Part shown: positions 1 to 40,040 of the stretch, piece after piece | Position numbering within the stretch: position 1 is the first letter of the stretch | Layout of the letters: the number at the start of each line of letters is the position of its first letter | Source of the DNA: a virus | Taxonomy: Duplodnaviria > Heunggongvirae > Uroviricota > Caudoviricetes | Length of the DNA stretch: 40,040 nucleotides | Strand: one strand, 5' to 3' | IMG/VR virus record: IMGVR_UViG_2547132278_000009 | Notes under the pieces: generated by a model | What the model saw: only the letters and a program-made list of their open reading frames with translations | What the model was told of the DNA's origin: nothing | Database searches by the model: none | Translations under genes and position numbers: made by a program

Positions 1-2496
<2,496 letters not shown>

Positions 2497-2509
<13 letters not shown>

Positions 2510-3294
2510 GTCTCATCTCCCTTGAGCAAGTCTCTGTGACGCAAGTGATGCGTCGTATGTTTCTGATACATTCCGCCGTAATAAGCACGACAACTTAGGC
2601 GGTCGATCTGGTGATGAAGAATCATTCCATCGCCGATATAAACCGCGCAGTGGTCAGGCATTTTCCCGTATTGGATAAAGAATACGTCCCCACGTTGAGG
2701 CTCTGTTCCGGGCGCAAGACGCACCAATCCCTCGTTACGGTAGTTCTGATCGAGAATGTCGTTATCGCCGGTGTACCACGATGGAATATGCAGGTGTGCG
2801 TTCGGGTTTAGTTCGACGTTAAACTCACGCTTCAAATAGTCCCGACACAACATCCAGCAATCGAATACGCCAAATACATACGGTCTACCCAGGTATGGCA
2901 TTTCGAAACCATCAGGTGTGATCACATTCATCTCGCTAAAATGGAAAGGGGCATCTCCCTCAACATTCTTGCGAATAGCCAGAATCATCCACGGAACTTC
3001 CGTCGCTTCACAGCCTGCACGATCGGCATCAGATGCTTCTGCTGATTCATCAGTATGTGAATGCCAGATTGCGATTACGTCACCTGCATCCTCTGCCGCT
3101 ATAATGTCGTCAACGTGCATTACAAAAGTGTTCTGCGGGTTCTCCGAAACATTTCGCGCTTCCATAAAGCGATATTTGTCGCCATTAGTTCTCACCAGAA
3201 AGCCACACGCTTCATTAGGGTAGCGATTTATGGCGCAGAGATAGATTTGCTGCATAACATCAGAGCCAAGCTCAGGGATTGCTTTATTACCCAT
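2497..3294 (-). CDS. Tail protein K-like (MPN/JAB metalloprotease-like plus NlpC/P60-like domains)
   Basis: ORF 2497..3321; JAMM-like EACGF...HSHTD...S..D and Cys/His NlpC-like region; start probably internal ATG (about 3294 or 3255), overlapping the end of L. Confidence 0.7.
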
Positions 3295-3985
3295 ATCGCG
3301 TAGCTCCAATAAACCCGCCAAAATGGATCACTCCGTTGGCAAAATAATTCCGACGCGCATTACAGGCGTCATAACGTTTTGTGCAGTAATCAGCACCAGA
3401 CATAGACGTCTGCTGGTTATTTTTGTCGAAATATGGACCGGTATAGCCGCATTCTGGCCCTCGGTATTTCCACGGGCAGGTGTTTTTAATGATCTGACGA
3501 TACGGCAGTTGCACCCCCATCAAATCGAACACACTGGACAACTCAAACTCGACAACCTGATGAGTTTCGAGCGTTTTCTGTTCGATAAACCACATTTCAT
3601 CCGGGAAATGTTGGTTTGGATCTGCTGTTGGATTACCGTCTTTAAAATTAACGGCATCGAGGAAGCGAGCCAGCGTCATCTTGCGAATAATGCGGCAGCC
3701 AACAAGATCGTCGTTCGCCTGAACTTCCGCAGAGACGGTTCCGGCAAAGTTCGATACCTGAATTTTTGGACGTGGCAACGTTCCCTGGCCAGTTTTGTCA
3801 AAGCCTGATGCTTTGATTGGCCACGGCTCGTATGTCACTCCTTGCCAGACGACCGGTTGCATCAGTTCGTTTGTTCCGGCGTGGAAGAATAGCTTCCCCC
3901 CTGAAGTTGTGTTCGACATATCCAGTACGAACAACTCAATGAGTGCAGAGGGAGATAAGCTCTGAATATCAGCTTTAATTCCCAT
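3287..3985 (-). CDS. Minor tail protein L
   Basis: Strong similarity to lambda gpL (WQG..Y.P.PI, RFLDAVNF, NTCPW.YRG.ECGY.GP, FGGF); start chosen at MGIKADIQ by spacing to the WQG motif. Confidence 0.85.
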   Translation of the reverse strand: MGIKADIQSLSPSALIELFVLDMSNTTSGGKLFFHAGTNELMQPVVWQGVTYEPWPIKASGFDKTGQGTLPRPKIQVSNFAGTVSAEVQANDDLVGCRIIRKMTLARFLDAVNFKDGNPTADPNQHFPDEMWFIEQKTLETHQVVEFELSSVFDLMGVQLPYRQIIKNTCPWKYRGPECGYTGPYFDKNNQQTSMSGADYCTKRYDACNARRNYFANGVIHFGGFIGATRYG

Positions 3986-4067
3986 TGTTTCATCCTTGAA
4001 ATAAGTAGGCGCTAACATCCTGTCAGCGCCACAATGATAGTAAATTAGTACTTACTTATCCAGATAC

Positions 4068-4403
4068 TTAAGCCTCAAATACTTGTCTGAATGTAGCAGT
4101 TAAGACACAGTACCCCTGATATCGCTTGACCGTATGACTGTCACATACAACTACAATCCGTTTTCCTCTTGGATTAACCCAATAGAACGACTCAACGCCT
4201 GCTCGCTCAGTCAGGAAGTCATCGATTGCATTAATTTCGTTGTATGATCTGGTAAAGGTTAACGACCATTCTTCTTTAATACGATTAAGACCTTGAGCCT
4301 GTCGCTGCTCGTAGTCATCACCAAAATTAAGTACCGTGACATTCGGTTTTACGCTCTTTTCAGATTCGTAATCTGGATACCAATTAAACGTTTGTCTTTC
4401 CAT
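4068..4403 (-). CDS. Minor tail protein M
   Basis: 111 aa; FGD.Y.QR...GLN and F.W..P motifs as in lambda gpM; conserved position. Confidence 0.75.
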   Translation of the reverse strand: MERQTFNWYPDYESEKSVKPNVTVLNFGDDYEQRQAQGLNRIKEEWSLTFTRSYNEINAIDDFLTERAGVESFYWVNPRGKRIVVVCDSHTVKRYQGYCVLTATFRQVFEA

Positions 4404-4445
4404 CTCACATCCTTGTGAGACTGCCCCGGTCGGGACAGTCGATAG

Positions 4446-7400
4446 TTAGTTACGTTGAGTGTTTGGGTTGAGTGATCCGCCAGGGCGTTTCTCTTGAGCG
4501 ATAGTCTCAAGCGCGATTGCTTTCATCCGTTGAGCGGCATTGTTCCATATGCTTTCTGTATCGCCGGATTCTGTCGTGCTACCGTCACTATGGACGTTGA
4601 TCTCAATTGATACAGGAGAAAGAACATTTCCTCCTCCACTCATACCATCGGTACTTAGCGTTACAGGGATTGTTCGACCATCAGGCAATGGAACATACGC
4701 CTCATTCATATCGCCTTCCCCAAACAACGCCAATTGAGGTGAGTTGGCGATACCGCCTTTCTGGTATGCCCGGAGCGGGATCACGCCGTCTTTTCCGAAT
4801 ATTCCTCCATTTGCAAACTTCGGGATTGCAGGAATGCCTTTAGTTCCGTCAGCCACACTGCTGGTTGCGGTTTTAGCAGAGCTTGATGTCACGCTGTCGA
4901 AACCACCGCCAGCCCAAGCTGAAACAAGACCAGATGCAACCGTTGCTCCAAAACTCAACCACTTATTACCAGAGCCTGAAGCATTAGCTCCAAGCATTGC
5001 AAACGCGGCAGACAGAGCGCCGGTAACAGAGCTGAGGTTCTGCATCGAGAAGATGGAGTCCTTCACTGCTTTTGTCTCAGCATCTTTGGCTTCGGTGCTA
5101 TCAAATAGCCCCGATACCCAGCTACCAATCGCATTTGTTGCTGTGCCAATTGCGCTGGTGGTCTGCTGTGTTGTTTGCCCCAATCCAGTTACCGAACTGG
5201 ACGTCTCCTTCGTGGCTTCTCCTACAGACTTGTCGCCGTTAACAGTGTTGCCCATTCGTACCCCTTGATTGGCAACGGCGGAAGCAACCCCGGTCAGCAA
5301 ATTACCACTCTGTGAACTACCAGCAGCGGTGGTTCCCATCCCCAACATGTTCATTAGAGGCAGCGTGATCTGCGACTTCACGACCATATTGGTGATATCT
5401 TTCAAAATGGACTGAGATAGGCTGGAGAAGCTCATCTTCCCGTTAATAACGAAATCAGTCAGGACATCAGTTAAGCCACTAAACAAATCAGTCCAGGTGC
5501 TTTCGATCTGCTCTGCCAGGTTTTCGTATTCCAGTGCCAACTTCTGCGTCGCAGTCCCCGTCTCTTTAATAAGCGCGGTATTGCCAGCAGCAATCAGTTG
5601 ATTGATTTTCTTTGTATAAAGCGCCACAACTTTAGGATCAGACGCCTTATCACGAAGTTCTATCAACGCTTTGAGATTGCGGTTGTAGGTGTCTTCGAAA
5701 TCAGCAACTTTCTCTTCGCGAGACGGCGTATAGCCAGCACTAATAATGGAATCCGCCTCCGGTGCCCAAGTGGAGATCATCTGCTCAACATTGCGGCGAT
5801 TAAACATCTCGCGATATTCAGGTGTCGCATTTTTGAGGTCTTCAAGACGTTTTTTCGCCTTGTCGATCATCTCTTGAGTGATGAACTCGTTAGGTACCGC
5901 ATTAGCCAAATCTGTCAGCGATTTCGTTGTATCGCGAAGAGACTGATCAAACGATACCGTAGCCTTAGAGCTTTCACCCATTTGCCCCATAAGCTGATCG
6001 GCTTTGTCCAGAGCCTTCTGGTATCCGGCTGCCAGTTTCTGTTGCGCTGCCTGTTCCTTCTTGGCCGCACGCTGCGAGGCGTTAGCTGATCGTTGGGCTG
6101 CTTTCTCGGCAGCTGCTGCATCCTGTTCACGAGCTTTAGTCAGTGCAGCAATGGCTGCGGCACGCTCTTCATCGCTCATTTTCTCCAGAGAGCTGGCGCT
6201 GGATGCTTTCTGCAAATTAAGCTGCGTCTTGAGTTGTTTAGGCCCAATAATCGGCTTACCTTCGAAGTCCATCATCGGAGTGCCGTCAGGCAAAGTACGC
6301 TGATAAGTCGCAGAATCCATCTGGTTTCGCATATATTGCGCCAGCGCCTTCTTAGCCGCTTTATCAGTTGTACCTAACCCAAGAACAGTCCCCTGGTTTG
6401 ACATTACGCCCTTACCAGTTTTGGCCGCGTTATCTCTCTCGAACTCTGCCTGAGTCAATTCCTGAGCAACGGCTTCCAAATGCTCCTGATAACCGCGAAT
6501 ACTGCCTTGCAGTTTCTGGATCTGCTCGGTATTTCCATCCTTTTTGGCTTTTTCAAGCTGATCATTAAGAGTCGCAATTTGCTTCTCGGTCGCATTCTTA
6601 CGAGAAGAAAGTGAATCAACCAGTTTTTGCGCAGGCTCCAGATAGCTTTTGTTTACCGTTTCACGTAACGGTGCCAATAGCTTGTTCTTTTCGTCATCTG
6701 AAAGTGAACCGTCATCATTGATTTTCTGGATCTTATCCAGAGCCTCTTGCCGGGCTTTCACGAATGTTGCCGCGAAAATCTGGTTTTCCGCTCGAATTTT
6801 CTCAATCTGAGATTCGGCAGCCTCTTTAGCCAAACGCTTTGCTACAGCGCCGTCACCAAGAGCTATCGTGCCGGTTATCTTTTGATACTCCTCCTGATTT
6901 TTTTTCAGGCGTGCTTCGATGTCAGCCTTCGACTCTTTGTGAGTAATAACACCGGCAGAGTTAGATACGTAATTAACACCCTCACCAGTTTTTAATGCTC
7001 GTTGATCAGCAAGAATCTGCTTTTCGAGCTTTTCTGCGCGGTCGGCCATTTGTGCACGTTTGGCCGCTGTCATCGCTTCTGGTATTTTCCTAATCTCGTC
7101 AACGACCTTTGAAGTTTCGCTGCGGAGCATGGTCATGTACGTGATTAGGCCAGCAACAGCTACAGTGGCAACTGTAAATGCTGCCCCTATAGGGTTTGCT
7201 GCAATGAACGCCGTTAATCCAGCAAAAGCGCCTTTAAGCCCCGTAATCGCCCCACGGATGGCGAAAATAAGAGAGGGGATCGGAGCCAGCCCCATACGTG
7301 CCGCACGATTGAATCGAGTTACTGCTGTAGCGCCGAGGTTAAATGGAGTCTGTATGGCGGTCGCCATCGTGGCAAAGGTGCTAACCATCTGGCTCCCAGC

Positions 7401-9020
7401 GCCAACTACCCCCATGATCCCTGCTCGCATCAGTTTGAACGCAACCATCGCGGCCACGACCTTACCGAGATTAATTACCAGCTCTTGGTTCTTTGCTAAC
7501 CATTGAGCAAGCTGACGCAACCCATCGATTGCCGTTGTTAACCCCGAACCTAAAGAATTGGCAAACGAAATCCCTTCGGCGCTATTCATGATTGAAGCCA
7601 GTTCTTTCATCCCCTTCGATAGAGAATCCAGATATCCGGCCTGACCAACCCGATCAGCAAATAACGTGAATGACGTCTGAAGTTGCGCCAGCGCACCTGT
7701 GTAGGTTTGCATCATGTCTTTCGCTGCGTTCTCATTCTCCGCACGCAGACCAACAAACATCAGAGACAACGCCTGTTTTGCCTCAACCGTACCGCTGGCA
7801 ACGGCTTTAGTCAGTTCCCCCATAGTGATGCCTGCGGCGTCTGCCATTGCCTGCATCGCGTTAGGAACGGCTTCACCTAATTGCTGACGTAGCTCTTCCA
7901 TTGACACAACGCCCTTACCGGACATCTGCTGAACGGCCACAGCCGCACGTTTCAACAGCTCACTATCACCACCAAAACGAGCAACGGAGTCCACCAGCGC
8001 CTTCAGAGAACCATCGGTTGGATCTAAGCCAGCAGAACGAAACTTCACGAAGGAGTCTGTTAACGCCTGCATCGCGAACGGCGCATTTTGAGCCATGTCT
8101 ACGATGTACTTCATGTCATCGGCGGCAGCCTGGCCAGGGTTGGACTTCTCCTTATTCAACCCTCGAAGCATCACCCGCATACGTTCCATTTCGGCCGCAG
8201 CTTCAACAATAGGCTTCTGCCACCCAAACATGATGTCAGTAACCGTTCTGGCTGCATCTCCGATCTCGCCAAGCAGGAAAATGTTGCCACGAAGGCCAGA
8301 GAACATACCTCCTTCGTTACTTTTACCGCTATGGCCAGAAGCGCCGCTACGCCGCCCGCTACCACCATCGCCACTTCCAGATGTACGAACGCGTACCGGC
8401 TTGCTAATCAGTTGCTGACGTCCGATAACTTCGTCCATCTGCTCACGAACCTTTTTCAGTCCCTCGGCAGCCTGACTCGTTGTGACACCCCAATTACTGA
8501 GTCGCTTCGTCGTGGTATTAAGGCGCGTATTCATGCCACTCACGGACGCAGAGGCTTCTTTGACCTCCGTACCAAAGCGGCTTGCGCTTTTGCTTGCATA
8601 GGTCGCCCAATCAGAGAAATCATTTAGCTCTGATTGCACTTTACGTAATGACGCGGTGAGTTTATCTACTGAAGAAGCTGTCGTATCGACGCGCTCAATC
8701 AGGGCTTTAAGACCAGAATTGAGGCTGGTGATGTTGCCACGCATTTTACGCGTAGCATCTGAAGCAAGCTCAAAACCGGCAGCTACATCCTGTAGTTTAT
8801 CTGCCGTAGAATCGAGCTTGCTTTCCAGAACGCCAATGATACGGGCGACCGAACCCAAAGAGCGTTCAAAGGTTTGGATTTTTTGAGCAGGCTTTGTTAC
8901 CTGCTCACCAAATCGAGTAAGCAGTTTCCCCGCACGATCGATTGACGCTGTAAACTGTTTGTCTTCCAGCGACAGGATAAACTCTACGTTTTGTGACATT
9001 CCCTTGTCATCCTCTGCCAA
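4446..9020 (-). CDS. Tail tape measure protein
   Basis: 1524-aa mostly alpha-helical/coiled-coil ORF with Gly/Ser/Thr/Ala-rich segments, located between G/GT and M as in lambda H. Confidence 0.85.
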   Translation of the reverse strand: MAEDDKGMSQNVEFILSLEDKQFTASIDRAGKLLTRFGEQVTKPAQKIQTFERSLGSVARIIGVLESKLDSTADKLQDVAAGFELASDATRKMRGNITSLNSGLKALIERVDTTASSVDKLTASLRKVQSELNDFSDWATYASKSASRFGTEVKEASASVSGMNTRLNTTTKRLSNWGVTTSQAAEGLKKVREQMDEVIGRQQLISKPVRVRTSGSGDGGSGRRSGASGHSGKSNEGGMFSGLRGNIFLLGEIGDAARTVTDIMFGWQKPIVEAAAEMERMRVMLRGLNKEKSNPGQAAADDMKYIVDMAQNAPFAMQALTDSFVKFRSAGLDPTDGSLKALVDSVARFGGDSELLKRAAVAVQQMSGKGVVSMEELRQQLGEAVPNAMQAMADAAGITMGELTKAVASGTVEAKQALSLMFVGLRAENENAAKDMMQTYTGALAQLQTSFTLFADRVGQAGYLDSLSKGMKELASIMNSAEGISFANSLGSGLTTAIDGLRQLAQWLAKNQELVINLGKVVAAMVAFKLMRAGIMGVVGAGSQMVSTFATMATAIQTPFNLGATAVTRFNRAARMGLAPIPSLIFAIRGAITGLKGAFAGLTAFIAANPIGAAFTVATVAVAGLITYMTMLRSETSKVVDEIRKIPEAMTAAKRAQMADRAEKLEKQILADQRALKTGEGVNYVSNSAGVITHKESKADIEARLKKNQEEYQKITGTIALGDGAVAKRLAKEAAESQIEKIRAENQIFAATFVKARQEALDKIQKINDDGSLSDDEKNKLLAPLRETVNKSYLEPAQKLVDSLSSRKNATEKQIATLNDQLEKAKKDGNTEQIQKLQGSIRGYQEHLEAVAQELTQAEFERDNAAKTGKGVMSNQGTVLGLGTTDKAAKKALAQYMRNQMDSATYQRTLPDGTPMMDFEGKPIIGPKQLKTQLNLQKASSASSLEKMSDEERAAAIAALTKAREQDAAAAEKAAQRSANASQRAAKKEQAAQQKLAAGYQKALDKADQLMGQMGESSKATVSFDQSLRDTTKSLTDLANAVPNEFITQEMIDKAKKRLEDLKNATPEYREMFNRRNVEQMISTWAPEADSIISAGYTPSREEKVADFEDTYNRNLKALIELRDKASDPKVVALYTKKINQLIAAGNTALIKETGTATQKLALEYENLAEQIESTWTDLFSGLTDVLTDFVINGKMSFSSLSQSILKDITNMVVKSQITLPLMNMLGMGTTAAGSSQSGNLLTGVASAVANQGVRMGNTVNGDKSVGEATKETSSSVTGLGQTTQQTTSAIGTATNAIGSWVSGLFDSTEAKDAETKAVKDSIFSMQNLSSVTGALSAAFAMLGANASGSGNKWLSFGATVASGLVSAWAGGGFDSVTSSSAKTATSSVADGTKGIPAIPKFANGGIFGKDGVIPLRAYQKGGIANSPQLALFGEGDMNEAYVPLPDGRTIPVTLSTDGMSGGGNVLSPVSIEINVHSDGSTTESGDTESIWNNAAQRMKAIALETIAQEKRPGGSLNPNTQRN

Positions 9021-9393
9021 ATATTTGCATCAGTTGCTCTTTGGCGTCAGGGTCTGCCTTATCCTGGCTTGGATCGTAGACTTTATCTGTTACGACAGGT
9101 CTTCCAATCCTGAGTTGCAAACCCTCCATGAACGCCTTCACAGCCTCGCCATCCGCCTGGGACGCACGAGCGACTTGTAAGTTGCGGACATCCTCTTCCG
9201 CACGCAGACGGTCTATATTGCGACTGAGCATCCAGAACATCGTGAGAGGAACGTTCAGTAGCTCTAATGGCGACACGGCGTAGTGAGCAACTACACGACT
9301 GAAATAGAATCCGAGATCTATTGAGACGGTCCTTGTCCCGGATTCATCGCGGGAAATTACTTTGCCCCTTCGCCAGCCGCTTTTTCGTTTTCT
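9007..9393 (-). CDS. T-like -1 frame extension of the tail assembly chaperone (G/GT pair)
   Basis: ORF 9007..9276 is in the -1 frame relative to G; by hand translation that frame stays open upstream to about 9393, overlapping the last ~12 codons of G. Confidence 0.5.
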   Translation of the reverse strand, partial: RKRKSGWRRGKVISRDESGTRTVSIDLGFYFSRVVAHYAVSPLELLNVPLTMFWMLSRNIDRLRAEEDVRNLQVARASQADGEAVKAFMEGLQLRIGRPVVTDKVYDPSQDKADPDAKEQLMQIFGRG

Positions 9394-9674
9394 TCATCAA
9401 TCACTTCCATAGCGAAGGTGAAGATCTGCTGGAGTTGCGGAACAGTCAGTTTTTCAAGAACTTCGTCAGGTACTGAAGGGATAACCTTACGAACCAGATC
9501 TGCATAAGCTGTCACTTGCTCAACAGGAGACATGTTCATGAGATCTTTGCCTTCCATCTGCTTGATGGAAACAAAGAGGCCGACGGTCATTTCAACGATG
9601 GGATATTCTTTGCCACCAAATTTGATGCTTTTTTTCGGCGGCAGAATGGAGTCGAGATCGAGTAATTTGGTCAT
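9357..9674 (-). CDS. Tail assembly chaperone G-like
   Basis: 105 aa, acidic C-terminus, immediately upstream of tape measure and overlapped by a -1 frame ORF. Confidence 0.65.
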   Translation of the reverse strand: MTKLLDLDSILPPKKSIKFGGKEYPIVEMTVGLFVSIKQMEGKDLMNMSPVEQVTAYADLVRKVIPSVPDEVLEKLTVPQLQQIFTFAMEVIDEENEKAAGEGAK

Positions 9675-9700
9675 GGTTTAAATCCTTTTAAACTCATACA

Positions 9701-9720
9701 GAGGCCCATCCATGGGCCTC
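9701..9720. other. Perfect stem-loop GAGGCCCAT-CC-ATGGGCCTC between major tail gene and chaperone gene (possible attenuator or RNA stability element)
   Basis: 9-bp inverted repeat read directly; no strong U-tract on either side. Confidence 0.4.
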
Positions 9721-9735
9721 TTGGGTTATCACAAT

Positions 9736-10482
9736 TTAGCTTGCGGCAGTTACAGAGACGGCTTTGGTCGCCTTCTTGGCACCGTCATTAGTTGTGAAGG
9801 TGATATTGGCTGAACCGACAGCTTTACCAGTTACCAGTCCGTTCTGATCTACGGTCGCTTTATCAGTCGCATCAGAGCTCCACACGCCAGTCTTATTGGT
9901 TGCATCGGCCGGGGTGAAGGTTGCGCTCAATTGAACTTTAGTGCCCACTTTTACGGTCGGTGAAGACGGGGTCAGCGTGACGCTCTCAACCGGCTTTGGG
10001 AGGCTCATTTTCCCCAACACGCCAGCGTCGTCCGGGTAAGCGGAAAACTCAACTGAGAACACGCGAACGTCGTCAGACTGGTAGGTCATGGTGAAGTTAC
10101 CCGCGGTTGCTGCTTTAGGGATGGTCAGAACATAATCCGTCGCATCCTGCGGGGTCAGCACCAACTCTTTCGCAACGTCGATCAGGTTCACTCCCTGCGC
10201 AGACGTGATGGTTACGGTATCTTCGCCAGAACTCAGCGTGGAACCTGGCATCAGATCGACCATGTTTTTCAACACGGATTCAGCCAGCGGCGCAGTAATG
10301 GTGATGTTGCGGCCCTGGATCAGCTCGGAGATCGTGGTCTGGCCCAGCTGGTCTACGGTCACTTTCAGCGTTTCGGTTGCGATTTCAACCTGAACACCAC
10401 CTTTGGTGTAACCCAAATCCACACCACCAAACGACACCTTACAGGCACCAAGTTTGATGTTTTTTACATGGGTATTAGACAT
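9736..10482 (-). CDS. Major tail protein V-like with C-terminal Ig-like (Big_2-type) domain
   Basis: ORF 9736..10518, likely start MSNTHVKN at 10482; C-terminal repeat VTLTPSSPTVKVGTKVQLSATFTPADATNKTGVWSSDATDKATVDQNGLVTG typical of Big_2 domains, as in lambda gpV. Confidence 0.75.
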   Translation of the reverse strand: MSNTHVKNIKLGACKVSFGGVDLGYTKGGVQVEIATETLKVTVDQLGQTTISELIQGRNITITAPLAESVLKNMVDLMPGSTLSSGEDTVTITSAQGVNLIDVAKELVLTPQDATDYVLTIPKAATAGNFTMTYQSDDVRVFSVEFSAYPDDAGVLGKMSLPKPVESVTLTPSSPTVKVGTKVQLSATFTPADATNKTGVWSSDATDKATVDQNGLVTGKAVGSANITFTTNDGAKKATKAVSVTAAS

Positions 10483-10556
10483 TGATGGAAAACTCCTTTT
10501 TCCGTTAATTCTACGCATTCATTGCGCTAATAGTAAGTATATACTTACCAATTGAG

Positions 10557-10913
10557 TTAATTCAATAAATAGCCAGCAAATTCAACAGGAATGCCTGCTT
10601 CTATTAATGCCCCATCATTTTTGGGATAAATGATTGGCATCGCCATCGGTCGCACCAGTCGAAAATAAACACCACCAGATTCCGTTTCCTCTACTGGAAA
10701 CATCTCAATGATTTTATTGGCTTTCTCAACCGTCGTAGTAATTGACGAACCACGCACAATTATTGTGAATGATTCGTGGTAAAAGCCCTGTAGCTCATGA
10801 TCGATGCTGATACCGGTATTTGGGTTAATAAGCAGGACGCCAGATTTCACATTGGCAGGCAAGTAGTGACAGAAAATGTCAGTCCCGACCGTGCCAATCT
10901 TTGCCTTCTGCAT
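10557..10913 (-). CDS. Tail component, U-like position (tail terminator candidate)
   Basis: Position between V and the head-tail joining genes; start chosen at internal MQKAKIG to avoid overlap with the upstream gene; no motif recognised. Confidence 0.4.
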   Translation of the reverse strand: MQKAKIGTVGTDIFCHYLPANVKSGVLLINPNTGISIDHELQGFYHESFTIIVRGSSITTTVEKANKIIEMFPVEETESGGVYFRLVRPMAMPIIYPKNDGALIEAGIPVEFAGYLLN

Positions 10914-10941
10914 CAAACTTGCAAACGCTTCAATAAACACA

Positions 10942-11415
10942 TTAACCTCTCGTAAAACCGGCTTTTCTGGCAGCCTCAAGAATCGCTTCTGAGAACTGCT
11001 TCTCGCTAATTTCCACCGCTCTTTCCAGAAAGTGTGGCCCAACACGAGGTTTAACACCGGCAATTGGTGGGTTTGTCACGTTCTTCATTCGAGAAAGATA
11101 ACCGAGTCGGTATTTACCCAGCTCCATGTACTTAGCATAGTCACCGACTTCTACGCCCGGATGCCCCTGACGTGGTTTTGCTCCAGACACAGAAAGCTCA
11201 ATGCGCAGCCCTGAATAACCTTCTTTAATCACCCTGGCAAAGATGGCTGTCTCCAGAGATCCGGTTTCCAGCGGGGCCATTGCACGGCTGAGACGCTCAA
11301 CCAAACGCGCCAGCTTTTCCATGTCCCGAATAAGATATCGCTTAAATGCTTTCTGGCTGTTGTTGAGTCGATTCCCCGCACGTTTGAACTGATGCGCATC
11401 GTATTTCAGACCCAT
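10942..11415 (-). CDS. Tail completion / head-tail joining protein (Z-like position)
   Basis: 157-aa ORF in the conserved slot; assignment by synteny only. Confidence 0.4.
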   Translation of the reverse strand: MGLKYDAHQFKRAGNRLNNSQKAFKRYLIRDMEKLARLVERLSRAMAPLETGSLETAIFARVIKEGYSGLRIELSVSGAKPRQGHPGVEVGDYAKYMELGKYRLGYLSRMKNVTNPPIAGVKPRVGPHFLERAVEISEKQFSEAILEAARKAGFTRG

Positions 11416-11750
11416 ATATTCGCCCCCACTTCAAGATGCCCTGGTCTTCCTCGTAGCCCCCAGCGGCGATGAACACTGGACACCTTTAATTTTTGACCTT
11501 CAAGGATCAGTACATCATCAAGTTGTACAGCCGCTTCCAAAGGGACAACTAACACAGCATCAAACAGTTCCAGGCTCGCCTTACCACGACTACCAGAGCT
11601 ATCAGCACGAACTGACGATTTCTCATTACTCTGTTCGAACTTAACCACGCCGACATTCGTCTTCCTGACGAATTGTAATTGCGCCTCACCGTAAACGTTC
11701 TTTGCGCCAAAGCGGTAGATCGCAATTTCTGTTTGCCATGAAATATTCAT
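11406..11750 (-). CDS. Head-tail connector candidate
   Basis: ORF 11406..11846; likely start MNISWQ at 11750 preceded by GGGAGAG Shine-Dalgarno; synteny only. Confidence 0.4.
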   Translation of the reverse strand: MNISWQTEIAIYRFGAKNVYGEAQLQFVRKTNVGVVKFEQSNEKSSVRADSSGSRGKASLELFDAVLVVPLEAAVQLDDVLILEGQKLKVSSVHRRWGLRGRPGHLEVGANIWV

Positions 11751-11829
11751 GCTCTCTCCCTGTTGTTGTCGGTCGCTCTCATTACTGGCCAAAAACCCTT
11801 TAGACCAAAAGTAAATAATGCGACTGGCG

Positions 11830-12663
11830 TTACGCACGGCGAACAATCATACGGTTGTTGATGTAACTGACCAGCAAGCGCCAGGTACTACGAGCCACAT
11901 GCACGTTTGCAGCTTTACCGGTACGGTACATGTTGGTTGTTTCACCGATGGACTCTGACAAAATGCCATCCTCTCGTGCTGCGGCTACATCATTGCCATT
12001 TGCGATCTCACACGCTTCGTTGACAACGGCAAGCATCAACGCTTCTTTGAAGTAGTCAGGGAACTCTTCAAACTTCTCCTGCGTCATCTTTTCCCAATCG
12101 ACTAAATCATGCCGGTACGCTCCATCTGCTCCCCACGGAATGTCATACACATTCAGCATATTTTGAGGGCGATCGTATCGGTCAAAGTCGATACGTAGAA
12201 TTTTGCGGATTGAGAACGGTAAAGTTTTAATTCGTCTGGTAGCCTCAATGAGACGCTTGCGCATTAAGCCTTCACCATCCGACAGCAAAGTGTCCCCATT
12301 CAGCATATCGATCGCCTGCATTTGAGCATCAGCGACAGTTGCAAACGACTGTTCTGGTATCGACAGTTCAAAACTATTCAGCAGAACATACATTTGCCGC
12401 TCTTCATGCGTCAGACCCGATGCAACCGCCTTCACAATGACGTACCGCAGATCGCGTTCTTTCTCAGAGAGCTGGTTATATTCAGCCGACACGACAACCG
12501 GAATCGACATTTGACCGCTGGTAATTTCTAGCGGCTCGCCATCAACGAGAATAGCCCCGGTGCTGTCCTTTACTGTGTAGGTAGCAGATTCGATATCCAG
12601 CACGTTGAAGGCAAATGAAAGGGAAACAGCTTCACCGCTACGATACGAGTCGATCTGCGCCAT
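11830..12663 (-). CDS. Hypothetical structural protein (277 aa)
   Basis: Long ORF within the head/tail joining block; start codon overlaps stop of upstream gene. Confidence 0.45.
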   Translation of the reverse strand: MAQIDSYRSGEAVSLSFAFNVLDIESATYTVKDSTGAILVDGEPLEITSGQMSIPVVVSAEYNQLSEKERDLRYVIVKAVASGLTHEERQMYVLLNSFELSIPEQSFATVADAQMQAIDMLNGDTLLSDGEGLMRKRLIEATRRIKTLPFSIRKILRIDFDRYDRPQNMLNVYDIPWGADGAYRHDLVDWEKMTQEKFEEFPDYFKEALMLAVVNEACEIANGNDVAAAREDGILSESIGETTNMYRTGKAANVHVARSTWRLLVSYINNRMIVRRA

Positions 12664-13097
12664 TACTCACCGCCTTGTGCTTTCAGGATGCCTTCAATCA
12701 TCTCGACAATTCCTTTCGCTTTGACACCAACCTGATTACCAATCACACGTAGACCGGCAATGCCTTCATTGTCTGCAATTGACTCCAACTCTTCTCGTGT
12801 GAAAGTCTGGATCTGTTTGGCCGGTTCATCGGGTGTCCCACGTTTCATTGGCACAATGTCAGGTGCTGCTGGCTCGGTAATCAGGTCTGCGGTCAACTCG
12901 CCACGATCACTGTATGCGGCAGACGGAGAAACATTTTTGCCCTCGACTGTTGATGCTCGCATTGAGGCACAAATCCTTTGCTGATCGATAAAAGGCAACT
13001 CCGCTACGGACACCCCGTTCTCGAACTGAACGCCGCACAACATTCCCGAATAACCGGAAAATTGCGGTTCTAATAAAACAATTTTTGCTGGTTTCAT
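12663..13097 (-). CDS. Hypothetical structural protein (144 aa)
   Basis: ORF between decoration gene and the 277-aa gene; no motif recognised. Confidence 0.4.
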   Translation of the reverse strand: MKPAKIVLLEPQFSGYSGMLCGVQFENGVSVAELPFIDQQRICASMRASTVEGKNVSPSAAYSDRGELTADLITEPAAPDIVPMKRGTPDEPAKQIQTFTREELESIADNEGIAGLRVIGNQVGVKAKGIVEMIEGILKAQGGE

Positions 13098-13141
13098 AAC
13101 GCATTCTCTCTACATGGGCGGCTTTCGCCGCCCAATATTGA

Positions 13142-14062
13142 TTATTCCTGTGCAGCAGTGACTTCTACGGTCGCTGTCGCTTTGTGGCTACCATCTTGGG
13201 TAGTAACCTCGATTGTGGCAGTACCAGCCGCAACACCAGTTACAACACCGGTTTCGCTGTCAACCGTTGCAAACTCGGTATTTTTAGATTCCCAAGTAAC
13301 GGTTTTATTTGTGGCTCCTGCCGGCTCGACATTTGCTGTCAGCTGAACAGTTTTGTTTGCCTCAACGGTTGTGCTATTTGGGTCGATTTCGACGCCGGTA
13401 ACAGCCACAACAGGCGCAGTTACTTCCACCGTTGCAGTTGCCTTTTTGCTACCATCTTGGGAAACGATCTCAATCGTCGCAGTGCCAACTTCTACACCAG
13501 TTACGTTCCCGCTCTGGTCTACCGTTGCCTTATCTTCATTTTTGGAAGACCAGGTAACAGCCTTATTCGTCGCATTTGACGGCTGAACATTCGCTTTCAG
13601 ACTGACTGATTTTCCTTTCTCAACAGAGGTTGAGTCTGGCGTTACCGTTACGGATTGAACGGCTACCGGATTTACGGTGACTTCCACTGAAGCGGAAAGC
13701 TGGGTTTCCTGATCAGTTGCAGTAATTTTTACTTTGCCTGGGGCTACGCCAGTTACTAATCCAGTGCCGTTAACGGTTGCAATTTGGTCATTGGCTGACT
13801 TCCAGGTGAATGAACTGGCACTCTTACCCATACTAATACCTGCACTAAGTTGAACAGTTTTCCCAACCAAAACTGATGGTGAAGCCGGAGTTATGTTTAC
13901 GGATTGGGAGAAGGGAACCGCCTGCAAACAAGCAGATAGCTGACTTTGTTGCCGCTCGGTTAAAGGTTCATCGGAGATAGAATTGGTAAATCCGGCGCGG
14001 CACATATGCCCCGTAAAATCCGAAAATGCCTCTTCCGTAATCTTCATCTTTTGTTCTGGCAT
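13142..14062 (-). CDS. Ig-like (Big_2) triple-repeat protein, candidate capsid decoration protein
   Basis: 306 aa with three tandem ~80-aa repeats of the form VxVTPxSxxVxxGKxVxLxAxVxPxxATNKxVTWxSxNxxxATVDxxGxVTGV...TATIxV; immediately downstream of the major capsid gene. Confidence 0.6.
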   Translation of the reverse strand: MPEQKMKITEEAFSDFTGHMCRAGFTNSISDEPLTERQQSQLSACLQAVPFSQSVNITPASPSVLVGKTVQLSAGISMGKSASSFTWKSANDQIATVNGTGLVTGVAPGKVKITATDQETQLSASVEVTVNPVAVQSVTVTPDSTSVEKGKSVSLKANVQPSNATNKAVTWSSKNEDKATVDQSGNVTGVEVGTATIEIVSQDGSKKATATVEVTAPVVAVTGVEIDPNSTTVEANKTVQLTANVEPAGATNKTVTWESKNTEFATVDSETGVVTGVAAGTATIEVTTQDGSHKATATVEVTAAQE

Positions 14063-14074
14063 TTCTTGCTCCTA

Positions 14075-14106
14075 CAAAAAGGGTGGGCGTATAGCCCACC
14101 CTTTAA
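14075..14106 (-). terminator. Rho-independent terminator/attenuator downstream of major capsid gene
   Basis: Minus-strand hairpin GGGTGGGC-TATAC-GCCCACCC followed by TTTTTG, then the RBS of the next gene. Confidence 0.6.
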
Positions 14107-14135
14107 CATAGATAACTACTTATCTACTATACTGA

Positions 14136-15011
14136 TTAAATTTTTACATTGGTCAGTGCAGCGATAGCCTTATCGTGCTTATTCGCCAGAGAGCAGTACC
14201 ACTTCACACGGGTACGTACTGCGTCTTTGTTCTGTACAGTACCAATGTTTTCAACAACGATACCTGCGTTGTCGCCGCCATACAGACCAGTAACGCCGTT
14301 CTCTTCTGACAGATGCAGGCAGTAGATGCTTGCTTTGCCAGAATCGGTCGGGATGAAGTCGTTGATGATGAACGGAACGCCGTTATGACACAGCATCGGA
14401 CGACCGAAGTTCTCCATCATGATTTCAGACGGACCTACGTTTACTGTACGCAGCAGCGCACGGTAAGCACGCAGGTGCTCTGAACGCATCATGATGCAGT
14501 CAGCACCAAGATCTTTCACCGCATCGACCAGTTCGTCGAACATAGAGAAAGTCATAGATGCACCGGCGATATCGATCTTCTGATCTGCGTGCATCAGGCG
14601 TGGAATGCCGTCAAACGCCTTGTTGTTGGAGCTGGAGTCACCCAAAATCAGGTTGCGACGGAACGCACGAGCCAGACCTTTAACTTTCTGACGAACCTGA
14701 ATAGCCAACTGGTTGTTGGTGTCGGCCATAGTGGTCGCCAGGAATTTATCAACGTCTACGTCACCAGCCAGAATACGCAGTTTCGCAACGCATTCTTCGA
14801 AGGTTGCTGCACCTTCAGGGATGGTGTCGTTAACGTCGATGAAGGTAGCTTCACTCAGCGTTTTTTCACGGTTGTACAGATATGCCTTTGAATTAATTTT
14901 CATAAAAGGCAGGATGGCAAACAGGTCATCGCGATCGATGATAGTTTCGATCACACCCTGTTCAAGTTCGTTGTTAGACAGCTTTTCAGCTTCTTCACGC
15001 AGTAATGGCAT
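14136..15011 (-). CDS. Major capsid protein (candidate)
   Basis: 291-aa ORF following the scaffold gene and followed by a terminator; assignment by gene order and size. Confidence 0.55.
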   Translation of the reverse strand: MPLLREEAEKLSNNELEQGVIETIIDRDDLFAILPFMKINSKAYLYNREKTLSEATFIDVNDTIPEGAATFEECVAKLRILAGDVDVDKFLATTMADTNNQLAIQVRQKVKGLARAFRRNLILGDSSSNNKAFDGIPRLMHADQKIDIAGASMTFSMFDELVDAVKDLGADCIMMRSEHLRAYRALLRTVNVGPSEIMMENFGRPMLCHNGVPFIINDFIPTDSGKASIYCLHLSEENGVTGLYGGDNAGIVVENIGTVQNKDAVRTRVKWYCSLANKHDKAIAALTNVKI

Positions 15012-15036
15012 CTATCAATTCCCTTTGATTTAGATG

Positions 15037-15924
15037 TTACTTAAGTCCAATTTTCCCCAGACCGGAGGCCAACTTATCCATAGTCGACTTGTTCTTCGGT
15101 TGGGATATTGTGTAGGTCGATTTGGAATGTGAGCCTACACCCTGCTTGGCTTCGCTACGCATCAATGCGTCAGCTTCCGGATCTGCCCGCACAATGCGTT
15201 CAATCGCGGATTCAAACGGCAACGGCTTACCTTCACCGTCAACCAGAACAGCTCGTTCTTTATGACCTGCCGGTTTGTCATAACCCACTACGCTACCGTC
15301 TTCACCCACTTCAAAATGAGAACCGTAGATCACGCGGGCTTTTGCCGGGGTCATCAGAACTTTGTCACGTAGGAAGAGAGAGTTACTGAAGGAAGCGCCC
15401 ACGGTCATCTCGACTAATTGAGATTTCAGTGATGCGTTTTCACTTTCCAGTGCTGCATAACGTTCGTCACGCTGTGCCAGCTCTGCCTGGTGTGCTTCGA
15501 TCATCTGTTTTTTAACAGCATCGAACTCACCACGACGCTCCAGTTCAGCTTGCTCCGCCTCACGACGTGCATTTTCTGCGGCCTGTTCAGCTTCTAAAAG
15601 CTGGCGAGCACGAGCCGGATCGATATCACCGTACTGAGCAAGCTGATCGGCCAATGTGCGCTCTTTCTCTTTGCGCTTCATGTTCTCCTTCAGCAGTTCA
15701 GCACCAGCTTTCTTGGTTTTACGAAGTTCGGCCAGTAACTCTTCCTGAGTCATGCCAGCGTATTCGTCATCGCCCTTCGGCTGCTCTTTTTGTTCACCCT
15801 GTTTGTCAGGATCTTGTGTACTCTGCTCATTATCAGCAGCTACACCGCCAGCGCCTCCACGCTCATGCGCTTCAGCGACATCCATCAGACCACGACGGGC
15901 CAAAAGCATTTGCCACAGATTCAT
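15037..15924 (-). CDS. Capsid scaffolding protein (candidate)
   Basis: 295 aa, highly charged and helical (EAEQAAENARREAEQAELERR), between portal and capsid genes. Confidence 0.55.
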   Translation of the reverse strand: MNLWQMLLARRGLMDVAEAHERGGAGGVAADNEQSTQDPDKQGEQKEQPKGDDEYAGMTQEELLAELRKTKKAGAELLKENMKRKEKERTLADQLAQYGDIDPARARQLLEAEQAAENARREAEQAELERRGEFDAVKKQMIEAHQAELAQRDERYAALESENASLKSQLVEMTVGASFSNSLFLRDKVLMTPAKARVIYGSHFEVGEDGSVVGYDKPAGHKERAVLVDGEGKPLPFESAIERIVRADPEADALMRSEAKQGVGSHSKSTYTISQPKNKSTMDKLASGLGKIGLK

Positions 15925-15945
15925 AAAAATTCCTTTTGTTACTTA

Positions 15946-17520
15946 TCACTCGTTCTCTTGAGTAGATGAGTCCCCATTCCCTCGGGGTTGATCTTGCCCG
16001 CTTTCTTGGGCTGCACCACGATCATAAGTAAGTGATGACTTATTTTCAAGGGTATTTAGATCATTTTTTGGAGGAAAATTCAAGAGATCTTTATCAAATT
16101 CCTCTTTCATCGCCTCAGTAATGTTCGGGAAAATCTTCTCAATAAGCATTTCCATCTGGTGACGACGTACAGAGTCCGGTGCCTGAAGTAATGACAGTTT
16201 CTCGGCAACAGAAAATTCATCAGTAAGGCCACGAATATCGAAACTTTCTGGATACGCAATTAAAGAGTGGTCTTCGTCCAGATCTACCCCCATCCATTTC
16301 GCAACCAGTAGCATGATTTGGCGTTCAGCCCTTTCCAGACGCTCTGCTTTTGTGACAAGCAAGCTATTTACACGCTGGAAGTCATACATTTTTGCGGCAC
16401 CAGATGAGTTATCGATTCCCTGTGCGTTGTCCTGCTTCGTTCGCTCACCAGCTACACCAACTGAATGGTAGATTTCGTTAATCACCGTCTTAATCGTAGT
16501 GATGATCATCTGAGCTTGTTTCGGGTCTGGTGACAGATAAAACGGCTGGTTTCCACCTTCAGAATCGTAGGTGAAGACTCGCTTTGTGCCCATTTCAAGC
16601 ACTTTAGTGTGGTTTTCATCACCAGGTAAAAGCGACTGTACTGGTATAGCCAACTGGCTAAATGTCTGATCCTGAATAATGGCATCAAGGTTTGACAGAT
16701 AGTTTGCAACCGCACGATCAAGATAAGCGATATCATCGATCAACGATGGGCTGAAATACGGTGATTCACTTTCTCCAATACAATCAACAGGAAACACAGG
16801 AACTACGCCGAGATTATGCTCACCGCTATCCTCTAAAATAACTTTTGCCTGACGGCGACCTGCTCCACCAGCGCCCTTCTTCACTTCCTCACGGAACAGA
16901 TACCACTCGTTTTGTGTCCACAGACGATAACGTTGGTATTCCTGACCTGTAGAAGTAAAAGGATCTGCGTCATCGCGAGCGACTTCCACAATTAACGCCC
17001 ATAACATATTCCCGTCGTCGTCCCATGCCACATCCAGCATTTGCTGAGGTGAAATCCAGTAGGCGTAGGCGCGAGCATCTTTCTTTTTCTCGTCAGCTAC
17101 TGACTCAACATCACCACTCATCGTGCTATCGACAACAACCCATATGCGACCGTAAATAGACGACTGCAAATCAATAGCGGCCATAAATGAGTCAATAGAG
17201 GCATTCTGGCGAGTCGCACGTTTCCAGAAATTGCGGATCTGCTCTGGTGCCTCTTCGATATTTCTATGAATGTCTTCTTTAAAGAGATATTTGTTGATGA
17301 GGTTTACCACCTCACGAGTGTGGTTGAAGCGATAAGCACGTTCAACTCGCTCCTTAAACTCCTGATCTCCCTCTTTAAAGTAACGAAAGATATTGTCTGT
17401 AAACCAACCACGCCCGCCAGCGTAAGTGCTGGCGAGGAAGTCCCAATGTTCTTTTTTCTTTTCGTATTCCGGGTGGCGTCGCGCCACCAGATCCTTAATT
17501 TGTTTGTCGTTCAATTCCAT
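15946..17520 (-). CDS. Portal protein (candidate)
   Basis: 524-aa ORF immediately downstream of terminase large subunit; size and position typical. Confidence 0.6.
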   Translation of the reverse strand: MELNDKQIKDLVARRHPEYEKKKEHWDFLASTYAGGRGWFTDNIFRYFKEGDQEFKERVERAYRFNHTREVVNLINKYLFKEDIHRNIEEAPEQIRNFWKRATRQNASIDSFMAAIDLQSSIYGRIWVVVDSTMSGDVESVADEKKKDARAYAYWISPQQMLDVAWDDDGNMLWALIVEVARDDADPFTSTGQEYQRYRLWTQNEWYLFREEVKKGAGGAGRRQAKVILEDSGEHNLGVVPVFPVDCIGESESPYFSPSLIDDIAYLDRAVANYLSNLDAIIQDQTFSQLAIPVQSLLPGDENHTKVLEMGTKRVFTYDSEGGNQPFYLSPDPKQAQMIITTIKTVINEIYHSVGVAGERTKQDNAQGIDNSSGAAKMYDFQRVNSLLVTKAERLERAERQIMLLVAKWMGVDLDEDHSLIAYPESFDIRGLTDEFSVAEKLSLLQAPDSVRRHQMEMLIEKIFPNITEAMKEEFDKDLLNFPPKNDLNTLENKSSLTYDRGAAQESGQDQPRGNGDSSTQENE

Positions 17521-17546
17521 TTGAATAACCTTAGATAATTACTTAC

Positions 17547-18803
17547 CTATCGAGAACCACCAAGAATAACACGGTTTTTGACTGGATACCTACGATGTAC
17601 TGGATAGCCCAATGCGTCTGCACTATGCTCAATGCCACCTGTCTTATCCATATCTCGTGTTCCAGGCTTGTAGATGACTTTTTCCAGTGAATCAATCAAA
17701 TGCTTGCACTTCGGATCGATATACAGCCGGATATCTCCAGATGCGGTCATCAGCATTCGGTTAACAGCATTAACACGATCCGCAATTGGCGGGTGCTTTT
17801 TCGAATAATCGACACGTAAGAATCCCTTCTCTTTGAATATGTCTACGTCAGACTCCCCACGAGCATGTTGGCGATAAGCACCTGCCGGATCTGGAAATAC
17901 CGTTACCTGTGATTTCCAGCGCCAGAAGCGTCTCTCAAGCTCATCACAAACTTCTGCCGTGTTAGAGGAAAAGAGCACCAATTCATCAATTGCCCATAGC
18001 TCACCATTTGGCTGAGGTTGCAAAATTACTGAAGACATCGGGTCAATGTTGAAGTCCTGCCCTACCCATATAGGCAACCGAGGGTTGAACTGAAGCGGTT
18101 TTACATGCACGTTACGATCGAACGGGTAGTAAACGCGCCCGGACATGTTCTCAAAGCTGGCCAGGTACTCCTGAGCGAACGATTTGGGGTCCATATCGTT
18201 CTTAGCAGCTTCAATTTCCGCCGTAGGTACAAACGGAGAATCGGCAGTTACAAACTGCCAGCTCTTCCACTGTCCCTTTCTTTGCAGCTCTACGTTCTGG
18301 CCTATAGTCCACAGTTTGTGAAATTCCGAGAAGCCTTTTGGCGTACCAATGATCAGTGCACCGCCGCGTGTCGATGAAAGAGTAGGTCGTAACACCTTGT
18401 ACCAGGTGTCAGCCTTCATATCCTGAAATTCATCAAGCACTACAAAATGCAACGCTACGCCGCGCAGAGTGTCAGGCTTATCAGCACCTTTGAGGGCGAT
18501 CTCCGAACCGTTCTTCAACACGATTGTCATCGTGGTGTCGTTCTTTTTCCTAACCCACTTACGAGGCAGAACTTCCTGTAGATCGTCCCACAAAATCTGG
18601 CGAGCCATCTGGTAAGTAGGAGCGACATACCAGACCCTTTGCTTTTTTTCCTTTGCCGCCGCACGAATAATAGTGGAGATCGACAACCGGGATTTTCCCC
18701 AGCGTCGACCAGCACAAACAACTTTAAATCGATGCGGAGACTGGAAGACTTTCATCTGTCCAGAATGCAGTTGCACAAGACTGAGCGAGGACGGGATTGC
18801 CAT
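17547..18803 (-). CDS. Terminase large subunit
   Basis: 418 aa; Walker A CAGRRWGKS, Walker B VVLDEFQD, C-terminal nuclease-like region; start overlaps stop of the small subunit gene. Confidence 0.85.
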   Translation of the reverse strand: MAIPSSLSLVQLHSGQMKVFQSPHRFKVVCAGRRWGKSRLSISTIIRAAAKEKKQRVWYVAPTYQMARQILWDDLQEVLPRKWVRKKNDTTMTIVLKNGSEIALKGADKPDTLRGVALHFVVLDEFQDMKADTWYKVLRPTLSSTRGGALIIGTPKGFSEFHKLWTIGQNVELQRKGQWKSWQFVTADSPFVPTAEIEAAKNDMDPKSFAQEYLASFENMSGRVYYPFDRNVHVKPLQFNPRLPIWVGQDFNIDPMSSVILQPQPNGELWAIDELVLFSSNTAEVCDELERRFWRWKSQVTVFPDPAGAYRQHARGESDVDIFKEKGFLRVDYSKKHPPIADRVNAVNRMLMTASGDIRLYIDPKCKHLIDSLEKVIYKPGTRDMDKTGGIEHSADALGYPVHRRYPVKNRVILGGSR

Positions 18804-19435
18804 TATTCGTCCTCCCCTTCACTTCCATCATCTGTCGCATCAAATTCGCTTAGAGCTTCTTCTTCCAACGTCTCAAGCAATTCGTCATCGATGATTTCAG
18901 GCTCGTCGTCTTCCTGACGTAATTTCGCCACCTGGGAAGGCGTAAGCTCACCAAATACCAGGTTCGGAATTTCTTCCTCGTCATTTTCCGCATGATCCAT
19001 GCCCAATGCTTTGGACGAAACTTCAAAGCATTTTGCAAGGGTATTACTGGCTCTCTGTAAGCTCTTGAGAGAATCCTCAATCGCCCCTAAAGGCTTACCC
19101 TCACGTTTGGCCGTAGTGACTTCGACCATCACCATCTGCCCCAACGCATACGCCCAGCCGTCATAACGTGTACGACGTTCTTCTATCTTTTCCGCACGGG
19201 CTTTAGCGCGAAGCTCTGCGTCAGATTTAAGAGACTCACGAACCATCTTCCCAACAGAGTCCGCGCCTTTCTCTAATCCTCGCTTTTTGAAATGTCTGGA
19301 GAGTGTTTCACGACGAATGCCGTACTCTTCCTCCAGCTTTGAGAGTGTATATTCGCCTGACGTCCATTTGGCTTCAGCTTCGGCCCACTCCGCTGGTGTC
19401 AGGCGAGTTTTTACCTCGTCTTTTTCGACCGTCAT
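18803..19435 (-). CDS. Terminase small subunit (candidate)
   Basis: 210 aa, N-terminal HTH-like region, very acidic C-terminus; directly upstream of the large subunit. Confidence 0.6.
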   Translation of the reverse strand: MTVEKDEVKTRLTPAEWAEAEAKWTSGEYTLSKLEEEYGIRRETLSRHFKKRGLEKGADSVGKMVRESLKSDAELRAKARAEKIEERRTRYDGWAYALGQMVMVEVTTAKREGKPLGAIEDSLKSLQRASNTLAKCFEVSSKALGMDHAENDEEEIPNLVFGELTPSQVAKLRQEDDEPEIIDDELLETLEEEALSEFDATDDGSEGEDE

Positions 19436-19474
19436 AGATCCCTCTAAAACACACAGAGCGCGTCCATGCGCTCT

Positions 19475-19517
19475 AAAACAACTTGTTTACTGCATCTGCT
19501 AACCAACTTGTTTTCTG
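19475..19517 (-). promoter_or_regulatory. Two copies of the palindromic operator family (AAAACAA-N-TTGTTT) upstream of the terminase small subunit gene
   Basis: AAAACAACTTGTTTAC (19475-19490) and AACCAACTTGTTTTCTG (19501-19517), with adjacent inverted repeat AGAGCGC-N6-GCGCTCT. Confidence 0.45.
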
Positions 19518-19630
19518 GGGTGTTTAATTAGATCTGGCATGTCTTACGAAGCCTGCTTCCGTATATATTTAATAAGTTACTTATTATTTATATATATAGA
19601 TGCAGGTCTTTAAATAAGCTCCCAGACCGA

Positions 19631-19897
19631 TTACATCACCAGTAACTTCGCTTTGGCTCGACCTAAAGTGGTTAACCCAAGAGTTCGGCGGTGATAGCGA
19701 TTGTCACTGCGTTGGCGCGTATGCCCTTTCTCCACCAGCCCCTTTTTTATCAGAGCGCGAATTGAGAACTGGATACTTTGCTTGGTTGTCTTGTACGGCA
19801 AAACTTCAAGCAATTCGTCCAGATCAAGTAGATGACCTCGCTCATAACCGAGATTGAGCGTTTTGATTATGTCCTTTTGTTTGTCGGTTAACGTCAT
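19631..19897 (-). CDS. Small basic protein, possibly winged-helix DNA binding
   Basis: 88-aa ORF 9 bp downstream of the GNAT-like gene; basic C-terminus; no firm motif. Confidence 0.35.
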   Translation of the reverse strand: MTLTDKQKDIIKTLNLGYERGHLLDLDELLEVLPYKTTKQSIQFSIRALIKKGLVEKGHTRQRSDNRYHRRTLGLTTLGRAKAKLLVM

Positions 19898-19906
19898 GGC
19901 AAATCC

Positions 19907-20797
19907 TTATGCCGGTAAAGCAATTTCTAACGGTTTATCCAAAGGTTGTTTGTCGAATGCCAGCAGTGGCAGCGTGTCAGGCAGTCGACGGCCAAAGTCA
20001 GGGTTTCGGTACACACCATACAACGGAGACGTAAAGCTCAGGTTGTGAATGTCCTTGAGCAGCTTCACAATGCTGGCCTCGTCCACCAGACTGTCGGCAA
20101 TGTCCTGAATCGTCGTGCCACGATTCCGCCCAGCTTTTGCCAGAGAACTGTTCTTGTGGTAGTCCGCCACCAAATCGCGCAGCGCACGGCGACGACGAGA
20201 CTCGCTCATAGCGAACAACTCTTTGACGATCGCCTCGTTATCACCCGGGTCGGAGCGGAAATGGCGCTGGAACACACGCAGTGCACTTTCATAGCTCTTC
20301 GGTCGCTCAGGGCGGATGAACTTAAACCCTGCTTTCATGGCGAAGGGATTGTATTTGCTCATCGAGGACTGGATCTCAATGATTGGCCGGTCATGCATCC
20401 TGCTAACCAGGTTAATCATTCGATAAGAGACGCCTACGCCACGATACTGAGTATCCACAACTGAGCGACTGATCACCGCAAAGTTGTTATTCACGTACCG
20501 ACCCCAGTACTGGTTAGCCACGGTGGTATTAGTGGTTGGTTTCAACTTAGGAAACATGCGGTGGCGAGGTGCCAACAGTAGTTTCGGGTAAGCCATAACC
20601 ACGACGCCCACCAGACGGTCATCAAGTTCGCAGCGATAGTAAGTTGGCGCGAAAGGTTTGCCGTCTGTTTTGTAGTGAAGCGACTTAAGAGCGTGCCAGT
20701 CCTCTACAGTTCCCTTTGTAACAGTCATTCGCTCCAGAAAGTCCAGATGACGCGGAAACTCTTCAGGGCGGTAGCGTTTAATGATGATGTCCGTCAT
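19907..20797 (-). CDS. GNAT-like acyltransferase-fold protein with extra C-terminal domain (hypothetical)
   Basis: 296 aa; YRGVGVSYRMINLV resembles GNAT motif A (R/Q-x-x-G-x-G/A); start overlaps the ATPase stop by 4 nt. Confidence 0.4.
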   Translation of the reverse strand: MTDIIIKRYRPEEFPRHLDFLERMTVTKGTVEDWHALKSLHYKTDGKPFAPTYYRCELDDRLVGVVVMAYPKLLLAPRHRMFPKLKPTTNTTVANQYWGRYVNNNFAVISRSVVDTQYRGVGVSYRMINLVSRMHDRPIIEIQSSMSKYNPFAMKAGFKFIRPERPKSYESALRVFQRHFRSDPGDNEAIVKELFAMSESRRRRALRDLVADYHKNSSLAKAGRNRGTTIQDIADSLVDEASIVKLLKDIHNLSFTSPLYGVYRNPDFGRRLPDTLPLLAFDKQPLDKPLEIALPA

Positions 20798-21459
20798 GAA
20801 TGGACCTCATCATGACTACCATTGTGATATTCCACCTTCACGCGTTCTTTGTAGTGCTTGGTGATCTGCATATCCGGGCGCAGCGCGTTCTTCAGGTCTT
20901 CGTGAGTCGTCGCCACCATTACCGTCGCACCAACCTTTCGAGCGGCACGCTGGAGGTTAGACGCCACAACCTGAGCGGTTACACGGTCGAGAACAGCGCC
21001 GAACTCGTCAGCAGCCCATACTTTAGCGCCTGACTCAATCAGTTTGGCAATCTTGAGACGATATTTCTGGCCGTCTGACATTTCAGAAGGCTTGCGAACA
21101 AACAGATATGCATCGTTCAGACCAGCCATAGATAACAACCCAAGCGCATCACTGGTCGTTTTGCCCAACTGATCGATGACGTTAACCTCATTATCGAAGG
21201 TAAAATCATCGATGGAGGCTACAGAAAGCCCTTCATCCTTCATCTGGCGTTGCAACTCGCGCAGCACAACGGATTTGCCGGAACCGGATTGGCCGGTGAT
21301 GTACACCACATCGCCCTGCTTCACTTCCAGCTCCAGATTGTCGTAAAGCGTCCACTCTTTTTCGTCCAGGCCAAGCCCGAACGACTCAGCGATTTCCAAC
21401 GTGCGCGTGGTTTTATTTACGCGTGTCTGAAACGATACGTTGATGATGTATTTGCTCAT
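20794..21459 (-). CDS. Minimal ABC-type ATPase (stand-alone nucleotide-binding domain)
   Basis: 221 aa; Walker A GQSGSGKS, signature-like SDGQKYRL, Walker B VWAADEFGAVLD, H-loop ATTHEDL; overlaps both neighbours by 4 nt. Confidence 0.7.
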   Translation of the reverse strand: MSKYIINVSFQTRVNKTTRTLEIAESFGLGLDEKEWTLYDNLELEVKQGDVVYITGQSGSGKSVVLRELQRQMKDEGLSVASIDDFTFDNEVNVIDQLGKTTSDALGLLSMAGLNDAYLFVRKPSEMSDGQKYRLKIAKLIESGAKVWAADEFGAVLDRVTAQVVASNLQRAARKVGATVMVATTHEDLKNALRPDMQITKHYKERVKVEYHNGSHDEVHS

Positions 21460-22124
21460 GCAGCCATCTCCCCGGAAGAGATCTTCTCCGCATATGCCAC
21501 AAATGCGTCTACCCCGCTTTCTCCCGTCATTTCTTCCATGTGGGCAAGCAAATCACCAACAACAATGGCAGAGCCAGCAGGGAGCGTTTTAAAGCCCAAT
21601 ACGTCGACAACACGTACTTCTTCCGCTGCAACTTCACGACTGATCTCGGTGTGTTCATCCTTCTGTCGTTTAGTTTCTTCGCCAAGATCGATAACTAGCG
21701 AATCGGTGTCCATTTCTTCTGTCATACTGCCAACGAGAACATTCAACTCACGCTCTTCAAAGCCGAAAACCTCGATATCGTCCAGAACAAGCGACTCAAG
21801 CTCTTTCTGTAGCTTAATTGCATCGTAATCAATGCTGGCAAGTCGGTTATCTTCAAGGCGCTTCGCACGAACCTCGTCATCACTGAGATCATCGCGAACA
21901 ATAACCGGTACGCGCTCAAGTCCAGCAAAAATTGCAGCCTCACGGCGGCCGTGGCCAGTAATAATTACGTCGTTCTTATCGACCGTAATTGGCTGGTCAA
22001 ATCCGCGCTTTTTAATGGCTGCGGCCAGATCTCGGATCTGCTGTTCATCATGCTTTTTGGCATTCATCTCATAGGGAATAAGATCTGCCGGGTCGCGATA
22101 TACGATTTCAAACTTTTTGGTCAT
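21456..22124 (-). CDS. ParB/Srx-like N-terminal domain protein (second of two)
   Basis: ITGHGRREAAIFAG matches the ParB arginine motif (GxxRxxA); probable start MTKKF overlapping the upstream stop as TAATG. Confidence 0.65.
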   Translation of the reverse strand: MTKKFEIVYRDPADLIPYEMNAKKHDEQQIRDLAAAIKKRGFDQPITVDKNDVIITGHGRREAAIFAGLERVPVIVRDDLSDDEVRAKRLEDNRLASIDYDAIKLQKELESLVLDDIEVFGFEERELNVLVGSMTEEMDTDSLVIDLGEETKRQKDEHTEISREVAAEEVRVVDVLGFKTLPAGSAIVVGDLLAHMEEMTGESGVDAFVAYAEKISSGEMAA

Positions 22125-22822
22125 TACATACGCTCCTTGTAGTAGTCGACCAGCCACACCAGAGCCTCACCAGCGTTCTCCATTTCATTACCGGTGTTAA
22201 TAGCCTGCTCTTTGATGATGTTTTTTATGGTTTCTGCAACACGATCTGACGCATCGAAAGTTACTTTGAAGCGCATGGTCTGATGTTCCGCACCCACACG
22301 TTCGGTTTTCTCTCGTTTGTCGGTATCGACAGGCTCATCACTACCACGAGACAACGCCTCCAGTGCTTCAAGGTCGATTGCCGCCTCTTTTGCTAAAACC
22401 ATCGAGATTTCGTCGTCATACGGGGCGATTTCAGACAGTTGATAGTCAAGTTCTGACTGAATTTCTTCAATGAAGCGTTGCAATGCGATTTGGTCGTCTT
22501 CACCGTATCGCTCGTTGTCCACCAGTGACATCTGTTTAGCTACGACATCGCTAATTTTGCCCACAGAAAGCACCGGAACCGTTGAAATTCCTTGCTCAAT
22601 AGCAGCACGCCAGCGATGTTCGCCGCCGAGGATTTCAAAAAATCCATCTTCAAGTTCACGAGCCAAAATTGGCTTAAAAAAGCCCAATTTTTCGATAGAA
22701 CCTTTCAGTTTTTCAAAATTCTGCGCACCAACCGAATTGGTGTTCCAGGTATTCGGGCGAAGGTTGGCAACATCAACCTGCAAAATCGTGATTTTTACAT
22801 CCATTTTATTGCTACAATCCAC
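22124..22822 (-). CDS. ParB/Srx-like N-terminal domain protein (first of two)
   Basis: ILGGEHRWRAAIEQG matches the ParB arginine motif; first gene of the operon, divergent from the helicase. Confidence 0.7.
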   Translation of the reverse strand: MDCSNKMDVKITILQVDVANLRPNTWNTNSVGAQNFEKLKGSIEKLGFFKPILARELEDGFFEILGGEHRWRAAIEQGISTVPVLSVGKISDVVAKQMSLVDNERYGEDDQIALQRFIEEIQSELDYQLSEIAPYDDEISMVLAKEAAIDLEALEALSRGSDEPVDTDKREKTERVGAEHQTMRFKVTFDASDRVAETIKNIIKEQAINTGNEMENAGEALVWLVDYYKERM

Positions 22823-22840
22823 TAAGTAATCACTTACTTA
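22823..22840. promoter_or_regulatory. Inverted repeat TAAGTAA-TCAC-TTACTTA in the divergent promoter region between the ParB operon and the helicase
   Basis: Read directly; followed by TATTATAAT (-10-like); member of a recurring TAAGTA/TACTTA palindrome family. Confidence 0.4.
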
Positions 22841-22886
22841 TTATAATAGCCAAATAACATACAAAAGGCACTAAGGAAAGAGGTTT

Positions 22887-24446
22887 ATGACTGTTCGGAT
22901 TGTATCTAACGCAGTTAATGCGCTTATTTCTGGCGCAGATGACAAGGTAAAGCAACTGGTGCAACAGATGTTGAGCTACGAAGTCGAGACTGGCGACTGG
23001 AAGGGCACAAGCACGATGTTCAACTGGAGTAAAAACTCGTTCCCTGCTGGCTTTGCCAAGCCTGTAGCGGCGAACTTGAACAAGGCGGGCATCAAATGTG
23101 TTCATATCCGCAAAGACAAAGCCCCGGCGCTTGGAAAGCCAAATCCGGCGGTTAACCCATTCCCATACAATCCTGATTATGCATATCAGGATCAGGCTGT
23201 GGAAACACTAGTTCGCGAGGGAATGATGATTGCCCAGATCGCTACTGGTGGTGGGAAATCTAACGTTGCCTGCAAAGCAGCTGCACGTATCGGTCGAATG
23301 ACATTATTTTTAACAACCCGCTCTGTTCTGATGTTTCAGATGGCCGAAAACTTCCAGAGATCCATCGACTACCGCGCCAAAAATGGCGAACCGTGGTTAA
23401 AAGACCAAAAGGTTGGAGTCATTGGCTCGGGTGAGTTCCAGGTATCGCGACATATCAACGTCGCTACAGTTCAAACTCTTGCAAGTTTCCTCGAAGAACC
23501 ACCACGCGATGCAACACCAGATAAGAAAAGCTACCACCTCAAACGTCGGGAGTTGGTGAAACGCTTCCTTTCAAGTGTCTCTCTTCTTATTCTGGAAGAG
23601 GCGCATGAGTCTTCAGGCTCTAATTTCTATGACATTGCCAGATTATGTGCGAACGCAGACTATCGCCTGGCGCTTACGGCAACGCCGTTCATGAAGGATT
23701 CTACGGAAGCCAACATGCGCCTGATGGCGGTGGCCGGGCGAATTGAAATTAAAGTCACAGAAAAGTACCTGATTGATCGAGGCATTCTGGCAAAGCCGTA
23801 CTTCCTTTATCATAAAGTTGCCTACAAACCAGACGAGGCCAGAATCAAGGCAGAGCTTGCCAACAAACACCTCAATTTTAGAGTAGGTATGAGCACTGCC
23901 TACCAAAAGGCTTATCAGTTGGGGATCGTGTATAATTTGGGACGTAACGAGGCCATTGTGCGCGAGGCATTGCTTTATAAGCAACATTCACTCAACTGCA
24001 TGACTCTGGTTCGTCTTAAACGCCACGGGCAAATCCTGATGGAGATGATGAAGGAGTCAGGTCTTAAAGTTGATTTCATCTATGGGGAATCTAACCAGAC
24101 GACAAGGCAAGCAAAGCTGAATAGTTTAGCGTCTGGTGAAATAGATGTTTTAATAGGCTCGACTATTCTGGATGTTGGTGTTGATGTGCCAAGCGTTGGT
24201 GCGGTCATTCTTGCTGGTGGTGGGAAAGCAGAAGTTGAAATGAGACAGCGTGTCGGTCGTGGCTTACGAGCCAAAAAAAATCAGGCAAACGTGTGTTTTA
24301 TCACTGATTTCATTGACATTAGCAACAAATACCTGTTGTCTCACTCTTATGAGCGAAAACACATCATCGACACCACACCTGGCTTTGCAGAAGGTGTATT
24401 GCCTATTGATGGAGCATTCGATTTTGGAGTTCTGAAACGAGATTAG
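22887..24446 (+). CDS. Superfamily-2 DEAD/DEAH-type helicase
   Basis: 519 aa; motif I AQIATGGGKSNVA, motif II LILEEAHE, motif III LTATP, motif VI QRVGRGLR; AAGGA RBS upstream. Confidence 0.85.
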   Translation: MTVRIVSNAVNALISGADDKVKQLVQQMLSYEVETGDWKGTSTMFNWSKNSFPAGFAKPVAANLNKAGIKCVHIRKDKAPALGKPNPAVNPFPYNPDYAYQDQAVETLVREGMMIAQIATGGGKSNVACKAAARIGRMTLFLTTRSVLMFQMAENFQRSIDYRAKNGEPWLKDQKVGVIGSGEFQVSRHINVATVQTLASFLEEPPRDATPDKKSYHLKRRELVKRFLSSVSLLILEEAHESSGSNFYDIARLCANADYRLALTATPFMKDSTEANMRLMAVAGRIEIKVTEKYLIDRGILAKPYFLYHKVAYKPDEARIKAELANKHLNFRVGMSTAYQKAYQLGIVYNLGRNEAIVREALLYKQHSLNCMTLVRLKRHGQILMEMMKESGLKVDFIYGESNQTTRQAKLNSLASGEIDVLIGSTILDVGVDVPSVGAVILAGGGKAEVEMRQRVGRGLRAKKNQANVCFITDFIDISNKYLLSHSYERKHIIDTTPGFAEGVLPIDGAFDFGVLKRD

Positions 24447-24448
24447 TT

Positions 24449-24727
24449 ATGAGTGAAAAGAAAACAACTTACTGTCAGGTAGCATTGTCTGATAAGGCCA
24501 ATGACAAACTTGGAAAGTTTCAAGTGAAACTAAAAGAAAAAAATATCAAAATGTCTAAGGCTGAAGTCATAAATACCATTCTGGAACAATTGACAATGGC
24601 CGACTTTGACAAGGTTATATCTTCTGTCGGGGCTTCCGCTAAGACTCGTGAGAAAATCATGCGTATCTATGAGAACTCTAATATGACAAAGGAAGATCTC
24701 GAAACGCTATTAAGCAGATTAAAATAA
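24449..24727 (+). CDS. Hypothetical protein (92 aa)
   Basis: ORF starting 3 nt after the helicase stop; lysine-rich; no motif recognised. Confidence 0.45.
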   Translation: MSEKKTTYCQVALSDKANDKLGKFQVKLKEKNIKMSKAEVINTILEQLTMADFDKVISSVGASAKTREKIMRIYENSNMTKEDLETLLSRLK

Positions 24728-24795
24728 TCACGCTATCAATTAGGGAGACAAAGATGAAGTCTCCCATACTGTTCACTTTCTGTTCTAAAACTATC

Positions 24796-25218
24796 ATGAA
24801 ATACTCGCTTCTCCCTCTACTAACGTTACCAGTGTTGATGCTTACCGCGTGCCAATCACGCCCAATATCAATCCATGACGCCAAACCAGCACCGCAGGCC
24901 AAAGTGTTCAAGTATCAAAGCGCAGCGCCAGCTACGTTGGTGGTAATGAGAGACACAGGTTTTGTAGGAGCTGGATGTGATGCTTCCATTTTCATCAACG
25001 GCGAAACTGTCGCAAAACTGGCTACAGGCGAAAAAGCGACTTTCCATTTAAATGCCGGAGAATTAATTGTGGGTGCATCTCTTGAAGGTGCAGGTTTATG
25101 TGCTCTAAACCCCGCTCGTCAAGAGCGAGAAACGACTCTGAAGAATGGAGACACAAAAGCGTTCAGGGTGTTCACCAGCAATTCTGGTGACATCGACATT
25201 CTGCCAACAACTCTGTGA
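24796..25218 (+). CDS. Putative lipoprotein
   Basis: ORF 24754..25218; signal peptide MKYSLLPLLTLPVLMLTAC with lipobox L-T-A-C; preceded by GGGAGA RBS. Confidence 0.55.
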   Translation: MKYSLLPLLTLPVLMLTACQSRPISIHDAKPAPQAKVFKYQSAAPATLVVMRDTGFVGAGCDASIFINGETVAKLATGEKATFHLNAGELIVGASLEGAGLCALNPARQERETTLKNGDTKAFRVFTSNSGDIDILPTTL

Positions 25219-25747
25219 TGACATGACAACCAAAGATATTACCTACGGTATCCAAGCTGAACTCTGGCCGCGAGATTACACTAACGTTGAAAAACTACTG
25301 ATGTTCTGGCGCAGAGAACAAATTCCTGTAAGGGTCACTCTCGAAGATGGCCAGGCGTTTTGCATGTACGTTTATGGCCTCATGCCATCTCGTAACAAAG
25401 TTGACCTTTGCCCAGCCCCTTTTGACAAAGAAAATCGTATAAGGCTCCCACTTGAACGCATTAGTACAATTGAATCAGGTGTGGTTGACAGTATCGCTCA
25501 CGATTTCAAAGGTCGACTAACAGTTCACCCTGATTATGTCGATAATCGGCCATCACGCCGCGATTTTTTTGCAATTTGCAACCAAGCCTACAAAGCAAAC
25601 AAATCTATAAGGGTGTACATGGCGGATGGCCGTGAAATTGAGGGGGTGTCAGCAGGCGCAGATGCTTGTCAGGTTACACTACGTGTCGAGAACGGTAGAA
25701 AAATAGTTGTTTTGTTCGATTGGGTTGAACGAATTTTGCCTTTTTGA
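25214..25747 (+). CDS. Hypothetical protein with apparent internal duplication
   Basis: ORF 25145..25747; likely start MTTKDITYG overlapping the lipoprotein stop; two similar segments (IPVRVTLEDGQAFCMYVYG / IRVYMADGREIEGVSAG). Confidence 0.45.
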   Translation, partial: CDDMTTKDITYGIQAELWPRDYTNVEKLLMFWRREQIPVRVTLEDGQAFCMYVYGLMPSRNKVDLCPAPFDKENRIRLPLERISTIESGVVDSIAHDFKGRLTVHPDYVDNRPSRRDFFAICNQAYKANKSIRVYMADGREIEGVSAGADACQVTLRVENGRKIVVLFDWVERILPF

Positions 25748-25750
25748 GTT

Positions 25751-26059
25751 ATGAAATCGATATTGTTACCACCATTATTTTTACTTTGCTCAGTTGCGGC
25801 AAATGCAATGGACTATAAGCCTGTCATTCAGTCGCTGATGAATGACGTGTGCTCAACGTCTCAGAATGTATCAGTTTGCATGTATCAATTTTCGGCAGCC
25901 GTAAAAGCAGGAAAAGCGATAGGTGAGAATGTGGAACTGTGTAAGAAAGTGGCAAATGAAGAACGGGCAATGTTGGATTGCGAATCTAGCGAGTCATCGG
26001 CACAGTTCGTTGATGCGCTATTTGACACCAATCGTAAGGCTGTAGAGTCTGTTCAATAA
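25751..26059 (+). CDS. Small secreted/periplasmic protein with signal peptide
   Basis: MKSILLPPLFLLCSVAANA signal-like N-terminus; several cysteines; followed by terminator. Confidence 0.5.
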   Translation: MKSILLPPLFLLCSVAANAMDYKPVIQSLMNDVCSTSQNVSVCMYQFSAAVKAGKAIGENVELCKKVANEERAMLDCESSESSAQFVDALFDTNRKAVESVQ

Positions 26060-26071
26060 ATCTATAAGGTT

Positions 26072-26101
26072 AATAACCGGCTAAGTCCGGTTATTATTTT
26101 T
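26072..26101 (+). terminator. Rho-independent terminator
   Basis: AACCGG-CTAAGT-CCGGTT followed by ATTATTTTT. Confidence 0.65.
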
Positions 26102-26249
26102 CACATCACTTCTTTATATCTACAAATCAAATAACCTAAATATATATAAGGTCTAAAGCCGCAATCGATTATTTATTTAGGGAACACCTTCGACGATCTC
26201 GCTTTTATTTCTAGGACTTTCATCCCTGCAAAAAATTTAAAAAAAACAC

Positions 26250-26278
26250 TTGCAATCTTTTTTCGCGTATCGATAATT
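26250..26278 (+). promoter_or_regulatory. Sigma70-like promoter for the AT-rich three-gene operon
   Basis: TTGCAA (-35), 16-17 bp spacer, GATAAT/ATAATT (-10), about 60 nt upstream of the ATG at 26343. Confidence 0.5.
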
Positions 26279-26342
26279 GAACTCGTCGAAAGCGAAGACG
26301 CTAACGACAATAAATTTTAAATTTACATAAGGAAAAATTATC

Positions 26343-26993
26343 ATGGCTAACATTATCATTTCTAAAAAATCCATCATTGAAGCTGCATCTATTGTATCCG
26401 ATGAACTGCGCGAAAAAGCAGATCTGGCAACTCAAACATATAACGAACATTATAAAAATGGTACGCACACTAAAGCAGACAAAGCAAATATGCAAGCTGC
26501 GACCACTAAACTTGCTTACTTCATCAACAACGTCGTAAACGCAGTAGAAGACGAAAAATTATGCTCTGTTTTCTACTATGCGATTAAAGCAAGCAAACAA
26601 GCGCCAGAAGTATTTTTCCGTGATGCAATGACTAATAGTTATTCTCTGGAAAAACTGGTTTATCTGGTTAAATCAATTAAATCTGGTAAATGCGTTTATT
26701 CCATCGCTGATATGTCAGGATCTCGTGTATTCGCTTTAATCGATATGATTAACGACGAGATCGACACGTTCACCAATGGCGCTGTTTTCGATTTAATGAA
26801 TGAAGCTAAAAAAGCGTGTGAAATTAAATTGGACGCTGGCTATACTCAAGCCAACCAGTTGATCAATCTTTGCGAACGTCTTGGACTTGTTGAAAAAGTC
26901 AAAGGAGCTGGGAGCGCGAAAGCTGGTACTCAGCAATATCGCTTCATTAAAAATGATTTCTACAATTATTTAGCTGATGCTTTCAAAGCGTAA
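26343..26993 (+). CDS. Hypothetical protein (216 aa), first gene of AT-rich operon
   Basis: ORF with AT-rich codon usage unlike flanking phage genes; GGAAAAA RBS-like; no motif recognised. Confidence 0.6.
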   Translation: MANIIISKKSIIEAASIVSDELREKADLATQTYNEHYKNGTHTKADKANMQAATTKLAYFINNVVNAVEDEKLCSVFYYAIKASKQAPEVFFRDAMTNSYSLEKLVYLVKSIKSGKCVYSIADMSGSRVFALIDMINDEIDTFTNGAVFDLMNEAKKACEIKLDAGYTQANQLINLCERLGLVEKVKGAGSAKAGTQQYRFIKNDFYNYLADAFKA

Positions 26994-27005
26994 TTAATGG
27001 AATCA

Positions 27006-27024
27006 AGCGCCCACTATGGGCGCT
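27006..27024 (+). other. Intra-operon stem-loop AGCGCCCA-CTA-TGGGCGCT (copy 1)
   Basis: Exact copy of the hairpin also found at 27503-27521; here followed by an AGGAG RBS rather than a T-run. Confidence 0.55.
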
Positions 27025-27041
27025 TTAAAGGAGCTTTAAAA

Positions 27042-27245
27042 ATGGTCAGCTATGACAAGATCCGCGCGGAATATCGCGCAAAGTATCGCGCTTATAAACT
27101 GGAATTAATCGATGATTTAATCGCGCAACGCGACCAATTAAATTTTACGTTTTCTGATTTGCTTAACAGCAAGCGAGATTGCAAGCGCAAACGTGAATAC
27201 TTACGTTTAAGCGCATTAATCGGAAAACTTCAAAATTCTATTTAA
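27042..27245 (+). CDS. Hypothetical small basic protein (67 aa)
   Basis: ORF 26997..27245; start at 27042 preferred because of AAAGGAG RBS 8 nt upstream; rich in K/R. Confidence 0.5.
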   Translation: MVSYDKIRAEYRAKYRAYKLELIDDLIAQRDQLNFTFSDLLNSKRDCKRKREYLRLSALIGKLQNSI

Positions 27246-27266
27246 TTTTTTTTAAGGAGCTTAATC

Positions 27267-27497
27267 ATGTTTGTTCTTATCGCTGGCGTTAACGTCCATA
27301 ATGAATATTATGTTAATCGCATCGCTGGGATCGCTGGTTACGCTGGGCGCGCAGTCGAGCTTATAGATGAAACGACGCGCAAAATTGACTTATTGAGCGA
27401 CCAGGAGCGAAAAAAAGCAGACGTGAACGACGCTGATATATTTTTAATGCTAAAAGCGTTTGTAGAAATGGGATTTAAAATCAGTTTACACAAATAA
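27267..27497 (+). CDS. Hypothetical small protein (76 aa)
   Basis: ORF preceded by TAAGGAGC RBS, followed by two terminators. Confidence 0.5.
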   Translation: MFVLIAGVNVHNEYYVNRIAGIAGYAGRAVELIDETTRKIDLLSDQERKKADVNDADIFLMLKAFVEMGFKISLHK

Positions 27498-27502
27498 AAT
27501 CG

Positions 27503-27530
27503 AGCGCCCACTATGGGCGCTTTTTTCGTT
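27503..27530 (+). terminator. Rho-independent terminator (hairpin copy 2 plus T6)
   Basis: AGCGCCCA-CTA-TGGGCGCT followed by TTTTTTCG. Confidence 0.7.
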
Positions 27531-27547
27531 TCCAATACTCCCACCAT

Positions 27548-27577
27548 AACGCGCCAATGATGGCGCGTTTTTTATTG
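27548..27577 (+). terminator. Second tandem rho-independent terminator
   Basis: GCGCCA-ATGATG-GCGCG followed by TTTTTTATT. Confidence 0.6.
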
Positions 27578-27986
27578 TCTTTGATTCACTCCAACAACAT
27601 AAAAACAAGCGCCAAAATAACGCCATAGACGCACTTTTATATCCTTACCAGTACATACCCATTACTTAACACATTAACGCGCTTAAAACGCGTTATATTG
27701 CGCTATAGCGCATAATTAATCATTGGCTTTTAGTCTTGCTATGTGATCCGCGTTTAATTGTCGGCGCGGATCGGCATTTTGTTTTGTTCCGTATCCGCTC
27801 GCGTATTATGTGCGCGTGATTTTCACATAATCACACCACTTAATCACGTATGTGATTATGCTACGAAAGAAATCTGGATGTCTCAGGCGACGAAAGTCAT
27901 CATAATTTTCCCCGCTCACCTGTCCGACAACCGCTGGTTGGATTCCACCAGCTTCCCGATGTTTTTTCTACATAAAGGCGAATGCA

Positions 27987-28099
27987 GCCGTTTCCCGAAA
28001 AAATCCTGGCCGTTTCCCGTCGGCTCATGAATACGTTCCTCGCCGTTTCTGAAAATTTCCCTGCGGCAGCTGGTGTCTATAGAGAAAGGGCCGTTTCTG
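27987..28099. repeat. Iteron-like direct repeat array A (GCCGTTTCC/GCCGTTTCTG, 4 copies)
   Basis: GCCGTTTCCC at 27987 and 28009 (22 bp apart), GCCGTTTCTG at 28042 and 28090. Confidence 0.6.
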
Positions 28100-28112
28100 G
28101 CCCTCTTCTCAG

Positions 28113-28595
28113 TTACACGCCATCAAGGATGTGGATGCGGTTGCTTGCGTATACATTCAGCATAAAGTTAGCGCAAAACAGTTTCCATGTATCAACGCCA
28201 GCGGCATACGTAATGTTTTTGCATTTTATTGCATTGTTGGCGATCCGCATCCCCTGTGATACTGCTTCATCGTCGGAAAATTTGAACGACGATTGAGTTT
28301 TAATCCAGACAGAAATCTGCGTAGCGAACTCAATCAGCTTGGACTGGCAGAATCGCCCGGAGCGCACCGGAAAGACGAACGTTCCGAATCCAGAATTTAC
28401 CACATACGCTTTCTCAAATACCCGCGAGTAACGACGATTGCCAATGATGTCGCGTGCAATAATGCATTTTTCTTGTGCTGACAGTTCTACCGTCTCATTG
28501 TCGCGCCATGCACCAAGTACTCGTTTTTCAATGTCAGAGAACGTTACAGCGATATTGCCATGTGCGGGTGCGTTTACAGTAGCGATAAAATTCAT
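28113..28595 (-). CDS. Hypothetical protein (160 aa)
   Basis: ORF with GGAAT RBS-like and the palindromic operator 20-40 bp upstream; no motif recognised. Confidence 0.5.
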   Translation of the reverse strand: MNFIATVNAPAHGNIAVTFSDIEKRVLGAWRDNETVELSAQEKCIIARDIIGNRRYSRVFEKAYVVNSGFGTFVFPVRSGRFCQSKLIEFATQISVWIKTQSSFKFSDDEAVSQGMRIANNAIKCKNITYAAGVDTWKLFCANFMLNVYASNRIHILDGV

Positions 28596-28612
28596 GATTA
28601 ATTCCTTATCGT

Positions 28613-28632
28613 AAATAACAAATTGTTTTCTT
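28613..28632 (-). promoter_or_regulatory. Palindromic operator copy (AACAAATTGTT core) upstream of the 160-aa gene
   Basis: AATAACAAATTGTTTTCTTG read directly; flanking TTAATTAACACCAACAAG block is shared with the site at 31143. Confidence 0.45.
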
Positions 28633-28797
28633 GTTGGTGTTAATTATCGTTGTACGAATAAGGCGTCAAAGTGGAAAGTTGCGGTAGCCGGACGGGAACA
28701 GGTGGGTTTGTCGGTTGCCTGGAGGTAAGAGGTTGGTGTTATTAGCCTGAGGGAAACAGGATGGTCATTTAAGACCACCAATGCTGGTGGCCTTAAT

Positions 28798-28943
28798 AAT
28801 TATCGCACGATTACGCTAAGGATCTTTTCCTCAACTGATTTGTTGTTGCGACTAAACTGCCTTGCGTATCTGATGACAGAAGAGGCGTTTTGCTTTCTGA
28901 CCATCTCGGCTCTTTCCTTCAGGCGTTTCTTGAAATCGCCCAT
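28798..28943 (-). CDS. Possible small basic protein (48 aa), below the ORF-track cutoff
   Basis: Hand translation MGDFKKRLKERAEMVRKQNASSVIRYARQFSRNNKSVEEKILSVIVR; ATG 2 nt after the upstream stop with GGTGG upstream. Confidence 0.3.
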
Positions 28944-28945
28944 AT

Positions 28946-29320
28946 TTACCACCAGGCGCAGAAGGTCAGTCTGTTATTGTGAAAGTCGTGGTTCTTAATC
29001 AGGTCTTCCACAAGCTCTTTCAACTGCCCCACATCATGCCAGTAACCTTCATCGTACTCCTGACTGCCGAAGAAAAAACCTTCCCGGGTAGGCAAGTACT
29101 CTTCGCAATTACTTTCGTTTATGTGCATCAAATGAGCCTTCAGAAAACAAATGTCATTCATCGTTAATTCTAAAAGCTCACAATTTTCGACTTCACCTAC
29201 GTTGCGCTCCATCCACCCAACGAGCGCATTGAACTTACGGAAGTAAGCAACCTGCTTTCTGGATGCCTCGTTATTCAGATCGTTTTTAGGCTGTGTCTCG
29301 ATATAGATATCAAGTCCCAT
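28946..29320 (-). CDS. Hypothetical acidic protein (about 124 aa)
   Basis: ORF 28946..29362; probable start MGLDIYIETQ; operator copy and hairpin upstream. Confidence 0.5.
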   Translation of the reverse strand: MGLDIYIETQPKNDLNNEASRKQVAYFRKFNALVGWMERNVGEVENCELLELTMNDICFLKAHLMHINESNCEEYLPTREGFFFGSQEYDEGYWHDVGQLKELVEDLIKNHDFHNNRLTFCAWW

Positions 29321-29375
29321 GATGGTTTCCTTATTAACTTGCTTCAGTGAAATCATTTTCACAAATCAGATAAGG

Positions 29376-29395
29376 CAGAAAACAAATTGTTATCG
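29376..29395 (-). promoter_or_regulatory. Palindromic operator copy upstream of the acidic 124-aa gene
   Basis: CAGAAAACAAATTGTTATCG; adjacent hairpin GGCGCG-N6-GCGCC likely terminator of the upstream gene. Confidence 0.45.
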
Positions 29396-29437
29396 GGCTT
29401 AATAAAATGGCGCGGTTTACGCGCCATTTAAAGAGGA

Positions 29438-29833
29438 TTAAGCGAATACGCTTTCAGGGATTAAGGTGTCGGCAGGAATGCCAGAGGTAATGCGCAGGCC
29501 GTACTGACCAATCCAGGTAGTGTTGGTATTCAGGCTGGAGGCGAATACGGTGTTAACCATATTCATCATGGTTTCAAACACCTCTTCATCAACCTGGCGG
29601 AAGTAGTTCTCGATTTTCAGCAGCAGCGGGTCAGTTGCATCGAGAATGGACTGGTATTGAGTCGCGTACTCGCCGCCGGAGGCATCACCTTTACGCACGA
29701 TCGTACTGGCCTGGACTTCGGCACCAGTTTCGGTGTTGTACGTAACAACGGTGATTTTTGCCACATTCTTACCTTCGGCGGTTTCAGAGGCATAGTAAAC
29801 ATCAACTGTCAGTTTTTCGCGTTTAACGGTCAT
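29438..29833 (-). CDS. Hypothetical protein (131 aa)
   Basis: ORF with GGAGAGTG RBS-like sequence upstream; no motif recognised. Confidence 0.5.
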   Translation of the reverse strand: MTVKREKLTVDVYYASETAEGKNVAKITVVTYNTETGAEVQASTIVRKGDASGGEYATQYQSILDATDPLLLKIENYFRQVDEEVFETMMNMVNTVFASSLNTNTTWIGQYGLRITSGIPADTLIPESVFA

Positions 29834-29959
29834 TTCACTCTCCGTAGTGTATTGGTTATTTTTCTATTCTATGATCGTAAGTATGTACTTACAATACAAA
29901 AAAGCCCCGTAAGGATGGCGGGGCTGTCGTACTGTCGACTAATTGCCACTTGCACATTA

Positions 29960-30271
29960 TCAGGCTATTGCCATCACTGATGCTCTCTGAATCTCTTGCT
30001 GGGCCACGCGGTTAACTTCCATCAAAGCCAGTTCGAGCTGATGTTCCGGCCACATTCTTTGAAATGCCACCCAGCCTTTTCCACGCTGGCGACGAACATT
30101 CATTACATAACGAGTAAAGGTGTTTTTATCGAAAGACACCGCTGTTTCACGGAACAGACGAATAGAGGTTCCATTGGCAACGATGTCCAGCAAAGTTAAT
30201 TGAGCAACCAGCGCAGGCTTCTCTTTTCTCTTCTGGTCTTTGTCCAGACCAAGAACCAATGATTTTTTCAT
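29960..30271 (-). CDS. Hypothetical basic protein (103 aa), possible DNA-binding protein
   Basis: ORF 29960..30301; start MKKSLVLG at 30271 with GGAG RBS; K/R-rich. Confidence 0.5.
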   Translation of the reverse strand: MKKSLVLGLDKDQKRKEKPALVAQLTLLDIVANGTSIRLFRETAVSFDKNTFTRYVMNVRRQRGKGWVAFQRMWPEHQLELALMEVNRVAQQEIQRASVMAIA

Positions 30272-30280
30272 TACAACTCC

Positions 30281-30299
30281 GTAAACAACTTGTTTTCTC
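30281..30299 (-). promoter_or_regulatory. Palindromic operator copy (GAAAACAA-G-TTGTTTAC) in the 5' leader of the basic-protein gene
   Basis: Read directly; lies within a ~60-bp module duplicated at 30765-30840. Confidence 0.5.
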
Positions 30300-30424
30300 A
30301 ATGGCGTAAATAATACCAGTAAGAAAACGGCTACAAAGCATATTGATCAGGCGCATGAGCGATATGCAGGTTCTTCCCTGCGGCTATAGAGAAATTAAGC
30401 CAGCAATGCTGGCTTTGGTTGGGG

Positions 30425-30754
30425 TTACTCGAATACTTCAAGAAACTCCTGAACGTCCCAATGCTGGACAAGGTGAAGATAGACCTTAGAAATAACGTCA
30501 TTCTCGCTATCGCATGTGAAGTAGAACTTCTGGCTGCGGTTGTATGTGTCCACACAAAATTCGCTCATATCCATAAAGTCAGCATCATCACCCAGGTCGC
30601 AAATCATCAAAGCAGGAGCATCATCACGAGTCATCAGCTCAAGCACCCAGCGCGAATTGATCAGCGTGGAAGACCAACCTTCTAACTCATAAAACTGGTC
30701 AAACTCTTTTTGAGTCATTTTCTTGATTTGGTTGATGTCGATATTTGCAAACAT
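30425..30754 (-). CDS. Hypothetical acidic protein (about 109 aa)
   Basis: ORF 30425..30820; start MFANIDINQ at 30754 with AAGGAT RBS; net acidic, D/E-rich. Confidence 0.5.
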   Translation of the reverse strand: MFANIDINQIKKMTQKEFDQFYELEGWSSTLINSRWVLELMTRDDAPALMICDLGDDADFMDMSEFCVDTYNRSQKFYFTCDSENDVISKVYLHLVQHWDVQEFLEVFE

Positions 30755-30764
30755 AACGCAATCC

Positions 30765-30783
30765 TTAAACATGTTGTTTTCTG
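30765..30783 (-). promoter_or_regulatory. Palindromic operator copy (GAAAACAA-C-ATGTTTAA) upstream of the acidic 109-aa gene
   Basis: Read directly; part of duplicated promoter module. Confidence 0.5.
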
Positions 30784-30892
30784 AATTGCGTAAACAATAC
30801 CAGTAAGAAAACGGCCACAAAGTATATCGTTACGGTGCTGCGCTGCCCGGAGGTTAATAGCGACAAAAGCCACCGTGCTGGTGGCCTCACTC

Positions 30893-31111
30893 TTAATCTT
30901 CGTCGCCCGGGAACTCGCTGTGTACCGCGTCCACCAGCTCCCGCTTTTCATCTTCACTCAGCAGGTGCCAGATATCCTTCCCTTTGGGCGATTCCCCTTC
31001 TGCCGGGACGAACGACCACAACTTGCGGTACAACTCCGGCCCCACTGCATCCAGACACTCAGCCAGGGATTCCACGCCCCACACCTCAACCGTCACAGGC
31101 ATCTTAATCAT
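30893..31111 (-). CDS. Hypothetical small acidic protein (72 aa)
   Basis: ORF with GAGGATGAAGAG RBS-like leader; acidic C-terminus EFPGDED. Confidence 0.45.
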   Translation of the reverse strand: MIKMPVTVEVWGVESLAECLDAVGPELYRKLWSFVPAEGESPKGKDIWHLLSEDEKRELVDAVHSEFPGDED

Positions 31112-31142
31112 CTCTTCATCCTCACTTCGTTTATATAACGTC

Positions 31143-31159
31143 TAAACATGTTGTTTACT
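31143..31159 (-). promoter_or_regulatory. Palindromic operator copy upstream of the 72-aa gene
   Basis: TAAACATGTTGTTTACT with the same flanking TTAATAACACCAACAAG block as the site at 28613. Confidence 0.45.
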
Positions 31160-31491
31160 TGTTGGTGTTATTAACGCAATAAGACAAAGGCGAAAAAGGA
31201 TTTTATTCCGGTGAATGTGGTTTTGGCAGTGAGTTTTCAGGTTCAGTACCGAGTACACTTTTTACATTATTCTGATTTAGTGGCCGAAAGTGGCTGGTGG
31301 CAGAGTAATCCTCTCCCCAAAAACCTACTGAAATCGATTGTGCCCCGTTGGCTGTCTGGCACAATTACGCTGTAGCTGGGCATTCAGAGGGAATCCAGCG
31401 GTAAGCAAGCCCGCCTACGTGAGCGCCTCTCTTCTTCCCGCACATTACAGGTGGGTAGCCGCAACTCTCCCTCTCGCTATACCGGTACGCC

Positions 31492-31622
31492 GCCGTTCCT
31501 GAACCGGCATCGAGCCTTTTCCCGAAATCCACACAGGCAACTCGACCGTTTCCCTGAAAATCCCCAGCCGTTCCCCGAAGGCAACCCAGCCGTTTCTGTA
31601 GCGGGATGCAACCTTTTCCCTG
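31492..31622. repeat. Iteron-like direct repeat array B (6 copies of G/A-CCGTTTCC-type units at about 22-bp spacing)
   Basis: Units begin at about 31492, 31514, 31545, 31567, 31589, 31610; several followed by GAAA. Confidence 0.65.
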
Positions 31623-31699
31623 TATGGACCGAAGACTGACCGTAGGGGTGTTACGGGGGGATAAAATCAGGAGTTGAATAAATACGAAAAAGGAGGCGA

Positions 31700-32600
31700 C
31701 ACCCCTCCTTCCCTCCCCACTTATACATACCTGGCTTCTTCGCTATACATGTTGTGTTTTATCTGTCTCAACCTCTCTATAGGCGTTAATGCTCACTCCT
31801 TCCAGAATGTTCTATACGGCGACTATTTCTGTTGGTGAATTGGGTGTGTTGTTTTCTCTGTCGGTGTATGTGGTTTCGTTCGTTTTGCGGTGGTTCTTCT
31901 ATGGGGTGTTCTCGTCGTTTTGGTGATTGTTCTTCTCCGTGTATGGAGTAATGGCAGGTGGGCGATTGCTTTCGTTATTGTGTTTGAGTTGTTTGTCTGG
32001 AGTGTGTGAAAGGCTTTTGTAGTTATTCGTGTATTGGGTAATGGCGTTTCCCGTGATTGTTATGTTTCGTGTCTTTTGGGATTGAGAGAAACCTTGCGGT
32101 TATAGGCTTCGTTGGGTTTTCAGTGATTCTGGTGTTTCTTCGCTGTTTGGGGAATGGCGTGTCGTGGGTATTGCGCGTATGAATGTTTTCGGATTGCCTG
32201 TGAAAGTTAGGTTGGCTGTCCGGTAGCCTGGGGAGAAGAGGTGGGTCTTTTCGGTAGCCTGCCATAAAGAGGTTGGTTGTTTTTGGGAATGGCATTTGTG
32301 TTATTTAGTTGTTTTGTTATGCCTGAAAATAAGTTGTTTATATGGTTGTGTAACGCAACGGGAGCGATTTTGAGCGTGTGTTTTTGTTGGTAGTGTGTTG
32401 GGTCGTCTGTGGTGAAAATTGGACGCTGTGGCGCTGTCTGCTGCGTAGAATTACGGGTATAAGAAGTGATGTGTGAAAACGTCAATTTTTTAGACCAAAT
32501 CGGGTGAAAGCGTTGATGTTTCGTTGATCTGTTATTCAGTTGTTTTCTTGATTGTATAAACAACTATAACTTATTGATATTTAAGGATGTGATTGCGGGT
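31700..32600. other. About 0.9 kb ORF-free tract with extreme G+T richness on the plus strand
   Basis: Long runs of G/T-only words; recurring GG(G/T)AATGGC units near 31951, 32037, 32143, 32287; only low-complexity ORFs. Confidence 0.6.
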
Positions 32601-32682
32601 ATGGAAAGGGAGTAGTGGCGATCAACGGATTCTTATAGAAAAGAATCAAATTGTGACCGCCATTATCAATGAGTTGCAACCG

Positions 32683-33252
32683 TTAGTTGTTCAGATAAAC
32701 ATTTGGAACACGGACGTAGAAGTTCCTGTCGCCGGTAAGTTCCAGAGTAATGTTAATGTCATTACCATTGTCTAGTGTAGCCGTTGCTCTATAGAACTTA
32801 TCCGTCACCTTGTCCTCTATTGTCACCTTCATACATTTTGGTGCAGTCGAACCGTTATTCTCTTTCAGAATAGTTGTCACGAGAGGGCAGGCTGCTTCTT
32901 CAAGAGCAACCTCGTCCTTGTGTGGGATGCCGATGAAGATAATCCAAGCCAGCGACGCAACGATTATGATAAATGGCACTCTGCTGCCTTTTGTAATAGT
33001 CGCGCGCTTCCAGAGATAGACAGGCAGGAGGAATACCCCCCATAGAATTGAAGGTGGTTCACAGCCAGACTCCGATAGAGCCATTCTGTCAGCTACTAAC
33101 AAACCGATGGTAGTTACACCCCCAATTATAATAGCGTAATTGGTATACTCTTCCGGCGATACTCCAAAGAAGAAAGGCATGAACGCTAGAATCCACGCAT
33201 AAATGTTATTCAGAGGTTTTGTTTGTTGGTTCTGGGTTTCCATCACATCCAT
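32683..33252 (-). CDS. Membrane protein (about 3-4 predicted transmembrane helices plus C-terminal soluble domain)
   Basis: 189 aa; hydrophobic segments IYAWILAFMPFFFG, AIIIGGVTTIGLLV, ILWGVFLLPVYLW, FIIIVASLAWIIFIGI. Confidence 0.55.
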   Translation of the reverse strand: MDVMETQNQQTKPLNNIYAWILAFMPFFFGVSPEEYTNYAIIIGGVTTIGLLVADRMALSESGCEPPSILWGVFLLPVYLWKRATITKGSRVPFIIIVASLAWIIFIGIPHKDEVALEEAACPLVTTILKENNGSTAPKCMKVTIEDKVTDKFYRATATLDNGNDINITLELTGDRNFYVRVPNVYLNN

Positions 33253-33404
33253 TCCATCACATAAAAATCGCGTTTATATATTATCAATTTTCTCACTTGT
33301 ATAACCTAAATACGCATCCGTTTATCAATTCACCTTCCACAAACATCAGCTTTAGCTATGAAAAATAACAATCTCAAAGTGAAAACCATTATCATAGGAA
33401 ACGA

Positions 33405-33590
33405 TTAGATGAGATGGTCTAATTCATCATCTATCATTGCTTTAACACTTGAGTCATTAACCCCGTATTGATTTATGAACCGTTTCAGCTCCGGTGAAAA
33501 CTGAAGGTAGATATCGTGAGCGTTTTTCACTGTAGGTTCAACGCCACGCATTTCAAGCGCCTTTAGTAGATATGAGTCTTCTTTAAGCAT
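33405..33590 (-). CDS. Hypothetical small protein (61 aa)
   Basis: ORF downstream of the 102-aa gene, likely co-transcribed. Confidence 0.4.
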   Translation of the reverse strand: MLKEDSYLLKALEMRGVEPTVKNAHDIYLQFSPELKRFINQYGVNDSSVKAMIDDELDHLI

Positions 33591-33626
33591 AAATTCTCCG
33601 TTGTCTAGTATGAAGCGATTGCCGGA

Positions 33627-33935
33627 TTACCATTGCCAGCACTCTAGCCCTTCAACGACCGGTGCACCACAATCAAAATGTACAGAGTCAAAGCCTACAT
33701 CAAGTACTTTCTGAATGTTAGCAATCGCGCCTTCGGATATACCATATCGACGCAAGTCCTCTTTCCAGACATCATCCTGTAACCCGGCGTGGACAATACA
33801 ACCGCCGTCAATTTGTGAAACCCAATCCAGCTCATTGCTTGCGATCATGAATCGGCGAGCATCTTCCTCTGATGTATGAGATGAACTGATCAATGCCACC
33901 TGGTAGGCTTGGGTAATGTTCAACATTTCAACCAC
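33627..33935 (-). CDS. Hypothetical acidic protein (102 aa)
   Basis: ORF preceded by two operator copies; acidic composition. Confidence 0.5.
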   Translation of the reverse strand: MVEMLNITQAYQVALISSSHTSEEDARRFMIASNELDWVSQIDGGCIVHAGLQDDVWKEDLRRYGISEGAIANIQKVLDVGFDSVHFDCGAPVVEGLECWQW

Positions 33936-33937
33936 TC

Positions 33938-34007
33938 CAAAACAATTTGTTTTCTTATGTGGCTTATTATCTCAATCAACAAAAGGTAGAAAACAAATTG
34001 TTTTAGG
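33938..34007 (-). promoter_or_regulatory. Two perfect or near-perfect copies of the 17-bp palindromic operator
   Basis: CAAAACAATTTGTTTTC (33938-33954) and GAAAACAAATTGTTTTA (33991-34007), just downstream of the metG terminator. Confidence 0.5.
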
Positions 34008-34029
34008 GCTTGTGTAAATCAGGAGGGAT

Positions 34030-34060
34030 TGTGTCTATATGAAAATGCCCAGCGTGTTGC
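34030..34060 (-). terminator. Probable metG terminator
   Basis: Minus-strand hairpin GCCCGGCAACACGCTGGGC followed by ATTTTCAT, a few tens of bp after the metG stop; coordinates approximate. Confidence 0.5.
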
Positions 34061-34087
34061 CGGGCATTGCGAAGAGAGGTTGTTTAA

Positions 34088-36121
34088 TTACTTAACCTGA
34101 TGGCCTGGTTTAGCACCGGCATCCGGGCTTAACAGGAAGATATCTTTCCCGCCGGGGCCAGCAGCCATCACCATGCCTTCAGAGATACCGAAGCGCATTT
34201 TACGCGGAGCCAGGTTAGCCACCATAATGGTGTGACGACCAATCAGTGCCTGTGGATCTGGATAAGCGGAACGGATGCCTGAGAAGACATTACGCTTTTC
34301 ACCACCGAGATCCAGCGTCAGGCGCAGCAGTTTGTCAGAACCTTCGACAAACTCCGCGTTTTCAATCAGCGCCACACGCAGGTCAACTTTGGCGAAGTCG
34401 TCAAAGGTGATGGTTTCCTGAATCGGGTCGTCAGCCAGTGGGCCAGTTACCGGTGCAGCTGTGGCTTTCACTTCTTCTTTGGATGCTTCCACCAGTGCTT
34501 CCACCTGTTTCATATCGATACGGTTATACAGTGCCTTGAACGGATTCACTTTATGGCCCAGCAGCGGTTGCTGGATACCATCCCAGGTCAGTTCTGTATT
34601 CAGGAATGCTTCTGCACGTTCAGTCAGTTTCGGCAGTACCGGTTTCAGGTACGTCATCAGCACGCGGAACAGGTTAATGCCCATAGAGCAAATCGCCTGC
34701 AGATCGGCATCGCGTCCTTCCTGCTTCGCCACCACCCACGGAGCCTGTTCATCGACATAGCGGTTAGCCAGATCAGCCAGCGCCATGATTTCACGAATCG
34801 CTTTACCAAATTCGCGGCTTTCCCATGCTTCACCAATCACTTCAGCGGCATCAGTAAAGGTTTTGTACAGTTGCGGGTCAGCCAGTTCGCCTGCCAGCAC
34901 ACCGTCAAAACGCTTATTGATAAAGCCCGCGTTACGGGACGCCAGATTCACCACTTTGTTCACGATATCGGCATTCACGCGCTGAACGAAATCCTCCAGG
35001 TTGAGATCGATATCATCAATGCGCGAAGAGAGTTTCGCAGTGTAGTAGTAACGCAGGCTGTCAGCGTCAAAATGATTCAGCCAGGTGCTGGCTTTAATAA
35101 AGGTGCCGCGAGACTTGGACATCTTCGCACCGTTCACCGTCACATAGCCATGAACAAACAGGTTGGTCGGCTTGCGGAAGTTGCTGCCTTCCAGCATGGC
35201 AGGCCAGAACAGGCTGTGGAAGTAAACGATATCTTTACCGATGAAGTGGTACAGCTCGGCGGTGGAGTCTTTCTTCCAGTATTCGTCGAAGCTGGTAGTG
35301 TCGCCGCGTTTGTCGCACAGATTCTTGAAGGAACCCATGTAGCCAATCGGTGCGTCCAGCCAGACGTAGAAATATTTGCCCGGTGCGTTCGGAATTTCAA
35401 AACCGAAGTACGGCGCATCGCGGGAGATATCCCACTGTTGCAGGCCAGATTCAAACCACTCCTGCATTTTGTTTGCCACCTGCTCCTGCAACGCACCGCT
35501 GCGGGTCCATGCCTGCAACATTTCGCTGAAAGAGGGCAGATCAAAGAAGAAGTGTTCGGAATCACGCATTACCGGCGTAGCACCAGAAACTACCGATTTC
35601 GGCTCGATCAGTTCAGTCGGGCTGTAAGTCGCGCCGCAGACTTCACAGTTATCGCCGTATTGATCTGGCGCTTTACATTTAGGACAGGTGCCTTTTACAA
35701 AACGGTCCGGCAGGAACATGCCTTTTTCCGGGTCGTACAACTGAGAGATAGTGCGGTTTTTAATAAAACCGTTCTCTTTCAGGCGAGTATAGATAAGCTC
35801 AGACAACTGACGGTTCTCTTCGCTGTGCGTCGAGTGATAGTTGTCATAGCTGATGTTAAAGCCTGCGAAATCAGTCTGATGTTCCTGACTCATTTCGCCA
35901 ATCATCTGCTCCGGTGTGATACCAAGCTGCTGTGCTTTCAGCATGATCGGCGTACCGTGGGCATCGTCGGCACAGATGAAATTAACCTCGTGGCCGCGCA
36001 TTCGCTGGTAACGAACCCAGACATCAGCCTGGATGTGCTCCAGCATATGGCCGAGGTGGATTGAGCCGTTAGCGTACGGCAGCGCGCACGTCACCAGAAT
36101 TTTCTTCGCGACTTGGGTCAT
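34088..36121 (-). CDS. metG: Methionyl-tRNA synthetase
   Basis: Near-identity to E. coli MetG as I recall it (start [36 protein letters not shown] motif present); ORF-track N-terminal extension discarded. Confidence 0.97.
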
Positions 36122-36278
36122 AGTAGGCATTACTTCTTTGTAGTGAAAAGGGGCTTGATAGTAACAAAATGGCCTTATGTCTGCCATGTGATAACAGCAT
36201 TTCTCATAAATGATTAAATGTCGTAGCTGGAGTACACTACAAGGCGACAATTGCGCAAATTAAAATAAAGGAGACGGG

Positions 36279-37379
36279 ATGAGCGAGTCCAAATCGCCGG
36301 ATGCCCTGAGAGCAATGGTAGCCGGTACGCTGGCTAATTTTCAGCACCCAACCCTGAAACACAACCTGACTACGCTTAAAGCGTTACACCATGTTGCGTT
36401 GATGGATGACACACTGCATGTCGAACTAATCATGCCTTTCGTGTGGAATAAGCCTTTTGAAGACCTGAAAGAGCAATGTAGTGGTGATCTGCTCCGTATC
36501 ACTGGCGCAAAGGCTATTGACTGGAAGCTGTCGTACAACATTGCCACGCTTAAGCGTGTCAAAAACCAACCAGGCATTAATGGCGTTAAGAACATTATCG
36601 CCGTCAGCTCAGGCAAGGGCGGCGTGGGTAAATCCTCCACGGCGGTAAACCTGGCACTGGCGTTGGCTGCTGAAGGTGCGAAAGTTGGTATTTTGGATGC
36701 CGATATCTATGGTCCATCAATTCCAACCATGCTGGGCGCGGAAAACCAACGTCCAACCTCACCTGACGGTACTCACATGGCACCTATCATGTCTCATGGC
36801 CTGGCAACCAACTCTATTGGTTATCTGGTCACCGACGACAATGCAATGGTGTGGCGTGGACCGATGGCCAGCAAGGCGCTGATGCAGATGTTGCAGGAAA
36901 CTCTATGGCCTGATCTGGACTATCTTGTTCTCGATATGCCGCCGGGCACTGGTGATATTCAGTTGACGCTGGCGCAGAACATTCCTGTAACTGGTGCTGT
37001 TGTGGTAACTACGCCGCAAGACATCGCGCTGATCGATGCGAAGAAAGGCATTGTGATGTTCGAAAAAGTCGAAGTGCCGGTACTGGGTATCGTCGAAAAC
37101 ATGAGTGTGCATATTTGCAGTAACTGCGGTCATCACGAGCCAATTTTCGGCACCGGTGGCGCAGAGAAACTGGCCGAGAAATACAACACGCAGTTGTTAG
37201 GCCAAATGCCACTTCATATCTCACTTCGTGAAGATCTGGATAACGGAACACCAACCGTTATTAGTCGTCCAGATAGCGAATTTACGGCTATTTATCGTGA
37301 CCTCGCAGATCGCGTTGCTGCCCAAATGTATTGGCAAGGTGAAGTAATACCTGGCGAAATCGCATTCCGCGCAGTGTGA
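36279..37379 (+). CDS. mrp: Mrp/ApbC iron-sulfur cluster carrier ATPase
   Basis: Near-identity to E. coli Mrp as I recall it (P-loop SGKGGVGKSS, CSNCGHHE motif); divergent from metG. Confidence 0.95.
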   Translation: MSESKSPDALRAMVAGTLANFQHPTLKHNLTTLKALHHVALMDDTLHVELIMPFVWNKPFEDLKEQCSGDLLRITGAKAIDWKLSYNIATLKRVKNQPGINGVKNIIAVSSGKGGVGKSSTAVNLALALAAEGAKVGILDADIYGPSIPTMLGAENQRPTSPDGTHMAPIMSHGLATNSIGYLVTDDNAMVWRGPMASKALMQMLQETLWPDLDYLVLDMPPGTGDIQLTLAQNIPVTGAVVVTTPQDIALIDAKKGIVMFEKVEVPVLGIVENMSVHICSNCGHHEPIFGTGGAEKLAEKYNTQLLGQMPLHISLREDLDNGTPTVISRPDSEFTAIYRDLADRVAAQMYWQGEVIPGEIAFRAV

Positions 37380-37383
37380 TAAA

Positions 37384-37405
37384 AAGGCGGTGCATTGCAC
37401 CGCCT
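37384..37405. terminator. Bidirectional terminator between mrp and the UmuD-like gene
   Basis: AGGCGGTGCA-TT-GCACCGCCT stem-loop flanked by A/T runs. Confidence 0.6.
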
Positions 37406-37416
37406 AATCAGTTCTC

Positions 37417-37806
37417 CTACATCACGGGACAATCATCAAACTCGCCACTTCTTGCGTCGTTGATAATGTGAGTGATCACACCAAACACGGCATTGCTGCC
37501 CGTGCATCCATCGTCATCCTTTGGCAATGCTTCCTTCTTACCGGTTCTTAAATCCTCCAGATGCTGACGTGGATACTTCCGGTATCTTTTTACGCGATAT
37601 TCCCCATCCAGAGCGCATACAAGCAGAGAACCATCAACCGGGGTAAGTGAGGAATCGACCACCAGCAATGCACCCTGTAATATTCCCTCACGATGATGAC
37701 TATCAGCTGCCCTCATGAAGTAGGTCGCTGAAGGATGTCTAATTATCTGCTGATCAAGAGAAATACGGCTCTCAGCATAATCCGCCGCAGGAGAAGGGAA
37801 GCCCAT
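37417..37806 (-). CDS. UmuD-like S24 peptidase-family protein, without an adjacent umuC
   Basis: 129 aa; GFPSPAADY..., HPSATYF and GVITH match E. coli UmuD; Ser and Lys of the S24 dyad appear present (DSH..., VKR). Confidence 0.8.
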   Translation of the reverse strand: MGFPSPAADYAESRISLDQQIIRHPSATYFMRAADSHHREGILQGALLVVDSSLTPVDGSLLVCALDGEYRVKRYRKYPRQHLEDLRTGKKEALPKDDDGCTGSNAVFGVITHIINDARSGEFDDCPVM

Positions 37807-37822
37807 AATACTCGCCTCTTAA

Positions 37823-37842
37823 TACTGTATACACATACAGTA
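37823..37842. promoter_or_regulatory. LexA (SOS) box
   Basis: TACTGTATACACATACAGTA, i.e. CTGT-N8-ACAG, 17 bp upstream of the UmuD-like start codon. Confidence 0.85.
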
Positions 37843-38140
37843 TATATTGAAGCTATATATTTTTGAACTCTATCTCTTAAAAAAGATGTTAATAAGATGC
37901 TAACTATTGAAAGGCATAAATATATACAATTCAAACAAACGTTATTTTTAACAAATTTTTTCTTCCCATTGACTTTTTCGAACGCCTTGTCCGGTCTAAA
38001 GTGCGCAGAAGTCACTTTTTCCTTCCTGAGTTATCCACAGGCTTATGCACTTGCATGAAAAATCTATTCACACTATCTTAATTCGCAAGACACTGATGTT
38101 GCAGTATTGAGGGTATGTTGGGTTAAAAATAGACATTAAA

Positions 38141-38170
38141 AAGCCCAGTTGACTAGGCTGGGCTTTTTAA
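38141..38170. terminator. Bidirectional rho-independent terminator
   Basis: AAAAAGCCCAG-TTGACTAG-GCTGGGCTTTTT. Confidence 0.65.
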
Positions 38171-38468
38171 AAGGAAACAGAGTTTGCGGCTCTGTTCCTG
38201 AGCCATAAGTATCTGGCGACTGAATTAAGATTAACCGAATGTACTGGATTCATCAAGAAACGTTGAGTGGTCATACTAGGTAATAATGACCATTTACTAA
38301 ACATCGTTGTTCTCAAAGAAGATTTAAGTCCAGGTTTTTGGTGACTCTAAAACCTTACCTTAACTCGAAATCGTGCCGTAAGTATCTGGCGACTACAGAT
38401 ATTGCAACTGCAAAGGCAAGCCCAAAGGTATTTGCAGCTAGGCGCGATAAAACTAAGTGAGGCCTGTT

Positions 38469-38552
38469 ATGGTTAACTTACTGTTCAAAATCGTGCCGCC
38501 GATGTTCGCGATTATCAAAGCGATCATTGAGTACGTAAACCAGCGTCCATAA
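38469..38552 (+). CDS. Possible small hydrophobic peptide (27 aa)
   Basis: MVNLLFKIVPPMFAIIKAIIEYVNQRP with GTGAGG RBS upstream and a stem-loop (GGCCCCAT-N7-ATGGGGCC) downstream. Confidence 0.3.
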   Translation: MVNLLFKIVPPMFAIIKAIIEYVNQRP

Positions 38553-38607
38553 CGCTAGTTGCTACAGGCCCCATCAAGAGCATGGGGCCTCTTTATCGTA
38601 CTATTGC

Positions 38608-39234
38608 TTATTTTTTACGGACTGAGTTGTTCACTGCTCTGGCAATTTTCTCCCGCAATTGCTGCGCTCCGTGGTACTGAACCGCAATATCCCGCAACTC
38701 GTTCACCAGTTCTCTAATCTGGTGATCTTTAAGCTCATTATTTGGGTGATGGGTAACAACTCTGGTTAATTCACCCTTGTCTTTTGCTCTTACGTATGCA
38801 GCTCTTGTGCATTCGACCCATGTATTACCGCCTACATTAACTTCGTAGATTAGGCTGGACTTATCTGTCAATTCGGAACAAATACGGGCCGTGGTCTGGC
38901 AACTAGAGCATTCGCAGTTATCGCGGAAACCGTGATCTACCGGTCGAGAAAGAGGTTTAACTTTTTCATCCAACTTCATCACAGCATCGTGATAAGCGTT
39001 CCAGCCGTCATCTTTACCAAGTTGATAAATCTCTGAAGGCTCCATGTAGTCTATATCGCAACCTTCTTCATCCGATCTATCTGGTCGCTTCCCTGGTAAT
39101 CGCTCATAAAAACGATTTCTGTCTCGACGTTCGGCTCTCAGTGCTAACGCAAGAAGTTGCTCAAGCGAGGTATTTGCACCAGCAATAATTTCATTGAGAA
39201 TATCTTCTGTGAGATCTTTCGCTACCGTGCTCAT
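38608..39234 (-). CDS. Hypothetical protein (208 aa)
   Basis: ORF overlapping the upstream 127-aa ORF by 4 nt; CxC...C.SC cysteine cluster; no family recognised. Confidence 0.5.
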   Translation of the reverse strand: MSTVAKDLTEDILNEIIAGANTSLEQLLALALRAERRDRNRFYERLPGKRPDRSDEEGCDIDYMEPSEIYQLGKDDGWNAYHDAVMKLDEKVKPLSRPVDHGFRDNCECSSCQTTARICSELTDKSSLIYEVNVGGNTWVECTRAAYVRAKDKGELTRVVTHHPNNELKDHQIRELVNELRDIAVQYHGAQQLREKIARAVNNSVRKK

Positions 39235-39614
39235 TTATCTCTCTCAGTATGTTGCGATGGCGTAAATTTGACGACATCAAATATTTTGGATGGCATCAAC
39301 TTTATCCGCGAGCTTAGTTCGGCTCTTCTCTGTAATGCGGTTAATAATGTTTTCGTTCTGACGCCTTCGTGTATCCTCATCCCTGGCACAAGAACTACAT
39401 CGCAGGGGAGATGCTCAGGTGACAAATCATTTTGGGCATCGCTAATCAGTCGTGTAATCTCTCTTTCAAGCCGACCGCCTAGCTCTGTTTTAGTGCAATG
39501 TTCTGACCAATCGCCAGCCTCAAGCAGCGCGAGAATGCTTAAAATATCGTCCAATAGATCAGTGGTATTATCGACTTCCTTCTGAAACTCACCGGCTACT
39601 GATTTATGCATCAT
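39231..39614 (-). CDS. Hypothetical protein (127 aa)
   Basis: ORF translationally coupled to the 208-aa gene. Confidence 0.45.
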   Translation of the reverse strand: MMHKSVAGEFQKEVDNTTDLLDDILSILALLEAGDWSEHCTKTELGGRLEREITRLISDAQNDLSPEHLPCDVVLVPGMRIHEGVRTKTLLTALQRRAELSSRIKLMPSKIFDVVKFTPSQHTERDK

Positions 39615-39894
39615 TCGTCATCCTCATCCGAGTCATCCTCATCACAGGATGAGAGTAGTGGGTTAGTCATTCGCCCTACTTGAGTGGCGTAGCCACGCCG
39701 ACAGAGATTGCGCAGCACACTGTATATTTCGAACATCTCGGTTCGTTCATCGCCAACATCAAGCTCAGATGCTATAGCGTGGCATTCAGTCGCGAGAGCC
39801 GATATTTTCGTAAGCGTAAAGCCAATGCCGTCTGTAACACCTGCTCCTTGCAGACTAAATTAGAGCTCCTTCTAAATTAGACGGAGTTCTATTG

Positions 39895-40040
39895 ATGGAT
39901 AAACCTACAGACTGGCGCTCCGGAACCCGCCGGATATTTTCTAATGAATTTAAACTTCATATGGTTGAACTGGCTTCGAAACCAAATGCCAATGTTGCAC
40001 AACTGGCCCGGGAACATGGCGTTGATAACAACCTGATTTT
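39895..40040 (+). CDS. IS3-family transposase OrfA-like HTH protein, N-terminal part (partial, continues off-window)
   Basis: MDKPTDWRSGTRRIFSNEFKLHMVELASKPNANVAQLAREHGVDNNLIF fits the IS3-family OrfA pattern (R-x-FS-x-EFK ... VAQLARE.GV..N.L). Confidence 0.65.
   Translation, partial: MDKPTDWRSGTRRIFSNEFKLHMVELASKPNANVAQLAREHGVDNNLI

Follow-up and report, generated by a model that had tools for sequence, protein, structure and literature searches.

We find that positions 28113-31111 of the window (the whole stretch of viral DNA that was analysed, 40,040 nt) carry an array of seven short ORFs on the minus strand that fall into six transcription units. On balance, we favour the interpretation that these are independently transcribed early-gene cassettes of an SSU5-type phage-plasmid that are repressed and silent in the lysogen, with g124 as the foremost anti-defence candidate. 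Each unit comprises a predicted host-type sigma-70 promoter (in part with an extended -10 element), a palindromic site, one or two short ORFs and a hairpin terminator. In the plasmid-prophage state, element-encoded regulators would sit on the palindromes and keep the genes off; upon entry into a repressor-free cell or upon induction, host RNA polymerase would make many short monocistronic transcripts simultaneously, and the island products would act early on host proteins. Among these products, the most promising candidate for an inhibitor of restriction or of other defences would be g124, and a role in regulation or DNA handling is more likely for the basic backbone proteins.

Judged by its sequence, the island is part of an E. 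coli phage-plasmid of the SSU5 type. The window matches the E. coli plasmid pTW10722_119, an SSU5-like phage-plasmid of ~120 kb in its entirety, at 100% identity, and the phages PhiR41_1, CMS-2020a and Cyrano at 95-98%. The relatives compared were SSU5, the Klebsiella relative pJN2-26 and Cyrano, and plasmid counts were taken from PLSDB, in which 750-1000 plasmids have these island genes.

Anatomy and gene content of the array

A preliminary description of the region had proposed a string of short minus-strand ORFs, and seven of them (47-160 aa) indeed lie at the places given there; annotation by PGAP or by the phage depositors covers six or seven of the seven. The same description had endowed each gene with a leader of its own, which holds for the six units, while g124 and g47, only 2 nt apart, have a leader and a terminator in common, which makes six units and not seven. 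The terminator hairpins that it had noted are present in every unit as GC-rich structures directly 3' of the stop codon, with folding energies of -14.7 to -20.8 kcal/mol (RNAfold) and a T-run after most of them.

Coordinates of the individual features refer to the minus strand, except for the palindrome ahead of g72, to which no strand is assigned; the two palindromes, motif 1 and motif 2, are described in the next section. The acidic g72 (30893-31111; 72 aa, pI 4.42, net charge -10, PHROG 6757) has the motif-1 palindrome TAAACATGTTGTTTA in its leader (31143-31157) and a terminator-like hairpin behind it (30863-30886; GCCACC-AGCAC-GGTGGC plus TTTTGT, by sequence reading and RNAfold) that is kept in SSU5 and pJN2-26. 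It is followed by g109 (30425-30754; 109 aa, pI 4.19, net charge -14, PHROG 7645), the most acidic protein of the island, whose leader (30762-30838) contains an extended -10 element TGGTATTGT at 30794-30802 and a motif-1 site at 30766-30780, and whose terminator-like hairpin maps to 30397-30415 (RNAfold). The leader of the basic g103 (29960-30271; 103 aa, pI 10.5, PHROG 5125) spans 30278-30354, with TTGTAG at 30331-30336, an extended -10 element TGGTATTAT at 30310-30318 and a motif-1 site at 30282-30296; it is almost invariant among E. coli, SSU5 and Klebsiella, and the unit ends in a strong terminator at 29898-29924 (GCCCCG, 9 nt, CGGGGC plus TTTTTT; sequence reading and RNAfold). The acidic g131 (29438-29833; 131 aa, pI 4.48, net charge -7, PHROG 2473) is preceded by a near-consensus sigma-70 promoter (TTGTAA-17-TAGAAT, 29866-29894) with a motif-2 palindrome in its spacer (29877-29892) and followed by a terminator-like hairpin (29405-29429, RNAfold). 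The two-gene unit consists of the acidic g124 (28946-29320; 124 aa, pI 4.75, net charge -11, PHROG 7971) and, 2 nt downstream, the basic g47 (28800-28943; 47 aa, pI 11.0). In its leader (29355-29393), a motif-1 site at 29379-29393 is separated by 15 nt from an extended -10 element TGTGAAAAT at 29355-29363, and the hairpin after g47 (28770-28795, RNAfold) is taken as a weak terminator because its tail is not T-rich. The basic g160 (28113-28595; 160 aa, pI 9.2, PHROG 1641) has a leader at 28615-28669 (TTGACG, 28664-28669; GATAAT, 28643-28648; motif-1 site, 28615-28629) and a hairpin at 28082-28110 (RNAfold) that forms the end of the array, just beyond which plus-strand genes converge on it.

In gene content, the array is a mosaic of widely conserved genes and inserted cassettes. 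At least g103, g131 and g160 are conserved backbone genes of the SSU5 group and not variable cargo, with 746-930 plasmids from at least six genera carrying them: g103 is found in 746 plasmids (Klebsiella, Escherichia, Enterobacter, Salmonella, Citrobacter and Cronobacter; 61-100% identity), g160 in 804, including Yersinia (82% identity in Klebsiella, 70% in SSU5), and g131 is widespread yet fast-evolving (36% identity versus 64-82% for its neighbours). In contrast, g109 and g124-g47 are accessory cassettes of patchy distribution. Homologs of g109 occur in 229 plasmids, 227 of them from Escherichia or Shigella; it was not found in SSU5 and pJN2-26, and a search of 5.8 billion clusters yielded just 9 close relatives. 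Where g124-g47 lies here, between g131 and g160, SSU5 and pJN2-26 have a 93-aa gene. As for g72, it is present in SSU5 (90%) and pJN2-26 (77%) and missing from Cyrano, with homologs on 1045 PLSDB plasmids, 470 of which are conjugative IncFIB/IncHI1B Klebsiella plasmids (~50% identity) where the gene lies in an extended series of small genes that all point the same way. Copies of a 77-nt leader flank g109 (83% identity between the g109 and g103 leaders), at a place where SSU5 and pJN2-26 have one undivided g72-g103 spacer. Thus g109, g124-g47 and partly g72 are exchangeable cassettes, and from this single duplication we infer that they would have been gained via recombination within the repeated promoter/operator module.

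When pI and charge were calculated, as the preliminary description had recommended, its wording "mostly acidic" turned out to apply to four of the seven ORFs (g72, g109, g131 and g124; pI 4.2-4.75), the other three (g103, g47 and g160) being basic. The acidic excess is suggestive, but neither significant nor exceptional, with pI below 5 in 4/6 annotated island genes versus 30% of the element's annotated proteins of up to 170 aa (n=60; hypergeometric P=0.06). This marginal excess, the three basic proteins and the core-like conservation of g103, g131 and g160 are what one would expect if the island encoded ordinary phage functions, early or accessory, that have nothing to do with defence (for instance small regulators of transcription or replication, or modulators of host metabolism), with the acidity being incidental. 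We give this reading a limited, though real, chance; the patchy cassettes g109 and g124-g47 and the divergence of g131, which far outpaces that of its neighbours, argue against it.

Two dispersed palindromes

The operators that had been surmised in the leaders correspond to two palindromes whose frequency is well above chance, with motif 1 in five units and motif 2 at g131. Motif 1, the 15-bp palindrome WAAACAANTTGTTTW (WAAACAA-N-TTGTTTW), occurs in 11 copies in the window (up to 2 mismatches; 1.06 expected) and in 19 copies in the whole plasmid (up to 1 mismatch; 0.28 expected). All 19 sites lie a short way ahead of a start codon, on the strand of the gene, and share the upstream context tAATTAaACAcCAAnAAG; those of g72, g109, g103, g124 and g160 lie 10-58 nt upstream of the start codon, and the region upstream of g131 is devoid of motif 1. 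The palindrome is kept ahead of the corresponding small genes of SSU5, with 9 sites in 14 kb, and of pJN2-26, with 6 sites, even where the cargo differs, and is missing at every non-SSU5 locus with homologous cargo that was compared. Further copies stand before genes for replication, nucleotide metabolism and packaging, a DnaB-like helicase gene among them, a distribution that again would suit ordinary phage functions of the island.

Motif 2 is a perfect 16-bp palindrome, GTAAGTACATACTTAC, with the core GGTAAGTACTTACC, that sits between the TTGTAA -35 and the TAGAAT -10 elements of g131. It recurs ahead of the g131 homologs of SSU5 and pJN2-26 and occurs at ~25 loci element-wide (~1 expected). 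Since the putative prophage repressor gene has the best copy 31 nt ahead of it and no motif 1 in its upstream region, this repressor may act via motif 2 and not via motif 1. The candidate repressor, an HTH protein (EXA02_RS27195/CYRAN_45), is encoded outside 28113-31111, and the region upstream of its gene bears motif 2 and lacks motif 1.

At most sites, the motif-1 palindrome starts 11-14 nt past the predicted -10 element, leaving 10-35 nt between its end and the ATG (the distance from the end of the -10 hexamer to the site is 13 nt at g103 and g160 alike). The palindromes of g72, g109, g103 and g160 would thus sit just downstream of the predicted start point, and a position over or just after the start point, as seen for most copies, is of the repressor type. 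Three promoters, that of g124 included, have the site over the -35 region, centred near -38; a layout identical to that of the g124 leader, with the palindrome over the -35 region, recurs at positions 8629 and 19519 of the plasmid record. Such a layout would also suit an activator, and WAAACAA-N-TTGTTTW could be an activator site or belong to a middle or late promoter specific to the phage, the island genes then being delayed and not immediate-early. The two motif-1 copies ahead of the terminase operon, the suboptimal -35/-10 spacing of only 15 nt at g103 and g160 and the presence of motif 2, not motif 1, upstream of the putative repressor gene are consistent with this alternative. Nevertheless, we deem it rather unlikely in view of the repressor-type position of most palindromes and the silence of the island genes in lysogens, and retain the view that the palindromes would act as operators of repressed early genes.

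Silence in lysogens

Published RNA-seq data of the Cyrano phage-plasmid, i.e. of a 98-99% identical relative and not of this plasmid, and possibly not strand-specific, place g109, g103, g131, g124 and g160 at 5.7-25.5 normalised reads in lysogens (CYRAN_105, 12.8; CYRAN_106, 12.2; CYRAN_107, 17.0; CYRAN_108, 5.7; CYRAN_111, 25.5), below the authors' cut-off of 5x; the putative repressor stands at 95.8 and the small terminase subunit at 7.1 (PMC9928086). The sole island ORF past the cut-off is g47, with 57.9 reads, six-fold above background (PMC9928086). As a response to stress, log2 values in macrophage samples rise from 4.4/2.3 to 7.5-7.8 for g109 and from 5.1/4.0 to 7.4-7.7 for g160, and the small terminase subunit stays at 3-5.6 (PMC9928086).

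These data bear on the suggestion, also contained in the preliminary description, that the genes are morons, that is, lysogenic-conversion genes (including superinfection exclusion and toxin genes) whose expression from the resident prophage benefits the host. A promoter and a terminator of its own for each gene is classic moron anatomy, and the near-consensus sigma-70 promoter at g131 and the g47 reads would be compatible with it. However, five of the six genes present in Cyrano are at or near background in lysogens, under the moron cut-off that g47 alone passes; moreover, the palindromic promoter sites are shared with lytic genes, and no membrane-spanning segments were seen when the island sequences were read by eye. 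Because of this background-level expression, g47 excepted, we regard the island genes as repressed genes and the moron reading as very improbable, and a toxin or superinfection-exclusion role fits poorly with genes that are silent in the lysogen.

The g124 family and related systems

None of the seven proteins matched a Pfam, NCBIfam, PADLOC or PDB-sequence family, nor did homology in these collections connect any of them with a defence system. Models of ArdA, ArdB and ArdC found no match among them, the sole match to the PADLOC defence-protein models was a sub-threshold Csm6 hit for g131 (E 0.03), and the PHROG matches of the island proteins are all of "unknown function". The positive, though circumstantial, evidence for anti-defence is confined to g124, and consists in the consistent acidity of its family and in its Ard-gene neighbours. 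A profile search with g124 retrieved 6031 clusters at 50% identity, making this a family of at least 6,000 clusters (proteins of ~115-250 aa) with the signature MGLD...YFRKxN...GFFFGSxEYD, and no Pfam match was obtained for g124, for 50 aligned family members or for 10 further members. Within a set of 217 members, 88% have a pI below 5 (median net charge -12) and 201 have the MGLD N-terminus. Family members are borne by phages, phage-plasmids, conjugative plasmids, integrative elements and elements in archaeal genome bins. An ArdA gene lies two genes from one homolog, a second homolog precedes an Antirestrict (ArdB/KlcA) gene by 12 nt, with MPTase-PolyVal next in line, and ArdC (ArdcN + MPTase-PolyVal) is the commonest Pfam match near 37 further genomic homologs, the four ArdC neighbours probably stemming from related elements and not being independent. 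The elements with homologs beside ArdA, ArdB/KlcA and ArdC are conjugative, and this adjacency to three different anti-restriction families speaks against ordinary functions. By contrast, the homologs of large phages reside in nucleotide-metabolism/ligase blocks (DNA ligase, dUTPase, ribonucleotide reductase) and not in anti-defence islands, as would be expected from ordinary functions. The predicted model of g124 (pLDDT 94) weakly resembles YfbM and the DNA mimic DMP12, and unrelated proteins score higher than the DMP12-type fold match. The strictly conserved motifs (MGLD at residue 1, YFRKxN and GFFFGS) are more reminiscent of a dedicated site for binding or catalysis than of a generic DNA mimic. 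An anti-defence role is plausible for g124 alone among the seven proteins.

Several known systems resemble the array in part. In the plasmid-prophage P1, to which SSU5-type elements are unrelated, C1 operators, asymmetric 17-mers, are scattered ahead of many separate lytic and accessory units, including a DnaB-like helicase gene. Here, too, a plasmid-prophage has 19 dispersed motif-1 copies before separate units, but the site, that of a putative binding protein, is a 15-bp palindrome without sequence resemblance to the P1 operator, and a second dispersed palindrome (motif 2) coexists. The PeSL ("promoter-early stem-loop") cassettes of T4-type phages, which are virulent myoviruses, are mobile regulatory modules of a stem-loop and a promoter around small ORFs in hyperplastic regions. 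Similarly, small ORFs of unknown function are bracketed here by a repeated stem-loop-plus-promoter module, which is duplicated around the inserted g109, and the cargo varies among relatives; unlike in T4, the element is a temperate phage-plasmid, the module includes a palindromic regulator site and the terminator hairpins are not uniform. The DNA mimics Ocr, ArdA and T7 Gp5.9 have charge densities of roughly -0.17 to -0.25 per residue, whereas the island proteins are less charged (-0.09 to -0.14 per residue), and compared with these mimics and Neisseria DMP12 the seven proteins show no sequence match (Pfam, NCBIfam, PDB sequences), the weak fold match being outranked by unrelated proteins. Finally, the anti-defence islands in the leading regions of conjugative plasmids (Samuel and Burstein 2024, PMC11541004) are likewise strings of small, often acidic, early-expressed genes, and g124 homologs sit in such regions by ArdA, Antirestrict and ArdC genes; the difference is that control here would be exerted via putative double-stranded-DNA operators and not single-strand promoters, and that no Ard model is matched.

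SSU5-type phage-plasmids are frequent in clinical E. coli, Klebsiella, Enterobacter and Salmonella, and some members of the group spread resistance genes. To our knowledge, hardly any work has characterised their gene regulation and early functions. The analysis provides a transcription-unit map, two dispersed palindromes that are directly testable as putative regulatory sites, and a shortlist of host-takeover and anti-defence candidates. The most useful lead is g124, with its huge family, the lack of a Pfam match among the 60 members scanned and its recurrent ArdA, ArdB and ArdC neighbours, and one positive assay of g124 would therefore annotate thousands of mobile-element genes. More tentatively, the g124 family may represent a widespread, previously unrecognised class of anti-restriction or anti-defence inhibitors, and the two palindromes an undescribed, genome-wide regulatory code by which SSU5-type elements would wire such cargo.

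Six transcription units of mixed charge in an SSU5-type phage-plasmid

The 3.3-kb region that contains the minus-strand gene array (28113-31111) is 100% identical to the E. coli plasmid pTW10722_119 (NZ_CP035843.1, 119,787 bp) and 95-98% identical to the Escherichia phages PhiR41_1, CMS-2020a and Cyrano, all four of which are SSU5-type phage-plasmids. Elsewhere the window encodes terminase, portal, capsid and tail genes, two ParB-like genes, a helicase, a full-length metG (methionyl-tRNA synthetase; 34088-36121, minus strand) and apbC, for an ApbC/Mrp-like iron-sulfur carrier (36279-37379, plus strand). Rfam and tRNA scans of the window revealed no RNA gene. The plus-strand gene at 25223-25747 encodes a 174-aa protein with a full-length match to Pfam Flag1_repress (FljA, phase-1 flagellin repressor; E 1.5e-84); FljA is an mRNA-binding translational repressor. 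The window ends in insertion-sequence genes (1-297 and 39895-40040), with IS100 istA at one terminus and an IS66-family transposase at the other, and the element owes its size of 119.8 kb, above the usual 108-112 kb, to several IS insertions in this copy.

The positions of all seven island ORFs, named here by protein length in residues, proved exact in the preliminary description, and all seven carry a 'hypothetical' annotation in pTW10722_119 and related phage records. The characterization of their products as mostly acidic stands for four of them, g72 (30893-31111; pI 4.42, net charge -10), g109 (30425-30754; pI 4.19, -14), g131 (29438-29833; pI 4.48, -7) and g124 (28946-29320; pI 4.75, -11), but not for g103 (29960-30271; pI 10.5), g47 (28800-28943; pI 11.0) and g160 (28113-28595; pI 9.2), which are basic. 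Among the 60 small annotated proteins of the element 30% have a pI below 5, compared to four of the six annotated island genes, an excess that is not significant (P = 0.06). Ranked against the same small annotated proteins by negative charge per residue, g72 and g109 come third and fourth. An all-against-all BLASTP within the island revealed no paralogues.

Start calls vary between records: PGAP places the g72 start at ATT 31108 (region 31106-31111), and some records start g124 at GTG 29362 (136-138 aa). We rejected the latter because it falls within the predicted -10 element and because MGLD opens 201 of 217 family members; the family alignment favours ATG 29320. Only 2 nt separate g124 from g47 and the array thus comprises six transcription units, each with a palindromic site and with a GC-rich hairpin (-14.7 to -20.8 kcal/mol) directly 3' of the stop codon, mostly followed by a T-run. 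A separate leader and often a separate terminator had been proposed for each gene, which holds except that g124 and g47 share one of each.

Palindromic motifs and expression in lysogens

Five units carry motif 1, a 15-bp palindrome (WAAACAA-N-TTGTTTW) with 11 matches in the window versus 1.06 expected (up to 2 mismatches) and 19 sites in the whole plasmid versus 0.28 expected (up to 1 mismatch). All 19 plasmid sites lie on the gene strand shortly upstream of a start codon, share the upstream context tAATTAaACAcCAAnAAG, and precede genes that include those for TerB-like, DUF4942, AAA ATPase, DnaB-like helicase and CobT-like proteins and nrdB. Two sites precede the terminase operon, and two, 51 bp apart, precede the gene after metG. 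At g103 (TATTAT with TG upstream) and g160 (GATAAT) the -10 hexamer ends 13 nt before motif 1, which is thereby placed across the predicted start point or directly downstream of it. At g124, where the promoter is of the extended -10 type (TGTGAAAAT), motif 1 instead overlaps the -35 region. Motif 1 as an RNA hairpin was ruled out, since its stem would be rich in A-U pairs and its loop a single nucleotide. The motif is retained upstream of the equivalent genes of SSU5 and of pJN2-26, a Klebsiella phage, including places with different cargo, and is absent, at the loci examined, from every unrelated element with homologous cargo, which marks it as a lineage-specific regulatory signal.

Small acidic genes also run on upstream of the array (33405-33926, minus strand), where the genes for a 99-aa protein (pI 4.35, net -10) matching DUF5983 (E 8e-11) and a 61-aa protein (pI 4.9) with a sub-threshold match to the T7 Gp5.9 RecBCD inhibitor (E 0.006) lie behind one promoter with two motif-1 operators 51 bp apart (33939-33953 and 33990-34004). 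Direct GGGAAACGGC-like repeat clusters bracket the array (27996-28027 and 31523-31585; 2 and 3 copies, 22-31 bp apart), and tandem 30-nt repeats, reading roughly ACCnACCTsTT...CAGGCTACCG on the minus strand, occur upstream of the g160 promoter (28678-28765) and again 3.5 kb away (32217-32277). The interval 31140-32680, 1.5 kb without an annotated gene in which relatives annotate small ORFs, has a C/A-rich minus strand (GC skew +0.29 for 32001-33000) and holds many short repeats, one motif-1-like site (32326-32340) and a terminator-like hairpin (31687-31713).

The near-consensus g131 promoter (TTGTAA-17-TAGAAT) holds in its spacer a perfect palindrome, GTAAGTACATACTTAC, that differs from motif 1; a LexA box was ruled out on reading this promoter, which has no CTGT-N8-ACAG. 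The core of this second motif (GGTAAGTACTTACC) is dispersed over about 25 loci versus about 1 expected, and its consensus RTAAGTA-NN-TACTTAY (extended form ATAGGTAAGTACTTACCTAT) has 36 overlapping matches versus 0.9 expected. Window sites lie at 29877-29892, 22826-22841, 17535-17550, 14108-14123, 10533-10548 and 4044-4059, with about 20 more elsewhere in NZ_CP035843.1. They occupy short intergenic spacers ahead of genes for structural, replication and accessory functions; one such spacer is the 26 nt that separate the portal gene from the large terminase gene. The best core copy is found outside the window, where it precedes the putative repressor gene by 31 nt. Motif 2 could act as a DNA operator or, alternatively, could form a hairpin in the RNA immediately 5' of ribosome-binding sites.

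A study of E. coli LF82 provides RNA-seq values for every Cyrano gene (PMC9928086), which we matched to the island by coordinates (CYRAN_105, 106, 107, 108, 109 and 111 being g109, g103, g131, g124, g47 and g160, respectively). Normalised reads in overnight LB were low for g109 (12.8), g103 (12.2), g131 (17.0), g124 (5.7) and g160 (25.5), compared to a floor of 5.0, 7.1 for the small terminase subunit and 95.8 for the putative repressor, and g47 (57.9) is the only island gene on the authors' list above the moron cut-off (PMC9928086). These values therefore exclude the earlier suggestion that the island is a set of morons. In macrophage samples g109, g160 and g131 rose by 2-4 log2 units while the small terminase subunit stayed near the floor (PMC9928086). 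The pattern fits repression of the island genes in lysogeny with ready derepression, and from position and the lysogen data we infer repression through the palindromes and early expression. The gap between g47 and the directly upstream g124 (57.9 versus 5.7) points to an internal promoter, to differential stability or to an antisense or small RNA.

Mosaic gene content

A tblastn survey of 72,556 plasmids matched g103 in 746, g160 in 804, g131 in 930 (N15/phiKO2-like elements included), g72 in 1045 (470 of them conjugative IncFIB/IncHI1B plasmids, at about 50% identity), g124 in 344 and g109 in 229, almost all from Escherichia. SSU5 and pJN2-26 lack g109 and g124-g47, with a 93-aa gene filling the slot between g131 and g160, and g72 is missing from Cyrano. 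Over 77 nt the leaders of g109 and g103 share 83% identity, and the single g72-to-g103 spacer of SSU5 and pJN2-26 aligns with a spacer that in the window is split around g109, with its promoter/operator part duplicated; g109 was therefore gained as a cassette at this regulatory module. The g131 proteins of E. coli and Klebsiella elements share 36% identity compared to 64-82% for their neighbours, suggesting that g131 diverges rapidly.

The g124 family and candidate anti-defence roles

None of the seven proteins had an above-threshold match in Pfam, NCBIfam or PADLOC, PHROGs returned only families of 'unknown function', and a full-text literature search on six RefSeq protein accessions retrieved no paper. 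PDB sequence searches with g124, g109, g160, g103 and g72, and with g124 and g131 profiles, gave nothing credible, matches to multicystatin and prefoldin being dismissed as compositional. The nine relatives of g109 are near-identical and too few for a useful alignment, and a fold search with the moderate g131 model (pLDDT 74) gave no informative match.

Sequence searches with g124 identified 78 relatives, down to 28% identity, with invariant or near-invariant MGLD at residue 1, YFRKxN and LPTxEGFFFGSxEYD. Against 1.84 billion cluster representatives the g124 profile matched 6031 clusters at E≤1e-3 and 4336 at E≤1e-10, and all but one of the best 150 matches align from residue 1 of a 115-250 aa protein. 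The family extends to Firmicutes, Actinobacteria, Bacteroidetes and archaeal genome bins and is predominantly acidic (pI below 5 in 88% of 217 members, median net charge -12). Pfam scans of g124, 50 aligned members and 10 further ones gave no match, and a BFVD fold search with g124 returned only uncharacterised jumbo-phage proteins.

Genomic context is the most informative evidence on g124. On a contig with a PilI gene, one homolog is found two genes upstream of ArdA; another, in a conjugative element, is separated by 12 nt from a downstream Antirestrict (ArdB/KlcA) gene that is followed by MPTase-PolyVal. For 37 further genomic homologs with 148 neighbours, the commonest Pfam families among the neighbours were ArdcN and MPTase-PolyVal (four loci), the pair that defines ArdC. 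Other homologs sit within strings of small unknown genes or in nucleotide-metabolism/ligase blocks of large phages.

Taken together, the island architecture and its regulatory motifs are well supported. The closest analogues in logic, with no claim to membership, are found in phage P1, with its dispersed C1 operators, and in T4-type phages, with their promoter/stem-loop cassettes. For g124 it is reasonable to hypothesise an anti-restriction or anti-defence role, and g72, g109 and g131 are weaker candidates for an anti-defence role. The basic backbone proteins, g103 and g160, are unlikely to have such a role and may instead be regulatory.

Follow-up and report, generated by a model that had tools for sequence, protein, structure and literature searches.

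Genes and duplicated leaders at the locus

Two adjacent small genes lie on the minus strand of the stretch of DNA analysed here (40,040 nt, hereafter the window), a 103-aa basic gene (family F0; 29960–30271; pI 10.5) and a 109-aa acidic gene (family F5; 30425–30754; pI 4.2). The window matches the E. coli plasmid pHH107-1, a near-identical plasmid of 110 kb, with 99.4% identity over the region, and its kin are the phages Cyrano, PhiR41_1 and SSU5; the source element is an SSU5/pHCM2-like phage-plasmid of E. coli. Family F0 occurs solely in the SSU5/pHCM2-type phage-plasmid family and is found in 78 of 80 related loci, with a structural model (pLDDT 79) that predicts a disordered basic N-terminus, four beta strands and a long C-terminal helix. 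The 109-aa gene is a variable cassette, present in 36/80 loci, and a Pfam search with its product returned no family. Hairpins lie 3′ of these genes and of the neighbouring 72-aa gene (30893–31111), all read on the minus strand: a terminator-like hairpin AAGCCAGCATTGCTGGCTT behind the 109-aa gene (30397–30415), a predicted G+C-rich hairpin behind the 103-aa gene (29903–29925) and the hairpin GGCCACCAGCACGGTGGC behind the 72-aa gene (30869–30886), the last with 78% identity to a hairpin at 28782–28804. Promoter-like hexamers are predicted after each of these three hairpins and after a fourth at 29405–29429.

The leaders of the two genes are copies of one another. Copy A, in front of the 103-aa gene (30278–30354, minus strand), and copy B, in front of the 109-aa gene (30762–30838, minus strand), share 64 of 77 bases (83%) without gaps, whereas 200 shuffles of the window gave 36 on average and 41 at most, with a core of 90.7% identity across 54 nt (blastn E = 1e-14). 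A preliminary description of this DNA had put the likeness at about 85% over about 60 bp, naming chance identity between AT-rich promoters as what would overturn it, and had seen a related pair of leaders before the genes at 28595 and 31111; the first likeness holds well beyond chance and the second pair (28617–28642 and 31145–31170) is 88% identical across 26 nt. All genes behind both pairs are on the minus strand, and the gap from repeat end to start codon is 11–12 nt for the 103-aa and 109-aa genes alike. Read from the sequence, copy A comprises a −35-like TTTGTA (30332–30337), an extended −10 TGGTATTAT (30310–30318), a palindrome AAACAAGTTGTTT (30283–30295) and a Shine-Dalgarno ACGGAG (30277–30282), with the ATG of the 103-aa gene ending at 30271; we infer the position of its transcription start. 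The equivalent elements of copy B are TTTGTG (30816–30821), TGGTATTGT (30794–30802), AAACAACATGTTT (30767–30779) and AAGGAT (30761–30766).

Copy B is chimeric, with a promoter part like that of copy A and the palindrome variant of the module of the 72-aa gene. It probably originated by fusion of the promoter of the 103-aa gene, inside the operator, to the operator variant and Shine-Dalgarno of the 109-aa cassette. The two copies also have the derived substitutions TTACTGG and TTTACGCnATT in common, which are absent from other genera, and the pair is therefore a recent duplication within the E. coli lineage.

A promoter-palindrome module recurs throughout the element

On the minus strand the shared unit, of about 40 bp, consists of a weak −35, a −10 (GATAAT or TGnTATTAT), 13–14 nt, AGA-AAACAAnTTGTTT, a Shine-Dalgarno and ATG, and the core of the palindrome AAACAAnTTGTTT is 13 bp long with a perfect 6+1+6 dyad. 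Outside the E. coli genus both leader pairs merge into the single consensus GATAAT(T/A)ACACCAACAAGAAAACAAnTTGTTT, and since the leaders in other genera share one consensus, the two pairs belong to one module family. Module promoters were read by eye, backed by conservation across genera; a sigma-70 consensus promoter scan did not list them, their hexamers being poor matches to the consensus.

Further copies, all on the minus strand, are spread over the window. The module of the 72-aa gene (31144–31196) carries its palindrome at 31144–31156 and a −10-like TAATAA at 31168–31173, whilst that of the 160-aa gene (28113–28595) spans 28616–28669, with TTGACG (28664–28669), GATAAT (28643–28648) and the palindrome (28616–28628). 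Upstream of a 124-aa cassette gene (28946–29320) the hairpin at 29405–29429 is followed by a palindrome at 29380–29392 (together 29380–29429), which forms the left boundary of the most variable slot. The DUF5983 gene (33627–33926) has a double-operator promoter (33940–34003) in which inverted palindromes (33991–34003 and 33940–33952), 51 bp apart, bracket GATAAT (33966–33971). Two tandem palindromes (19501–19513 and 19476–19488; 19476–19530 with the promoter element) lie downstream of TAATTA (19525–19530) and ahead of a terS-like gene (18803–19435) that opens the packaging and head gene block. An orphan palindrome with no gene behind it (32327–32339) stands within a repeat-rich non-coding stretch and is kept in 6/6 plasmid loci.

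Allowing up to two mismatches, the window holds 12 palindrome matches where 3.8 are expected, a number reached in 0/100 shuffles. With at most one mismatch, pHH107-1 holds 17 (12 + 4 + 1) against 0.41 + 0.41 + 0.10 (about 0.9) expected; 17/17 are intergenic, and all but one lie 11–60 nt upstream of a minus-strand gene. The genes headed in this way include the terS-like packaging gene, a DnaB-like helicase, nrdB and many small genes, and the logo of the 17 sites reads T.A.TTA..CAaac.AGAAAACAA.TTGTTT. SSU5 carries 13 sites within 26 kb. The block of −35, −10 and palindrome is the best-conserved stretch 5′ of each gene in Salmonella, Klebsiella, Enterobacter and Citrobacter, and the 13-bp perfect dyad is near-invariant over 536 sites in five genera. 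When the 42-nt module was compared with 50,697 phage records, 13 were matched, SSU5-like ones only. A literature search with four 13-mer variants of the palindrome and the 16-mer ACACCAACAAGAAAAC found none of them in searchable literature.

The position of the palindrome is tied to the promoter. It starts at a fixed 13–14 nt past the −10, whilst its distance to the start codon ranges over 11–60 nt. Of 46 pairs of sites, 44 flank the promoter with a spacing of exactly 51 bp, and the upstream site is the reverse complement of the downstream one, asymmetric AGA flank included. An A/C-rich stretch between −10 and palindrome, ACACCAACAAGA, is conserved too, and a simple dimer operator does not explain it.

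Two other accounts of the repeat can be judged on these data. That the leaders resemble each other through AT-rich promoter chance, or through a recent local duplication of no wider meaning, we give next to no credence: the derived substitutions of the 30278/30762 pair do speak for a local event, but the shuffle test, the 17 genome-wide sites and the conservation of the module across genera refute either as a full explanation. It is also very improbable that the palindrome is a host nucleoid-protein site, for example for IHF with an architectural role at promoters. By eye, AAACAAnTTGTTT resembles the IHF consensus WATCAANNNNTTR, with two mismatches; however, a perfect dyad kept over so many sites and genera is far tighter than host IHF sites are, and the module is confined to one phage family among the phage records.

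Cassette exchange at the module

The small-gene array (28113–33926) varies among the 80 related loci, in which 22 unrelated protein families stand directly behind the module in more than 40 array compositions. Among closely related E. coli elements, homology ends at the palindrome or just past it. Locus L017 departs from L020, L013 and L015 at 5904–5906, next to a palindrome at 5880–5892, and the window departs from L006 at 30782|31143; L006 lacks the 72-aa gene, a 377-bp difference that ends inside the palindromes at 30767 and 31144. L006 also has an extra 93-aa cassette with the same leader, inserted at the terminator hairpin 28764–28797. Alignment ends show an enrichment of about 6-fold in the 15 nt on either side of a palindrome centre, although only about 14–18% of them fall at palindromes; many rearrangements of the region took place away from these sites, above all in the repeat-rich non-coding stretch. 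The compared sequences directly show the repeat and its conservation, its placement across the genome, the variety of its cargo and the breakpoints at it. Comparison of loci bears out the preliminary suggestion that cassettes are exchanged behind a standard promoter; the suggestion needs widening, as the module is genome-wide and also precedes replication and packaging genes.

Every small gene ends in a similar putative hairpin terminator. As the module is repeated and the terminators are alike, we propose that recombination removes, copies or exchanges units behind a promoter that stays the same. The exchanged unit would consist of Shine-Dalgarno, ORF and terminator, moved by recombination between modules or between terminators, and the leader pair 30278/30762 would have arisen by such an event.

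Cassette boundaries that coincide with the palindrome, in an element that encodes a tyrosine integrase, could instead mean that the palindrome is a site-specific recombination site at which a dedicated recombinase moves cassettes, in the manner of integron attC. We consider this highly unlikely. Breakpoints are scattered from about −15 to +25 around the palindrome centre and do not fall at one phosphodiester bond, a dyad with a 1-bp spacer is unlike the core site of a tyrosine recombinase, the palindrome also heads conserved core genes that stay put, and, in contrast to integron cassettes, every cassette here either carries a promoter of its own or is supplied with one. The exchange has the look of homologous recombination between repeated stretches of regulatory DNA, as in the promoter-early stem-loop (PeSL) cassettes of T4-type phages, and not of an integron-like site-specific system.

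Proposed regulation through the palindrome

On balance we think it probable that the leaders combine a sigma-70-type promoter, an operator for a plasmid regulator and a stretch of homology for cassette shuffling. The features expected of an operator regulon are found together: one sequence far above chance, a fixed promoter position, dyad symmetry and occurrence in either orientation. We infer that the promoters are active and subject to repression, where transcription starts and what kind of protein binds the site. The host sigma-70-type promoter would pair a −35 of weak to moderate strength with a −10 that reads GATAAT or TGnTATTAT, the operator AGA-AAACAAnTTGTTT would lie at roughly +8 to +20 of the transcript, and the short leader after it would carry the Shine-Dalgarno. 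A putative plasmid-encoded DNA-binding regulator would occupy the palindrome and silence about 15 transcription units for as long as the element is a plasmid-prophage, among them the small-gene array and genes for packaging, replication and nucleotide metabolism, and two inverted operators 51 bp apart would clamp some of the promoters.

In an LF82 lysogen with Cyrano the module-led genes CYRAN_1, 101, 105, 106, 108, 110 and 111 have expression values of 5.7–25, with a prophage median of 9.8 and a value of 96 for the putative repressor CYRAN_45 (PMC9928086, S1 table). These module-led genes are hence at background in LB-grown LF82, which is equally expected of activator-dependent promoters. Such silence would follow if the palindrome bound a phage-encoded positive factor, or marked a phage-specific promoter class, with the activator absent from the lysogen. 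The −35 and −10 elements are indeed weak, above all those of the packaging, helicase and nrdB promoters (TCTAAT, TGTTTA), and conservation is very high from −10 to +20, a pattern also found in promoters that dedicated factors recognise. A site with its centre about 14 nt past the predicted start is, however, classic for repressors and unusual for activators, the inverted site pairs around the promoter resemble repression loops, and a phage RNA polymerase or sigma factor is not seen in the annotated relative; we therefore rate positive control as improbable, and take repression as the working model.

Candidates for the regulator were sought within the element. The helix-turn-helix repressor beside the integrase, the one clear repressor of that kind in the element, was rejected as the binder of the module palindrome, its control region having another palindrome, GGTAAGCACTTACC (GTAAG..CTTAC). 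The 103-aa basic protein as an autoregulated repressor was likewise unsupported, with no significant PDB match and no DNA-binding fold in its model. Pfam searches with a pair of ParB-N proteins, an ABC ATPase, an 88-aa protein and the terS-like protein turned up no DNA-binding domain that was informative, and no KorA or ArdK homologue was found in the element. The two ParB-N-domain proteins, which lie beside the packaging genes, are candidate regulators. A relative of GGTAAGCACTTACC occurs at the promoter of a 131-aa gene and at position 10533 of the window, and this palindrome probably marks a second, smaller regulon.

A possible RNA-level role and the FljA-family protein

The same element encodes a full-length FljA-family protein (25223–25747; PF03614, E = 2.5e-84). 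Its gene is a core gene of SSU5-like elements, Klebsiella ones included; Klebsiella is non-flagellate and therefore without a fliC target. The AlphaFold model of the protein (pLDDT 81) predicts two tandem domains, each of a helix plus five strands, and at least one of these domains matches Hfq (probability 1.0, TM 0.7–0.83, rmsd about 1.3 Å over 57 residues). FljA-type proteins block translation of fliC mRNA according to a statement in PMC2652032 that cites Yamamoto and Kutsukake (2006). The fliC leader of Salmonella and Citrobacter contains AACATCAAGTTGTAATTGATAAGGA, and an 8-mer, CAAGTTGT, is common to it and the palindrome, lying just upstream of the Shine-Dalgarno.

The leader might accordingly be read as RNA: all module transcripts would open with one 5′ leader, the A-rich (A-R-N)n sequence AACAAGAAAACAA and then UUGUUU shortly before the ribosome-binding site, and the FljA-family protein would bind it and block translation or destabilise the mRNA, in the way that FljA acts on the 5′ untranslated region of fliC. 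The presence and core status of the gene, even in Klebsiella elements, the predicted Hfq-like domain, the action reported for FljA-type proteins on fliC mRNA and the shared 8-mer all favour such a role, which we nevertheless regard as unlikely, if the least so of the alternatives considered here. The inverted asymmetric sites 51 bp upstream lie outside the leader or antisense to it, which fits DNA recognition, and the exact C/G mirror symmetry has no RNA rationale because no stable hairpin can form. Five leaders that were folded had neither a significant nor a shared RNA structure (z-scores +0.4 to −1.7), and an Rfam search of the leaders gave no match. Spacing is fixed towards the −10 and variable towards the start codon. 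The 8-mer match, moreover, was noticed after the fact, and the E. coli fliC leader (TCAACGACTTGCAAT), tried as a look-alike of the module, proved dissimilar and without the 8-mer. A broader form of the idea, in which a predicted tandem Hfq-like FljA-family repressor would run an SSU5-type global post-transcriptional regulon and Salmonella FljA would be its domesticated offshoot, seems to us more doubtful still. A DNA operator remains our preferred reading of the palindrome.

E. coli, Salmonella Typhi, Klebsiella and Enterobacter commonly carry phage-plasmids of the SSU5/pHCM2 type, and no account of the way these elements control their switch from plasmid maintenance to lytic growth and back came up in our search of the literature. 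A single operator in front of packaging, replication and accessory genes would provide an experimental handle on this circuit, and the module may also explain the turnover of small accessory genes in these elements.

Comparison with known systems

As a plasmid-prophage with one operator sequence at many scattered promoters, the element resembles P1, in which dispersed operators of the C1 repressor stand at many promoters, among them those that drive a dnaB-type helicase gene and further replication functions. The 17-bp operator of P1 is asymmetric and bears no relation to AAACAAnTTGTTT, and operators of this kind are not known to serve as cassette boundaries in P1. Broad-host-range plasmids likewise have global operator networks, such as the KorA/KorB operators of RK2 and the conserved-upstream (CUP) repeats of the IncN plasmid pKM101, in which one replicon carries 12–13-bp palindromes or upstream repeats of about 100 bp at many of its promoters; CUP repeats stand before small genes of the leading region, and a role as recombination sites has been suggested for them. 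These are, however, conjugative plasmids with sequences and proteins unrelated to those of the phage-plasmid.

The exchanged units share with the morons of lambdoid prophages the form of an autonomous promoter, small gene and terminator between neighbouring genes, but each moron has a promoter of its own and is as a rule expressed even though the prophage is repressed, whereas here one standard promoter recurs and expression of the Cyrano genes is at background. With integrons they share arrays of small genes, mostly of unknown function, that vary by presence and absence at one locus; here, in contrast, there is no attC structure and no IntI-type integrase at the array (the element has a single integrase, which in the near-identical plasmid lies at a distance of about 55 kb), every gene is served by a separate promoter and breakpoints are imprecise.

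The closest parallel is with the PeSLs, mobile regulatory cassettes of T4-type phages (Arbiol et al., 2010, PMC2839356; Comeau et al., 2014, PMC4122927). In both systems a short composite unit of a sigma-70-like promoter and a stem-loop terminator (here predicted) occurs in many copies, 17 per genome in our case, around small non-essential genes of unknown function in variable regions. Between close relatives the endpoints of insertions, deletions and replacements lie inside the cassettes, which suggests recombination between repeats for PeSLs and for the phage-plasmid module alike. PeSL mini-circles have been shown experimentally. The systems differ in sequence and in carrier, a temperate siphovirus-like phage-plasmid as against virulent T4-like myoviruses, and the module further contains, behind its −10, a 13-bp palindrome that hardly varies, and stands in front of conserved genes for replication and packaging as well. 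Judged by its layout, the module works like a PeSL and is not a member of that group, belonging to an SSU5-like element and matching SSU5-like phage records only; the idea of a mobile regulatory cassette would thereby extend from virulent T4-type phages to temperate phage-plasmids.

Identity of the element

The window is part of an SSU5/pHCM2-type phage-plasmid, as indicated by its plasmid and phage matches together with the gene content of an annotated relative. Positions 27500-32500 share 99.4% identity with pHH107-1, a 109.7-kb non-mobilizable Escherichia coli plasmid, and match 735 plasmid records (Klebsiella, Escherichia, Enterobacter, Yersinia, Salmonella and others) as well as the phages Cyrano, PhiR41_1, CMS-2020a and, weakly, SSU5. 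The annotated relative encodes tail, capsid, portal and terminase proteins alongside dnaE, a DnaB-like helicase, nrdAB, thyA, a ParA-like ATPase and an integrase. Nearly all window genes, including those considered here, lie on the minus strand. At 34088-37379 the phage-plasmid has its own metG (methionyl-tRNA synthetase) and a gene for an iron-sulfur carrier of the apbC/Mrp type.

Duplicated leaders and module anatomy

The preliminary description had pointed to duplicated leaders ahead of two adjacent small genes, encoding a 103-aa (29960-30271, minus strand; pI 10.5) and a 109-aa protein (30425-30754, minus strand; pI 4.2). These leaders, copy A (30278-30354) and copy B (30762-30838) respectively, were recovered by the repeat finder as a 77-nt pair of 83% identity, each ending 11-12 nt ahead of the start codon. 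Pairwise alignment placed their identity well above chance, with 64/77 matches by direct count against a best of 41 in 200 whole-window shuffles, and 90.7% identity over 54 nt by blastn (E = 1e-14). The second pair of related leaders described there was also found (28617-28642 and 31145-31170, 88% identity by the repeat finder).

On the minus strand, copy A runs TTTGTA, 16 nt, TATTAT (an extended -10, with TGG in front), 14 nt, AAACAAGTTGTTT, ACGGAG, 5 nt and ATG, a layout shared by copy B. The core common to all leaders of the neighbourhood is a 13-bp dyad, AAACAAnTTGTTT, usually with AGA directly before it. Leaders were still more uniform in homologous loci of pHCM2 (Salmonella Typhi), Klebsiella, Enterobacter and Citrobacter, one example being CTTGGACGCC, N10, GCGATAATTAAACCAACAAGAAAACAAGTTGTTTAAAGGA, N9, ATG, which parses as TTGGAC, 16 nt, GATAAT, 13-14 nt and the palindrome. 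When all distinct upstream regions were aligned per gene family, the best-conserved columns were the -35 block and, above all, those from the -10 through the palindrome. These cross-genus leaders and alignments show the two leader pairs to be lineage variants of a single module. Since a G+C-rich hairpin lies 3' of each small gene, the units appear self-contained, each with a predicted promoter, candidate operator, Shine-Dalgarno sequence, ORF and putative terminator.

Genome-wide distribution

The palindrome occurred 12 times in the window at ≤2 mismatches (3.8 expected, with a count below 12 in each of 100 shuffles) and 17 times in pHH107-1 at ≤1 mismatch (0.92 expected), where all 17 copies were intergenic and 16 lay upstream of minus-strand genes. 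Genes behind the pHH107-1 copies encode a DUF7238 protein, a CobT-like protein, a DnaB-like helicase and a ParA-like ATPase, and further include nrdB, a TerB-like gene, a 189-aa gene and the small genes of the window, whilst two tandem palindromes precede the terS-like gene, the first of the packaging and head block. SSU5 has 13 sites in 26 kb, some ahead of a DNA methyltransferase gene, and a search of 50,697 phage records with a 42-nt module consensus matched only the 13 SSU5-like records. The module thus looks like a family-specific control signal deployed across the genome rather than a local curiosity. An orphan palindrome at 32327 lies within a non-coding stretch of ~1.4 kb (31200-32600) that holds several dispersed repeat families, with units GGTAGCCTGG..GAGGTGGGT, CCGTTTCCC and GTAATGGC, found also at 27980-28060 and 28677-28737. 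Rearrangements are frequent in this stretch, which is conserved between genera.

Cassette exchange at the palindrome

For comparative genomics, 74 viral contigs were gathered by way of their homologues of the 103-aa gene and six plasmid loci were added; together these contained 536 palindromes. Across these 80 loci, 22 unrelated protein families stood directly behind palindromes, in more than 40 array compositions; the cargo included an HD_4 phosphohydrolase, an Ivy lysozyme inhibitor, a TerB protein and many proteins without assigned function. Closely related E. coli loci lose homology at the palindrome: locus L017 departs from L020, L013 and L015 at 5904-5906 (palindrome 5880-5892), L013 from L015 at 1583 and 1718 (palindromes 1568 and 1703), and L018 from L017 at 4129 and 4490. 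Alignment ends fell ≤15 nt from a palindrome centre in 14% of cases (29 distinct E. coli-type loci), compared with 2.4% for random positions. The window and L006 differ by 377 bp, the 72-aa gene being missing in L006; the difference ends within the palindromes at 30767 and 31144, whose spacing is exactly 377 bp. At the terminator hairpin 28764-28797, L006 contains one more inserted cassette, for 93 aa, which likewise has this leader. The earlier proposal of gene cassettes exchanged behind a standard promoter is thereby sustained, and extends to a genome-wide signal.

The 109-aa gene has a promoter of the 103-aa type where the 72-aa gene is present and of the 72-aa type where it is absent, and the palindrome of copy B, AAACAACATGTTT, is the variant of the 72-aa module. 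The copy A/copy B pair would then itself be a product of cassette exchange, and unequal crossing-over within the operator would account for all three leader states of the 109-aa gene. The imperfect palindrome ahead of this gene reads, in gene orientation, AAACAACATGTTT in the window (30767-30779) and AAACATGTTGTTT in L006 (4368-4380), mutual reverse complements, as though the operator had been flipped.

Recognition of the palindrome

Several promoters have a second palindrome upstream, such as that of the DUF5983 gene (33940 and 33991). Spacing was exactly 51 bp in 44 of the 46 pairs from the 80 loci, and within a pair the upstream palindrome repeats the downstream one in reverse complement, asymmetric AGA flank included. 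An element recognised as RNA must hold one orientation, whereas a dimeric DNA-binding protein imposes no such demand, and the inverted pairs therefore favour a DNA operator. In addition, the distance to the -10 is fixed whilst that to the start codon varies from 11 to 60 nt, folding of the leaders gave no shared or significant fold, and an Rfam search with them matched no family. Together these observations make a DNA operator the preferred reading, with its centre ~14 nt downstream of the predicted transcription start.

The leader might instead be recognised at the RNA level by the FljA-family protein (PF03614; 25223-25747, plus strand), whose gene is core to SSU5-like phage-plasmids, Klebsiella elements included, and whose model predicts two tandem Hfq-like domains. 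Proteins of the FljA type are reported to keep fliC mRNA from being translated (PMC2652032), and CAAGTTGT is common to the palindrome and the Salmonella fliC leader; both points lend this alternative some support. However, the E. coli fliC leader is without CAAGTTGT, and because of the inverted upstream copies we consider RNA-level recognition improbable. Among the candidate binders, the FljA-family protein is the most interesting.

The helix-turn-helix protein beside the integrase was rejected as binder, its own control region having a different palindrome, GGTAAGCACTTACC. A related palindrome, GTAAGTATRTACTTAC, occurs at 29877-29892, where it overlaps the promoter of the 131-aa gene (TTGTAA-17-TAGAAT), and at 10533-10548 in an intergenic gap of the tail-gene region; GTAAGCACTTAC, related to GTAAGTATRTACTTAC, lies a short way upstream of the pHH107-1 gene for the helix-turn-helix repressor (L002 17374-17385). 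The GGTAAGCACTTACC/GTAAGTATRTACTTAC palindromes probably mark a second regulon, and the GTAAGTATRTACTTAC/GTAAGCACTTAC type may be the operator of the helix-turn-helix repressor. The conserved basic 103-aa protein has no recognisable DNA-binding fold, and examination of the ParB-N proteins and their neighbours as binders yielded nothing decisive.

Expression in the Cyrano lysogen

In RNA-seq of the E. coli LF82/Cyrano lysogen, CYRAN_1, 101, 105, 106, 108, 110 and 111 gave values of 5.7-25 (prophage median 9.8), compared with 96 for the putative repressor CYRAN_45 and 148 for the S24 peptidase CYRAN_98 (PMC9928086). These levels of module-led homologues fit silent promoters, with repression and a missing activator equally compatible. 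CYRAN_98, among the top-expressed prophage genes and higher still inside macrophages, is the homologue of a 129-aa S24 peptidase without a DNA-binding domain (37417-37806, minus strand). CYRAN_109, ~6-fold over background in the lysogen when its neighbours are not, corresponds to a very basic 50-aa ORF (pI 11; 28800-28952, minus strand) that overlaps the 124-aa gene at its end. An operon directly upstream of the double-operator packaging promoter (19631-22822, minus strand; two ParB-N-domain proteins, an ABC-type ATPase, a 296-aa and an 88-aa protein) is at background expression in the lysogen.

Comparison with known systems

A literature search found no description of the module for the SSU5/pHCM2-type phage-plasmid family. 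Conceptually, the module is related to the C1 operators scattered over P1 and to the plasmid networks Kor and CUP, whilst it departs from integron cassettes and from morons in defining features. The closest known system is the PeSLs of T4-type phages, promoter and stem-loop cassettes through which small genes are shuffled as modules (PMC2839356, PMC4122927). The module shows three defining PeSL features; since phage family and sequence differ, it would work like a PeSL without being one. Unlike PeSLs, which are without an operator, it has a candidate operator and also heads core genes. We propose that the module combines an operator regulon with mobile regulatory cassettes, as a variant of both known kinds.

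Follow-up and report, generated by a model that had tools for sequence, protein, structure and literature searches.

Array B, a set of six co-oriented 22-bp units on the plus strand at positions 31492 to 31633 of a 40,040-nucleotide stretch of viral DNA (the window), is a real, phased and non-coding repeat array that is unlinked to the plasmid Rep/iteron system. The window belongs to an SSU5/pHCM2-like phage-plasmid, and array B together with a second array of the same repeat type, array A, is an undescribed conserved element of this clinically common family; we found neither the arrays nor the surrounding non-coding region described in any paper. Array B is probably a phased double-stranded DNA platform for the cooperative binding of a putative protein encoded by the conserved core of these elements, because its cores are selected relative to its spacers, its spacings are close to two or three helical turns, and its length changes by whole units.

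Structure and conservation of the two arrays

The units of array B, which is supported by sequence, a weight matrix, cluster statistics and conservation, start at 31492 (GCCGTTCCT), 31514 (GCCTTTTCC), 31545 (ACCGTTTCC), 31567 (GCCGTTCCC), 31589 (GCCGTTTCT) and 31611 (ACCTTTTCC), giving start-to-start spacings of 22, 31, 22, 22 and 22. Five of these starts agree with the approximate ones of the original prediction, which had placed the last unit at 31610. The core that it proposed, (G/A)CC(G/T)TT(T/C)CC, is matched exactly by four of the six units, while units 1 and 5 end in T rather than C; the core of array B is CC(G/T)TT(C/T)C(C/T). The GAAA that had been seen after several units was recovered as (T)GAA(A) directly after units 1 to 4. 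Tandem Repeats Finder did not report array B because the repeated part is only the core of approximately 9 bp.

The motif CCKTTYCY has 13 matches in the 40-kb window, 12 of them on the plus strand, and 10 fall within the arrays (six in array B and four in array A, at 27988, 28010, 28043 and 28091). The largest cluster per 130 bp in 2000 first-order Markov shuffles consisted of one match (1670 shuffles), two (327) or three (3) and never six, and in 5000 local-composition shuffles it never exceeded two. The clustering in array B is thus non-random, and the six repeats with a periodicity of approximately 22 bp that had been predicted are real. Outside both arrays, CCKTTYCY was rarer than expected (three matches compared with approximately 9.6 in shuffles, both strands), which hints at avoidance of stray sites.

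A weight matrix was trained on array-B units of several genomes, with array A not in the training set, and was scanned against a reconstruction of the whole ~110-kb element. It scored the six array-B units at 16 to 22 bits and found array A (27987 to 28064, plus strand), confirming that the array approximately 3.5 kb away has the same repeat type. Array A consists of three units with the motif and orientation of array B, at 27987, 28009 and 28042 (23.4, 13.5 and 11.8 bits, with 23.4 for the first unit). A fourth array-A core, at 28090, is located in the loop of a terminator hairpin, and with this core the array spans 27987 to 28098. Matches of at least 15 bits outside the two arrays were isolated single sites (30074 and 1828), and arrays A and B are the only clusters of the core motif in the ~110-kb element.

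We compared the locus with 12 relatives fetched from six genera and with two distant relatives that were reached via a neighbouring protein. Array B was found at the same place, with the same core and three to six units, in all 12 relatives and in the two distant ones, and the same holds for arrays A and B as a pair, with array A beside a gene for a 160-aa protein in all of them. The hosts of relatives with both arrays are E. coli, Salmonella, Enterobacter, Citrobacter, Klebsiella and Cronobacter, and both arrays also occur in metagenomic contigs. Across clades, identity to the window was 86% at core positions and 59% at spacer positions (Mann-Whitney p about 1e-6). Among 51 distinct versions from plasmids and viral contigs, 31 have spacings of 22-31-22-22-22, seven have 22-22-22, and the rest are close variants. 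Gains and losses in array B involve whole 22-bp units: PhiR41_1 and one Citrobacter plasmid each have one unit fewer, and the piece missing from the Citrobacter plasmid measures exactly 22 bp. Cores that are kept, spacers that drift and indels of whole units together form a signature of protein-binding sites, and on the evidence of these alignments the array-B cores are under purifying selection. A motif scan of 2.9 million viral contigs returned SSU5-like loci and unrelated perfect 22-bp or 11-bp tandem repeats of other phages; this class of repeat pattern is common among phages, and the scan added no homologue.

The carrier element and its gene-free region

The 1-kb stretch around array B matches the Escherichia phage-plasmids Cyrano (pLF82), PhiR41_1 and CMS-2020a at 90% to 96%. 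A sensitive search recovered the array-B region in 712 PLSDB plasmids from Klebsiella, Escherichia, Enterobacter, Salmonella, Citrobacter and Cronobacter, nearly all of which are non-mobilizable and approximately 110 kb long, and among 5426 complete E. coli genomes, 244 have the region, plasmid-borne in every case. The window encodes tail, head and terminase proteins, two ParB_N proteins, a DEAD/ResIII helicase, a FljA-like protein and metG-apbC. In the last of these (34088 to 37379), metG encodes a methionyl-tRNA synthetase at full length and apbC/mrp is divergent from it, as on the E. coli chromosome, and the pair appears to be host-derived cargo on the phage-plasmid. The FljA homologue (25145 to 25747, plus strand; Pfam Flag1_repress, E = 2.5e-84, with a weak Hfq match) is kept in every syntenic SSU5-like relative whose fetched locus extended that far. 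FljA is a post-transcriptional repressor of phase-1 flagellin, and the FljA papers give no nucleotide-level binding site.

Array B lies in a conserved CDS-free region that spans 31112 to 32680 according to RefSeq annotation and the alignment of relatives. RefSeq annotation has no feature over this region in the E. coli plasmids among the matches listed, nor in the fetched Salmonella, Klebsiella, Enterobacter, Citrobacter and Cronobacter plasmids; to the right of 32680, gene content differs among relatives. The small genes around the arrays all run leftward. Immediately upstream of array A in the leftward sense is the hairpin terminator of the leftward 160-aa gene (28085 to 28110, minus strand; GGGCC-agaaac-GGCCC with a T-rich tail), which was identified from sequence and covariation, its stem covarying between clades (GGGCC/GGCCC versus GGGGC/GCCCC) around a constant GTTTC loop. 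Immediately upstream of array B in the same sense is a terminator-like hairpin (31687 to 31713, minus strand; AAGGAGG-ggtgtcg-CCTCCTT followed by TTTTCGTATTT), the stem of which differs in sequence among three clades and which gives the better fold on the minus strand. Seen from the leftward genes and their terminators, the two arrays are placed and oriented alike. The hairpin side of array B also holds the most conserved block of the region (31638 to 31727; ACCGTAGGGG..TACGGGGG..TTGAAT..TACG..GCGA..CCCCTCC..CCC..CTTATA), within which TTGAAT, TACG, GCGA, CCCCTCC and CTTATA are invariant, and distant Klebsiella and Cronobacter plasmids match the region in this block alone. In the 100 bp to the left of array B, a promoter scan gave no convincing sigma-70 site, its single match being approximately 260 bp away. 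Two minus-strand promoter-like sites lie 60 to 130 bp beyond array A, in an island beside that array (27570 to 27990) that also contains bidirectional terminators and nested palindromes (ATAATCACA...TGTGATTAT).

Two further features had been reported close to array B. The inverted repeat exists, with 8-bp arms and the predicted spacer (ATTGTGCC-N13-GGCACAAT), but at 31337 to 31365 instead of 31350 to 31380, and outside the closest relatives it is only partially conserved. A sigma-54 site at the TGGCAC of this repeat was ruled out, as its spacing is off by one and it is not conserved. The Chi octamer (GCTGGTGG) was located at 31293 to 31300 on the plus strand. It is one of 13 such octamers in 40 kb compared with 1.1 expected (for example 27945 on the minus strand and 28783, 30877 and 31293 on the plus strand), and most relatives have a Chi site directly after array A (CAGCTGGTGGAC).

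Several other repeats were observed in and around the gene-free region. Its part from 31740 to 32680, approximately 0.9 kb without CDS, is conserved in all clades with many invariant blocks; the minus strand consists of 40% A, 30% C, 13% G and 17% T, and could be a lytic-phase A/C-rich RNA (perhaps an Hfq-type sponge) or a DNA element. Direct repeats of 30 to 31 nt are common to 32218-32278 (two copies) and 28679-28766 (three copies). The repeat copies at 32221 and 32252 contain CGGTAGCCTG, the window's only exact matches to CGGTAGCNTG, which resembles the RfaH ops core GGCGGTAGnnTG but lies here on the plus strand. A third family, GT(A/T)T(G/T)G(A/G)GTAATGGC(G/A), has three copies in the window, all inside the conserved non-coding region (31933 to 31960, 32023 to 32050 and 32136 to 32163), and up to five in SSU5-clade relatives. 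A repeated element of 26 to 77 nt (minus strand TAACACCAACAAG.AAACAA.TTGTT) occurs at 28617-28671, 30284-30338, 30768-30822, 31145-31170 and 32328-32353, shortly before the start codons of several small leftward genes and with one copy in the gene-free region; it could be a shared leader, promoter or operator. The gap itself was ruled out as a decayed copy of the 160-aa gene, as there is no similarity between them. Elsewhere in the window, the palindrome GTAAGT-N4-ACTTAC occurs five times compared with 0.09 expected, exactly at 10533-10548 and 29877-29892 and with one mismatch at 4040, 16028 and 22822. The two exact copies and the 22822 copy are in AT-rich intergenic DNA, and a related AT-rich palindrome is near 19561. 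By analogy with the C1 sites of P1, this palindrome is likely to be the operator of a dispersed repressor.

Coding, RNA and plasmid-maintenance explanations

It is extremely improbable that array B belongs to a gene for a protein in which a peptide motif is repeated. Stop-free minus-strand stretches of 100 to 160 codons cross the array, and a CDS is called here in three GenBank records (CYRAN_104, SSU5_109 and a PhiR41_1 hypothetical protein), but the minus strand is open in each of its three frames simultaneously, relatives differ in which frame is longest, the 22-bp period is not a multiple of 3, relatives also differ by 22-, 9- and 1-bp indels, and the NCBI pipeline calls no gene here in RefSeq plasmids among the E. 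coli matches listed or in those fetched from five other genera. With no single conserved frame and no pattern of multiple-of-three indels, a coding region was ruled out. The minus strand is open in all frames because it is T-poor, and this openness and the varying frame explain why the 'hypothetical protein' calls differ among Cyrano, PhiR41_1 and SSU5. An RNA-level element, in which the units would serve as repeated motifs or small hairpins for an RNA-binding protein, is also quite unlikely. The minus-strand units, C(A/G)GGGAAACGG, resemble the GGA-loop sites of CsrB-type sponges, and the binder could be CsrA or the FljA-like, Hfq-like protein of the element (25145 to 25747), a Flag1_repress protein with a weak Hfq match that is encoded nearby. 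GC stems of 3 to 4 bp are possible around the core in several units, one pHCM2 unit (GTTCCTGAAAAGGAAC) is a perfect hairpin, one stem position shows a G-C to U-G change between clades, and the fourth array-A core sits in the conserved loop of a terminator hairpin with a covarying stem. However, RNAalifold gave weak structures (-16 and -13 kcal/mol over 280 columns for the two strands) with few covariations, there is no consistent hairpin per unit, and on the minus strand array B comes after, not before, the terminator. In LF82 (Cyrano) lysogens, RNA-seq of the ORFs called over the region is at or near background, with the ORF over array B barely above background and the ORF in the adjacent 31740-32680 region at background level (PMC9928086, S1 table). 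The spacing is held at 22 or 31, near two and three helical turns, which argues for relevance at the level of DNA rather than RNA. Rfam returned no family over the array region at the gathering threshold and, in E-value mode, only a weak match to Hrs1 (27510 to 27576, E = 0.0026); no tRNA or tmRNA was found. Array B does not fit a CsrB/RsmZ-like sponge RNA, with no consistent hairpins to display the GGA motifs, no promoter/terminator pair and no Rfam match.

The original prediction had likened array B to iterons, and a replication-origin iteron set did not survive comparison. The array has six co-oriented direct repeats at approximately 22-bp phasing, but no cognate rep gene adjoins it or is flanked by its repeats, the genes between arrays A and B gave no Rep family match, and the repeat sequence does not covary with Rep type in either array. 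The window's only matches to the DnaA box TTWTNCACA are at 26097 and 38031, with none near array B. No low-stability DNA that could act as an AT-rich unwinding element abuts array B (the nearest 40-mers are at 31743, in the 3.4th percentile, and at 32543), GC skew is monotonic with no origin signal, and two IHF-consensus sites at the far right of the gap are not conserved. The origins of relatives have unrelated iterons. In pHCM2, repA is flanked on both sides by approximately 20 copies of the 19-bp CTACTCTCTACAGTGGTTA (47900 to 50000 of the fetched pHCM2 stretch), and the array lies approximately 76 kb off in record coordinates. In the closely related pHH107-1, at least 14 copies of the 17-bp GATATGCTGTCAGCGGT mark the rep region and flank the start of the record (1094 to 1642 and 39593 to 39698 of two fetched pieces); this region is approximately 75 kb by coordinate (approximately 34 kb round the circle) from its array at 75.5 kb; the pHH107-1 gene table lists no rep CDS at the iteron region. 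Both CTACTCTCTACAGTGGTTA and GATATGCTGTCAGCGGT are unlike the array-B core, no weight-matrix match was found near rep or par, and IncFIB, rep_cluster_488 and rep_cluster_763 elements all have arrays A and B in unchanged form. As iterons vary with Rep type while arrays A and B are constant, array B is not the plasmid origin. That RepA (IncFIB type) would bind the arrays as iterons of a plasmid-prophage origin is so improbable as to be effectively refuted: the resemblance is one of form only, as approximately 22-bp direct repeats in two arrays, and the rep genes are flanked by their own, different iterons. The 352-aa gene beside parA was rejected as a Rep, as it is swappable, is absent from SSU5 and Cyrano and has no adjoining repeats. 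The claim that the arrays form a functional pair was upheld in that the pair is conserved around the small-gene cluster, but the iteron function attached to it was not.

Another kind of DNA platform, such as the centromere of a ParA/small-ParB system, a terminase small-subunit (pac) site or the accessory sites of a recombinase, is very unlikely. Arrayed direct repeats in phase make up pac sites and the centromeres of ParR, TubR and ParG systems, the centromere sites of N15 are dispersed, and a 216-aa protein of the element has a weak TubR fold match. Against this, the array does not adjoin a par operon, since the par genes (parA and a small adaptor gene) are approximately 45 kb away and have other repeats ahead of parA; the terminase genes lie at a distance of 12 kb, with the most AT-rich non-coding DNA beside them at 19.5 kb; and the two arrays point the same way and include no core-type crossover site. 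A non-coding gap of 470 bp ahead of the putative small terminase gene (19436 to 19906) contains the window's least stable DNA (19561), and the end of the linear SSU5 record maps near this gap by rough offset. The gap is the likeliest pac/cos candidate, and a better one than array B.

Candidate roles, candidate binders and known systems

Two roles for the array deserve closer weighing. Array B may be a lytic (phage-mode) replication origin or origin enhancer with a putative initiator on its iteron-like units, which is possible but doubtful. Array A would then be a second cis site, by analogy with P4 ori/crr or SPP1 oriL/oriR, replication by the element's helicase, primase and Pol III alpha would start nearby, and priming might use a transcript with the purine-rich tract beside array B. 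This reading runs a close second because of the iteron-like form, the paired arrays and the repeat-rich non-coding setting: the array has the classic four to six co-oriented repeats of approximately 22 bp with whole-unit copy changes, a related array is present a few kb away, and array B is in a 1.4- to 1.6-kb conserved non-coding region with several other repeat families. Furthermore, the element encodes a full replisome yet its lytic origin is not annotated, array B is followed by a conserved, moderately AT-rich stretch (31660 to 31693) and a polypurine/polypyrimidine tract (31700 to 31719), and a protein with a predicted winged helix and weak fold similarity to the winged helices of Orc1/Cdc6 and RTP is encoded approximately 1 kb from array A. 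The array has no DnaA box or GC-skew signal, however, the DNA beside it is not among the window's least stable, and no initiator gene adjoins it; it is neither within nor beside a replication module, the replisome genes lying approximately 45 kb away (at least 45 kb for the DnaB-like helicase, primase and dnaE), and the winged-helix homologue occurs without arrays in Serratia.

The role that we favour, with somewhat less than even confidence, is one in transcription at terminator-promoter junctions of leftward small-gene units rather than in replication. Asymmetric recognition cores of approximately 9 to 10 bp, in one orientation and approximately two helical turns apart in arrays A and B, would be bound cooperatively along the arrays by a sequence-specific protein from the conserved core of SSU5-type phage-plasmids. 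Such a protein would exert transcriptional control or insulation at the junctions of leftward units in the small-gene (probably early) region: each array would lie downstream of the terminator ending one leftward unit and upstream of the next, so placed that the bound protein may block read-through or set the activity of the next promoter. We prefer this role because of the shared terminator-relative position and orientation of the arrays, the missing origin hallmarks and the silence in lysogens. On the other hand, six iteron-like 22-bp repeats are more typical of origins than of transcription factors, and there is no mapped sigma-70 promoter close to the left of array B. Moreover, intergenic elements between co-directional operons are always near a terminator, so the coupling of array and terminator may be incidental.

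A bolder proposal, which we consider unlikely, is that arrays A and B, each with its conserved G-rich hairpin terminator, constitute a previously undescribed control module of SSU5/pHCM2 phage-plasmids in one of two versions. The module would be either a terminator-linked protein roadblock or insulator that silences early small-gene units in the plasmid state, or a bipartite lytic origin that does not depend on Rep and takes its primer from the polypurine transcript beside it. If the second version were true, a lytic origin would coexist with a swappable RepA/iteron plasmid origin. In either version, the putative binder could be a protein without a recognisable DNA-binding family among current annotations.

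Neighbouring proteins were considered as binders. The 216-aa protein (26343 to 26993) is restricted to the SSU5/pHCM2-type phage-plasmid group, and its model has a predicted N-terminal helical domain and C-terminal winged helix, with weak Foldseek matches to Orc1/Cdc6 winged helices, RTP, PadR and TubR. A Serratia element has a homologue of this protein and lacks the arrays; the protein was rejected as binder since it and the arrays differ in phyletic distribution. The 160-aa protein is found together with the arrays, and its model, made with high confidence (pLDDT 86), matched no solved fold and no known DNA-binding fold. A 103-aa basic protein and seven other small neighbours had no family matches, and a family search found no response-regulator or Xis-like protein among the neighbours.

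SSU5/pHCM2-type phage-plasmids are common in clinical Enterobacteriaceae and are also carriers of resistance genes. To our knowledge, there has been essentially no study, at the level of DNA, of how they change over between life as a plasmid and lytic growth. Array B, array A and the surrounding gene-free region are the clearest candidate cis-control elements outside the Rep/Par module. The identity of the binder, once found, would provide a handle on the lytic origin or on early-gene silencing, and would put right the spurious 'hypothetical protein' annotations of several deposited genomes.

A tandem array of protein-binding repeats is a familiar kind of element, and the context of array B departs from the one that defines iterons. 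Like the iterons of theta plasmids and phage-plasmids (P1 oriR/incA, RepFIB, F oriS/incC and the 22-bp repeats of R6K), the arrays have co-oriented repeats approximately two turns apart, with a conserved core, variable spacers, whole-unit copy changes and two related arrays separated by genes; unlike them, arrays A and B have no cognate rep between or beside them, no DnaA box and no adjacent AT-rich unwinding element. In P4, ori and crr lie 4.5 kb from each other and consist of type I octamer repeats to which the alpha protein binds; in SPP1, oriL and oriR contain G38P boxes. By analogy, the arrays resemble both pairs as two clusters of one short repeat a few kb apart, but no alpha-like primase-helicase or G38P-like initiator was recognised near them, and no sequence match stands behind the comparison. 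The minus-strand units are similar to CsrB/RsmZ in that most contain GGA or GGGA in a purine-rich context every ~22 nt, whereas array B lacks consistent hairpins, covariation support, a flanking promoter/terminator pair and an Rfam match.

Tandem operator arrays offer asymmetric repeats on one face of the helix, as in OmpR and PhoB boxes (20- to 22-bp phasing), the direct repeats of P2 C (22 bp) and Cox/Apl/Xis filaments. Arrays A and B share with them an intergenic, promoter-proximal setting and an implied cooperative binding, although six units are unusually many and no promoter was mapped beside array B. The stoperators of cluster A mycobacteriophages are asymmetric repressor sites that are oriented to transcription and block elongation, as 20 to 30 scattered single copies. 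The sites described here have no sequence relationship to stoperators and differ from them in being clustered in two phased arrays; they resemble them as asymmetric sites in one orientation, located in short intergenic regions at the ends of units and silent in lysogeny.

Follow-up and report, generated by a model that had tools for sequence, protein, structure and literature searches.

A conserved, strand-skewed noncoding tract between cargo and early genes in SSU5/pHCM2-type phage-plasmids: a possible Rho-loading insulator

The 40,040-nucleotide stretch of DNA analyzed here, which we call the window, belongs to an SSU5/pHCM2-type phage-plasmid of Escherichia coli in which metG and apbC are cargo, and not to the integrated prophage that an earlier, sequence-only reading had taken as the host element. 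Phage-plasmids carry resistance genes and other cargo (PMC9600943). In the window, cargo meets phage early genes at a gene-free gap of 1.57 kb (31112 to 32682). The left border of the gap is a gene for a 72-aa early protein (30893 to 31111, minus strand), the six-gene, operator-controlled early operon occupies 28113 to 31111 (minus strand), and the right border is a 189-aa cargo gene encoding a membrane protein (32683 to 33252, minus strand). The accessory island to the right is variable, comprising this membrane protein gene, metG, and others. All the genes flanking the tract, and nearly all those of the replicon, lie on the minus strand; the cargo genes adjoining the gap do likewise in almost every one of the 16 homologs whose flanking sequence is long enough, and one Klebsiella lineage, L010, carries a DUF262 gene on the plus strand there instead. 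Ten neighboring proteins compared with Pfam and PHROG returned nothing informative, the neighbors all being PHROGs of unknown function, and relatives of the 72-aa protein (at least 60% identity, mostly at least 69%) are confined to the SSU5/pHCM2-type family. The gap itself is a conserved unit of that family, with homologs in 244 E. coli plasmids, 838 PLSDB plasmids, and 12 phage records that span Escherichia, Klebsiella, Salmonella, Enterobacter, Citrobacter, and Cronobacter; PGAP annotates no gene in it in homologs. In the literature on origins, iterons, transcriptomes, or Rho in SSU5/pHCM2 elements, we found no description of the region.

Much of the gap is compositionally extreme. From 31700 to 32600, the plus strand contains 358 T, 260 G, 152 A, and 131 C, a G+T fraction of 0.686, and the fraction climbs to 0.773 in the peak 300-nt sliding window (from 31841) and 0.754 in the peak 500-nt one, against a mean for the whole window of 0.499 (standard deviation, 0.037 to 0.043; z of 6.3 to 6.8 for the peaks). 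In a composite of the whole replicon of ~109 kb, the tract is the sole G+T outlier (z of 7.1 to 7.9; the runner-up reaches 2.9). The sliding-window calculation therefore upholds the extreme strand bias claimed at the outset as exceptional relative to both window and replicon, with one correction to its extent. G+T is at least 0.70 in 100-nt windows from ~31800 to 32400, and we accordingly set the core at 31790 to 32400 (plus strand G, 32%; T, 41%; A, 14%; C, 12%); the first ~90 nt of the interval originally proposed, 31700 to 31790, are C/T-rich, not G/T-rich. Read from the other strand, the 710-nt RNA of 31730 to 32440 would be 41% A, 31% C, 14% G, and 14% U, that is, C/A-rich and G-poor as had been expected. 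The run of C over G in minus-strand RNA, from 31793 to 32566, is the longest in the window (674 consecutive 100-nt windows versus 146 for the runner-up), and it opposes the genome-wide trend, in which minus-strand transcripts favor G over C. A strand-skewed, gene-free stretch of 0.6 to 0.9 kb is thus real and single-copy in this replicon of ~110 kb.

A repeated motif is embedded in the tract. GGKAATGGC has three exact copies in 40 kb, all within the tract (32037, 32150, and 32285), where 0.63 would be expected and 3 of 100 shuffles reach three; a variant, GAGTAATGGC, lies at 31946. The resulting spacings of 90, 113, and 135 bp agree with the intervals of roughly 90 to 140 bp first noticed. The motif is not a chance feature, since GTAATGGC is the most repeated 8-mer in 28 of 28 non-redundant homologs (92 exact copies, always on one strand). 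It sits in a semi-conserved unit of ~28 nt that is present in three to five copies of the same orientation, the copy number varying by lineage. Here the units lie on the plus strand as TTGTTCTTCTCCGTGTATGGAGTAATGGC (31927 to 31955, core GTAATGGC at 31948 to 31955), TTGTAGTTATTCGTGTATTGGGTAATGGC (32017 to 32045, core at 32038 to 32045), TTCTTCGCTGTTTGGGGAATGGC (32136 to 32158, core GGAATGGC at 32151 to 32158), and TTTTGGGAATGGC (32281 to 32293, core at 32286 to 32293). Tandem Repeats Finder returned nothing for the tract and the spacings between units are irregular (41 to 143 bp), so that a tandem or CRISPR-like array was rejected.

Other elements accompany these units. A tandem 31-nt duplication on the plus strand (32216 to 32277) carries CGGTAGCCTG in each copy (32221 to 32230 and 32252 to 32261), and GTAGCCTG is repeated in 25 of the 28 homologs. 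The palindrome AAACAAnTTGTTT occurs once (32327 to 32339), in a highly conserved block (32320 to 32375). Elsewhere in the replicon it accompanies some 20 early promoters, ~8 nt downstream of their predicted starts, and on that basis we read it as a putative operator, for which the HTH regulator beside the integrase is one candidate binding protein; the copy in the tract is atypical, with no preceding AGA and with a −10 element that is misplaced or absent in this lineage. The most conserved block of the gap (32455 to 32560) contains inverted TTGAC hexamers, TTGACG at 32485 to 32480 on the minus strand and TTGATG at 32513 to 32518 on the plus strand (in other lineages, TTGACA/T). These hexamers may be weak promoters placed back to back or, alternatively, protein sites of the GTTGAC type. 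A promoter-like TTGACG-N18-TATACC at ~32455 is conserved in 26 of 28 homologs, and a plus-strand promoter-like site near 31363 occurs in 20 of 28. Since the conserved candidates occupy both strands and all have weak −10 elements, the promoter scan does not settle the direction of transcription.

Two hairpins frame the tract. At its right, R1 is a conserved two-tier hairpin (32616 to 32662, minus strand) that lies ~21 nt past the cargo stop codon and directly follows the variable cargo in all homologs; its inner stem varies by lineage yet still pairs, its G-U pairs work on minus-strand RNA only, and the minus strand is the more stable in six of eight variants. We propose that R1 is a protective 3′-end structure of the cargo mRNA. 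Neither the window nor the related element Cyrano has an intrinsic terminator in the interval that separates the tract from the cargo stop codon. At the downstream (left) end, a homopurine/homopyrimidine hairpin followed by a T-run (31687 to 31713, minus strand) resembles a terminator in the E. coli and Klebsiella lineages; its SSU5-lineage counterpart is weak. In the alignment, 84% of cells are paired and G-U outnumbers A-C by 29 to 12; covariation is weak, and it is indecisive because arms of this kind pair in several registers. Between the hairpins there is little structure: the 771-nt minus-strand RNA has a minimum free energy of only −121 kcal/mol, with the predicted pairing mostly in the terminal hairpin, and the plus-strand RNA folds worse than its own shuffles. 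An Rfam search of 30500 to 33500 gave, at E ≤ 1, only a chance microRNA match outside the tract, and with it the covariance check returned no relevant family. The suggestion of a "structured" noncoding RNA is accordingly unsupported on either strand.

To the left, beside the skewed tract and not inside it, six iteron-like repeats of the form GCC(G/T)TT(T/C)C(C/T) span 31492 to 31620 (plus strand) with start-to-start spacings of 22, 31, 22, 22, and 22 bp, and they are conserved in the SSU5, Cyrano, and Klebsiella lineages. A second cluster of four copies, also outside the tract, lies at the far end of the early operon (27987 to 28098, plus strand). The motif is restricted to these two clusters in ~110 kb, and both are kept in SSU5 and Cyrano.

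Is the bias maintained? It is present in 28 of 28 non-redundant homologs (50 to 98% identity). Identity of the tract between lineages is 57 to 70% and indels are frequent, yet inserted segments and diverged columns are likewise G/T-rich. Recent polymorphisms run against the bias (16 K to M versus 7 M to K). When polarized, they comprise 6 T>C and 7 G>A versus 4 C>T and 1 A>G, counts on which we rejected a mutation-driven skew from single-strandedness. Because these recent changes weaken the bias instead of reinforcing it, selection on composition is likelier than mutation pressure. Taken together with its uniqueness in the replicon, persistence across such diverged lineages and in inserts supports the contention that the asymmetry is unlike neutral intergenic DNA, and on this comparative evidence the general claim that the tract marks a functional noncoding element holds.

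Several ordinary explanations were tried and set aside. The ORFs of the tract are low-complexity only, as first described, and their frame, start, and length vary among homologs; we regard them as compositional artifacts, and with none conserved, a coding gene on either strand was rejected. A REP or IS element, raised as a possible trivial explanation, does not fit either: the 253 places found in 244 E. coli genomes are all on plasmids (median, one per genome) with none chromosomal, and there is no transposase-like ORF. The occurrences in large Klebsiella plasmids are not independent; they trace to a segment that recombination copied out of a Klebsiella phage-plasmid. Chi is enriched throughout the window (13 sites versus 1.1 expected) and not in the tract, which argues against a Chi cluster or RecA-loading island, and the only Chi close by (31293) has the orientation that would expose the tract to degradation instead of RecA loading. 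Finally, GGA is not enriched, against a CsrA sponge.

Expression data are available for the lysogen of Cyrano, whose cargo gene differs from that of the window. In RNA sequencing with counts that are possibly not strand-specific (PMC9928086, S1 table), CYRAN_102, just upstream of the tract, reaches ~45 to 590 FPKM. The next annotated ORF, CYRAN_103, lies in the tract ~110 nt downstream and has 0 FPKM in LB and at most ~14 otherwise, and CYRAN_104, over the iterons, has 1 to 20 FPKM (PMC9928086). A long noncoding RNA made constitutively in the lysogen, one form of the original suggestion, is contradicted by the value of 0 in LB. The RNA drops within ~110 nt of the stop codon, before the main tract, and this requires either that 3′ ends be trimmed as far as R1 or that transcription already terminate in the first, C-rich 100 nt. 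Transcriptional silence of the tract is equally compatible with a DNA-level element.

In total, we tentatively favor a model in which the tract is a Rho-loading and termination insulator between accessory genes and phage early genes, a reading that we rate as the leading candidate while holding it at somewhat less than an even chance. In this model, leftward transcripts would leave the accessory island and enter the tract as untranslated, C/A-rich, G-poor, structure-free RNA. The ribosome would halt at the cargo stop codon, R1 would shield the 3′ end of the mRNA, and Rho would load on the naked C-rich RNA and release RNA polymerase ahead of the iterons and the early operon. The GCCAUUAC(C/U)C units of the minus-strand RNA may be preferred contacts for Rho or an accessory factor. 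Early phage genes would thereby be insulated from constitutive cargo transcription in the lysogen, whichever cargo sits upstream. We favor this reading because of the gene orientation, the run of C over G, the scant RNA structure, the lack of an intrinsic terminator, and the drop in lysogen RNA, and further because no ORF is conserved, R1 is conserved after variable cargo, and composition appears to be under selection. A rut site is expected to be C-rich and G-poor over at least ~80 nt, to have little structure, and to be untranslated, and the minus-strand RNA of the tract has all three properties. Among the functions first suggested, rut-like, Rho-dependent termination fits best, and the initial interpretation as a whole is partly supported. 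Against the Rho model, ~600 nt far exceeds what a rut site requires, and a purely compositional terminator would not explain why the GTAATGGC units are strictly conserved, nor would it account for GTAGCCTG or the operator block.

Could the tract instead act as DNA? An unlikely alternative is that it forms part of a lytic origin, in which the two GCCGTTTCC iteron clusters bind a putative initiator and the tract, with its GTAATGGC units, is a zone of unwinding, helicase loading, or priming; a priming transcript might be processed by the element's own RNase HI. Phasing at 22 bp is typical of origin iterons, and the iteron motif is limited to its two conserved clusters. The tract occurs only once, contains repeated motifs, is silent in the lysogen, and lies in an element that encodes Pol III alpha, a DnaB-like helicase, primase, ligase, RecA, RNase HI, and a UvsW-like helicase, with no annotated lytic initiator or origin. 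Several observations argue the other way. At ~55% A+T, the tract contains no AT-rich unwinding element (the AT-rich 40-mers of the gap are found only at 32543 to 32595), and the gap has a single 1-mismatch DnaA box and no DnaA-box cluster, such a cluster lying instead in AT-rich DNA at 38031 to 38072. Plus-strand RNA would be U-rich, its 32% G being below the level usually taken as R-loop-prone. Cumulative skews are monotonic and have no replication-skew turning point here, the recent polymorphisms lack the excess of C to T and A to G that frequent single-strandedness of the plus strand should leave, and no initiator gene is adjacent.

Silence in the lysogen would also fit repressor control, and a doubtful further reading is that the tract encodes an early, operator-controlled noncoding RNA of ~600 to 750 nt, C/A-rich and unstructured, which acts in trans as a decoy for Rho, Hfq, or the G/U-rich seeds of small RNAs (compare the prophage anti-GcvB RNA AgvB). 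Its leftward transcript would begin close to the operator block (~32340) or at the weak promoter at ~32455, pass through three to five GCCAUUAC(C/U)C units, and end at the 31687 to 31713 hairpin, which would close the unit. The palindrome that marks ~20 early promoters, here in a highly conserved block, the promoter-like site kept in 26 of 28 homologs, and a repeated conserved motif that resembles the architecture of sponge RNAs are consistent with such a transcript. Against it, the tract copy of AAACAAnTTGTTT lacks canonical geometry, both candidate promoters have poor −10 hexamers, the terminal hairpin covaries weakly, and the lack of GGA enrichment speaks against the CsrA version. A more ambitious proposal, which we consider distinctly unlikely, is that the tract, rather than terminating transcription passively, is a new kind of phage regulatory element, being either a repressor-controlled C/A RNA decoy of ~600 to 750 nt (Rho titration, amounting to RNA-based antitermination, or a decoy for Hfq or G/U-seed small RNAs) or the unwinding and priming module of an undescribed bipartite, iteron-flanked lytic origin. 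In the decoy form, the RNA would consist almost entirely of C and A, would be selected to be structure-free, and would act through its GCCAUUAC(C/U)C units.

The conserved GTAATGGC units and the neighboring iterons keep a protein-binding array in play, improbable as we judge it. Here, the tract would be bound by a DNA-binding protein for silencing or a boundary at the early operon, partition, or nucleoid organization, and the skew would be a by-product of duplication of G/T-rich units. The motif is invariant within its 28-nt unit, the units keep one orientation and, within lineages, their positions, internal duplications (families D1, D3, and D5) and variable copy number are seen, and the window encodes ParB-like genes. 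Most of the G/T bias, however, falls outside the units, inserted and diverged columns being G/T-rich too, the spacings show no periodicity or helical phasing, no candidate for the binding protein emerged, and outside the tract the replicon has essentially no copies of the motif. That the tract has no present function, whether it is a relic in decay or arose through mutation bias or sequence drift, is very improbable: low identity between lineages, frequent indels, and an IS insertion tolerated in the left part of the gap in one homolog (L024) fit it, but the bias is kept in every lineage across six genera and ~40% divergence in a size-limited phage genome, with invariant motifs, an outlier z of 7 to 8, and no mutational drive toward G/T.

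The tract lies at the exact boundary between a variable cargo hotspot and conserved, operator-controlled early genes, in phage-plasmids found widely among clinical Escherichia, Klebsiella, Salmonella, and Enterobacter. As a generic Rho insulator, if that is what it is, it would explain how cargo can be swapped freely without disturbing lysogeny, and it would provide a portable, orientation-specific insulator; if it is a lytic origin, it would locate one hitherto unmapped for the SSU5/pHCM2 family. In either case, a wholly unannotated region now contains testable elements, namely, the tract, R1, two iteron clusters, and a putative operator found at ~20 sites of the replicon.

How does the tract compare with known systems? 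The two tandem plus-strand copies of CGGTAGCCTG match the ops core CGGTAGnnTG of ops/JUMPStart elements, with GGTAGC present twice as in JUMPStart, and they agree at 10 of 12 positions with the RfaH ops element GGCGGTAGnnTG. The first two ops positions differ, however, and chance could well produce two such matches in 40 kb (14 of 100 shuffles); the likeness is of uncertain significance because most members of the family lack plus-strand genes downstream. Like AgvB sponges and the C/A-rich target elements of GcvB, the tract would yield a C/A-rich, phage-borne RNA that could pair with G/U-rich small RNA seeds, but this RNA would be ten times longer and is silent in the lysogen, with Hfq binding and a discrete transcript both hypothetical. 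The bipartite iteron origin of P4 (ori/crr) likewise has 22-bp-phased direct repeats in two clusters ~3.5 kb apart, adjoining a unique noncoding region; here, in contrast, there is no known initiator gene, AT-rich unwinding element, or DnaA boxes, and any replication function is putative. The iteron-like repeats also differ from anything near the plasmid's RepB-family repA, which lies ~33 kb from the tract and has no such repeats nearby. ColE1 RNA II and the R-loops of T4 oriF and oriG share with this locus a long noncoding region beside putative origin repeats and, in the same element, RNase HI and a UvsW-like helicase. Unlike these transcript-primed origins, the required non-template strand is only 32% G with few G clusters, and neither a strong conserved promoter into the tract nor a conserved RNA structure is present. 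The closest parallels to the Rho-loading reading are rut regions such as lambda tR1 and those of terminators in untranslated parts of horizontally acquired DNA, which share with the tract a C-rich, G-poor, unstructured, and untranslated RNA downstream of a same-strand gene, no intrinsic terminator, and an apparent loss of downstream RNA; the stable hairpin upstream could mark a processed 3′ end. Rut regions are ~80 to 100 nt long, whereas the tract, whose Rho dependence is putative, extends for ~600 to 770 nt, and unlike them it conserves its composition across genera and embeds invariant GCCAUUAC repeats and an operator-like palindrome.

The plus strand of the tract (31700-32600), a noncoding stretch inside a 1.57-kb gene-free gap at 31112-32682, consists mainly of G and T (T 358, G 260, A 152, C 131; G+T 0.686), and G+T peaks at 0.773 over 300 nt and 0.754 over 500 nt (z 6.3 to 6.8 against the window), with the core of the skew at 31790-32400. 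No other G+T outlier emerges when the tract is set against a composite of the full ~109-kb replicon (tract z 7.1 to 7.9; the next peak has z 2.9), and the sign of its GC skew is opposite to the genome-wide sign. The sequence-only reading had described an extreme strand bias, and both the bias and its exceptional standing within the genome are borne out. So are the GGKAATGGC-type units that it placed every 90 to 140 bp: three copies occur in 40 kb, all within the tract, and with a fourth variant at 31946, the spacings are 90, 113, and 135 bp. Nor is this a known repeat family, given that an Rfam search of the region gave no relevant family, Tandem Repeats Finder gave nothing, and none of the 244 E. 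coli genomes that match the region carries a chromosomal copy. Curated families gave no match, and we found no description of the region in the searchable literature.

In all 244 of those genomes, the 1.6 kb around the tract is matched on plasmids of ~110 kb; matches extend to 838 PLSDB plasmids (Klebsiella, Escherichia, Enterobacter, Salmonella, Citrobacter, and Cronobacter), to the phages Cyrano, CMS-2020a, PhiR41_1, and SSU5, and to several Klebsiella phage-plasmids. Because the matches are to plasmids and phages only, with none to chromosomes, the window belongs, on sequence comparison, to an SSU5/pHCM2-type phage-plasmid whose repA is of the IncFIB type, and nearly all of the replicon genes lie on the window's minus strand. 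The full-length, host-like genes at 34088-37379, metG (methionyl-tRNA synthetase; 34088-36250, minus) and apbC/mrp (36279-37379, plus), are cargo of this plasmid-borne element, and their reading as chromosomal flanks of a prophage is rejected; the apbC homolog in the Cyrano lysogen is expressed 9-fold over the local background. Thirteen Chi sites (GCTGGTGG) lie in the 40-kb window against 1.1 expected from shuffles, one of them (31293) inside the noncoding gap, an excess that points to adaptation to a RecBCD host resembling E. coli. A 61-aa acidic protein (33405-33590, minus) has a weak, sub-threshold likeness to the T7 gp5.9 RecBCD inhibitor family (PF25708, E = 0.006).

How well is the skew conserved? 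Annotated plasmids and phages, plus public contigs scanned with a conserved 27-mer, yielded 28 non-redundant homologs at 50 to 98% identity to the window. The bias is kept in all 28 (maximum 500-nt G+T, 0.67 to 0.75); in pairs at 57 to 70% identity, mismatched and inserted columns are still G/T-rich, and base composition is steady (G, 0.29 to 0.32; T, 0.33 to 0.41; A, 0.14 to 0.18; C, 0.12 to 0.20). The frames, starts, and lengths of ORFs in the tract differ from homolog to homolog, in keeping with the earlier view of them as mere low-complexity frames, and they are numerous only because the composition makes stop codons rare. Among 16 close relatives, outgroup-polarised polymorphisms counter the bias (K to M, 16; M to K, 7), with no excess of C-to-T or A-to-G changes; the skew is therefore more likely to be held by selection than to arise from deamination of an exposed strand, though these counts are small.

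We describe the gap from right to left, the direction of its flanking genes. Sixteen homologs extend far enough to the right to show the neighbouring gene, and in nearly all of them a cargo gene on the minus strand, variable in identity, ends ~20 nt before R1, a conserved two-tier hairpin (32616-32662); one Klebsiella lineage, L010, has a plus-strand DUF262 gene instead. For 6 of 8 variants of R1, the minus-strand RNA forms the more stable hairpin, and the inner stem varies in sequence between lineages with pairing kept. Large non-phage plasmids have acquired, at 96.7% identity, a segment of a Klebsiella SSU5-like phage-plasmid that comprises the right half of the tract, a DUF262 gene, and a type I restriction-modification system, with a breakpoint inside the tract (4717-6836 in L011, the 227-kb Klebsiella IncFIB/IncHI1B plasmid NZ_CP085732.1; counterpart in L010, 2275-4409). 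The most conserved block of the gap (32455-32560) contains inverted TTGAC hexamers that score as weak back-to-back promoters. The core tract holds three to five copies of a ~28-nt unit, GTTCTTCTCCGTGTATkGrGTAATGGCr, and GTAATGGC is the top repeated 8-mer in 28/28 homologs and is essentially missing from the remaining replicon. A homopurine/homopyrimidine hairpin with a T-run (31687-31713) is terminator-like in the window's lineage, with weak covariation. Farther left are the iterons, six GCCGTTTCC-type repeats mostly in 22-bp phasing (31492-31620, plus); with a second cluster of four copies (27987-28098, plus), they flank a six-gene minus-strand early operon (28113-31111; PHROGs of unknown function). 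Across ~110 kb, the motif is nearly absent outside these two clusters, and SSU5 and Cyrano share it; several early promoters have a similar GCC(G/T)TTTYC box, in the opposite orientation, at their -35 region. L003 (6132-6374; SSU5_110), L007 (1630-1872), and L008 (1631-1969) each have an additional small gene, on the plus strand, between the promoter of the early operon and the iterons, so gene gain is tolerated in this part of the gap. In L024 (IMGVR_UViG_2617270940_000004), an IS3-type transposase ORF is inserted in the left part of the gap (alignment columns 641-1194).

The palindrome AAACAAnTTGTTT has 28 replicon copies at two or fewer mismatches against 5.7 expected, at 19476, 19501, 28616, 29380, 30283, 30767, 31144, 32327, 33940, and 33991 in the window and at ~15 further sites in L012/L013. 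AGA usually precedes it. For ~15 to 18 copies, the distance from a preceding -10-like hexamer is constant, the base 14 nt upstream of the palindrome is always T, and a ribosome-binding site and the start codon of a minus-strand gene come next. We read it as the operator of a regulator that would act on early promoters throughout the replicon, comparable to the scattered C1 operators of P1. The single tract copy (32327-32339), within a conserved block, is without the canonical promoter geometry. A perfect LexA (SOS) box, TACTGTATACACATACAGTA, at 37824-37843, directly upstream of an S24-family (LexA/UmuD-like) peptidase gene (37417-37806, minus), is consistent with the published finding that ciprofloxacin induces Cyrano. 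A 31-nt tandem duplication in the tract carries CGGTAGCCTG twice (32221-32230 and 32252-32261), the only matches in the window and both on the plus strand, to the core of the RfaH ops element; plus-strand genes downstream are absent in nearly all homologs.

Does transcription cross the tract? In lysogens of Cyrano (OV696614.1; RNA-seq values as log2(FPKM+5), S1 table of PMC9928086), CYRAN_102, the gene immediately upstream of the tract, reaches ~45 to 590 FPKM, against 0 FPKM in LB and at most ~14 elsewhere for CYRAN_103, an ORF annotated ~110 nt farther on, within the right part of the tract. The tract thus appears to be silent in lysogens, and upstream transcripts seem to vanish at its entry. 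CYRAN_104, over the iterons, has 1 to 20 FPKM, and genes to their left reach ~200 FPKM in some conditions (PMC9928086). Outside the window, CYRAN_43 (OV696614.1, 40268-40822), annotated as a hypothetical protein, stands at ~3,000 to 11,000 FPKM in the lysogen, 723-fold over local background and far above every other Cyrano gene, and may be an abundant RNA with a noncoding or immunity role. Neither Cyrano nor the window has an intrinsic terminator in the interval from the upstream stop codon to the tract.

The minus-strand RNA predicted across the tract is ~40% A, 31% C, 14% G, and 14% U, contains a C>G run (31793-32566) longer than any other in the window, and, because it is mainly C and A, is unable to pair with itself; almost no structure is predicted for it (-121 kcal/mol for 771 nt). 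The textbook Rho substrate is a C-rich, G-poor, unstructured, and untranslated RNA. Folding of the plus-strand RNA likewise gives no hint that structure has been selected (z +1.7), and with no Rfam match either, the "structured" part of the noncoding function suspected earlier is not supported. Based on gene orientation, the position of R1 after the cargo gene, the missing intrinsic terminator, the RNA-seq drop, and the C-rich unstructured RNA, the best-supported model, which we hold tentatively, is that the tract may be a long Rho-loading and termination zone insulating the early operon from cargo transcription. In this model, constitutive leftward transcription would leave the variable cargo island and enter the tract, where Rho would load on the long RNA and end transcription, thereby shielding the operator-controlled early operon. 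The weak points of the model are that the tract is far longer than a rut site requires, that the RNA signal already falls before the main tract, and that the invariant repeats are left unexplained.

Could the tract instead act as DNA, as part of an unmapped lytic origin? We consider this unlikely. The adjoining 22-bp iterons, whose paired clusters recall the bipartite ori/crr of satellite phage P4, and the replication genes that the element itself encodes, RNase HI and a UvsW-like helicase among them, speak for it, but the tract lacks both DnaA boxes and an AT-rich unwinding element, no initiator lies nearby, and its plus strand is just 32% G. A better pairing of DnaA boxes and AT-rich DNA lies at 37.8-38.1 kb: a cluster of DnaA-box-like 9-mers (37827-38072) in AT-rich (~59% A+T) noncoding DNA, with a perfect TTATCCACA at 38031 and more boxes at 38043 and 38064, is a candidate alternative origin or DnaA-regulated site. 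That the tract encodes an operator-controlled early decoy RNA is doubtful, and equally so that it is a protein-binding array. A functionless relic is the least probable reading, and we think it very unlikely.

If the Rho model is true, an extended Rho-type element would sit at a cargo hotspot in a family of phage-plasmids that is common in the clinic, and, measured against the known mechanism of Rho termination, the tract RNA would be an unusual, conserved, and extended variant.

Follow-up and report, generated by a model that had tools for sequence, protein, structure and literature searches.

The ORF189 locus and its replicon

The window analysed here, a stretch of 40,040 nucleotides from an IMG/VR virus record (IMGVR_UViG_2547132278_000009), carries on its minus strand a gene for a 189-residue protein, hereafter named ORF189. 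Genes for tail-tip J, tape-measure, capsid and terminase proteins (324-18803) are found in the window together with ParB-type partition genes, after which come a helicase gene, a series of small ORFs and, behind these, metG, apbC and a gene for an S24 peptidase. Given this gene order, ORF189 belongs to the accessory or plasmid portion and is well removed from the genes for morphogenesis. The replicon, about 110 kb in size and with metG and apbC among its genes, is an SSU5-like phage-plasmid and not an integrated prophage. The sequence-only reading had described the protein as prophage-encoded, which does not hold in the sense of an integrated prophage: the element is extrachromosomal, all 84 E. 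coli matches of the ORF lie on plasmids, and the window contains structural and ParB genes. The same reading had located the gene between a G+T tract and metG. The tract is real, but ORF189 does not directly abut metG, as two small minus-strand ORFs intervene. The features of the locus are listed in Table 1.

Table 1. Genes, predicted protein segments and non-coding features around ORF189, in window coordinates
Feature	Position	Strand	Basis and remarks
Strand-skewed non-coding tract, downstream of ORF189	~31700..32600	minus	composition; plus strand G+T-rich
Replaceable cassette, ORF61 + ORF189	32672..33626	minus	blastn of window vs L002, Cyrano annotation
ORF189 CDS	32683..33252	minus	ORF list; 189 aa from Met1, 186 aa from Met4; stop codon 32683-32685
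C-terminal domain, residues 111-189, predicted extracytoplasmic	32686..32922	minus	AlphaFold, lipoprotein copies, conservation
TM4, residues 92-110	32923..32979	minus	hydropathy, AlphaFold; continuous with C-terminal domain helix
H3 (residues 69-81, motif PVYLW) + basic loop KRATITKGSR (82-91)	32980..33048	minus	hydropathy, family loop charges
TM2, residues 39-54, ends at Asp55	33091..33138	minus	hydropathy, AlphaFold, conservation
TM1, residues 17-31, kinked at Pro26	33160..33204	minus	hydropathy, AlphaFold; predicted cytoplasm to periplasm
AT-rich spacer upstream of ORF189, 152 nt, GC 0.35-0.37	33253..33404	minus	sequence, composition
ORF61, small acidic protein, 61 aa	33405..33590	minus	ORF list; PHROG 11467 (unknown function)
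ORF102, 102 aa, DUF5983 C-terminal domain	33627..33935	minus	Pfam E 8.6e-11

ORF189 is a genuine gene under purifying selection. The RefSeq copy in plasmid pG749_2 (WP_061158061.1, hypothetical protein, 99.5% identical) is annotated from Met4 (186 aa), and the N-terminal MDVME is retained in all SSU5-type alleles. Pairwise comparison of allele classes with about 83, 72 and 60-62% protein identity, taken from IMG/VR phage-plasmid contigs, gave dN/dS values of 0.05-0.3, with dS around 0.8-1 or saturated. These ratios, together with the 1441 representative homologues described below, argue that ORF189 is no chance reading frame. A spurious or decaying ORF would fit the bare annotation as hypothetical protein and the truncated fragments of the gene that are present in databases. 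This explanation has a negligible probability, given dN/dS values well below 1, full-length conservation at 60-100% identity on plasmids of Escherichia, Citrobacter, Salmonella and Klebsiella, a high-confidence predicted fold and a deep homologous family; it is effectively refuted by the depth of the family, the model of the C-terminal domain and the dN/dS values.

ORF189 was detected in 83 of 5426 complete E. coli genomes, at 84 places that are all plasmids, mostly of about 100-115 kb with a few up to 252 kb. The 1-kb region around it occurs in 235 complete E. coli genomes, again always on plasmids, with up to 99.6% identity among the listed plasmids of about 108-115 kb. Hence about a third of the related E. 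coli phage-plasmids carry ORF189 (83 with the ORF versus 235 with the flank). In PLSDB, the protein is encoded on plasmids of Escherichia, Citrobacter, Klebsiella, Salmonella, Shigella and Raoultella. The sequenced phages Cyrano, CMS-2020a and PhiR41_1 all lack it, and among 50,697 phage records tblastn returned no close copy. The gene falls into discrete allele classes (100, 86, 82, 73 and 60-64% identity) inside a mosaic region at 29.4-33.4 kb, where patches that are 97-100% identical between elements alternate with patches of 55-85% identity. Judged from this patchwork, the diversity of ORF189 alleles reflects recombination in the accessory region, with no island of divergence confined to the gene.

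The boundaries of the cassette are clean. Cyrano, an SSU5-like phage-plasmid of E. coli LF82 that produces virions (PMC9928086), is homologous to the window up to 32671 and again from 33627, the flanks being 96-97% identical. Its slot is occupied by CYRAN_102, a 244-aa soluble acidic protein unrelated to ORF189. The accessory status proposed from the sequence is thus confirmed, both by the patchy presence (83 versus 235 genomes) and by the exchange of the cassette for CYRAN_102. ORF189 is dispensable for the phage and the slot is swappable. In the lysogen, CYRAN_102 is transcribed 6-fold above the local prophage background, and genes reaching at least 5-fold were called morons (PMC9928086). 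Since CYRAN_102 is transcribed in the LF82 lysogen, the slot is transcriptionally active in the plasmid state on a near-identical backbone (PMC9928086). ORF189 shows the patchy presence between conserved flanks by which morons are recognised; no dedicated promoter or terminator was found for it in a promoter/terminator scan. Since CYRAN_102 is soluble, the slot is not reserved for membrane proteins, an observation that counts against the reading favoured at the end of this text.

All SSU5-like loci examined have an ORF102 homologue as the immediate upstream neighbour of ORF189 or, where ORF61 is present, of the ORF61-ORF189 pair. ORF61, which has a weak, sub-threshold match to T7 gp5.9, is present only with the ORF189 allele of at least 98.9% identity (the group of at least 99% in DNA searches), as found by tblastn across loci. 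The 60-83% alleles lack ORF61 and directly follow the DUF5983-type gene. Because of these alleles, ORF61 is not an obligate partner and ORF189 appears to function without it; a toxin/antitoxin pair or a two-component system made of both proteins was rejected for the same reason.

The spacer between ORF61 and ORF189 may be a promoter region, although no sigma-70 match of at least 9/12 was present on the minus strand in 33253-33404. A repeated motif upstream of ORF189, AATTGATAA, was discarded as not significant, two copies being obtained in 10 of 100 shuffles. On the other side of the gene, the strand-skewed tract reaches a GC skew of +0.50 and an AT skew of -0.56. The tract is G+T-rich on the plus strand, therefore a read-through transcript of ORF189 would be C+A-rich. 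It has no Rfam match, and no CDS is annotated there in the RefSeq copy. The first minus-strand terminator-like hairpin (31713-31687) lies past the skewed tract, about 970 nt downstream of ORF189. With no consensus promoter and the nearest hairpin at this distance, autonomous transcription of ORF189 is at most presumed, a point that also counts against the favoured reading.

Membrane module and C-terminal domain

Kyte-Doolittle hydropathy detected four hydrophobic segments in ORF189, corresponding to TM1, TM2, H3 and TM4 in Table 1, followed by a hydrophilic stretch at residues 111-189. In the AlphaFold2 model of the whole protein (mean pLDDT 83.7), helices span residues 17-29 (modelled as 17-23 and 25-29 around the kink at Pro26), 34-61, 69-87 (kinked at Pro77) and, without interruption, 92-133. 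Hydropathy and model agree with the sequence-only description of N-terminal hydrophobic helices preceding a soluble C-terminal domain. Within the membrane module, Asp55 is conserved in 148 of 149 relatives, Tyr79 in 147 of 150 and Arg83 in 149 of 152.

Loops and helices were compared over 74 non-redundant relatives. The loop between TM1 and TM2 is short and net acidic, with a mean length of 7.5 residues and on average 0.27 K+R and 0.88 D+E. The loop before helix 3 averages 14.3 residues, with 2.8 K+R and 2.03 D+E, and the loop after it 10.0 residues, with 3.6 K+R and 0.43 D+E. Helix 3 itself has a mean length of 12.5 residues and is nearly free of charges (0.28 K+R, 0.03 D+E).

The N-terminus of ORF189 is probably cytoplasmic, because relatives carry GYF_2 or zinc-ribbon domains N-terminal to TM1. 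At the other end, the basic loop KRATITKGSR directly before TM4 supports a periplasmic location of the C-terminal domain. The predicted topology is therefore N-in/C-out, with TM1 and TM2 forming a hairpin and TM4 taking the C-terminal domain into the periplasm. As such a topology needs an odd number of spans, and considering the family lengths and charges of loops and helices, we infer that the true spans would be three, namely TM1, TM2 and TM4. H3, with the sequence PVYLWKR, would then be embedded in the membrane from the cytoplasmic side without spanning it, and the conserved segment D...G..P..W...PVYLWKR would be positioned at the cytoplasmic face of the membrane. A cleavable N-terminal signal peptide was also considered and rejected: there is no site with small residues at -3 and -1, and the segment aligns with the TM1 of relatives, where it lies behind cytoplasmic N-terminal domains. 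ORF189 is thus likely to be anchored in the inner membrane and to expose a small domain to the periplasm.

The C-terminal domain is modelled, from an alignment of 66 sequences, with high confidence (residues 112-189, pLDDT 92.9, pTM 0.80). It comprises about 75 residues folded as one helix packed on a four-stranded antiparallel sheet, with strands at 140-148, 153-160, 165-172 and 178-181 in the AlphaFold model. In some relatives, this domain occurs once or twice behind a lipoprotein signal peptide with a lipobox. Since these stand-alone and tandem copies are lipoproteins, the domain is extracytoplasmic in these relatives and expected to be so in ORF189. It is the most conserved part of ORF189, and the conservation extends across phyla. 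Cys140 is kept in all 144 relatives compared, and the motif ATLDNGND contains a near-invariant N-G turn. Cys122 and Cys140 may form a disulfide in ORF189; such a bond does not explain the invariance of Cys140, because Cys122 is found in only 98 of 150 relatives. Neither Foldseek against the PDB (E<0.1) nor a profile search of PDB sequences returned a relative of the domain.

A large family in varied genomic surroundings

An exhaustive profile search collected 1441 representatives (50% identity clusters) at E<=1e-3 and 442 at E<=1e-10. ORF189 matches PHROG 12486 over its full length (residues 1-189 against profile positions 1-189 of 189, E 1.1e-123), and all 46 diverse relatives tested match it too. 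This PHROG resembles ORF189 from end to end, but is of unknown function and carries no functional annotation, so it is silent on mechanism. Searches of Pfam and NCBIfam with ORF189 gave nothing above threshold, with no Sie or Abi family in Pfam, PHROGs gave no annotated family, and a PADLOC scan returned 0 families at E<=1. With the whole-protein model, Foldseek found no PDB neighbour at E<0.1, and the BFVD matches, from Serratia and Escherichia phages, are uncharacterised. Among 5.8 billion word-indexed proteins, members bear only the names "hypothetical protein", "Uncharacterised protein" and "DUF4339 domain-containing protein". No mention of ORF189 turned up in the literature searched for SSU5, superinfection exclusion and GYF_2. 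Judged by these profile and name searches, the family is real and large, with no function assigned in the libraries or source names covered.

Members were found in Verrucomicrobiota, Lentisphaerae, Frateuria, Pseudomonas, Citrobacter and Yersinia. The alignments with the relatives P0021-P0023 and P0171-P0177 cover about 90% of ORF189, at 34-45% identity (E 1e-20 to 1e-69). More distant relatives (26-28% identity by tblastn) are located in the early-gene region of Erwinia and Dickeya jumbo phages, and Serratia jumbo phages also carry members. An Enterococcus phage record contains a partial match of 41% identity to query residues 96-183 (tblastn). The two modules are separable, as some relatives replace the C-terminal domain by DUF4352/FxLYD, Lcl_C, PD40 or HEAT domains; the exchanges for DUF4352, Lcl_C and PD40 also favour a periplasmic position of the domain. 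An N-terminal GYF_2 domain is present in 20 of the 46 relatives and zinc ribbons in others; in ORF189, whose N-terminal tail has only 16 residues, GYF_2 (PF14237) gave no match at E<=1. The NCBIfam GltJ model matches 10 of the 46 relatives, most likely due to shared N-terminal domains, as in the architecture of Myxococcus GltJ.

The genomic surroundings of relatives were compared in a small sample of about a dozen contexts. No conserved neighbour is common to P0017, P0021, P0023, P0084, P0174, P0176 and the Citrobacter locus. Relatives were found in an integrase-adjacent island, beside dynamin-like GTPases, with ECF-sigma/FecR and PagP genes (P0017), with ECF-sigma/FecR and a TonB-dependent receptor, and, in an ordinary chromosomal setting, between genes for MltA, a Zn-peptidase and OTCase. 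The long forms with GYF_2 are chromosomal in all loci examined, some of them beside integrase or island genes. Short forms without a cytoplasmic domain are mostly located on mobile elements (phage-plasmids, a Yersinia prophage and jumbo phages), with P0017 as an exception.

The chromosomal homologues with cytoplasmic adaptors in ordinary neighbourhoods suggest a general envelope function. On this account, ORF189 would have no anti-phage role and would serve as a periplasmic module, anchored in the membrane and recognising a conserved envelope component, for binding or as a scaffold. The copy on the phage-plasmid would have been acquired horizontally as a short form and would alter host envelope physiology or fitness, or else be near-neutral cargo. 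We regard this as the main rival of the reading favoured below and give it about the same, low probability. It agrees with the breadth of the family (1441 clusters in several phyla and genera), with the fusion of relatives to cytoplasmic GYF_2 or zinc-ribbon adaptors and the GltJ matches in 10 of 46, with chromosomal neighbours such as MltA, Zn-peptidase, PagP and ECF-sigma/FecR, and with the strong conservation of the C-terminal domain, including its invariant Cys140 and near-invariant N-G turn. It sits less well with the occurrence of ORF189 in E. coli on phage-plasmids only and never on the chromosome, with its accessory, replaceable slot, with the maintenance of divergent allele classes under purifying selection, and with the recurrence of the gene on other mobile elements.

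Two further contexts bear on a role as an orphan immunity protein, carried by mobile elements, against envelope-targeting toxins such as T6SS effectors or pore-forming and periplasm-acting bacteriocins. Such toxin-immunity proteins are typically small polytopic inner-membrane proteins with a periplasmic domain, and the architecture of ORF189 fits this description. The Citrobacter amalonaticus homologue adjoins tssB/tssC on the border of a T6SS cluster, with an EcsC-family gene and island genes nearby, and a 260-aa member of the family is the main cargo, besides rep, of 2.7-kb Klebsiella plasmids. This Klebsiella protein has a different N-terminal extension before TM1, on the predicted cytoplasmic side, which appears J-domain-like by eye only. 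The immunity role nevertheless seems improbable to us, since the T6SS-adjacent case is a single one, divergently transcribed at the cluster edge, the small plasmids carry no recognisable bacteriocin, no cognate toxin gene lies near ORF189 in the window or in pG749_2, and ORF189 matches no immunity family in Pfam even at E<=1 and none in NCBIfam.

The Yersinia homologue resides in a defective myovirus-like prophage, between an ORF resembling a tail-assembly chaperone and the baseplate genes. This position among tail genes, the homologues in early-gene regions of virulent jumbo phages and a sub-threshold match of ORF189 to a T7-type holin (PF10746, E 0.11) would be compatible with a part in the life cycle of the phage-plasmid at the membrane, be it lysis timing as an antiholin or holin-like protein, DNA entry or plasmid maintenance. 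We consider such a part quite unlikely. ORF189 is absent from Cyrano, which still makes virions (PMC9928086), and from about two thirds of the related E. coli phage-plasmids. The PF10746 match scores 12.6 bits against a gathering cutoff of 25.4. In addition, ORF189 is far from the structural module and does not belong to a lysis cassette: its neighbours are small accessory ORFs and metG, with no endolysin or spanins.

Possible protection of the lysogen at the envelope

The sequence-only reading had proposed superinfection exclusion or abortive infection for ORF189, and such a role is plausible from genomic context only. Our favoured reading, which we put forward tentatively and by analogy, is that ORF189 may be an accessory, moron-type inner-membrane protein that protects the lysogen at the envelope, most simply by superinfection exclusion. 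The protein would be made from the resident plasmid prophage and act at the cell envelope, where a conserved envelope component or the entry machinery would be the ligand of its periplasmic domain. As a result, incoming phage DNA, or another envelope-directed attack, would fail, and the host would not be killed. Abortive infection appears less likely than exclusion, because the protein has no recognisable effector or toxin module. The strong conservation of the periplasmic domain, above that of all other parts of ORF189 and across phyla, counts against the favoured reading, as it fits a universal ligand or partner, and so a conserved host target, better than the recognition of variable phage proteins. 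A dominant-negative decoy of a host homologue was also considered; it is unlikely, as E. coli chromosomes have no DNA-level homologue.

The contexts counted for the favoured reading are the mobile or protective ones, namely the 2.7-kb Klebsiella plasmid, the Yersinia prophage, the jumbo phages and the T6SS/island edge in Citrobacter. Homology points partly the other way: homologues in ordinary chromosomal contexts (MltA/Zn-peptidase/OTCase), with GYF_2 or zinc-ribbon domains, weaken the idea of exclusion and, being themselves uncharacterised, leave it unrefuted. A more specific proposal, which we consider rather unlikely, is that ORF189 represents the phage-borne short form of the family and that mobile elements (phage-plasmids, small plasmids, prophages and jumbo phages) use this form for exclusion or immunity at the level of the envelope. 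It would constitute a new class of such determinants, directed at a conserved envelope target and not at a phage protein. This class would combine the membrane module with its conserved Asp55, Tyr79 and Arg83 and an unclassified helix-plus-four-strand periplasmic domain with an invariant cysteine.

Clinical and livestock Enterobacteriaceae commonly harbour SSU5-like phage-plasmids, whose accessory slots carry traits bearing on host fitness. Should ORF189 keep phages from entering or shield the envelope, a so far unclassified family would be added to the repertoire of exclusion and defence, and a family of about 1400 clusters without an entry in Pfam, NCBIfam or PADLOC would gain its first functional handle. 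If it has no such role, ORF189 would be one more uncharacterised moron. As now known, it holds no surprise for a specialist and opens no long-standing question. What is new here is the two-module anatomy, the predicted topology with an extracytoplasmic C-terminal domain, the size of the unannotated family and the clean boundaries of the cassette.

Small inner-membrane proteins that mediate superinfection exclusion include Imm and Sp of T4, SieA of P22, gp15 of HK97 and the lactococcal Sie2009. Some of them have a periplasmic or extracellular domain, and they are encoded by non-essential genes that the prophage expresses or that are active early in infection. ORF189 has no similarity to known exclusion or defence proteins in PADLOC, Pfam, NCBIfam or, by Foldseek, the PDB, which counts against the favoured reading. 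With no likeness in sequence, profile or fold in the libraries used, its resemblance to T4 Imm and Sp, P22 SieA, HK97 gp15 and Sie2009 is a functional analogy only. The counterpart by position is CYRAN_102, one of the prophage morons, in the sense defined for lambdoid phages, that were mapped in E. coli LF82. CYRAN_102 and ORF189 share the same slot on a 96-97% identical backbone and a variable presence, but the proteins are unrelated, CYRAN_102 being soluble and acidic, and the data on transcription in the lysogen are those of CYRAN_102 only. Homology is found instead with the bacterial membrane proteins carrying GYF_2 (PF14237, formerly DUF4339) or zinc-ribbon domains, which have no functional name in the databases searched. 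These proteins possess a cytoplasmic domain where ORF189 has only its short tail, but their membrane module and C-terminal domain are homologous to those of ORF189, and both would adopt the same N-in/C-out topology.

Cys140 and relatives on other replicons

ORF189, the gene under study, encodes a predicted inner-membrane protein with a periplasmic C-terminal domain. In the family alignment, Cys140 of this domain was invariant (144/144 relatives). Cys122, its potential disulfide partner, is missing from 47 of these relatives, among them stand-alone lipoprotein forms. Judged from the alignment, disulfide bonding alone does not account for the conservation of Cys140.

Relatives of ORF189 were also found on other replicons. 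On Klebsiella plasmids of 2.7 kb (one of 4.4 kb), a 260-aa member is essentially the sole cargo beyond rep, and its N-terminal extension looks, by eye, like a J-domain candidate. In Yersinia enterocolitica, a short-form homologue, which lacks a cytoplasmic N-terminal domain, lies inside a defective myovirus-like prophage, flanked by a tail-assembly-chaperone-like ORF and baseplate genes. The sheath-like gene upstream of it is truncated, beside a GmrSD/AAA_15 island in one strain and beside an integrase fragment in others. The Citrobacter amalonaticus homologue, which bears the N-terminal domain GYF_2, borders a T6SS cluster and is transcribed divergently from tssB/tssC; an EcsC-family gene comes after it, and then island genes.

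Features of the window and of loci carrying ORF189 relatives
Feature	Location	Strand	Basis or annotation
360-bp segment	window 30783-31142		
72-aa ORF in this segment	window 30893-31111	-	
Wider non-coding stretch	window 31143-32682		
Strand-skewed non-coding tract, ~900 nt	window 31700-32600		composition
Terminator-like hairpin	window 31713-31687	-	terminator scan
Imperfect 28-nt direct repeat (71% identity), either side of ORF189	window 32641-32668 and 33367-33394		
ORF189 Cys140	window 32833-32835	-	start of first strand, periplasmic domain
ORF61, small acidic protein	window 33405-33590	-	PHROG 11467 (unknown function)
ORF102, C-terminal DUF5983 domain	window 33627-33935	-	Pfam, E 8.6e-11
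metG (methionine-tRNA ligase)	window 34088-36121	-	full-length housekeeping gene
apbC	window 36279-37379	+	full-length housekeeping gene
260-aa member, Klebsiella plasmid L029	NZ_CP067386.1, 924-1706	-	
188-aa short-form homologue, Y. enterocolitica chromosome	L030-L032, 8001-8567		
GYF_2-bearing homologue, C. amalonaticus	L010, 5683-6510		

The tract downstream of ORF189 and variable segments

The non-coding tract downstream of ORF189 is extremely strand-skewed, with plus-strand extremes of +0.50 for GC skew and -0.56 for AT skew. The RefSeq annotation of a homologous plasmid shows no CDS over it, an Rfam search gave no match and no tandem repeats were found in it. It is retained at 96% in Cyrano, the SSU5-like phage-plasmid of E. 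coli LF82, and is conserved in part in more distant SSU5-like elements. RNA read from the ORF189 strand would be C+A-rich and G-poor, a composition that resembles a Rho-loading site.

Homology with Cyrano stops at position 32671, right at the end of the downstream copy of the direct repeat bracketing ORF189. This repeat may mark a recombination boundary or may have arisen by chance. The 360-bp segment is present in the window and in some IMG/VR phage-plasmids and absent from Cyrano and from pG749_2, a plasmid with a near-identical ORF189; it is a further small presence/absence cassette. The metG and apbC pair is common to Cyrano and many E. coli phage-plasmids, and transcription of the apbC-like CYRAN_99 in the lysogen has been reported (PMC9928086).

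Small genes upstream of ORF189

At every SSU5-like locus examined, a homologue of ORF102 (41-100% identity) is the immediate upstream neighbour of either ORF189 itself or the ORF61-ORF189 pair. Among the loci compared, ORF61 accompanies only the ORF189 allele of at least 98.9% identity. Its match to the Pfam model of the T7 gp5.9 RecBCD inhibitor is weak and sub-threshold (E 0.006, 16.9 bits versus a cutoff of 24.5) and is confined to residues 2-18.

Follow-up and report, generated by a model that had tools for sequence, protein, structure and literature searches.

We showed that the two small acidic genes lying directly beyond metG in the analysed stretch of DNA (40,040 nucleotides, hereafter the window) border, within a phage-plasmid of the SSU5 type, on a cargo insertion carrying metG-apbC. 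The locus is probably an internal, operator-controlled transcription unit of this phage-plasmid family, silenced by a repressor and placed just downstream of the insertion, and it most likely constitutes a lytic or entry-phase accessory operon. The main value of the analysis is corrective, as what appeared to be a junction between a mobile element and the chromosome has turned out to be the border of acquired DNA within a phage-plasmid. Taken alone, the operon is a conserved accessory unit of an ordinary kind; the regulon defined by its operator, with a possible repressor of the FljA family, provides the more interesting leads.

The first-pass annotation had described two small acidic genes preceded by the metG terminator and a double operator, and this anatomy was confirmed on the minus strand (Table 1). 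The interpretation attached to it, i.e. that the operon marks the right-hand junction of an integrated element with the chromosome, is contradicted by the distribution of the locus. The window represents an SSU5-like E. coli phage-plasmid: all 275 matches of the 1.5-kb region across 235 complete E. coli genomes lay on plasmids of approx. 100-120 kb and none was chromosomal, phage-plasmid DNA is found on both sides of metG-apbC, and the window also contains genes for TerL, portal and tape-measure proteins. Core DNA on one side, accompanied by an att repeat or an integrase, as expected of a prophage-chromosome junction, was not found, and an integrase or att repeat had not been seen because the junction does not exist. 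Scans of the whole window for Rfam families and tRNAs gave no matches. The operon was not detected downstream of metG in element-free strains, where its presence had been named as refuting the junction, but this does not rescue the junction reading.

Table 1. Positions of the features discussed, numbered from the first nucleotide of the window
Feature	Position	Strand	Remarks
Gene 1, 99 aa, DUF5983 C-terminal domain (PF19419)	33627..33926	-	orthologue of SSU5_105
Gene 2, 61 aa, four-helix, acidic (phrog_11467)	33405..33590	-	positional counterpart of SSU5_106
Shine-Dalgarno (SD) GGAG and ATG of gene 1	33924..33938	-	GGAG 33935-33938; ATG 33924-33926
Proximal operator O2, AAAACAAATTGTTTT	33939..33953		perfect palindrome, approx. 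+7 to +21, abuts the SD
Extended -10, TGAGATAAT	33966..33974	-	read from the sequence; predicted transcription start near 33959
Distal operator O1, AAAACAATTTGTTTT on the transcribed strand	33990..34004		perfect 7-1-7 palindrome
metG intrinsic terminator	34040..34068	-	10-bp stem, 5-nt loop (34044-34068), then UUUU (34040-34043)
metG (methionine-tRNA ligase)	34088..36121	-	annotated in RefSeq on plasmid pPEC178_2 (99.8% identical)
apbC/mrp	36279..37379	+	acquired together with metG, the two being divergent
189-aa predicted membrane protein (phrog_12486)	32683..33252	-	downstream of gene 2
Variable cassette, 61-aa and 189-aa genes	32672..33626		blastn breakpoints, annotations
Operator pair before the packaging operon (TerS-like DNA-binding protein, TerL, portal)	19475..19514		19475-19489, 19500-19514
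Further single operators	28615-28629, 29379-29393, 30282-30296, 30766-30780, 31143-31157 (last: 3 mismatches)
FljA-family protein (Pfam Flag1_repress; phrog_1444 'transcriptional repressor')	25145..25747	+	Pfam 2.5e-84

Comparison with related elements assigns the operon to the SSU5-family backbone, since the promoter-operator cassette, the DUF5983 orthologue and a small gene recur in the same order. In Salmonella phage SSU5 (JQ965645) the succession O1, TGAGATAAT, O2 and SD (88.6% identical to that of the window over 69 bp) is followed by SSU5_104, SSU5_105 and the 63-aa SSU5_106, all of which are annotated as hypothetical. SSU5_105 is a Pfam DUF5983 protein (1.5e-22), and SSU5_106 is a small acidic helical protein encoded after the DUF5983 gene, as in the window. 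SSU5 differs in possessing an additional first gene, SSU5_104 (78 aa; RefSeq calls its E. coli homologue DUF1380), and a fourth gene of 399 aa, and in having no metG-apbC upstream. A metagenomic phage-plasmid contig (L009) carries the same module, followed by an 80-aa gene, a DUF5983 gene and a homologue of the 61-aa gene, and it also lacks metG at the operon. The presence of the operon in SSU5-type genomes without metG therefore identifies metG as the insertion and the operon as backbone.

The two copies of the element-wide palindrome which had been noticed ahead of the operon are indeed there, and the same module was found in SSU5, phage Cyrano and the metagenomic relative. Both copies match AAAACAAWTTGTTTT perfectly, lie 51 bp apart (centre to centre) and flank an extended -10, TGAGATAAT; the SD and ATG come after them. 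Counted from the predicted transcription start, O1 occupies approx. -45 to -31, i.e. it lies over the -35 region, and its “distal class” context, CCCT-site-CTAC, recurs in SSU5 and L009. In these two genomes and in the window, the -10 is kept as TGAGATAAT or TGCGATAAT, 12-13 nt 5' of the proximal operators. Pairs with the 51-bp spacing were observed in the window, in Cyrano, twice in SSU5 and twice in L009, with distal sites covering the -35 region and proximal ones, 12-13 nt past the -10, abutting the SD. A simple consensus -35/-10 scan called no sigma-70 promoter here; the extended -10, read from the sequence, is the putative promoter element. The palindromes, as putative repressor-binding operators, show statistical enrichment, conserved position and conserved spacing. 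Their geometry appears typical of repression, although O1, with its centre near -38, could in principle be an activator site.

The palindrome is not confined to this operon. Six matches with at most two mismatches are present in the window, compared with 0.33 expected (none of 100 shuffled sequences reached six), and ten are obtained if the central base is left free. The closely related plasmid pPEC178_2 carries 18 operator sites per 100 kb (0.6 in shuffled sequences), situated just 5' of where replication, packaging, nrd and accessory operons begin, and SSU5 and L009 each have 11 sites per 12 kb. Each of the further single operators of the window directly precedes a small minus-strand gene. 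In these phage-plasmids, essentially all operons with lytic, replication or accessory roles are putatively under the guard of one palindromic operator. A literature search for an operator or repressor of SSU5 returned nothing usable, and no description of the palindromic operator was found in it. A parallel is the C1 regulon of P1, a plasmid prophage whose scattered lytic and accessory operons share one repeated operator, some copies of which are in pairs that permit looping. The operators of P1 are asymmetric 17-mers, in contrast to the symmetric 13-15-mers described here, and no homology is implied.

The terminator of metG, which lies upstream of the operon and has the same orientation (stop codon 34088-34090), completes the control region. 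It combines a GC-rich hairpin (dG -16.9 kcal/mol, z -4.85; none of 200 shuffled sequences as stable) with a U tract, albeit a short one (four U; UUUUC). A simple terminator scanner missed it, probably because it needs at least five T in the eight bases after the stem. This structure is predicted to insulate the operon from metG read-through.

We propose that a dimeric phage-plasmid repressor binds O1 and O2, probably cooperatively, the two centres being separated by about five helical turns. The extended -10 would then be enclosed by O1, which covers the -35 region, and O2, which falls within the leader's first ~20 nt, beside the ribosome-binding site. During plasmid-prophage life the repressor would keep the operon shut, while the terminator would stop transcription arriving from the constitutively needed metG. 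Once the repressor is absent or inactivated, upon entry into a naive cell or upon lytic induction, the operon would fire, together with the operons for replication, nucleotide metabolism and packaging and the row of small accessory genes that share its operator. The output would be two small acidic, cytoplasmic proteins, the 99-aa DUF5983 C-terminal domain and the 61-aa four-helix protein.

One candidate for the operator-binding repressor is the FljA-family protein, encoded on the strand opposite to the operon; within the phage collection its gene occurs only in SSU5-like phages, and in all of those examined. Two HTH regulators encoded elsewhere on the plasmid, at 10143-10706 and 19243-19629 of pPEC178_2, qualify just as well. 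SSU5_116, described as “repressor-like”, was rejected as the common regulator, as neither the window nor L009 has a counterpart. FljA of the Salmonella flagellar phase variation system binds fliC mRNA at its operator region and blocks its translation (PMC4122451), and the phage-plasmid encodes a full-length protein of the same family. It is conceivable, though unlikely, that this protein acts on the leader of the operon in the same manner. Such a mechanism would agree with the conservation of the gene in all SSU5-like phages found and with the proximal sites, which always abut the SD; similarly, the fliC leader of Salmonella and Citrobacter contains, just 5' of the SD, ACATCAAGTTGTAAT, whose core CAAGTTGT is shared with operator variants. 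However, this likeness was matched post hoc over 7-8 bases (chance about 0.01), and the two HTH regulators would serve equally well. As RNA, the site forms only a weak A-U hairpin: the leader structure around O2 and the SD is barely more stable than shuffled sequences (z -2.4). Moreover, half of the phage-plasmid sites are upstream of the promoter: those of the O1 class precede the -10, right after terminator hairpins, and so should lie outside the mRNA, which points to sites acting at the DNA level, as does the symmetry of the palindrome, typical of dimeric DNA binders.

Transcriptional repression was also weighed against the idea that the two genes are morons, i.e. lysogenic-conversion genes expressed in the plasmid state, with the palindromes acting as activator sites or being neutral. 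The genes do adjoin cargo (metG, apbC) and a swappable cassette, and the position of the O1 centre is one also used by class II activators. Nevertheless, the operons for packaging, helicase-primase and nrd, all necessarily off in a stable plasmid prophage, have the same site in front of them, O2 occupies a classic roadblock position downstream of the -10, and no site in the genome matches better than O1 and O2, which have no mismatches, an argument in favour of tight control. We consider moron expression in the plasmid state quite unlikely and retain repression as the preferred reading.

The first gene had been annotated as encoding a 102-aa protein. The corresponding open reading frame exists (33627-33935, with a GTG start), but the true start is almost certainly the internal ATG, giving 99 aa, because a GGAG SD is located 8 nt upstream and the PHROG profile and the homologues of SSU5 and L009 align from this Met. 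The protein is acidic (pI 4.35, net charge -10) and belongs to PF19419 (Pfam, 42.4 bits against a cutoff of 27, 8.6e-11), with residues 15-102 of the longer frame covering positions 3-90 of the 90-residue profile; it also matches phrog_5003 (3e-49), aligned from the Met encoded by the ATG. It is 50% identical to its L009 homologue and 46% identical to SSU5_105, and pairwise comparisons of the DUF5983 gene gave dN/dS values of 0.10-0.27. The AF2 model is of moderate confidence (pLDDT 72) and matched only other DUF5983 phage proteins in BFVD (TM 0.64-0.70), which places the domain in unrelated phages too. In Foldseek searches against the PDB, no match was better than E about 1; a glyoxalase/toxoflavin-lyase likeness, proposed for DUF5983, ranked only 27th (E 5.1) and was not accepted. 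A profile search of PDB sequences produced nothing significant, NCBIfam contained nothing for the operon proteins, and PADLOC (E <= 0.1) gave no model match for the 99-aa, 61-aa and 189-aa proteins.

The same domain is present in chromosomal islands of the CP4-44 type, where DUF5983 is encoded among antirestriction, RadC and CbeA/CbtA genes (PMC10790755); these surroundings and its spread over unrelated phages suit an accessory role. The YeeW/Aec77 proteins of these islands, encoded after cbeA-cbtA, have a homologous C-terminal PF19419 domain, approx. 23-25% identical to gene 1, with H17, D22, S30, E32, W35, G42, W54, G78, H83 and D85 invariant. They are, however, 162-163 aa long and begin with PF25638 (YeeW from L005 has both domains), whereas gene 1, without a Pfam match to PF25638, starts merely 10-15 residues before PF19419. 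Nor does it overlap a cbeA-cbtA pair, its upstream neighbours being a promoter and the metG terminator; neither cbtA nor cbeA is annotated on pPEC178_2. The chromosomal genes are followed by one for a small acidic protein of ~58-65 aa (DUF957), and gene 1 is likewise followed by one for a small acidic protein. A literature search on the function of yeeW yielded nothing usable. That DUF5983 occurs both in early operons of phage-plasmids and in the cbtA islands ubiquitous in E. coli (CbtA/YeeW-type modules occur in ~90% of its genomes) offers a handle on the role of this domain.

The 61-aa protein was correctly annotated, with its own GGAG. It is acidic (pI 4.88, net charge -4) and, judging from sequence searches, a near-orphan: exhaustive phmmer searches recovered its own cluster and one other, i.e. 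two clusters among 1.84 billion representatives. The homologue of the same length, found in L009, is 56% identical (pN 0.34 versus pS ~1.0), and homologue P0021 is also encoded directly after a DUF5983 gene. Such substitution values indicate that both genes of the operon are genuine and under purifying selection. The in-register alignment with SSU5_106 is marginal (hhalign probability 30%, E 5.5e-4). Although the AF2 model is confident (pLDDT 91), Foldseek found no matching fold in the PDB (none with E below 4). Homology to DUF957 was rejected (hhalign probability 0.3%), and so was a relationship with the RecBCD inhibitor gp5.9 of T7 (PF25708), which scored 16.9 bits (cutoff 24.5) over 17 residues and lacked fold support.

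This second gene forms part of a variable cassette, the left breakpoint of which falls exactly at the DUF5983 stop codon. Cyrano has a 244-aa coiled-coil gene in its place, and in Esc4 plasmid 2 the cassette is absent. No recognisable terminator separates the 61-aa and 189-aa genes, and the latter is possibly co-transcribed with the operon. The DUF5983 gene was found in 210 genomes, but the 61-aa gene in only 95 of these; since it is absent from more than half of the plasmids with DUF5983, the two proteins need not form a strict complex. The operon's conserved core would be DUF5983, with the 61-aa protein as a partner that evolves fast and can be dispensed with. We infer that both are host-directed accessory proteins, of the takeover or counter-defence type, and not structural or replication proteins.

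A bolder, rather improbable extension of this proposal is that stand-alone DUF5983, with or without the 61-aa protein, acts as an entry-phase counter-defence against CbtA/YeeW-type modules or other host immunity and, at the same time, that the FljA-family protein binds the genome-wide operator. If this were true, a homologue of a “flagellin repressor” would be the master lysogeny regulator of a phage-plasmid family, with possible cross-talk to host fliC.

Very unlikely, in our opinion, is a toxin-antitoxin or addiction pair autoregulated via the palindromes and aiding plasmid maintenance. Two adjacent small genes behind palindromic operators suit such a pair, the stop codon of cbtA is overlapped by DUF5983 on the chromosome, and a toxin-antitoxin survey scored DUF5983 as a conserved “partner” downstream of the CbtA toxin (PMC10790755). 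But at least 15 other promoters genome-wide have the operator too, so that its use for autoregulation is not private to the pair, the DUF5983 gene remains intact in the 115 of the 210 genomes that lack the 61-aa gene, and neither a toxin-like domain (Pfam), nor a PADLOC match, nor a nearby cbtA or cbeA was found.

The metG gene itself had been taken for chromosomal DNA, a view which does not hold: metG-apbC is captured cargo. The segment 34087-37375 is 88.4% identical to metG-mrp of E. coli K-12, and the homology breaks off precisely with the metG stop codon on one side and close to where apbC ends on the other. Both genes are annotated inside the matching plasmids and phage Cyrano, and beyond them the annotations of these elements list HumD, theta, type I R-M, nrd genes and RepB. 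That the operon is the right-hand end of an integrated prophage-like element, with metG as flanking chromosome, is extremely unlikely: metG and apbC (mrp) are indeed divergent chromosomal neighbours in K-12 and the G+C content climbs from ~0.44 to 0.52 at the metG boundary, but, apart from the exclusively plasmid matches, the pair lies within circular plasmids and Cyrano with phage-plasmid genes on either side, the K-12 identity is only 88.4% and stops at gene ends, Cyrano DNA persists past apbC in the window (to 38943, and at 39433-39809), and metG on a phage-plasmid has already been published (PMC12452169). As cited there (ref. 35, Tam et al. 2024), a phage-plasmid of S. sonnei carries its own methionine-tRNA ligase gene, as does the SSU5-like plasmid of the window, and this accounts for the “metG” beside the operon. 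According to that citation, the S. sonnei work concerns metG and antimicrobial tolerance rather than the small-gene operon or its operator. The reported link between phage-plasmid metG and tolerance gives this family clinical relevance.

The minus-strand operon behind the metG terminator is an accessory operon, probably repressor-guarded, of a phage-plasmid of the type of Salmonella phage SSU5. The first-pass annotation had placed the right-hand junction of the element with the chromosome at this site. A 1.5-kb region round the operon gave 275 matches in 235 of 5,426 complete E. coli genomes, all on plasmids of ~100-120 kb and none on a chromosome; the best (99.8%) was to plasmid pPEC178_2. 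In the phage collection, the same region matched the SSU5-like phage-plasmids Cyrano (pLF82), CMS-2020a and PhiR41_1, while the match to SSU5 was confined to the operator module. The genes metG and apbC are annotated inside the element in both pPEC178_2 and Cyrano, and beyond them lie further phage-plasmid genes (HumD, theta, a type I R-M system, nrdAB and RepB). Moreover, homology to the K-12 chromosome is limited to positions 34087-37375 (metG through apbC/mrp, 88.4% identity), with its boundaries at gene ends, one of them the metG stop codon. There is therefore no chromosomal junction here: the supposed junction is where inserted cargo borders on phage-plasmid DNA, and this explains why no integrase or att-like repeat had been recognized. 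Genes for TerL, portal and tape-measure proteins are also present in the window. The metG-apbC segment is a gene pair captured from a chromosome and supplies the host with a second MetRS. That phage-plasmids can carry metG is already on record, with a link to antimicrobial tolerance in Shigella sonnei (Tam et al. 2024, as cited in PMC12452169).

The remainder of the first-pass description was borne out: a small acidic two-gene operon with a double operator follows the metG terminator (Table), and the palindrome occurs at six sites in the window (at most two mismatches), against 0.33 expected. The products of gene 1 and gene 2 have pI values of 4.35 and 4.88, respectively. The 102-aa form of gene 1, begun at a GTG, was rejected, since this start falls within the Shine-Dalgarno sequence and finds no support in profiles or homologues. 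In RefSeq the product has 73 aa, the gene (pPEC178_2 73821-74042) being begun at an internal Met; Pfam and PHROG profiles, the Shine-Dalgarno sequence and the orthologues of SSU5 and of the metagenomic contig L009 all support the 99-aa form as the probable product. Transcription would start near 33959. Both genes are under purifying selection (dN/dS of 0.10-0.27 for gene 1; pN of 0.34 versus saturated pS for gene 2).

Table. Coordinates of the operon, of the operators and of candidate regulatory genes
Feature	Replicon	Position	Strand	Remarks
metG 3' end	window	34088	-	all operon features on same strand
metG terminator hairpin	window	34044-34068	-	10-bp stem then UUUU; dG -16.9 kcal/mol, z -4.85
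O1 (distal operator), perfect palindrome AAAACAATTTGTTTT	window	34004-33990	-	sequence reading
Extended -10 match, TGAGATAAT	window	33974-33966	-	sequence reading
O2 (proximal operator), perfect palindrome AAAACAAATTGTTTT	window	33953-33939	-	12 bases past -10; sequence reading
Shine-Dalgarno GGAG	window	33938-33935	-	directly 3' of O2; sequence reading
Gene 1 (99 aa)	window	33926-33627	-	ORF; ATG 8 nt beyond GGAG
Gene 2 (61 aa)	window	33590-33405	-	ORF; own GGAG; 36 nt after gene 1
Operator sites	window	19475, 19500, 28615, 29379, 30282, 30766, 31143, 33939, 33990
Operator pair	window	33939/33990		51-bp spacing
Operator pair	Cyrano	9167/9218		51-bp spacing
Operator pairs	SSU5	657/708, 6000/6051		51-bp spacing
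Operator pairs	L009	5326/5377, 9459/9510		51-bp spacing
Candidate regulator, HTH, 187 aa	pPEC178_2	10143-10706	+
Candidate regulator, second HTH protein	pPEC178_2		+	beside tyrosine recombinase
Candidate regulator, full-length FljA family	window	25145-25747	+	Pfam Flag1_repress, 2.5e-84; phrog_1444 'transcriptional repressor'

When the central base was left free, 10 sites were found in the window and 11 each in 12 kb of SSU5 and of L009; the palindrome AAAACAAnTTGTTT(T/A) occurs at 18 sites in the first 100 kb of pPEC178_2, versus 0.6 in shuffled sequences. Stacked in the direction of transcription, the sites fall into two position classes sharing the invariant core AACAAnnTGTT(T). Proximal sites, (C/T)AAG-AAAACAAnTTGTTTA-(A/C)GGA, lie 12-13 nt past a (TGn)GATAAT -10 box and abut the Shine-Dalgarno sequence, while distal sites, CCC(T/G)-(T/A)AAACAAnTTGTTTT-CT(A/G)C, overlie the -35 region, 51 bp further upstream, and often come immediately 3' of the hairpin that terminates the upstream gene. 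Operators are located directly 5' of the DnaB-like helicase, MipZ-like, CobT-like, packaging (TerS-like/TerL/portal) and nrd operons, and also precede a row of small genes at 28.1-31.1 kb of the window. Such a layout would be expected if a master repressor held the lytic programme of a plasmid prophage in check, and we infer that the operators mediate repression and are probably bound cooperatively. The C1 regulon of P1 would be the closest known analogy. Of the pairs in the plasmid, only that at 33939/33990 consists of two zero-mismatch sites, suggesting that the gene 1-gene 2 operon is tightly controlled. No prior description of the palindromic operator was found in the searchable literature.

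The SSU5 counterpart of this module comprises TAAACATCTTGTTTT, 36 nt containing TGAGATAAT, then AAAACAATTTGTTTA, AGGAG and ATG, followed by SSU5_104 (78 aa), SSU5_105 (106 aa; Pfam DUF5983, 1.5e-22) and SSU5_106 (63 aa). The sole distant homologue of the 61-aa protein (P0021, 56% identity) led to L009, a 107-kb SSU5-like contig carrying the same cassette, an 80-aa gene, a 105-aa DUF5983 gene (50% identity to the gene 1 protein) and the 61-aa homologue; metG is absent from the cassette position in SSU5 and in L009. In the E. coli plasmid Esc4 plasmid 2, metG is followed by the 80-aa gene (DUF1380 in RefSeq) and by DUF5983, which directly abuts the next conserved region. Cyrano has an identical DUF5983 gene and a 244-aa coiled-coil gene (8073-8854) in place of window positions 32672-33626, the breakpoint being exactly the DUF5983 stop codon. 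The DUF5983 gene is carried by 210 complete E. coli genomes and the 61-aa gene by 95, on plasmids only. By these layouts and counts, the conserved core is the double operator with the DUF5983 gene, and the 61-aa gene is an old yet dispensable partner. The operon belongs to the SSU5-family backbone, with a cassette hotspot directly after the DUF5983 stop codon. This position is occupied by the 61-aa gene and a 189-aa membrane protein gene in the window, by the coiled-coil gene in Cyrano and by nothing in Esc4; the 80-aa gene upstream of DUF5983 is also present or missing depending on the replicon.

The gene 1 protein consists of the DUF5983 C-terminal domain alone (42.4 bits, cutoff 27), and its close relatives are restricted to phage-plasmids of E. 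coli. A profile search recovered ~500 chromosomal YeeW/Aec77 members (~23-25% identity), which, in contrast, have 162-163 aa and an additional N-terminal PF25638 domain. In CP4-44-type islands, their genes come directly after the one for the CbtA toxin and before one for a small acidic DUF957 protein, with antirestriction, RadC and DUF987 genes around them. Residues invariant across both groups include H17, D22, E32, W35, W54, H83 and D85. The AF2 model (pLDDT 72) forms a beta-alpha-beta-beta-alpha-alpha-beta unit with no significant PDB neighbour; its viral structural neighbours are other DUF5983 proteins only, of Erwinia and Colwellia phages. DNA of cbtA-yeeW is present in 4,897 of 5,426 complete E. 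coli genomes (median two copies), and yeeW of K-12 is a 64-aa remnant of a 163-aa DUF5983 protein, its DUF957 neighbour being degraded too.

For the gene 2 protein, the AF2 model consists of four short helices (pLDDT 91) with no PDB neighbour, and no family member beyond two clusters was found among 1.84 billion representatives. It shows marginal in-register similarity to SSU5_106 (probability 30%). It shares no similarity with DUF957, and a Pfam match to T7 gp5.9 was sub-threshold and had no other support. Neither PADLOC nor NCBIfam gave a match for the operon proteins. Since they are small, acidic, cytoplasmic and co-regulated with lytic functions, and considering the neighbours of DUF5983 in other mobile elements, our working inference is a host-directed accessory role in takeover or counter-defence.

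Most genes are on the minus strand. The few on the plus strand, the orientation expected for functions expressed in lysogeny, include three candidate regulators (Table). Within the phage collection, SSU5-like phages of Escherichia, Klebsiella and Salmonella are the only ones found to carry the FljA-family protein, the remaining hits being two short, partial ones to small phage fragments. The target of FljA in the repression of fliC is an "operator region" of the fliC mRNA (PMC4122451). The fliC leader of Salmonella and Citrobacter genomes (...ACATCAAGTTGTAATTGATAAGGA...ATG) has the core CAAGTTGT in common with operator variants, for example AAAACAAGTTGTTTA, and, as with the proximal operators, the shared stretch is just 5' of the Shine-Dalgarno sequence. 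Because this match of 7-8 bases was picked out post hoc (chance about 0.01 in a leader of 60 nt), it is a lead, not evidence, for the FljA-family protein as operator binder. The position of the distal sites outside the predicted transcripts argues for binding to DNA.

The genes of the operon are already in databases ("DUF5983 family protein" and "hypothetical protein"); better prospects are offered by the operator regulon, its presumed repressor and an adjoining conserved non-coding region rich in C and A. This region (31150-32680) is ~1.5 kb without credible ORFs and with an extremely C/A-rich minus strand (plus-strand GC skew up to +0.50, AT skew -0.57); its nucleotide identity to SSU5 and L009 is 66-68%. 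Rfam gave no match for the region, which may encode a long non-coding RNA or act in cis. An operator-like site is located near 32326, and the C/A-rich stretch ends near a GC-rich hairpin with a T-run at ~31690-31720.

Follow-up and report, generated by a model that had tools for sequence, protein, structure and literature searches.

The UmuD-like protein encoded in the 40,040-nt viral stretch analyzed here (hereafter, the window) is, judged by its sequence, HumD, the phage P1-type “homologue of umuD”. The gene is thus already named and known, and so is the kind of element that carries it, an SSU5-like phage-plasmid. By analogy with P1, humD very probably provides an SOS-induced, pre-activated UmuD′ analogue that pairs with the UmuC of the host, and is carried as a single-gene SOS cassette. 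An earlier note had described a 129-aa UmuD homolog, preceded by a canonical LexA box and followed by a terminator and mrp rather than by a umuC-like polymerase gene, and had proposed either a stand-alone, self-cleaving SOS sensor or a modulator of host Pol V. The description of the locus was borne out by our analysis, and the gene proved to be characterized in reference genomes, as humD of P1 and under its RefSeq name on near-identical plasmids. Since the gene is a P1-type humD on an SSU5-like phage-plasmid, the absence of umuC is its expected state and not an anomaly.

We compared the protein with family models, phage proteins, and solved structures. Against the NCBIfam equivalog NF051876, “HumD family translesion DNA polymerase”, it scored 219.8 bits (cutoff 120) over positions 1–129 of 129. 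Its score against the UmuD subfamily model was below the cutoff (87 vs 110), and the LexA model reached 27 bits (cutoff 111), aligning residues 4–78 only, onto the C-terminal part of LexA. The protein also belongs to Peptidase_S24 (PF00717, 1.6e-09) and matches PHROG 811, “UmuD-like” (2.7e-54). It is 91.5–92.2% identical to the HumD of phage P1 records, and likewise to that of P7 and SJ46, 100% identical to a Cyrano protein, and 64–71% identical to N15 gp26, phiKO2 gp23, and the homologues of HK140 and HK639. An identical protein, WP_000506720.1, occurs on numerous E. coli plasmids about 110 kb in size and bears the RefSeq label “HumD family translesion DNA polymerase” or “S24 family peptidase”. 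Among solved structures the best match was UmuD′ (PDB 1umu, E 6.7e-23, residues 2–118). An AlphaFold2 model built on a family alignment of 101 sequences was poor (mean pLDDT 49, pTM 0.41) and added nothing to the sequence match with UmuD′ as structural evidence.

Aligned with UmuD, the protein starts where UmuD′ starts: its Gly2 falls on residue 1 of UmuD′ in 1umu and on Gly25 of UmuD in 8gmt, and all 129 residues fall within the S24 domain. The UmuD-type Cys/Ala-Gly scissile bond is missing, as HumD begins at the Gly of that bond, and the LexA/CI-type layout of an N-terminal DNA-binding domain followed by a cleavable linker is missing as well. An in-frame TAA lies four codons 5′ of the humD ATG, and an in-frame stop precedes the ATG by two to four codons in 77 of 80 related loci. 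This TAA rules out an upstream extension of the reading frame to a UmuD-like arm; a tblastn alignment of UmuD that reaches into the upstream DNA crosses the same stop and is not meaningful. Because HumD starts at the Gly25 equivalent and is preceded by a stop codon, it has no cleavage site, N-terminal arm, or DNA-binding domain. With neither a scissile bond nor a DNA-binding domain, it should be neither self-cleaving nor a repressor, and the suggestion of a self-cleaving, SOS-sensing regulator does not hold. Rather, HumD is made in the already “cleaved” UmuD′ form, in which cleavage is not needed.

The gene is a monocistronic unit that combines a LexA box with an S24 domain of UmuD′ length (Table 1). 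To locate LexA-type sites, we scanned the window with the E. coli LexA-box consensus, allowing up to three mismatches, and compared the outcome with 100 dinucleotide-preserving shuffles. The box upstream of humD, TACTGTATACACATACAGTA, differs from the 20-mer consensus TACTGTATATATATACAGTA at two positions; it was the sole site within three mismatches in the 40-kb window, and the shuffled sequences contained none. Its distance to the ATG is 16 nt, so that the earlier note was right about where the box lies and off by one at most in placing it 17 bp upstream. The predicted −10 hexamer of humD overlaps the box. This promoter is a pattern match only, and the total of promoter-like sites in the region does not exceed the shuffle expectation. 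Downstream, the terminator-like hairpin and its T-run, at 37405–37385 on the minus strand, begin 11 nt past the stop codon. CTGT-N8-ACAG occurs just once more in the window, at 30142–30157 (CTGTTTCACGGAACAG). This copy was rejected as an SOS box: its spacer is GC-rich, it lies more than three mismatches from the LexA consensus, and it is probably a chance match.

Table 1 Features at the humD locus, in window coordinates
Feature	Position	Strand	Details
humD CDS	37417–37806	−	ATG start, 129 aa, coordinates include the stop codon; pre-truncated UmuD′ analogue (by homology)
Shine-Dalgarno-like AGAGG	37815–37819	−	8 nt 5′ of the humD ATG; read from the sequence
LexA (SOS) box TACTGTATACACATACAGTA	37823–37842	.	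Near-consensus 20-mer
Sigma-70-like promoter	37839–37867	−	TTCAAA (37867–37862), 17-nt spacer, TATACT (37844–37839); consensus scan
Intrinsic-terminator-like hairpin	37376–37405	−	9 bp, 7 GC, with T-run; between the convergent humD and apbC
apbC (mrp)	36279–37379	+	Pfam ParA/NUBPL, 2.3e-102; convergent with humD

No polymerase partner was detected. A tblastn search with E. coli UmuC found no homolog in the 40-kb window (best E 7.4) and none on pSTEC409_1 (best E 0.9), a complete plasmid that is 99.9% identical to the window over the humD locus and has no Y-family polymerase among its annotations. We then considered 80 IMG/VR loci, defined as those encoding a protein at least 91% identical to the HumD of the window. 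None of the 80 had a UmuC match within 4 kb. A CTGT-N8-ACAG box was a constant companion, located 36–39 nt 5′ of the ATG in 80 of 80 loci. The half-sites of these boxes were invariant and the spacers variable, giving 17 different full sequences; invariant half-sites across so many versions of the box point to selection on LexA binding. The box is also kept 5′ of the N15, phiKO2, HK140, and HK639 homologues. Taken with its position at the putative promoter, the box leads us to infer that humD is regulated by LexA as part of the SOS response.

The coding sequence is likewise conserved. Between the humD genes of the window and of P1 we estimated a dN of 0.042 and a dS of 0.77 (dN/dS about 0.055); humD is under strong purifying selection and is no relic. 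About 100 homologues, with identities as low as 67%, share a length of 126–130 aa and the start MGFPSPA.

The replicon itself is readily placed. The first 25 kb of the window hold tail, head, and terminase genes, and the whole window is 94–98% identical to the SSU5-like phage-plasmids CMS-2020a, PhiR41_1, and Cyrano, the last of which is pLF82 of E. coli LF82 (PMC9928086). The structural genes are about 81% identical to those of Salmonella phage SSU5, and megablast with SSU5 gave no match to the humD/metG-apbC part. The locus is not a chromosomal metG-mrp locus; the window comes from an SSU5-like phage-plasmid of E. coli, of the Cyrano/CMS-2020a type. Here metG (34088–36121, minus strand) and apbC are divergent, and humD is their immediate neighbor. 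The pair is about 90% identical to its E. coli chromosomal counterpart and 95–99% identical on 215 records, consistent with 221 plasmid matches, and is a captured copy residing on the phage-plasmid. Tam et al. 2024 (cited through PMC12452169) connect the metG of phage-plasmids with the antimicrobial survival of Shigella.

The closest characterized relative of the gene is P1 humD (P1_gp103; McLenigan et al. 1999, J Bacteriol 181:7005; NF051876). The two proteins share a length of 129 aa, 92% identity, the same UmuD′ N-terminus start, the same AADSHH motif, and the tail SGEFDDCPV(M/I), and neither gene has a umuC partner. The LexA box occupies the same position, 19 nt from the ATG in P1 and 16 nt in the window. 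The surroundings differ. In P1 the divergent lxr shares the box and phd-doc comes after humD, whereas the window lacks lxr. The window instead has the terminator and the captured apbC-metG downstream and, upstream, AT-rich non-coding DNA that holds a candidate small-RNA/peptide module, all on a backbone that is SSU5-like and not P1-like. We looked for P1 lxr or dinI divergent from the LexA box of the window and found neither. DNA similarity to P1 at humD spans exactly positions 37852–37418 of the window, that is, the LexA box, the ribosome-binding site, and the coding sequence. Homology restricted to these three elements fits a small, mobile SOS cassette moving between phage-plasmid backbones.

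A few further observations concern the DNA around the cassette. The only other similarity to P1 on the 5′ side of humD is a 105-nt stretch (37956–38058), 76% identical to the upfO region of P1. It is no intact ORF here, and the P1 annotators liken upfO to an E. coli DnaA-box region; a perfect DnaA-box nonamer, TTATCCACA, is located within the stretch at 38031–38039. Near the end of the window, the start of an IS transposase OrfA (39896–40040; Pfam HTH_Tnp_1, 3.6e-08) runs off the sequence. It is preceded by a small ORF (39611–39736) of 41 aa, the counterpart of which in pEC332_01 has 73 aa. At the point corresponding to 39896–40040, related plasmids continue with an array of Ea22-like genes. 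Since the array continues in the relatives and the 41-aa ORF is shorter than its counterpart, an IS insertion near the end of the window is likely. Complete relatives of the phage-plasmid, such as L085 (NZ_CP041423.1, 7887–15454 and the rest of the plasmid), have genes of their own for RecA, DnaE (Pol III alpha), NrdAB, thymidylate synthase, DNA ligase, RNase HI, DfrA51, and several tRNAs, and are without UmuC.

The AT-rich non-coding gap 5′ of humD contains, at 38135–38600, a candidate module that resembles a type I toxin-antitoxin system. On the minus strand, positions 38135–38216 gave a sub-threshold match to the full Rfam AgrB model (RF02891; 27.6 bits vs a gathering score of 40), and the AgrB-like RNA has a terminator hairpin at its end. 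The two copies of a 20-nt direct repeat (38202–38221 and 38375–38394; 19 of 20 positions identical) make the 5′ end of this RNA complementary to a plus-strand RNA about 75 nt 5′ of a 27-aa hydrophobic ORF. This ORF (38469–38552), MVNLLFKIVPPMFAIIKAIIEYVNQRP, has its own terminator at 38566–38590. In L021, the most divergent relative, it differs by six synonymous and two amino-acid changes and by an ATG to GTG replacement; in L055 it carries three changes, and both copies of the direct repeat are invariant. Searches of Pfam and NCBIfam gave no match to the 27-aa ORF or to a 53-aa upstream ORF, and the module is without RefSeq annotation. Its layout resembles that of agrB/dinQ, an SOS-linked pair.

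The organization seen in the window recurs in other phages. N15 gp26, phiKO2 gp23, and the HK140 and HK639 proteins, which come from temperate phages and linear plasmid prophages, have 127–129 aa and start with (M/V)GFPSPA. Like the gene of the window, each has a LexA box upstream, the same C-terminal tail, and no umuC. Downstream of the umuD-like gene they have a terminator, partition genes, an integrase, or unrelated genes. In phiKO2 and HK140 the box is common to a divergent dinI, unlike in the window. E. coli UmuD and UmuD′ (Pol V accessory subunit; PDB 1umu, 1i4v, 8gmt) share with HumD the S24 fold family, the sequence GFPSPAADY, and the equivalents of Ser60 and Lys97. Compared with UmuD, the HumD of the window has no 24-residue N-terminal arm, no Cys24-Gly25 cleavage site, and no umuC operon; SGDSM is replaced by A-ADSH, four residues are inserted near residue 100, and the protein ends in a conserved extra tail of about 10 residues.

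The unusual active-site motif pointed out in the earlier note is real: where UmuD has SGDSM, HumD reads AADSH, with one residue deleted. The Ser60 and Lys97 equivalents are nevertheless kept in the window, as S36 and K73. Across 104 close family members, the position of Ser60 is occupied by Ser (57%), Thr (41%), or Ala (2%) and follows two highly variable residues; conservation at the Lys97 equivalent is 98%. Among the more distant N15, phiKO2, HK140, and HK639 proteins, Thr occupies the Ser position in all four, and Lys is changed to Met in HK639. To follow the dyad across the wider family, we performed an exhaustive HMMER search, which recovered 3416 homologues at E ≤ 0.001. We then compared cluster representatives at 50% identity, using the 91 with a complete C-domain among the best 150 listed. 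They included 31 proteins starting with MGFPSP, which we termed pre-truncated, and 55 proteins, termed armed, in which the N-terminal arm spans 15 residues or more. Within this set of the best 150 representatives, both Ser and Lys were present in 1 of 31 pre-truncated proteins vs 40 of 55 armed ones, and the sole pre-truncated cluster retaining both was that of the window itself.

This pattern suggests that proteolysis is dispensable in the pre-truncated lineage. Given the mixture of Ser and Thr in close relatives and the loss of the dyad in 30 of 31 pre-truncated representatives, catalysis does not seem to be under selection there, and such a loss is expected because HumD needs no activation. 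AADSH would accordingly be one instance of active-site relaxation across the pre-truncated family. The clade of the window keeps both Ser and Lys, and it is conceivable, if doubtful, that its HumD cleaves host UmuD in trans within HumD/UmuD heterodimers.

The C-terminal tail, …NDARSGEFDDCPVM, has no counterpart in UmuD and is the most conserved stretch of the HumD family: across 104 sequences E122 and D124 never vary, while conservation is 92–99% at F123, D125, C126, P127, and V128. Tail-like ends also occur in pre-truncated homologues of 40–52% identity, with the sequences …EFDDVPVM, …EFDDTPF, …FEFHDNLPF, and …EWDDLPVI. Among the best 150 representatives listed, a [DE]FDDxPxx tail was present in at least 9 of 31 pre-truncated proteins vs 0 of 55 armed ones. 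By eye, the tail resembles the C-terminus of E. coli SSB, …MDFDDDIPF, in a different register: the proline is at −3 and not −2, and the C-terminal residue is M or I and not F. One could imagine, though we consider it rather unlikely as a whole, that the pre-truncated lineage gave up proteolysis, that many of its members gained in return a short acidic-aromatic tail with the consensus [DE]-F-D-D-x-P-[VF]-[MI] (with variants such as …EFDDTPF and …FHDNLPF), and that this SSB-like tail could dock on, or compete with SSB for, the clients of the SSB tail at stalled forks, a role beyond that in Pol V. The family-level points, namely that the Ser/Lys dyad is mostly lost and that a C-terminal tail like EFDDCPVM is present in many pre-truncated homologues, may be new.

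The function that we favor follows from P1. In undamaged cells, host LexA would repress humD; upon DNA damage, LexA would be cleaved and HumD made. By extension from the P1 protein, HumD would dimerize like UmuD′ and form, with host UmuC, RecA, and ATP, a Pol V-like translesion polymerase, skipping the slow RecA-mediated step that activates UmuD to UmuD′. Damaged DNA of the phage-plasmid or of the host could then be replicated, at the cost of mutagenesis. The earlier suggestion of an action on host Pol V agrees with what has been described for P1 HumD, which, according to PMC7092418, stands in for UmuD′ alongside the UmuC of the host in SOS mutagenesis. P1 humD was non-essential by CRISPRi (PMC10695390). 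In its RefSeq record, P1 HumD is annotated as “functionally complements E. coli UmuD′”, and the homologous box is entered there as the site at which LexA binds to control lxr and humD. The P1 protein reportedly restores mutagenesis in recA430 strains, which are otherwise non-mutable, and is said to form dimers and to bind UmuC and RecA filaments. It is also said to be poorly expressed, with good complementation only from a high-copy plasmid; such poor expression implies that its natural role may not be bulk mutagenesis. That the HumD of the window can itself substitute for UmuD′ is extrapolated from its 92% identity to the P1 protein, and the Pol V model leaves the EFDDCPVM tail unexplained.

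That tail is the basis for considering a different job for the protein. HumD might be a UmuD′-shaped adaptor whose principal task is not translesion synthesis, and whose …GEFDDCPVM end docks on another replication or repair protein, such as a protein that partners the C-terminal tail of SSB, RecA filaments, or the alpha, beta, or epsilon subunits of Pol III. During the SOS response it would then divert replication or recombination of the host to the advantage of the phage-plasmid, with complementation of UmuD′ as a side activity. UmuD and UmuD′ are themselves known to contact the alpha, beta, and epsilon subunits of Pol III. Such an adaptor would account for a tail that is the best-conserved stretch of the protein, recurs at 40–52% identity, is found in none of the 55 armed proteins among the best 150 representatives listed, and looks like the …MDFDDDIPF end of E. 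coli SSB, and it would suit an element whose complete relatives carry their own RecA and DnaE. However, the likeness to SSB was seen by eye only and its register differs, the tail could equally stabilize the dimer or a contact with UmuC, replacing the missing N-terminal arm, and the complementation of UmuD′ and binding of UmuC reported for P1 HumD fit the simpler model. We therefore regard the adaptor as improbable.

Two other explanations were weighed. Membership in Peptidase_S24 and the retention of S36 and K73 could suggest a stand-alone sensor or regulator of the SOS response that cleaves itself under RecA stimulation, like LexA or the CI-type repressors. Such a protein would require a scissile bond and an N-terminal DNA-binding domain, yet nothing lies N-terminal to the UmuD cleavage position, with an in-frame stop four codons upstream, and, among the best 150 representatives listed, the dyad persists in 40 of 55 full-length UmuD-like proteins but in just 1 of the 31 pre-truncated ones; we find this explanation barely credible. 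Equally far-fetched is a decaying umuDC remnant from which umuC and the 5′ part of umuD have disappeared. The absence of umuC and of the UmuD N-terminus would be explained by decay, but a dN/dS of 0.055 against P1 humD at a dS of 0.77, and the constant length and MGFPSPA start in about 100 homologues, argue otherwise. The gene moreover has its own conserved LexA box, ribosome-binding site, and terminator, and a umuC relic was present in none of the contexts examined. A pre-activated partner of host UmuC thus remains the explanation that we prefer.

These results indicate that SSU5-like phage-plasmids of E. coli and Shigella carry what would be an SOS-inducible, pre-activated Pol V cofactor. 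HumD could raise damage-induced mutagenesis in its hosts, for example under quinolone treatment, and the same elements are reported to spread an extra metG. More generally, a LexA-boxed umuD-like gene without umuC would be the hallmark of a phage humD, and not of a lost operon or a new SOS sensor. The loss of the catalytic dyad, together with the gain of the tail, offers a testable hypothesis on a role that HumD may have beyond mimicking UmuD′.
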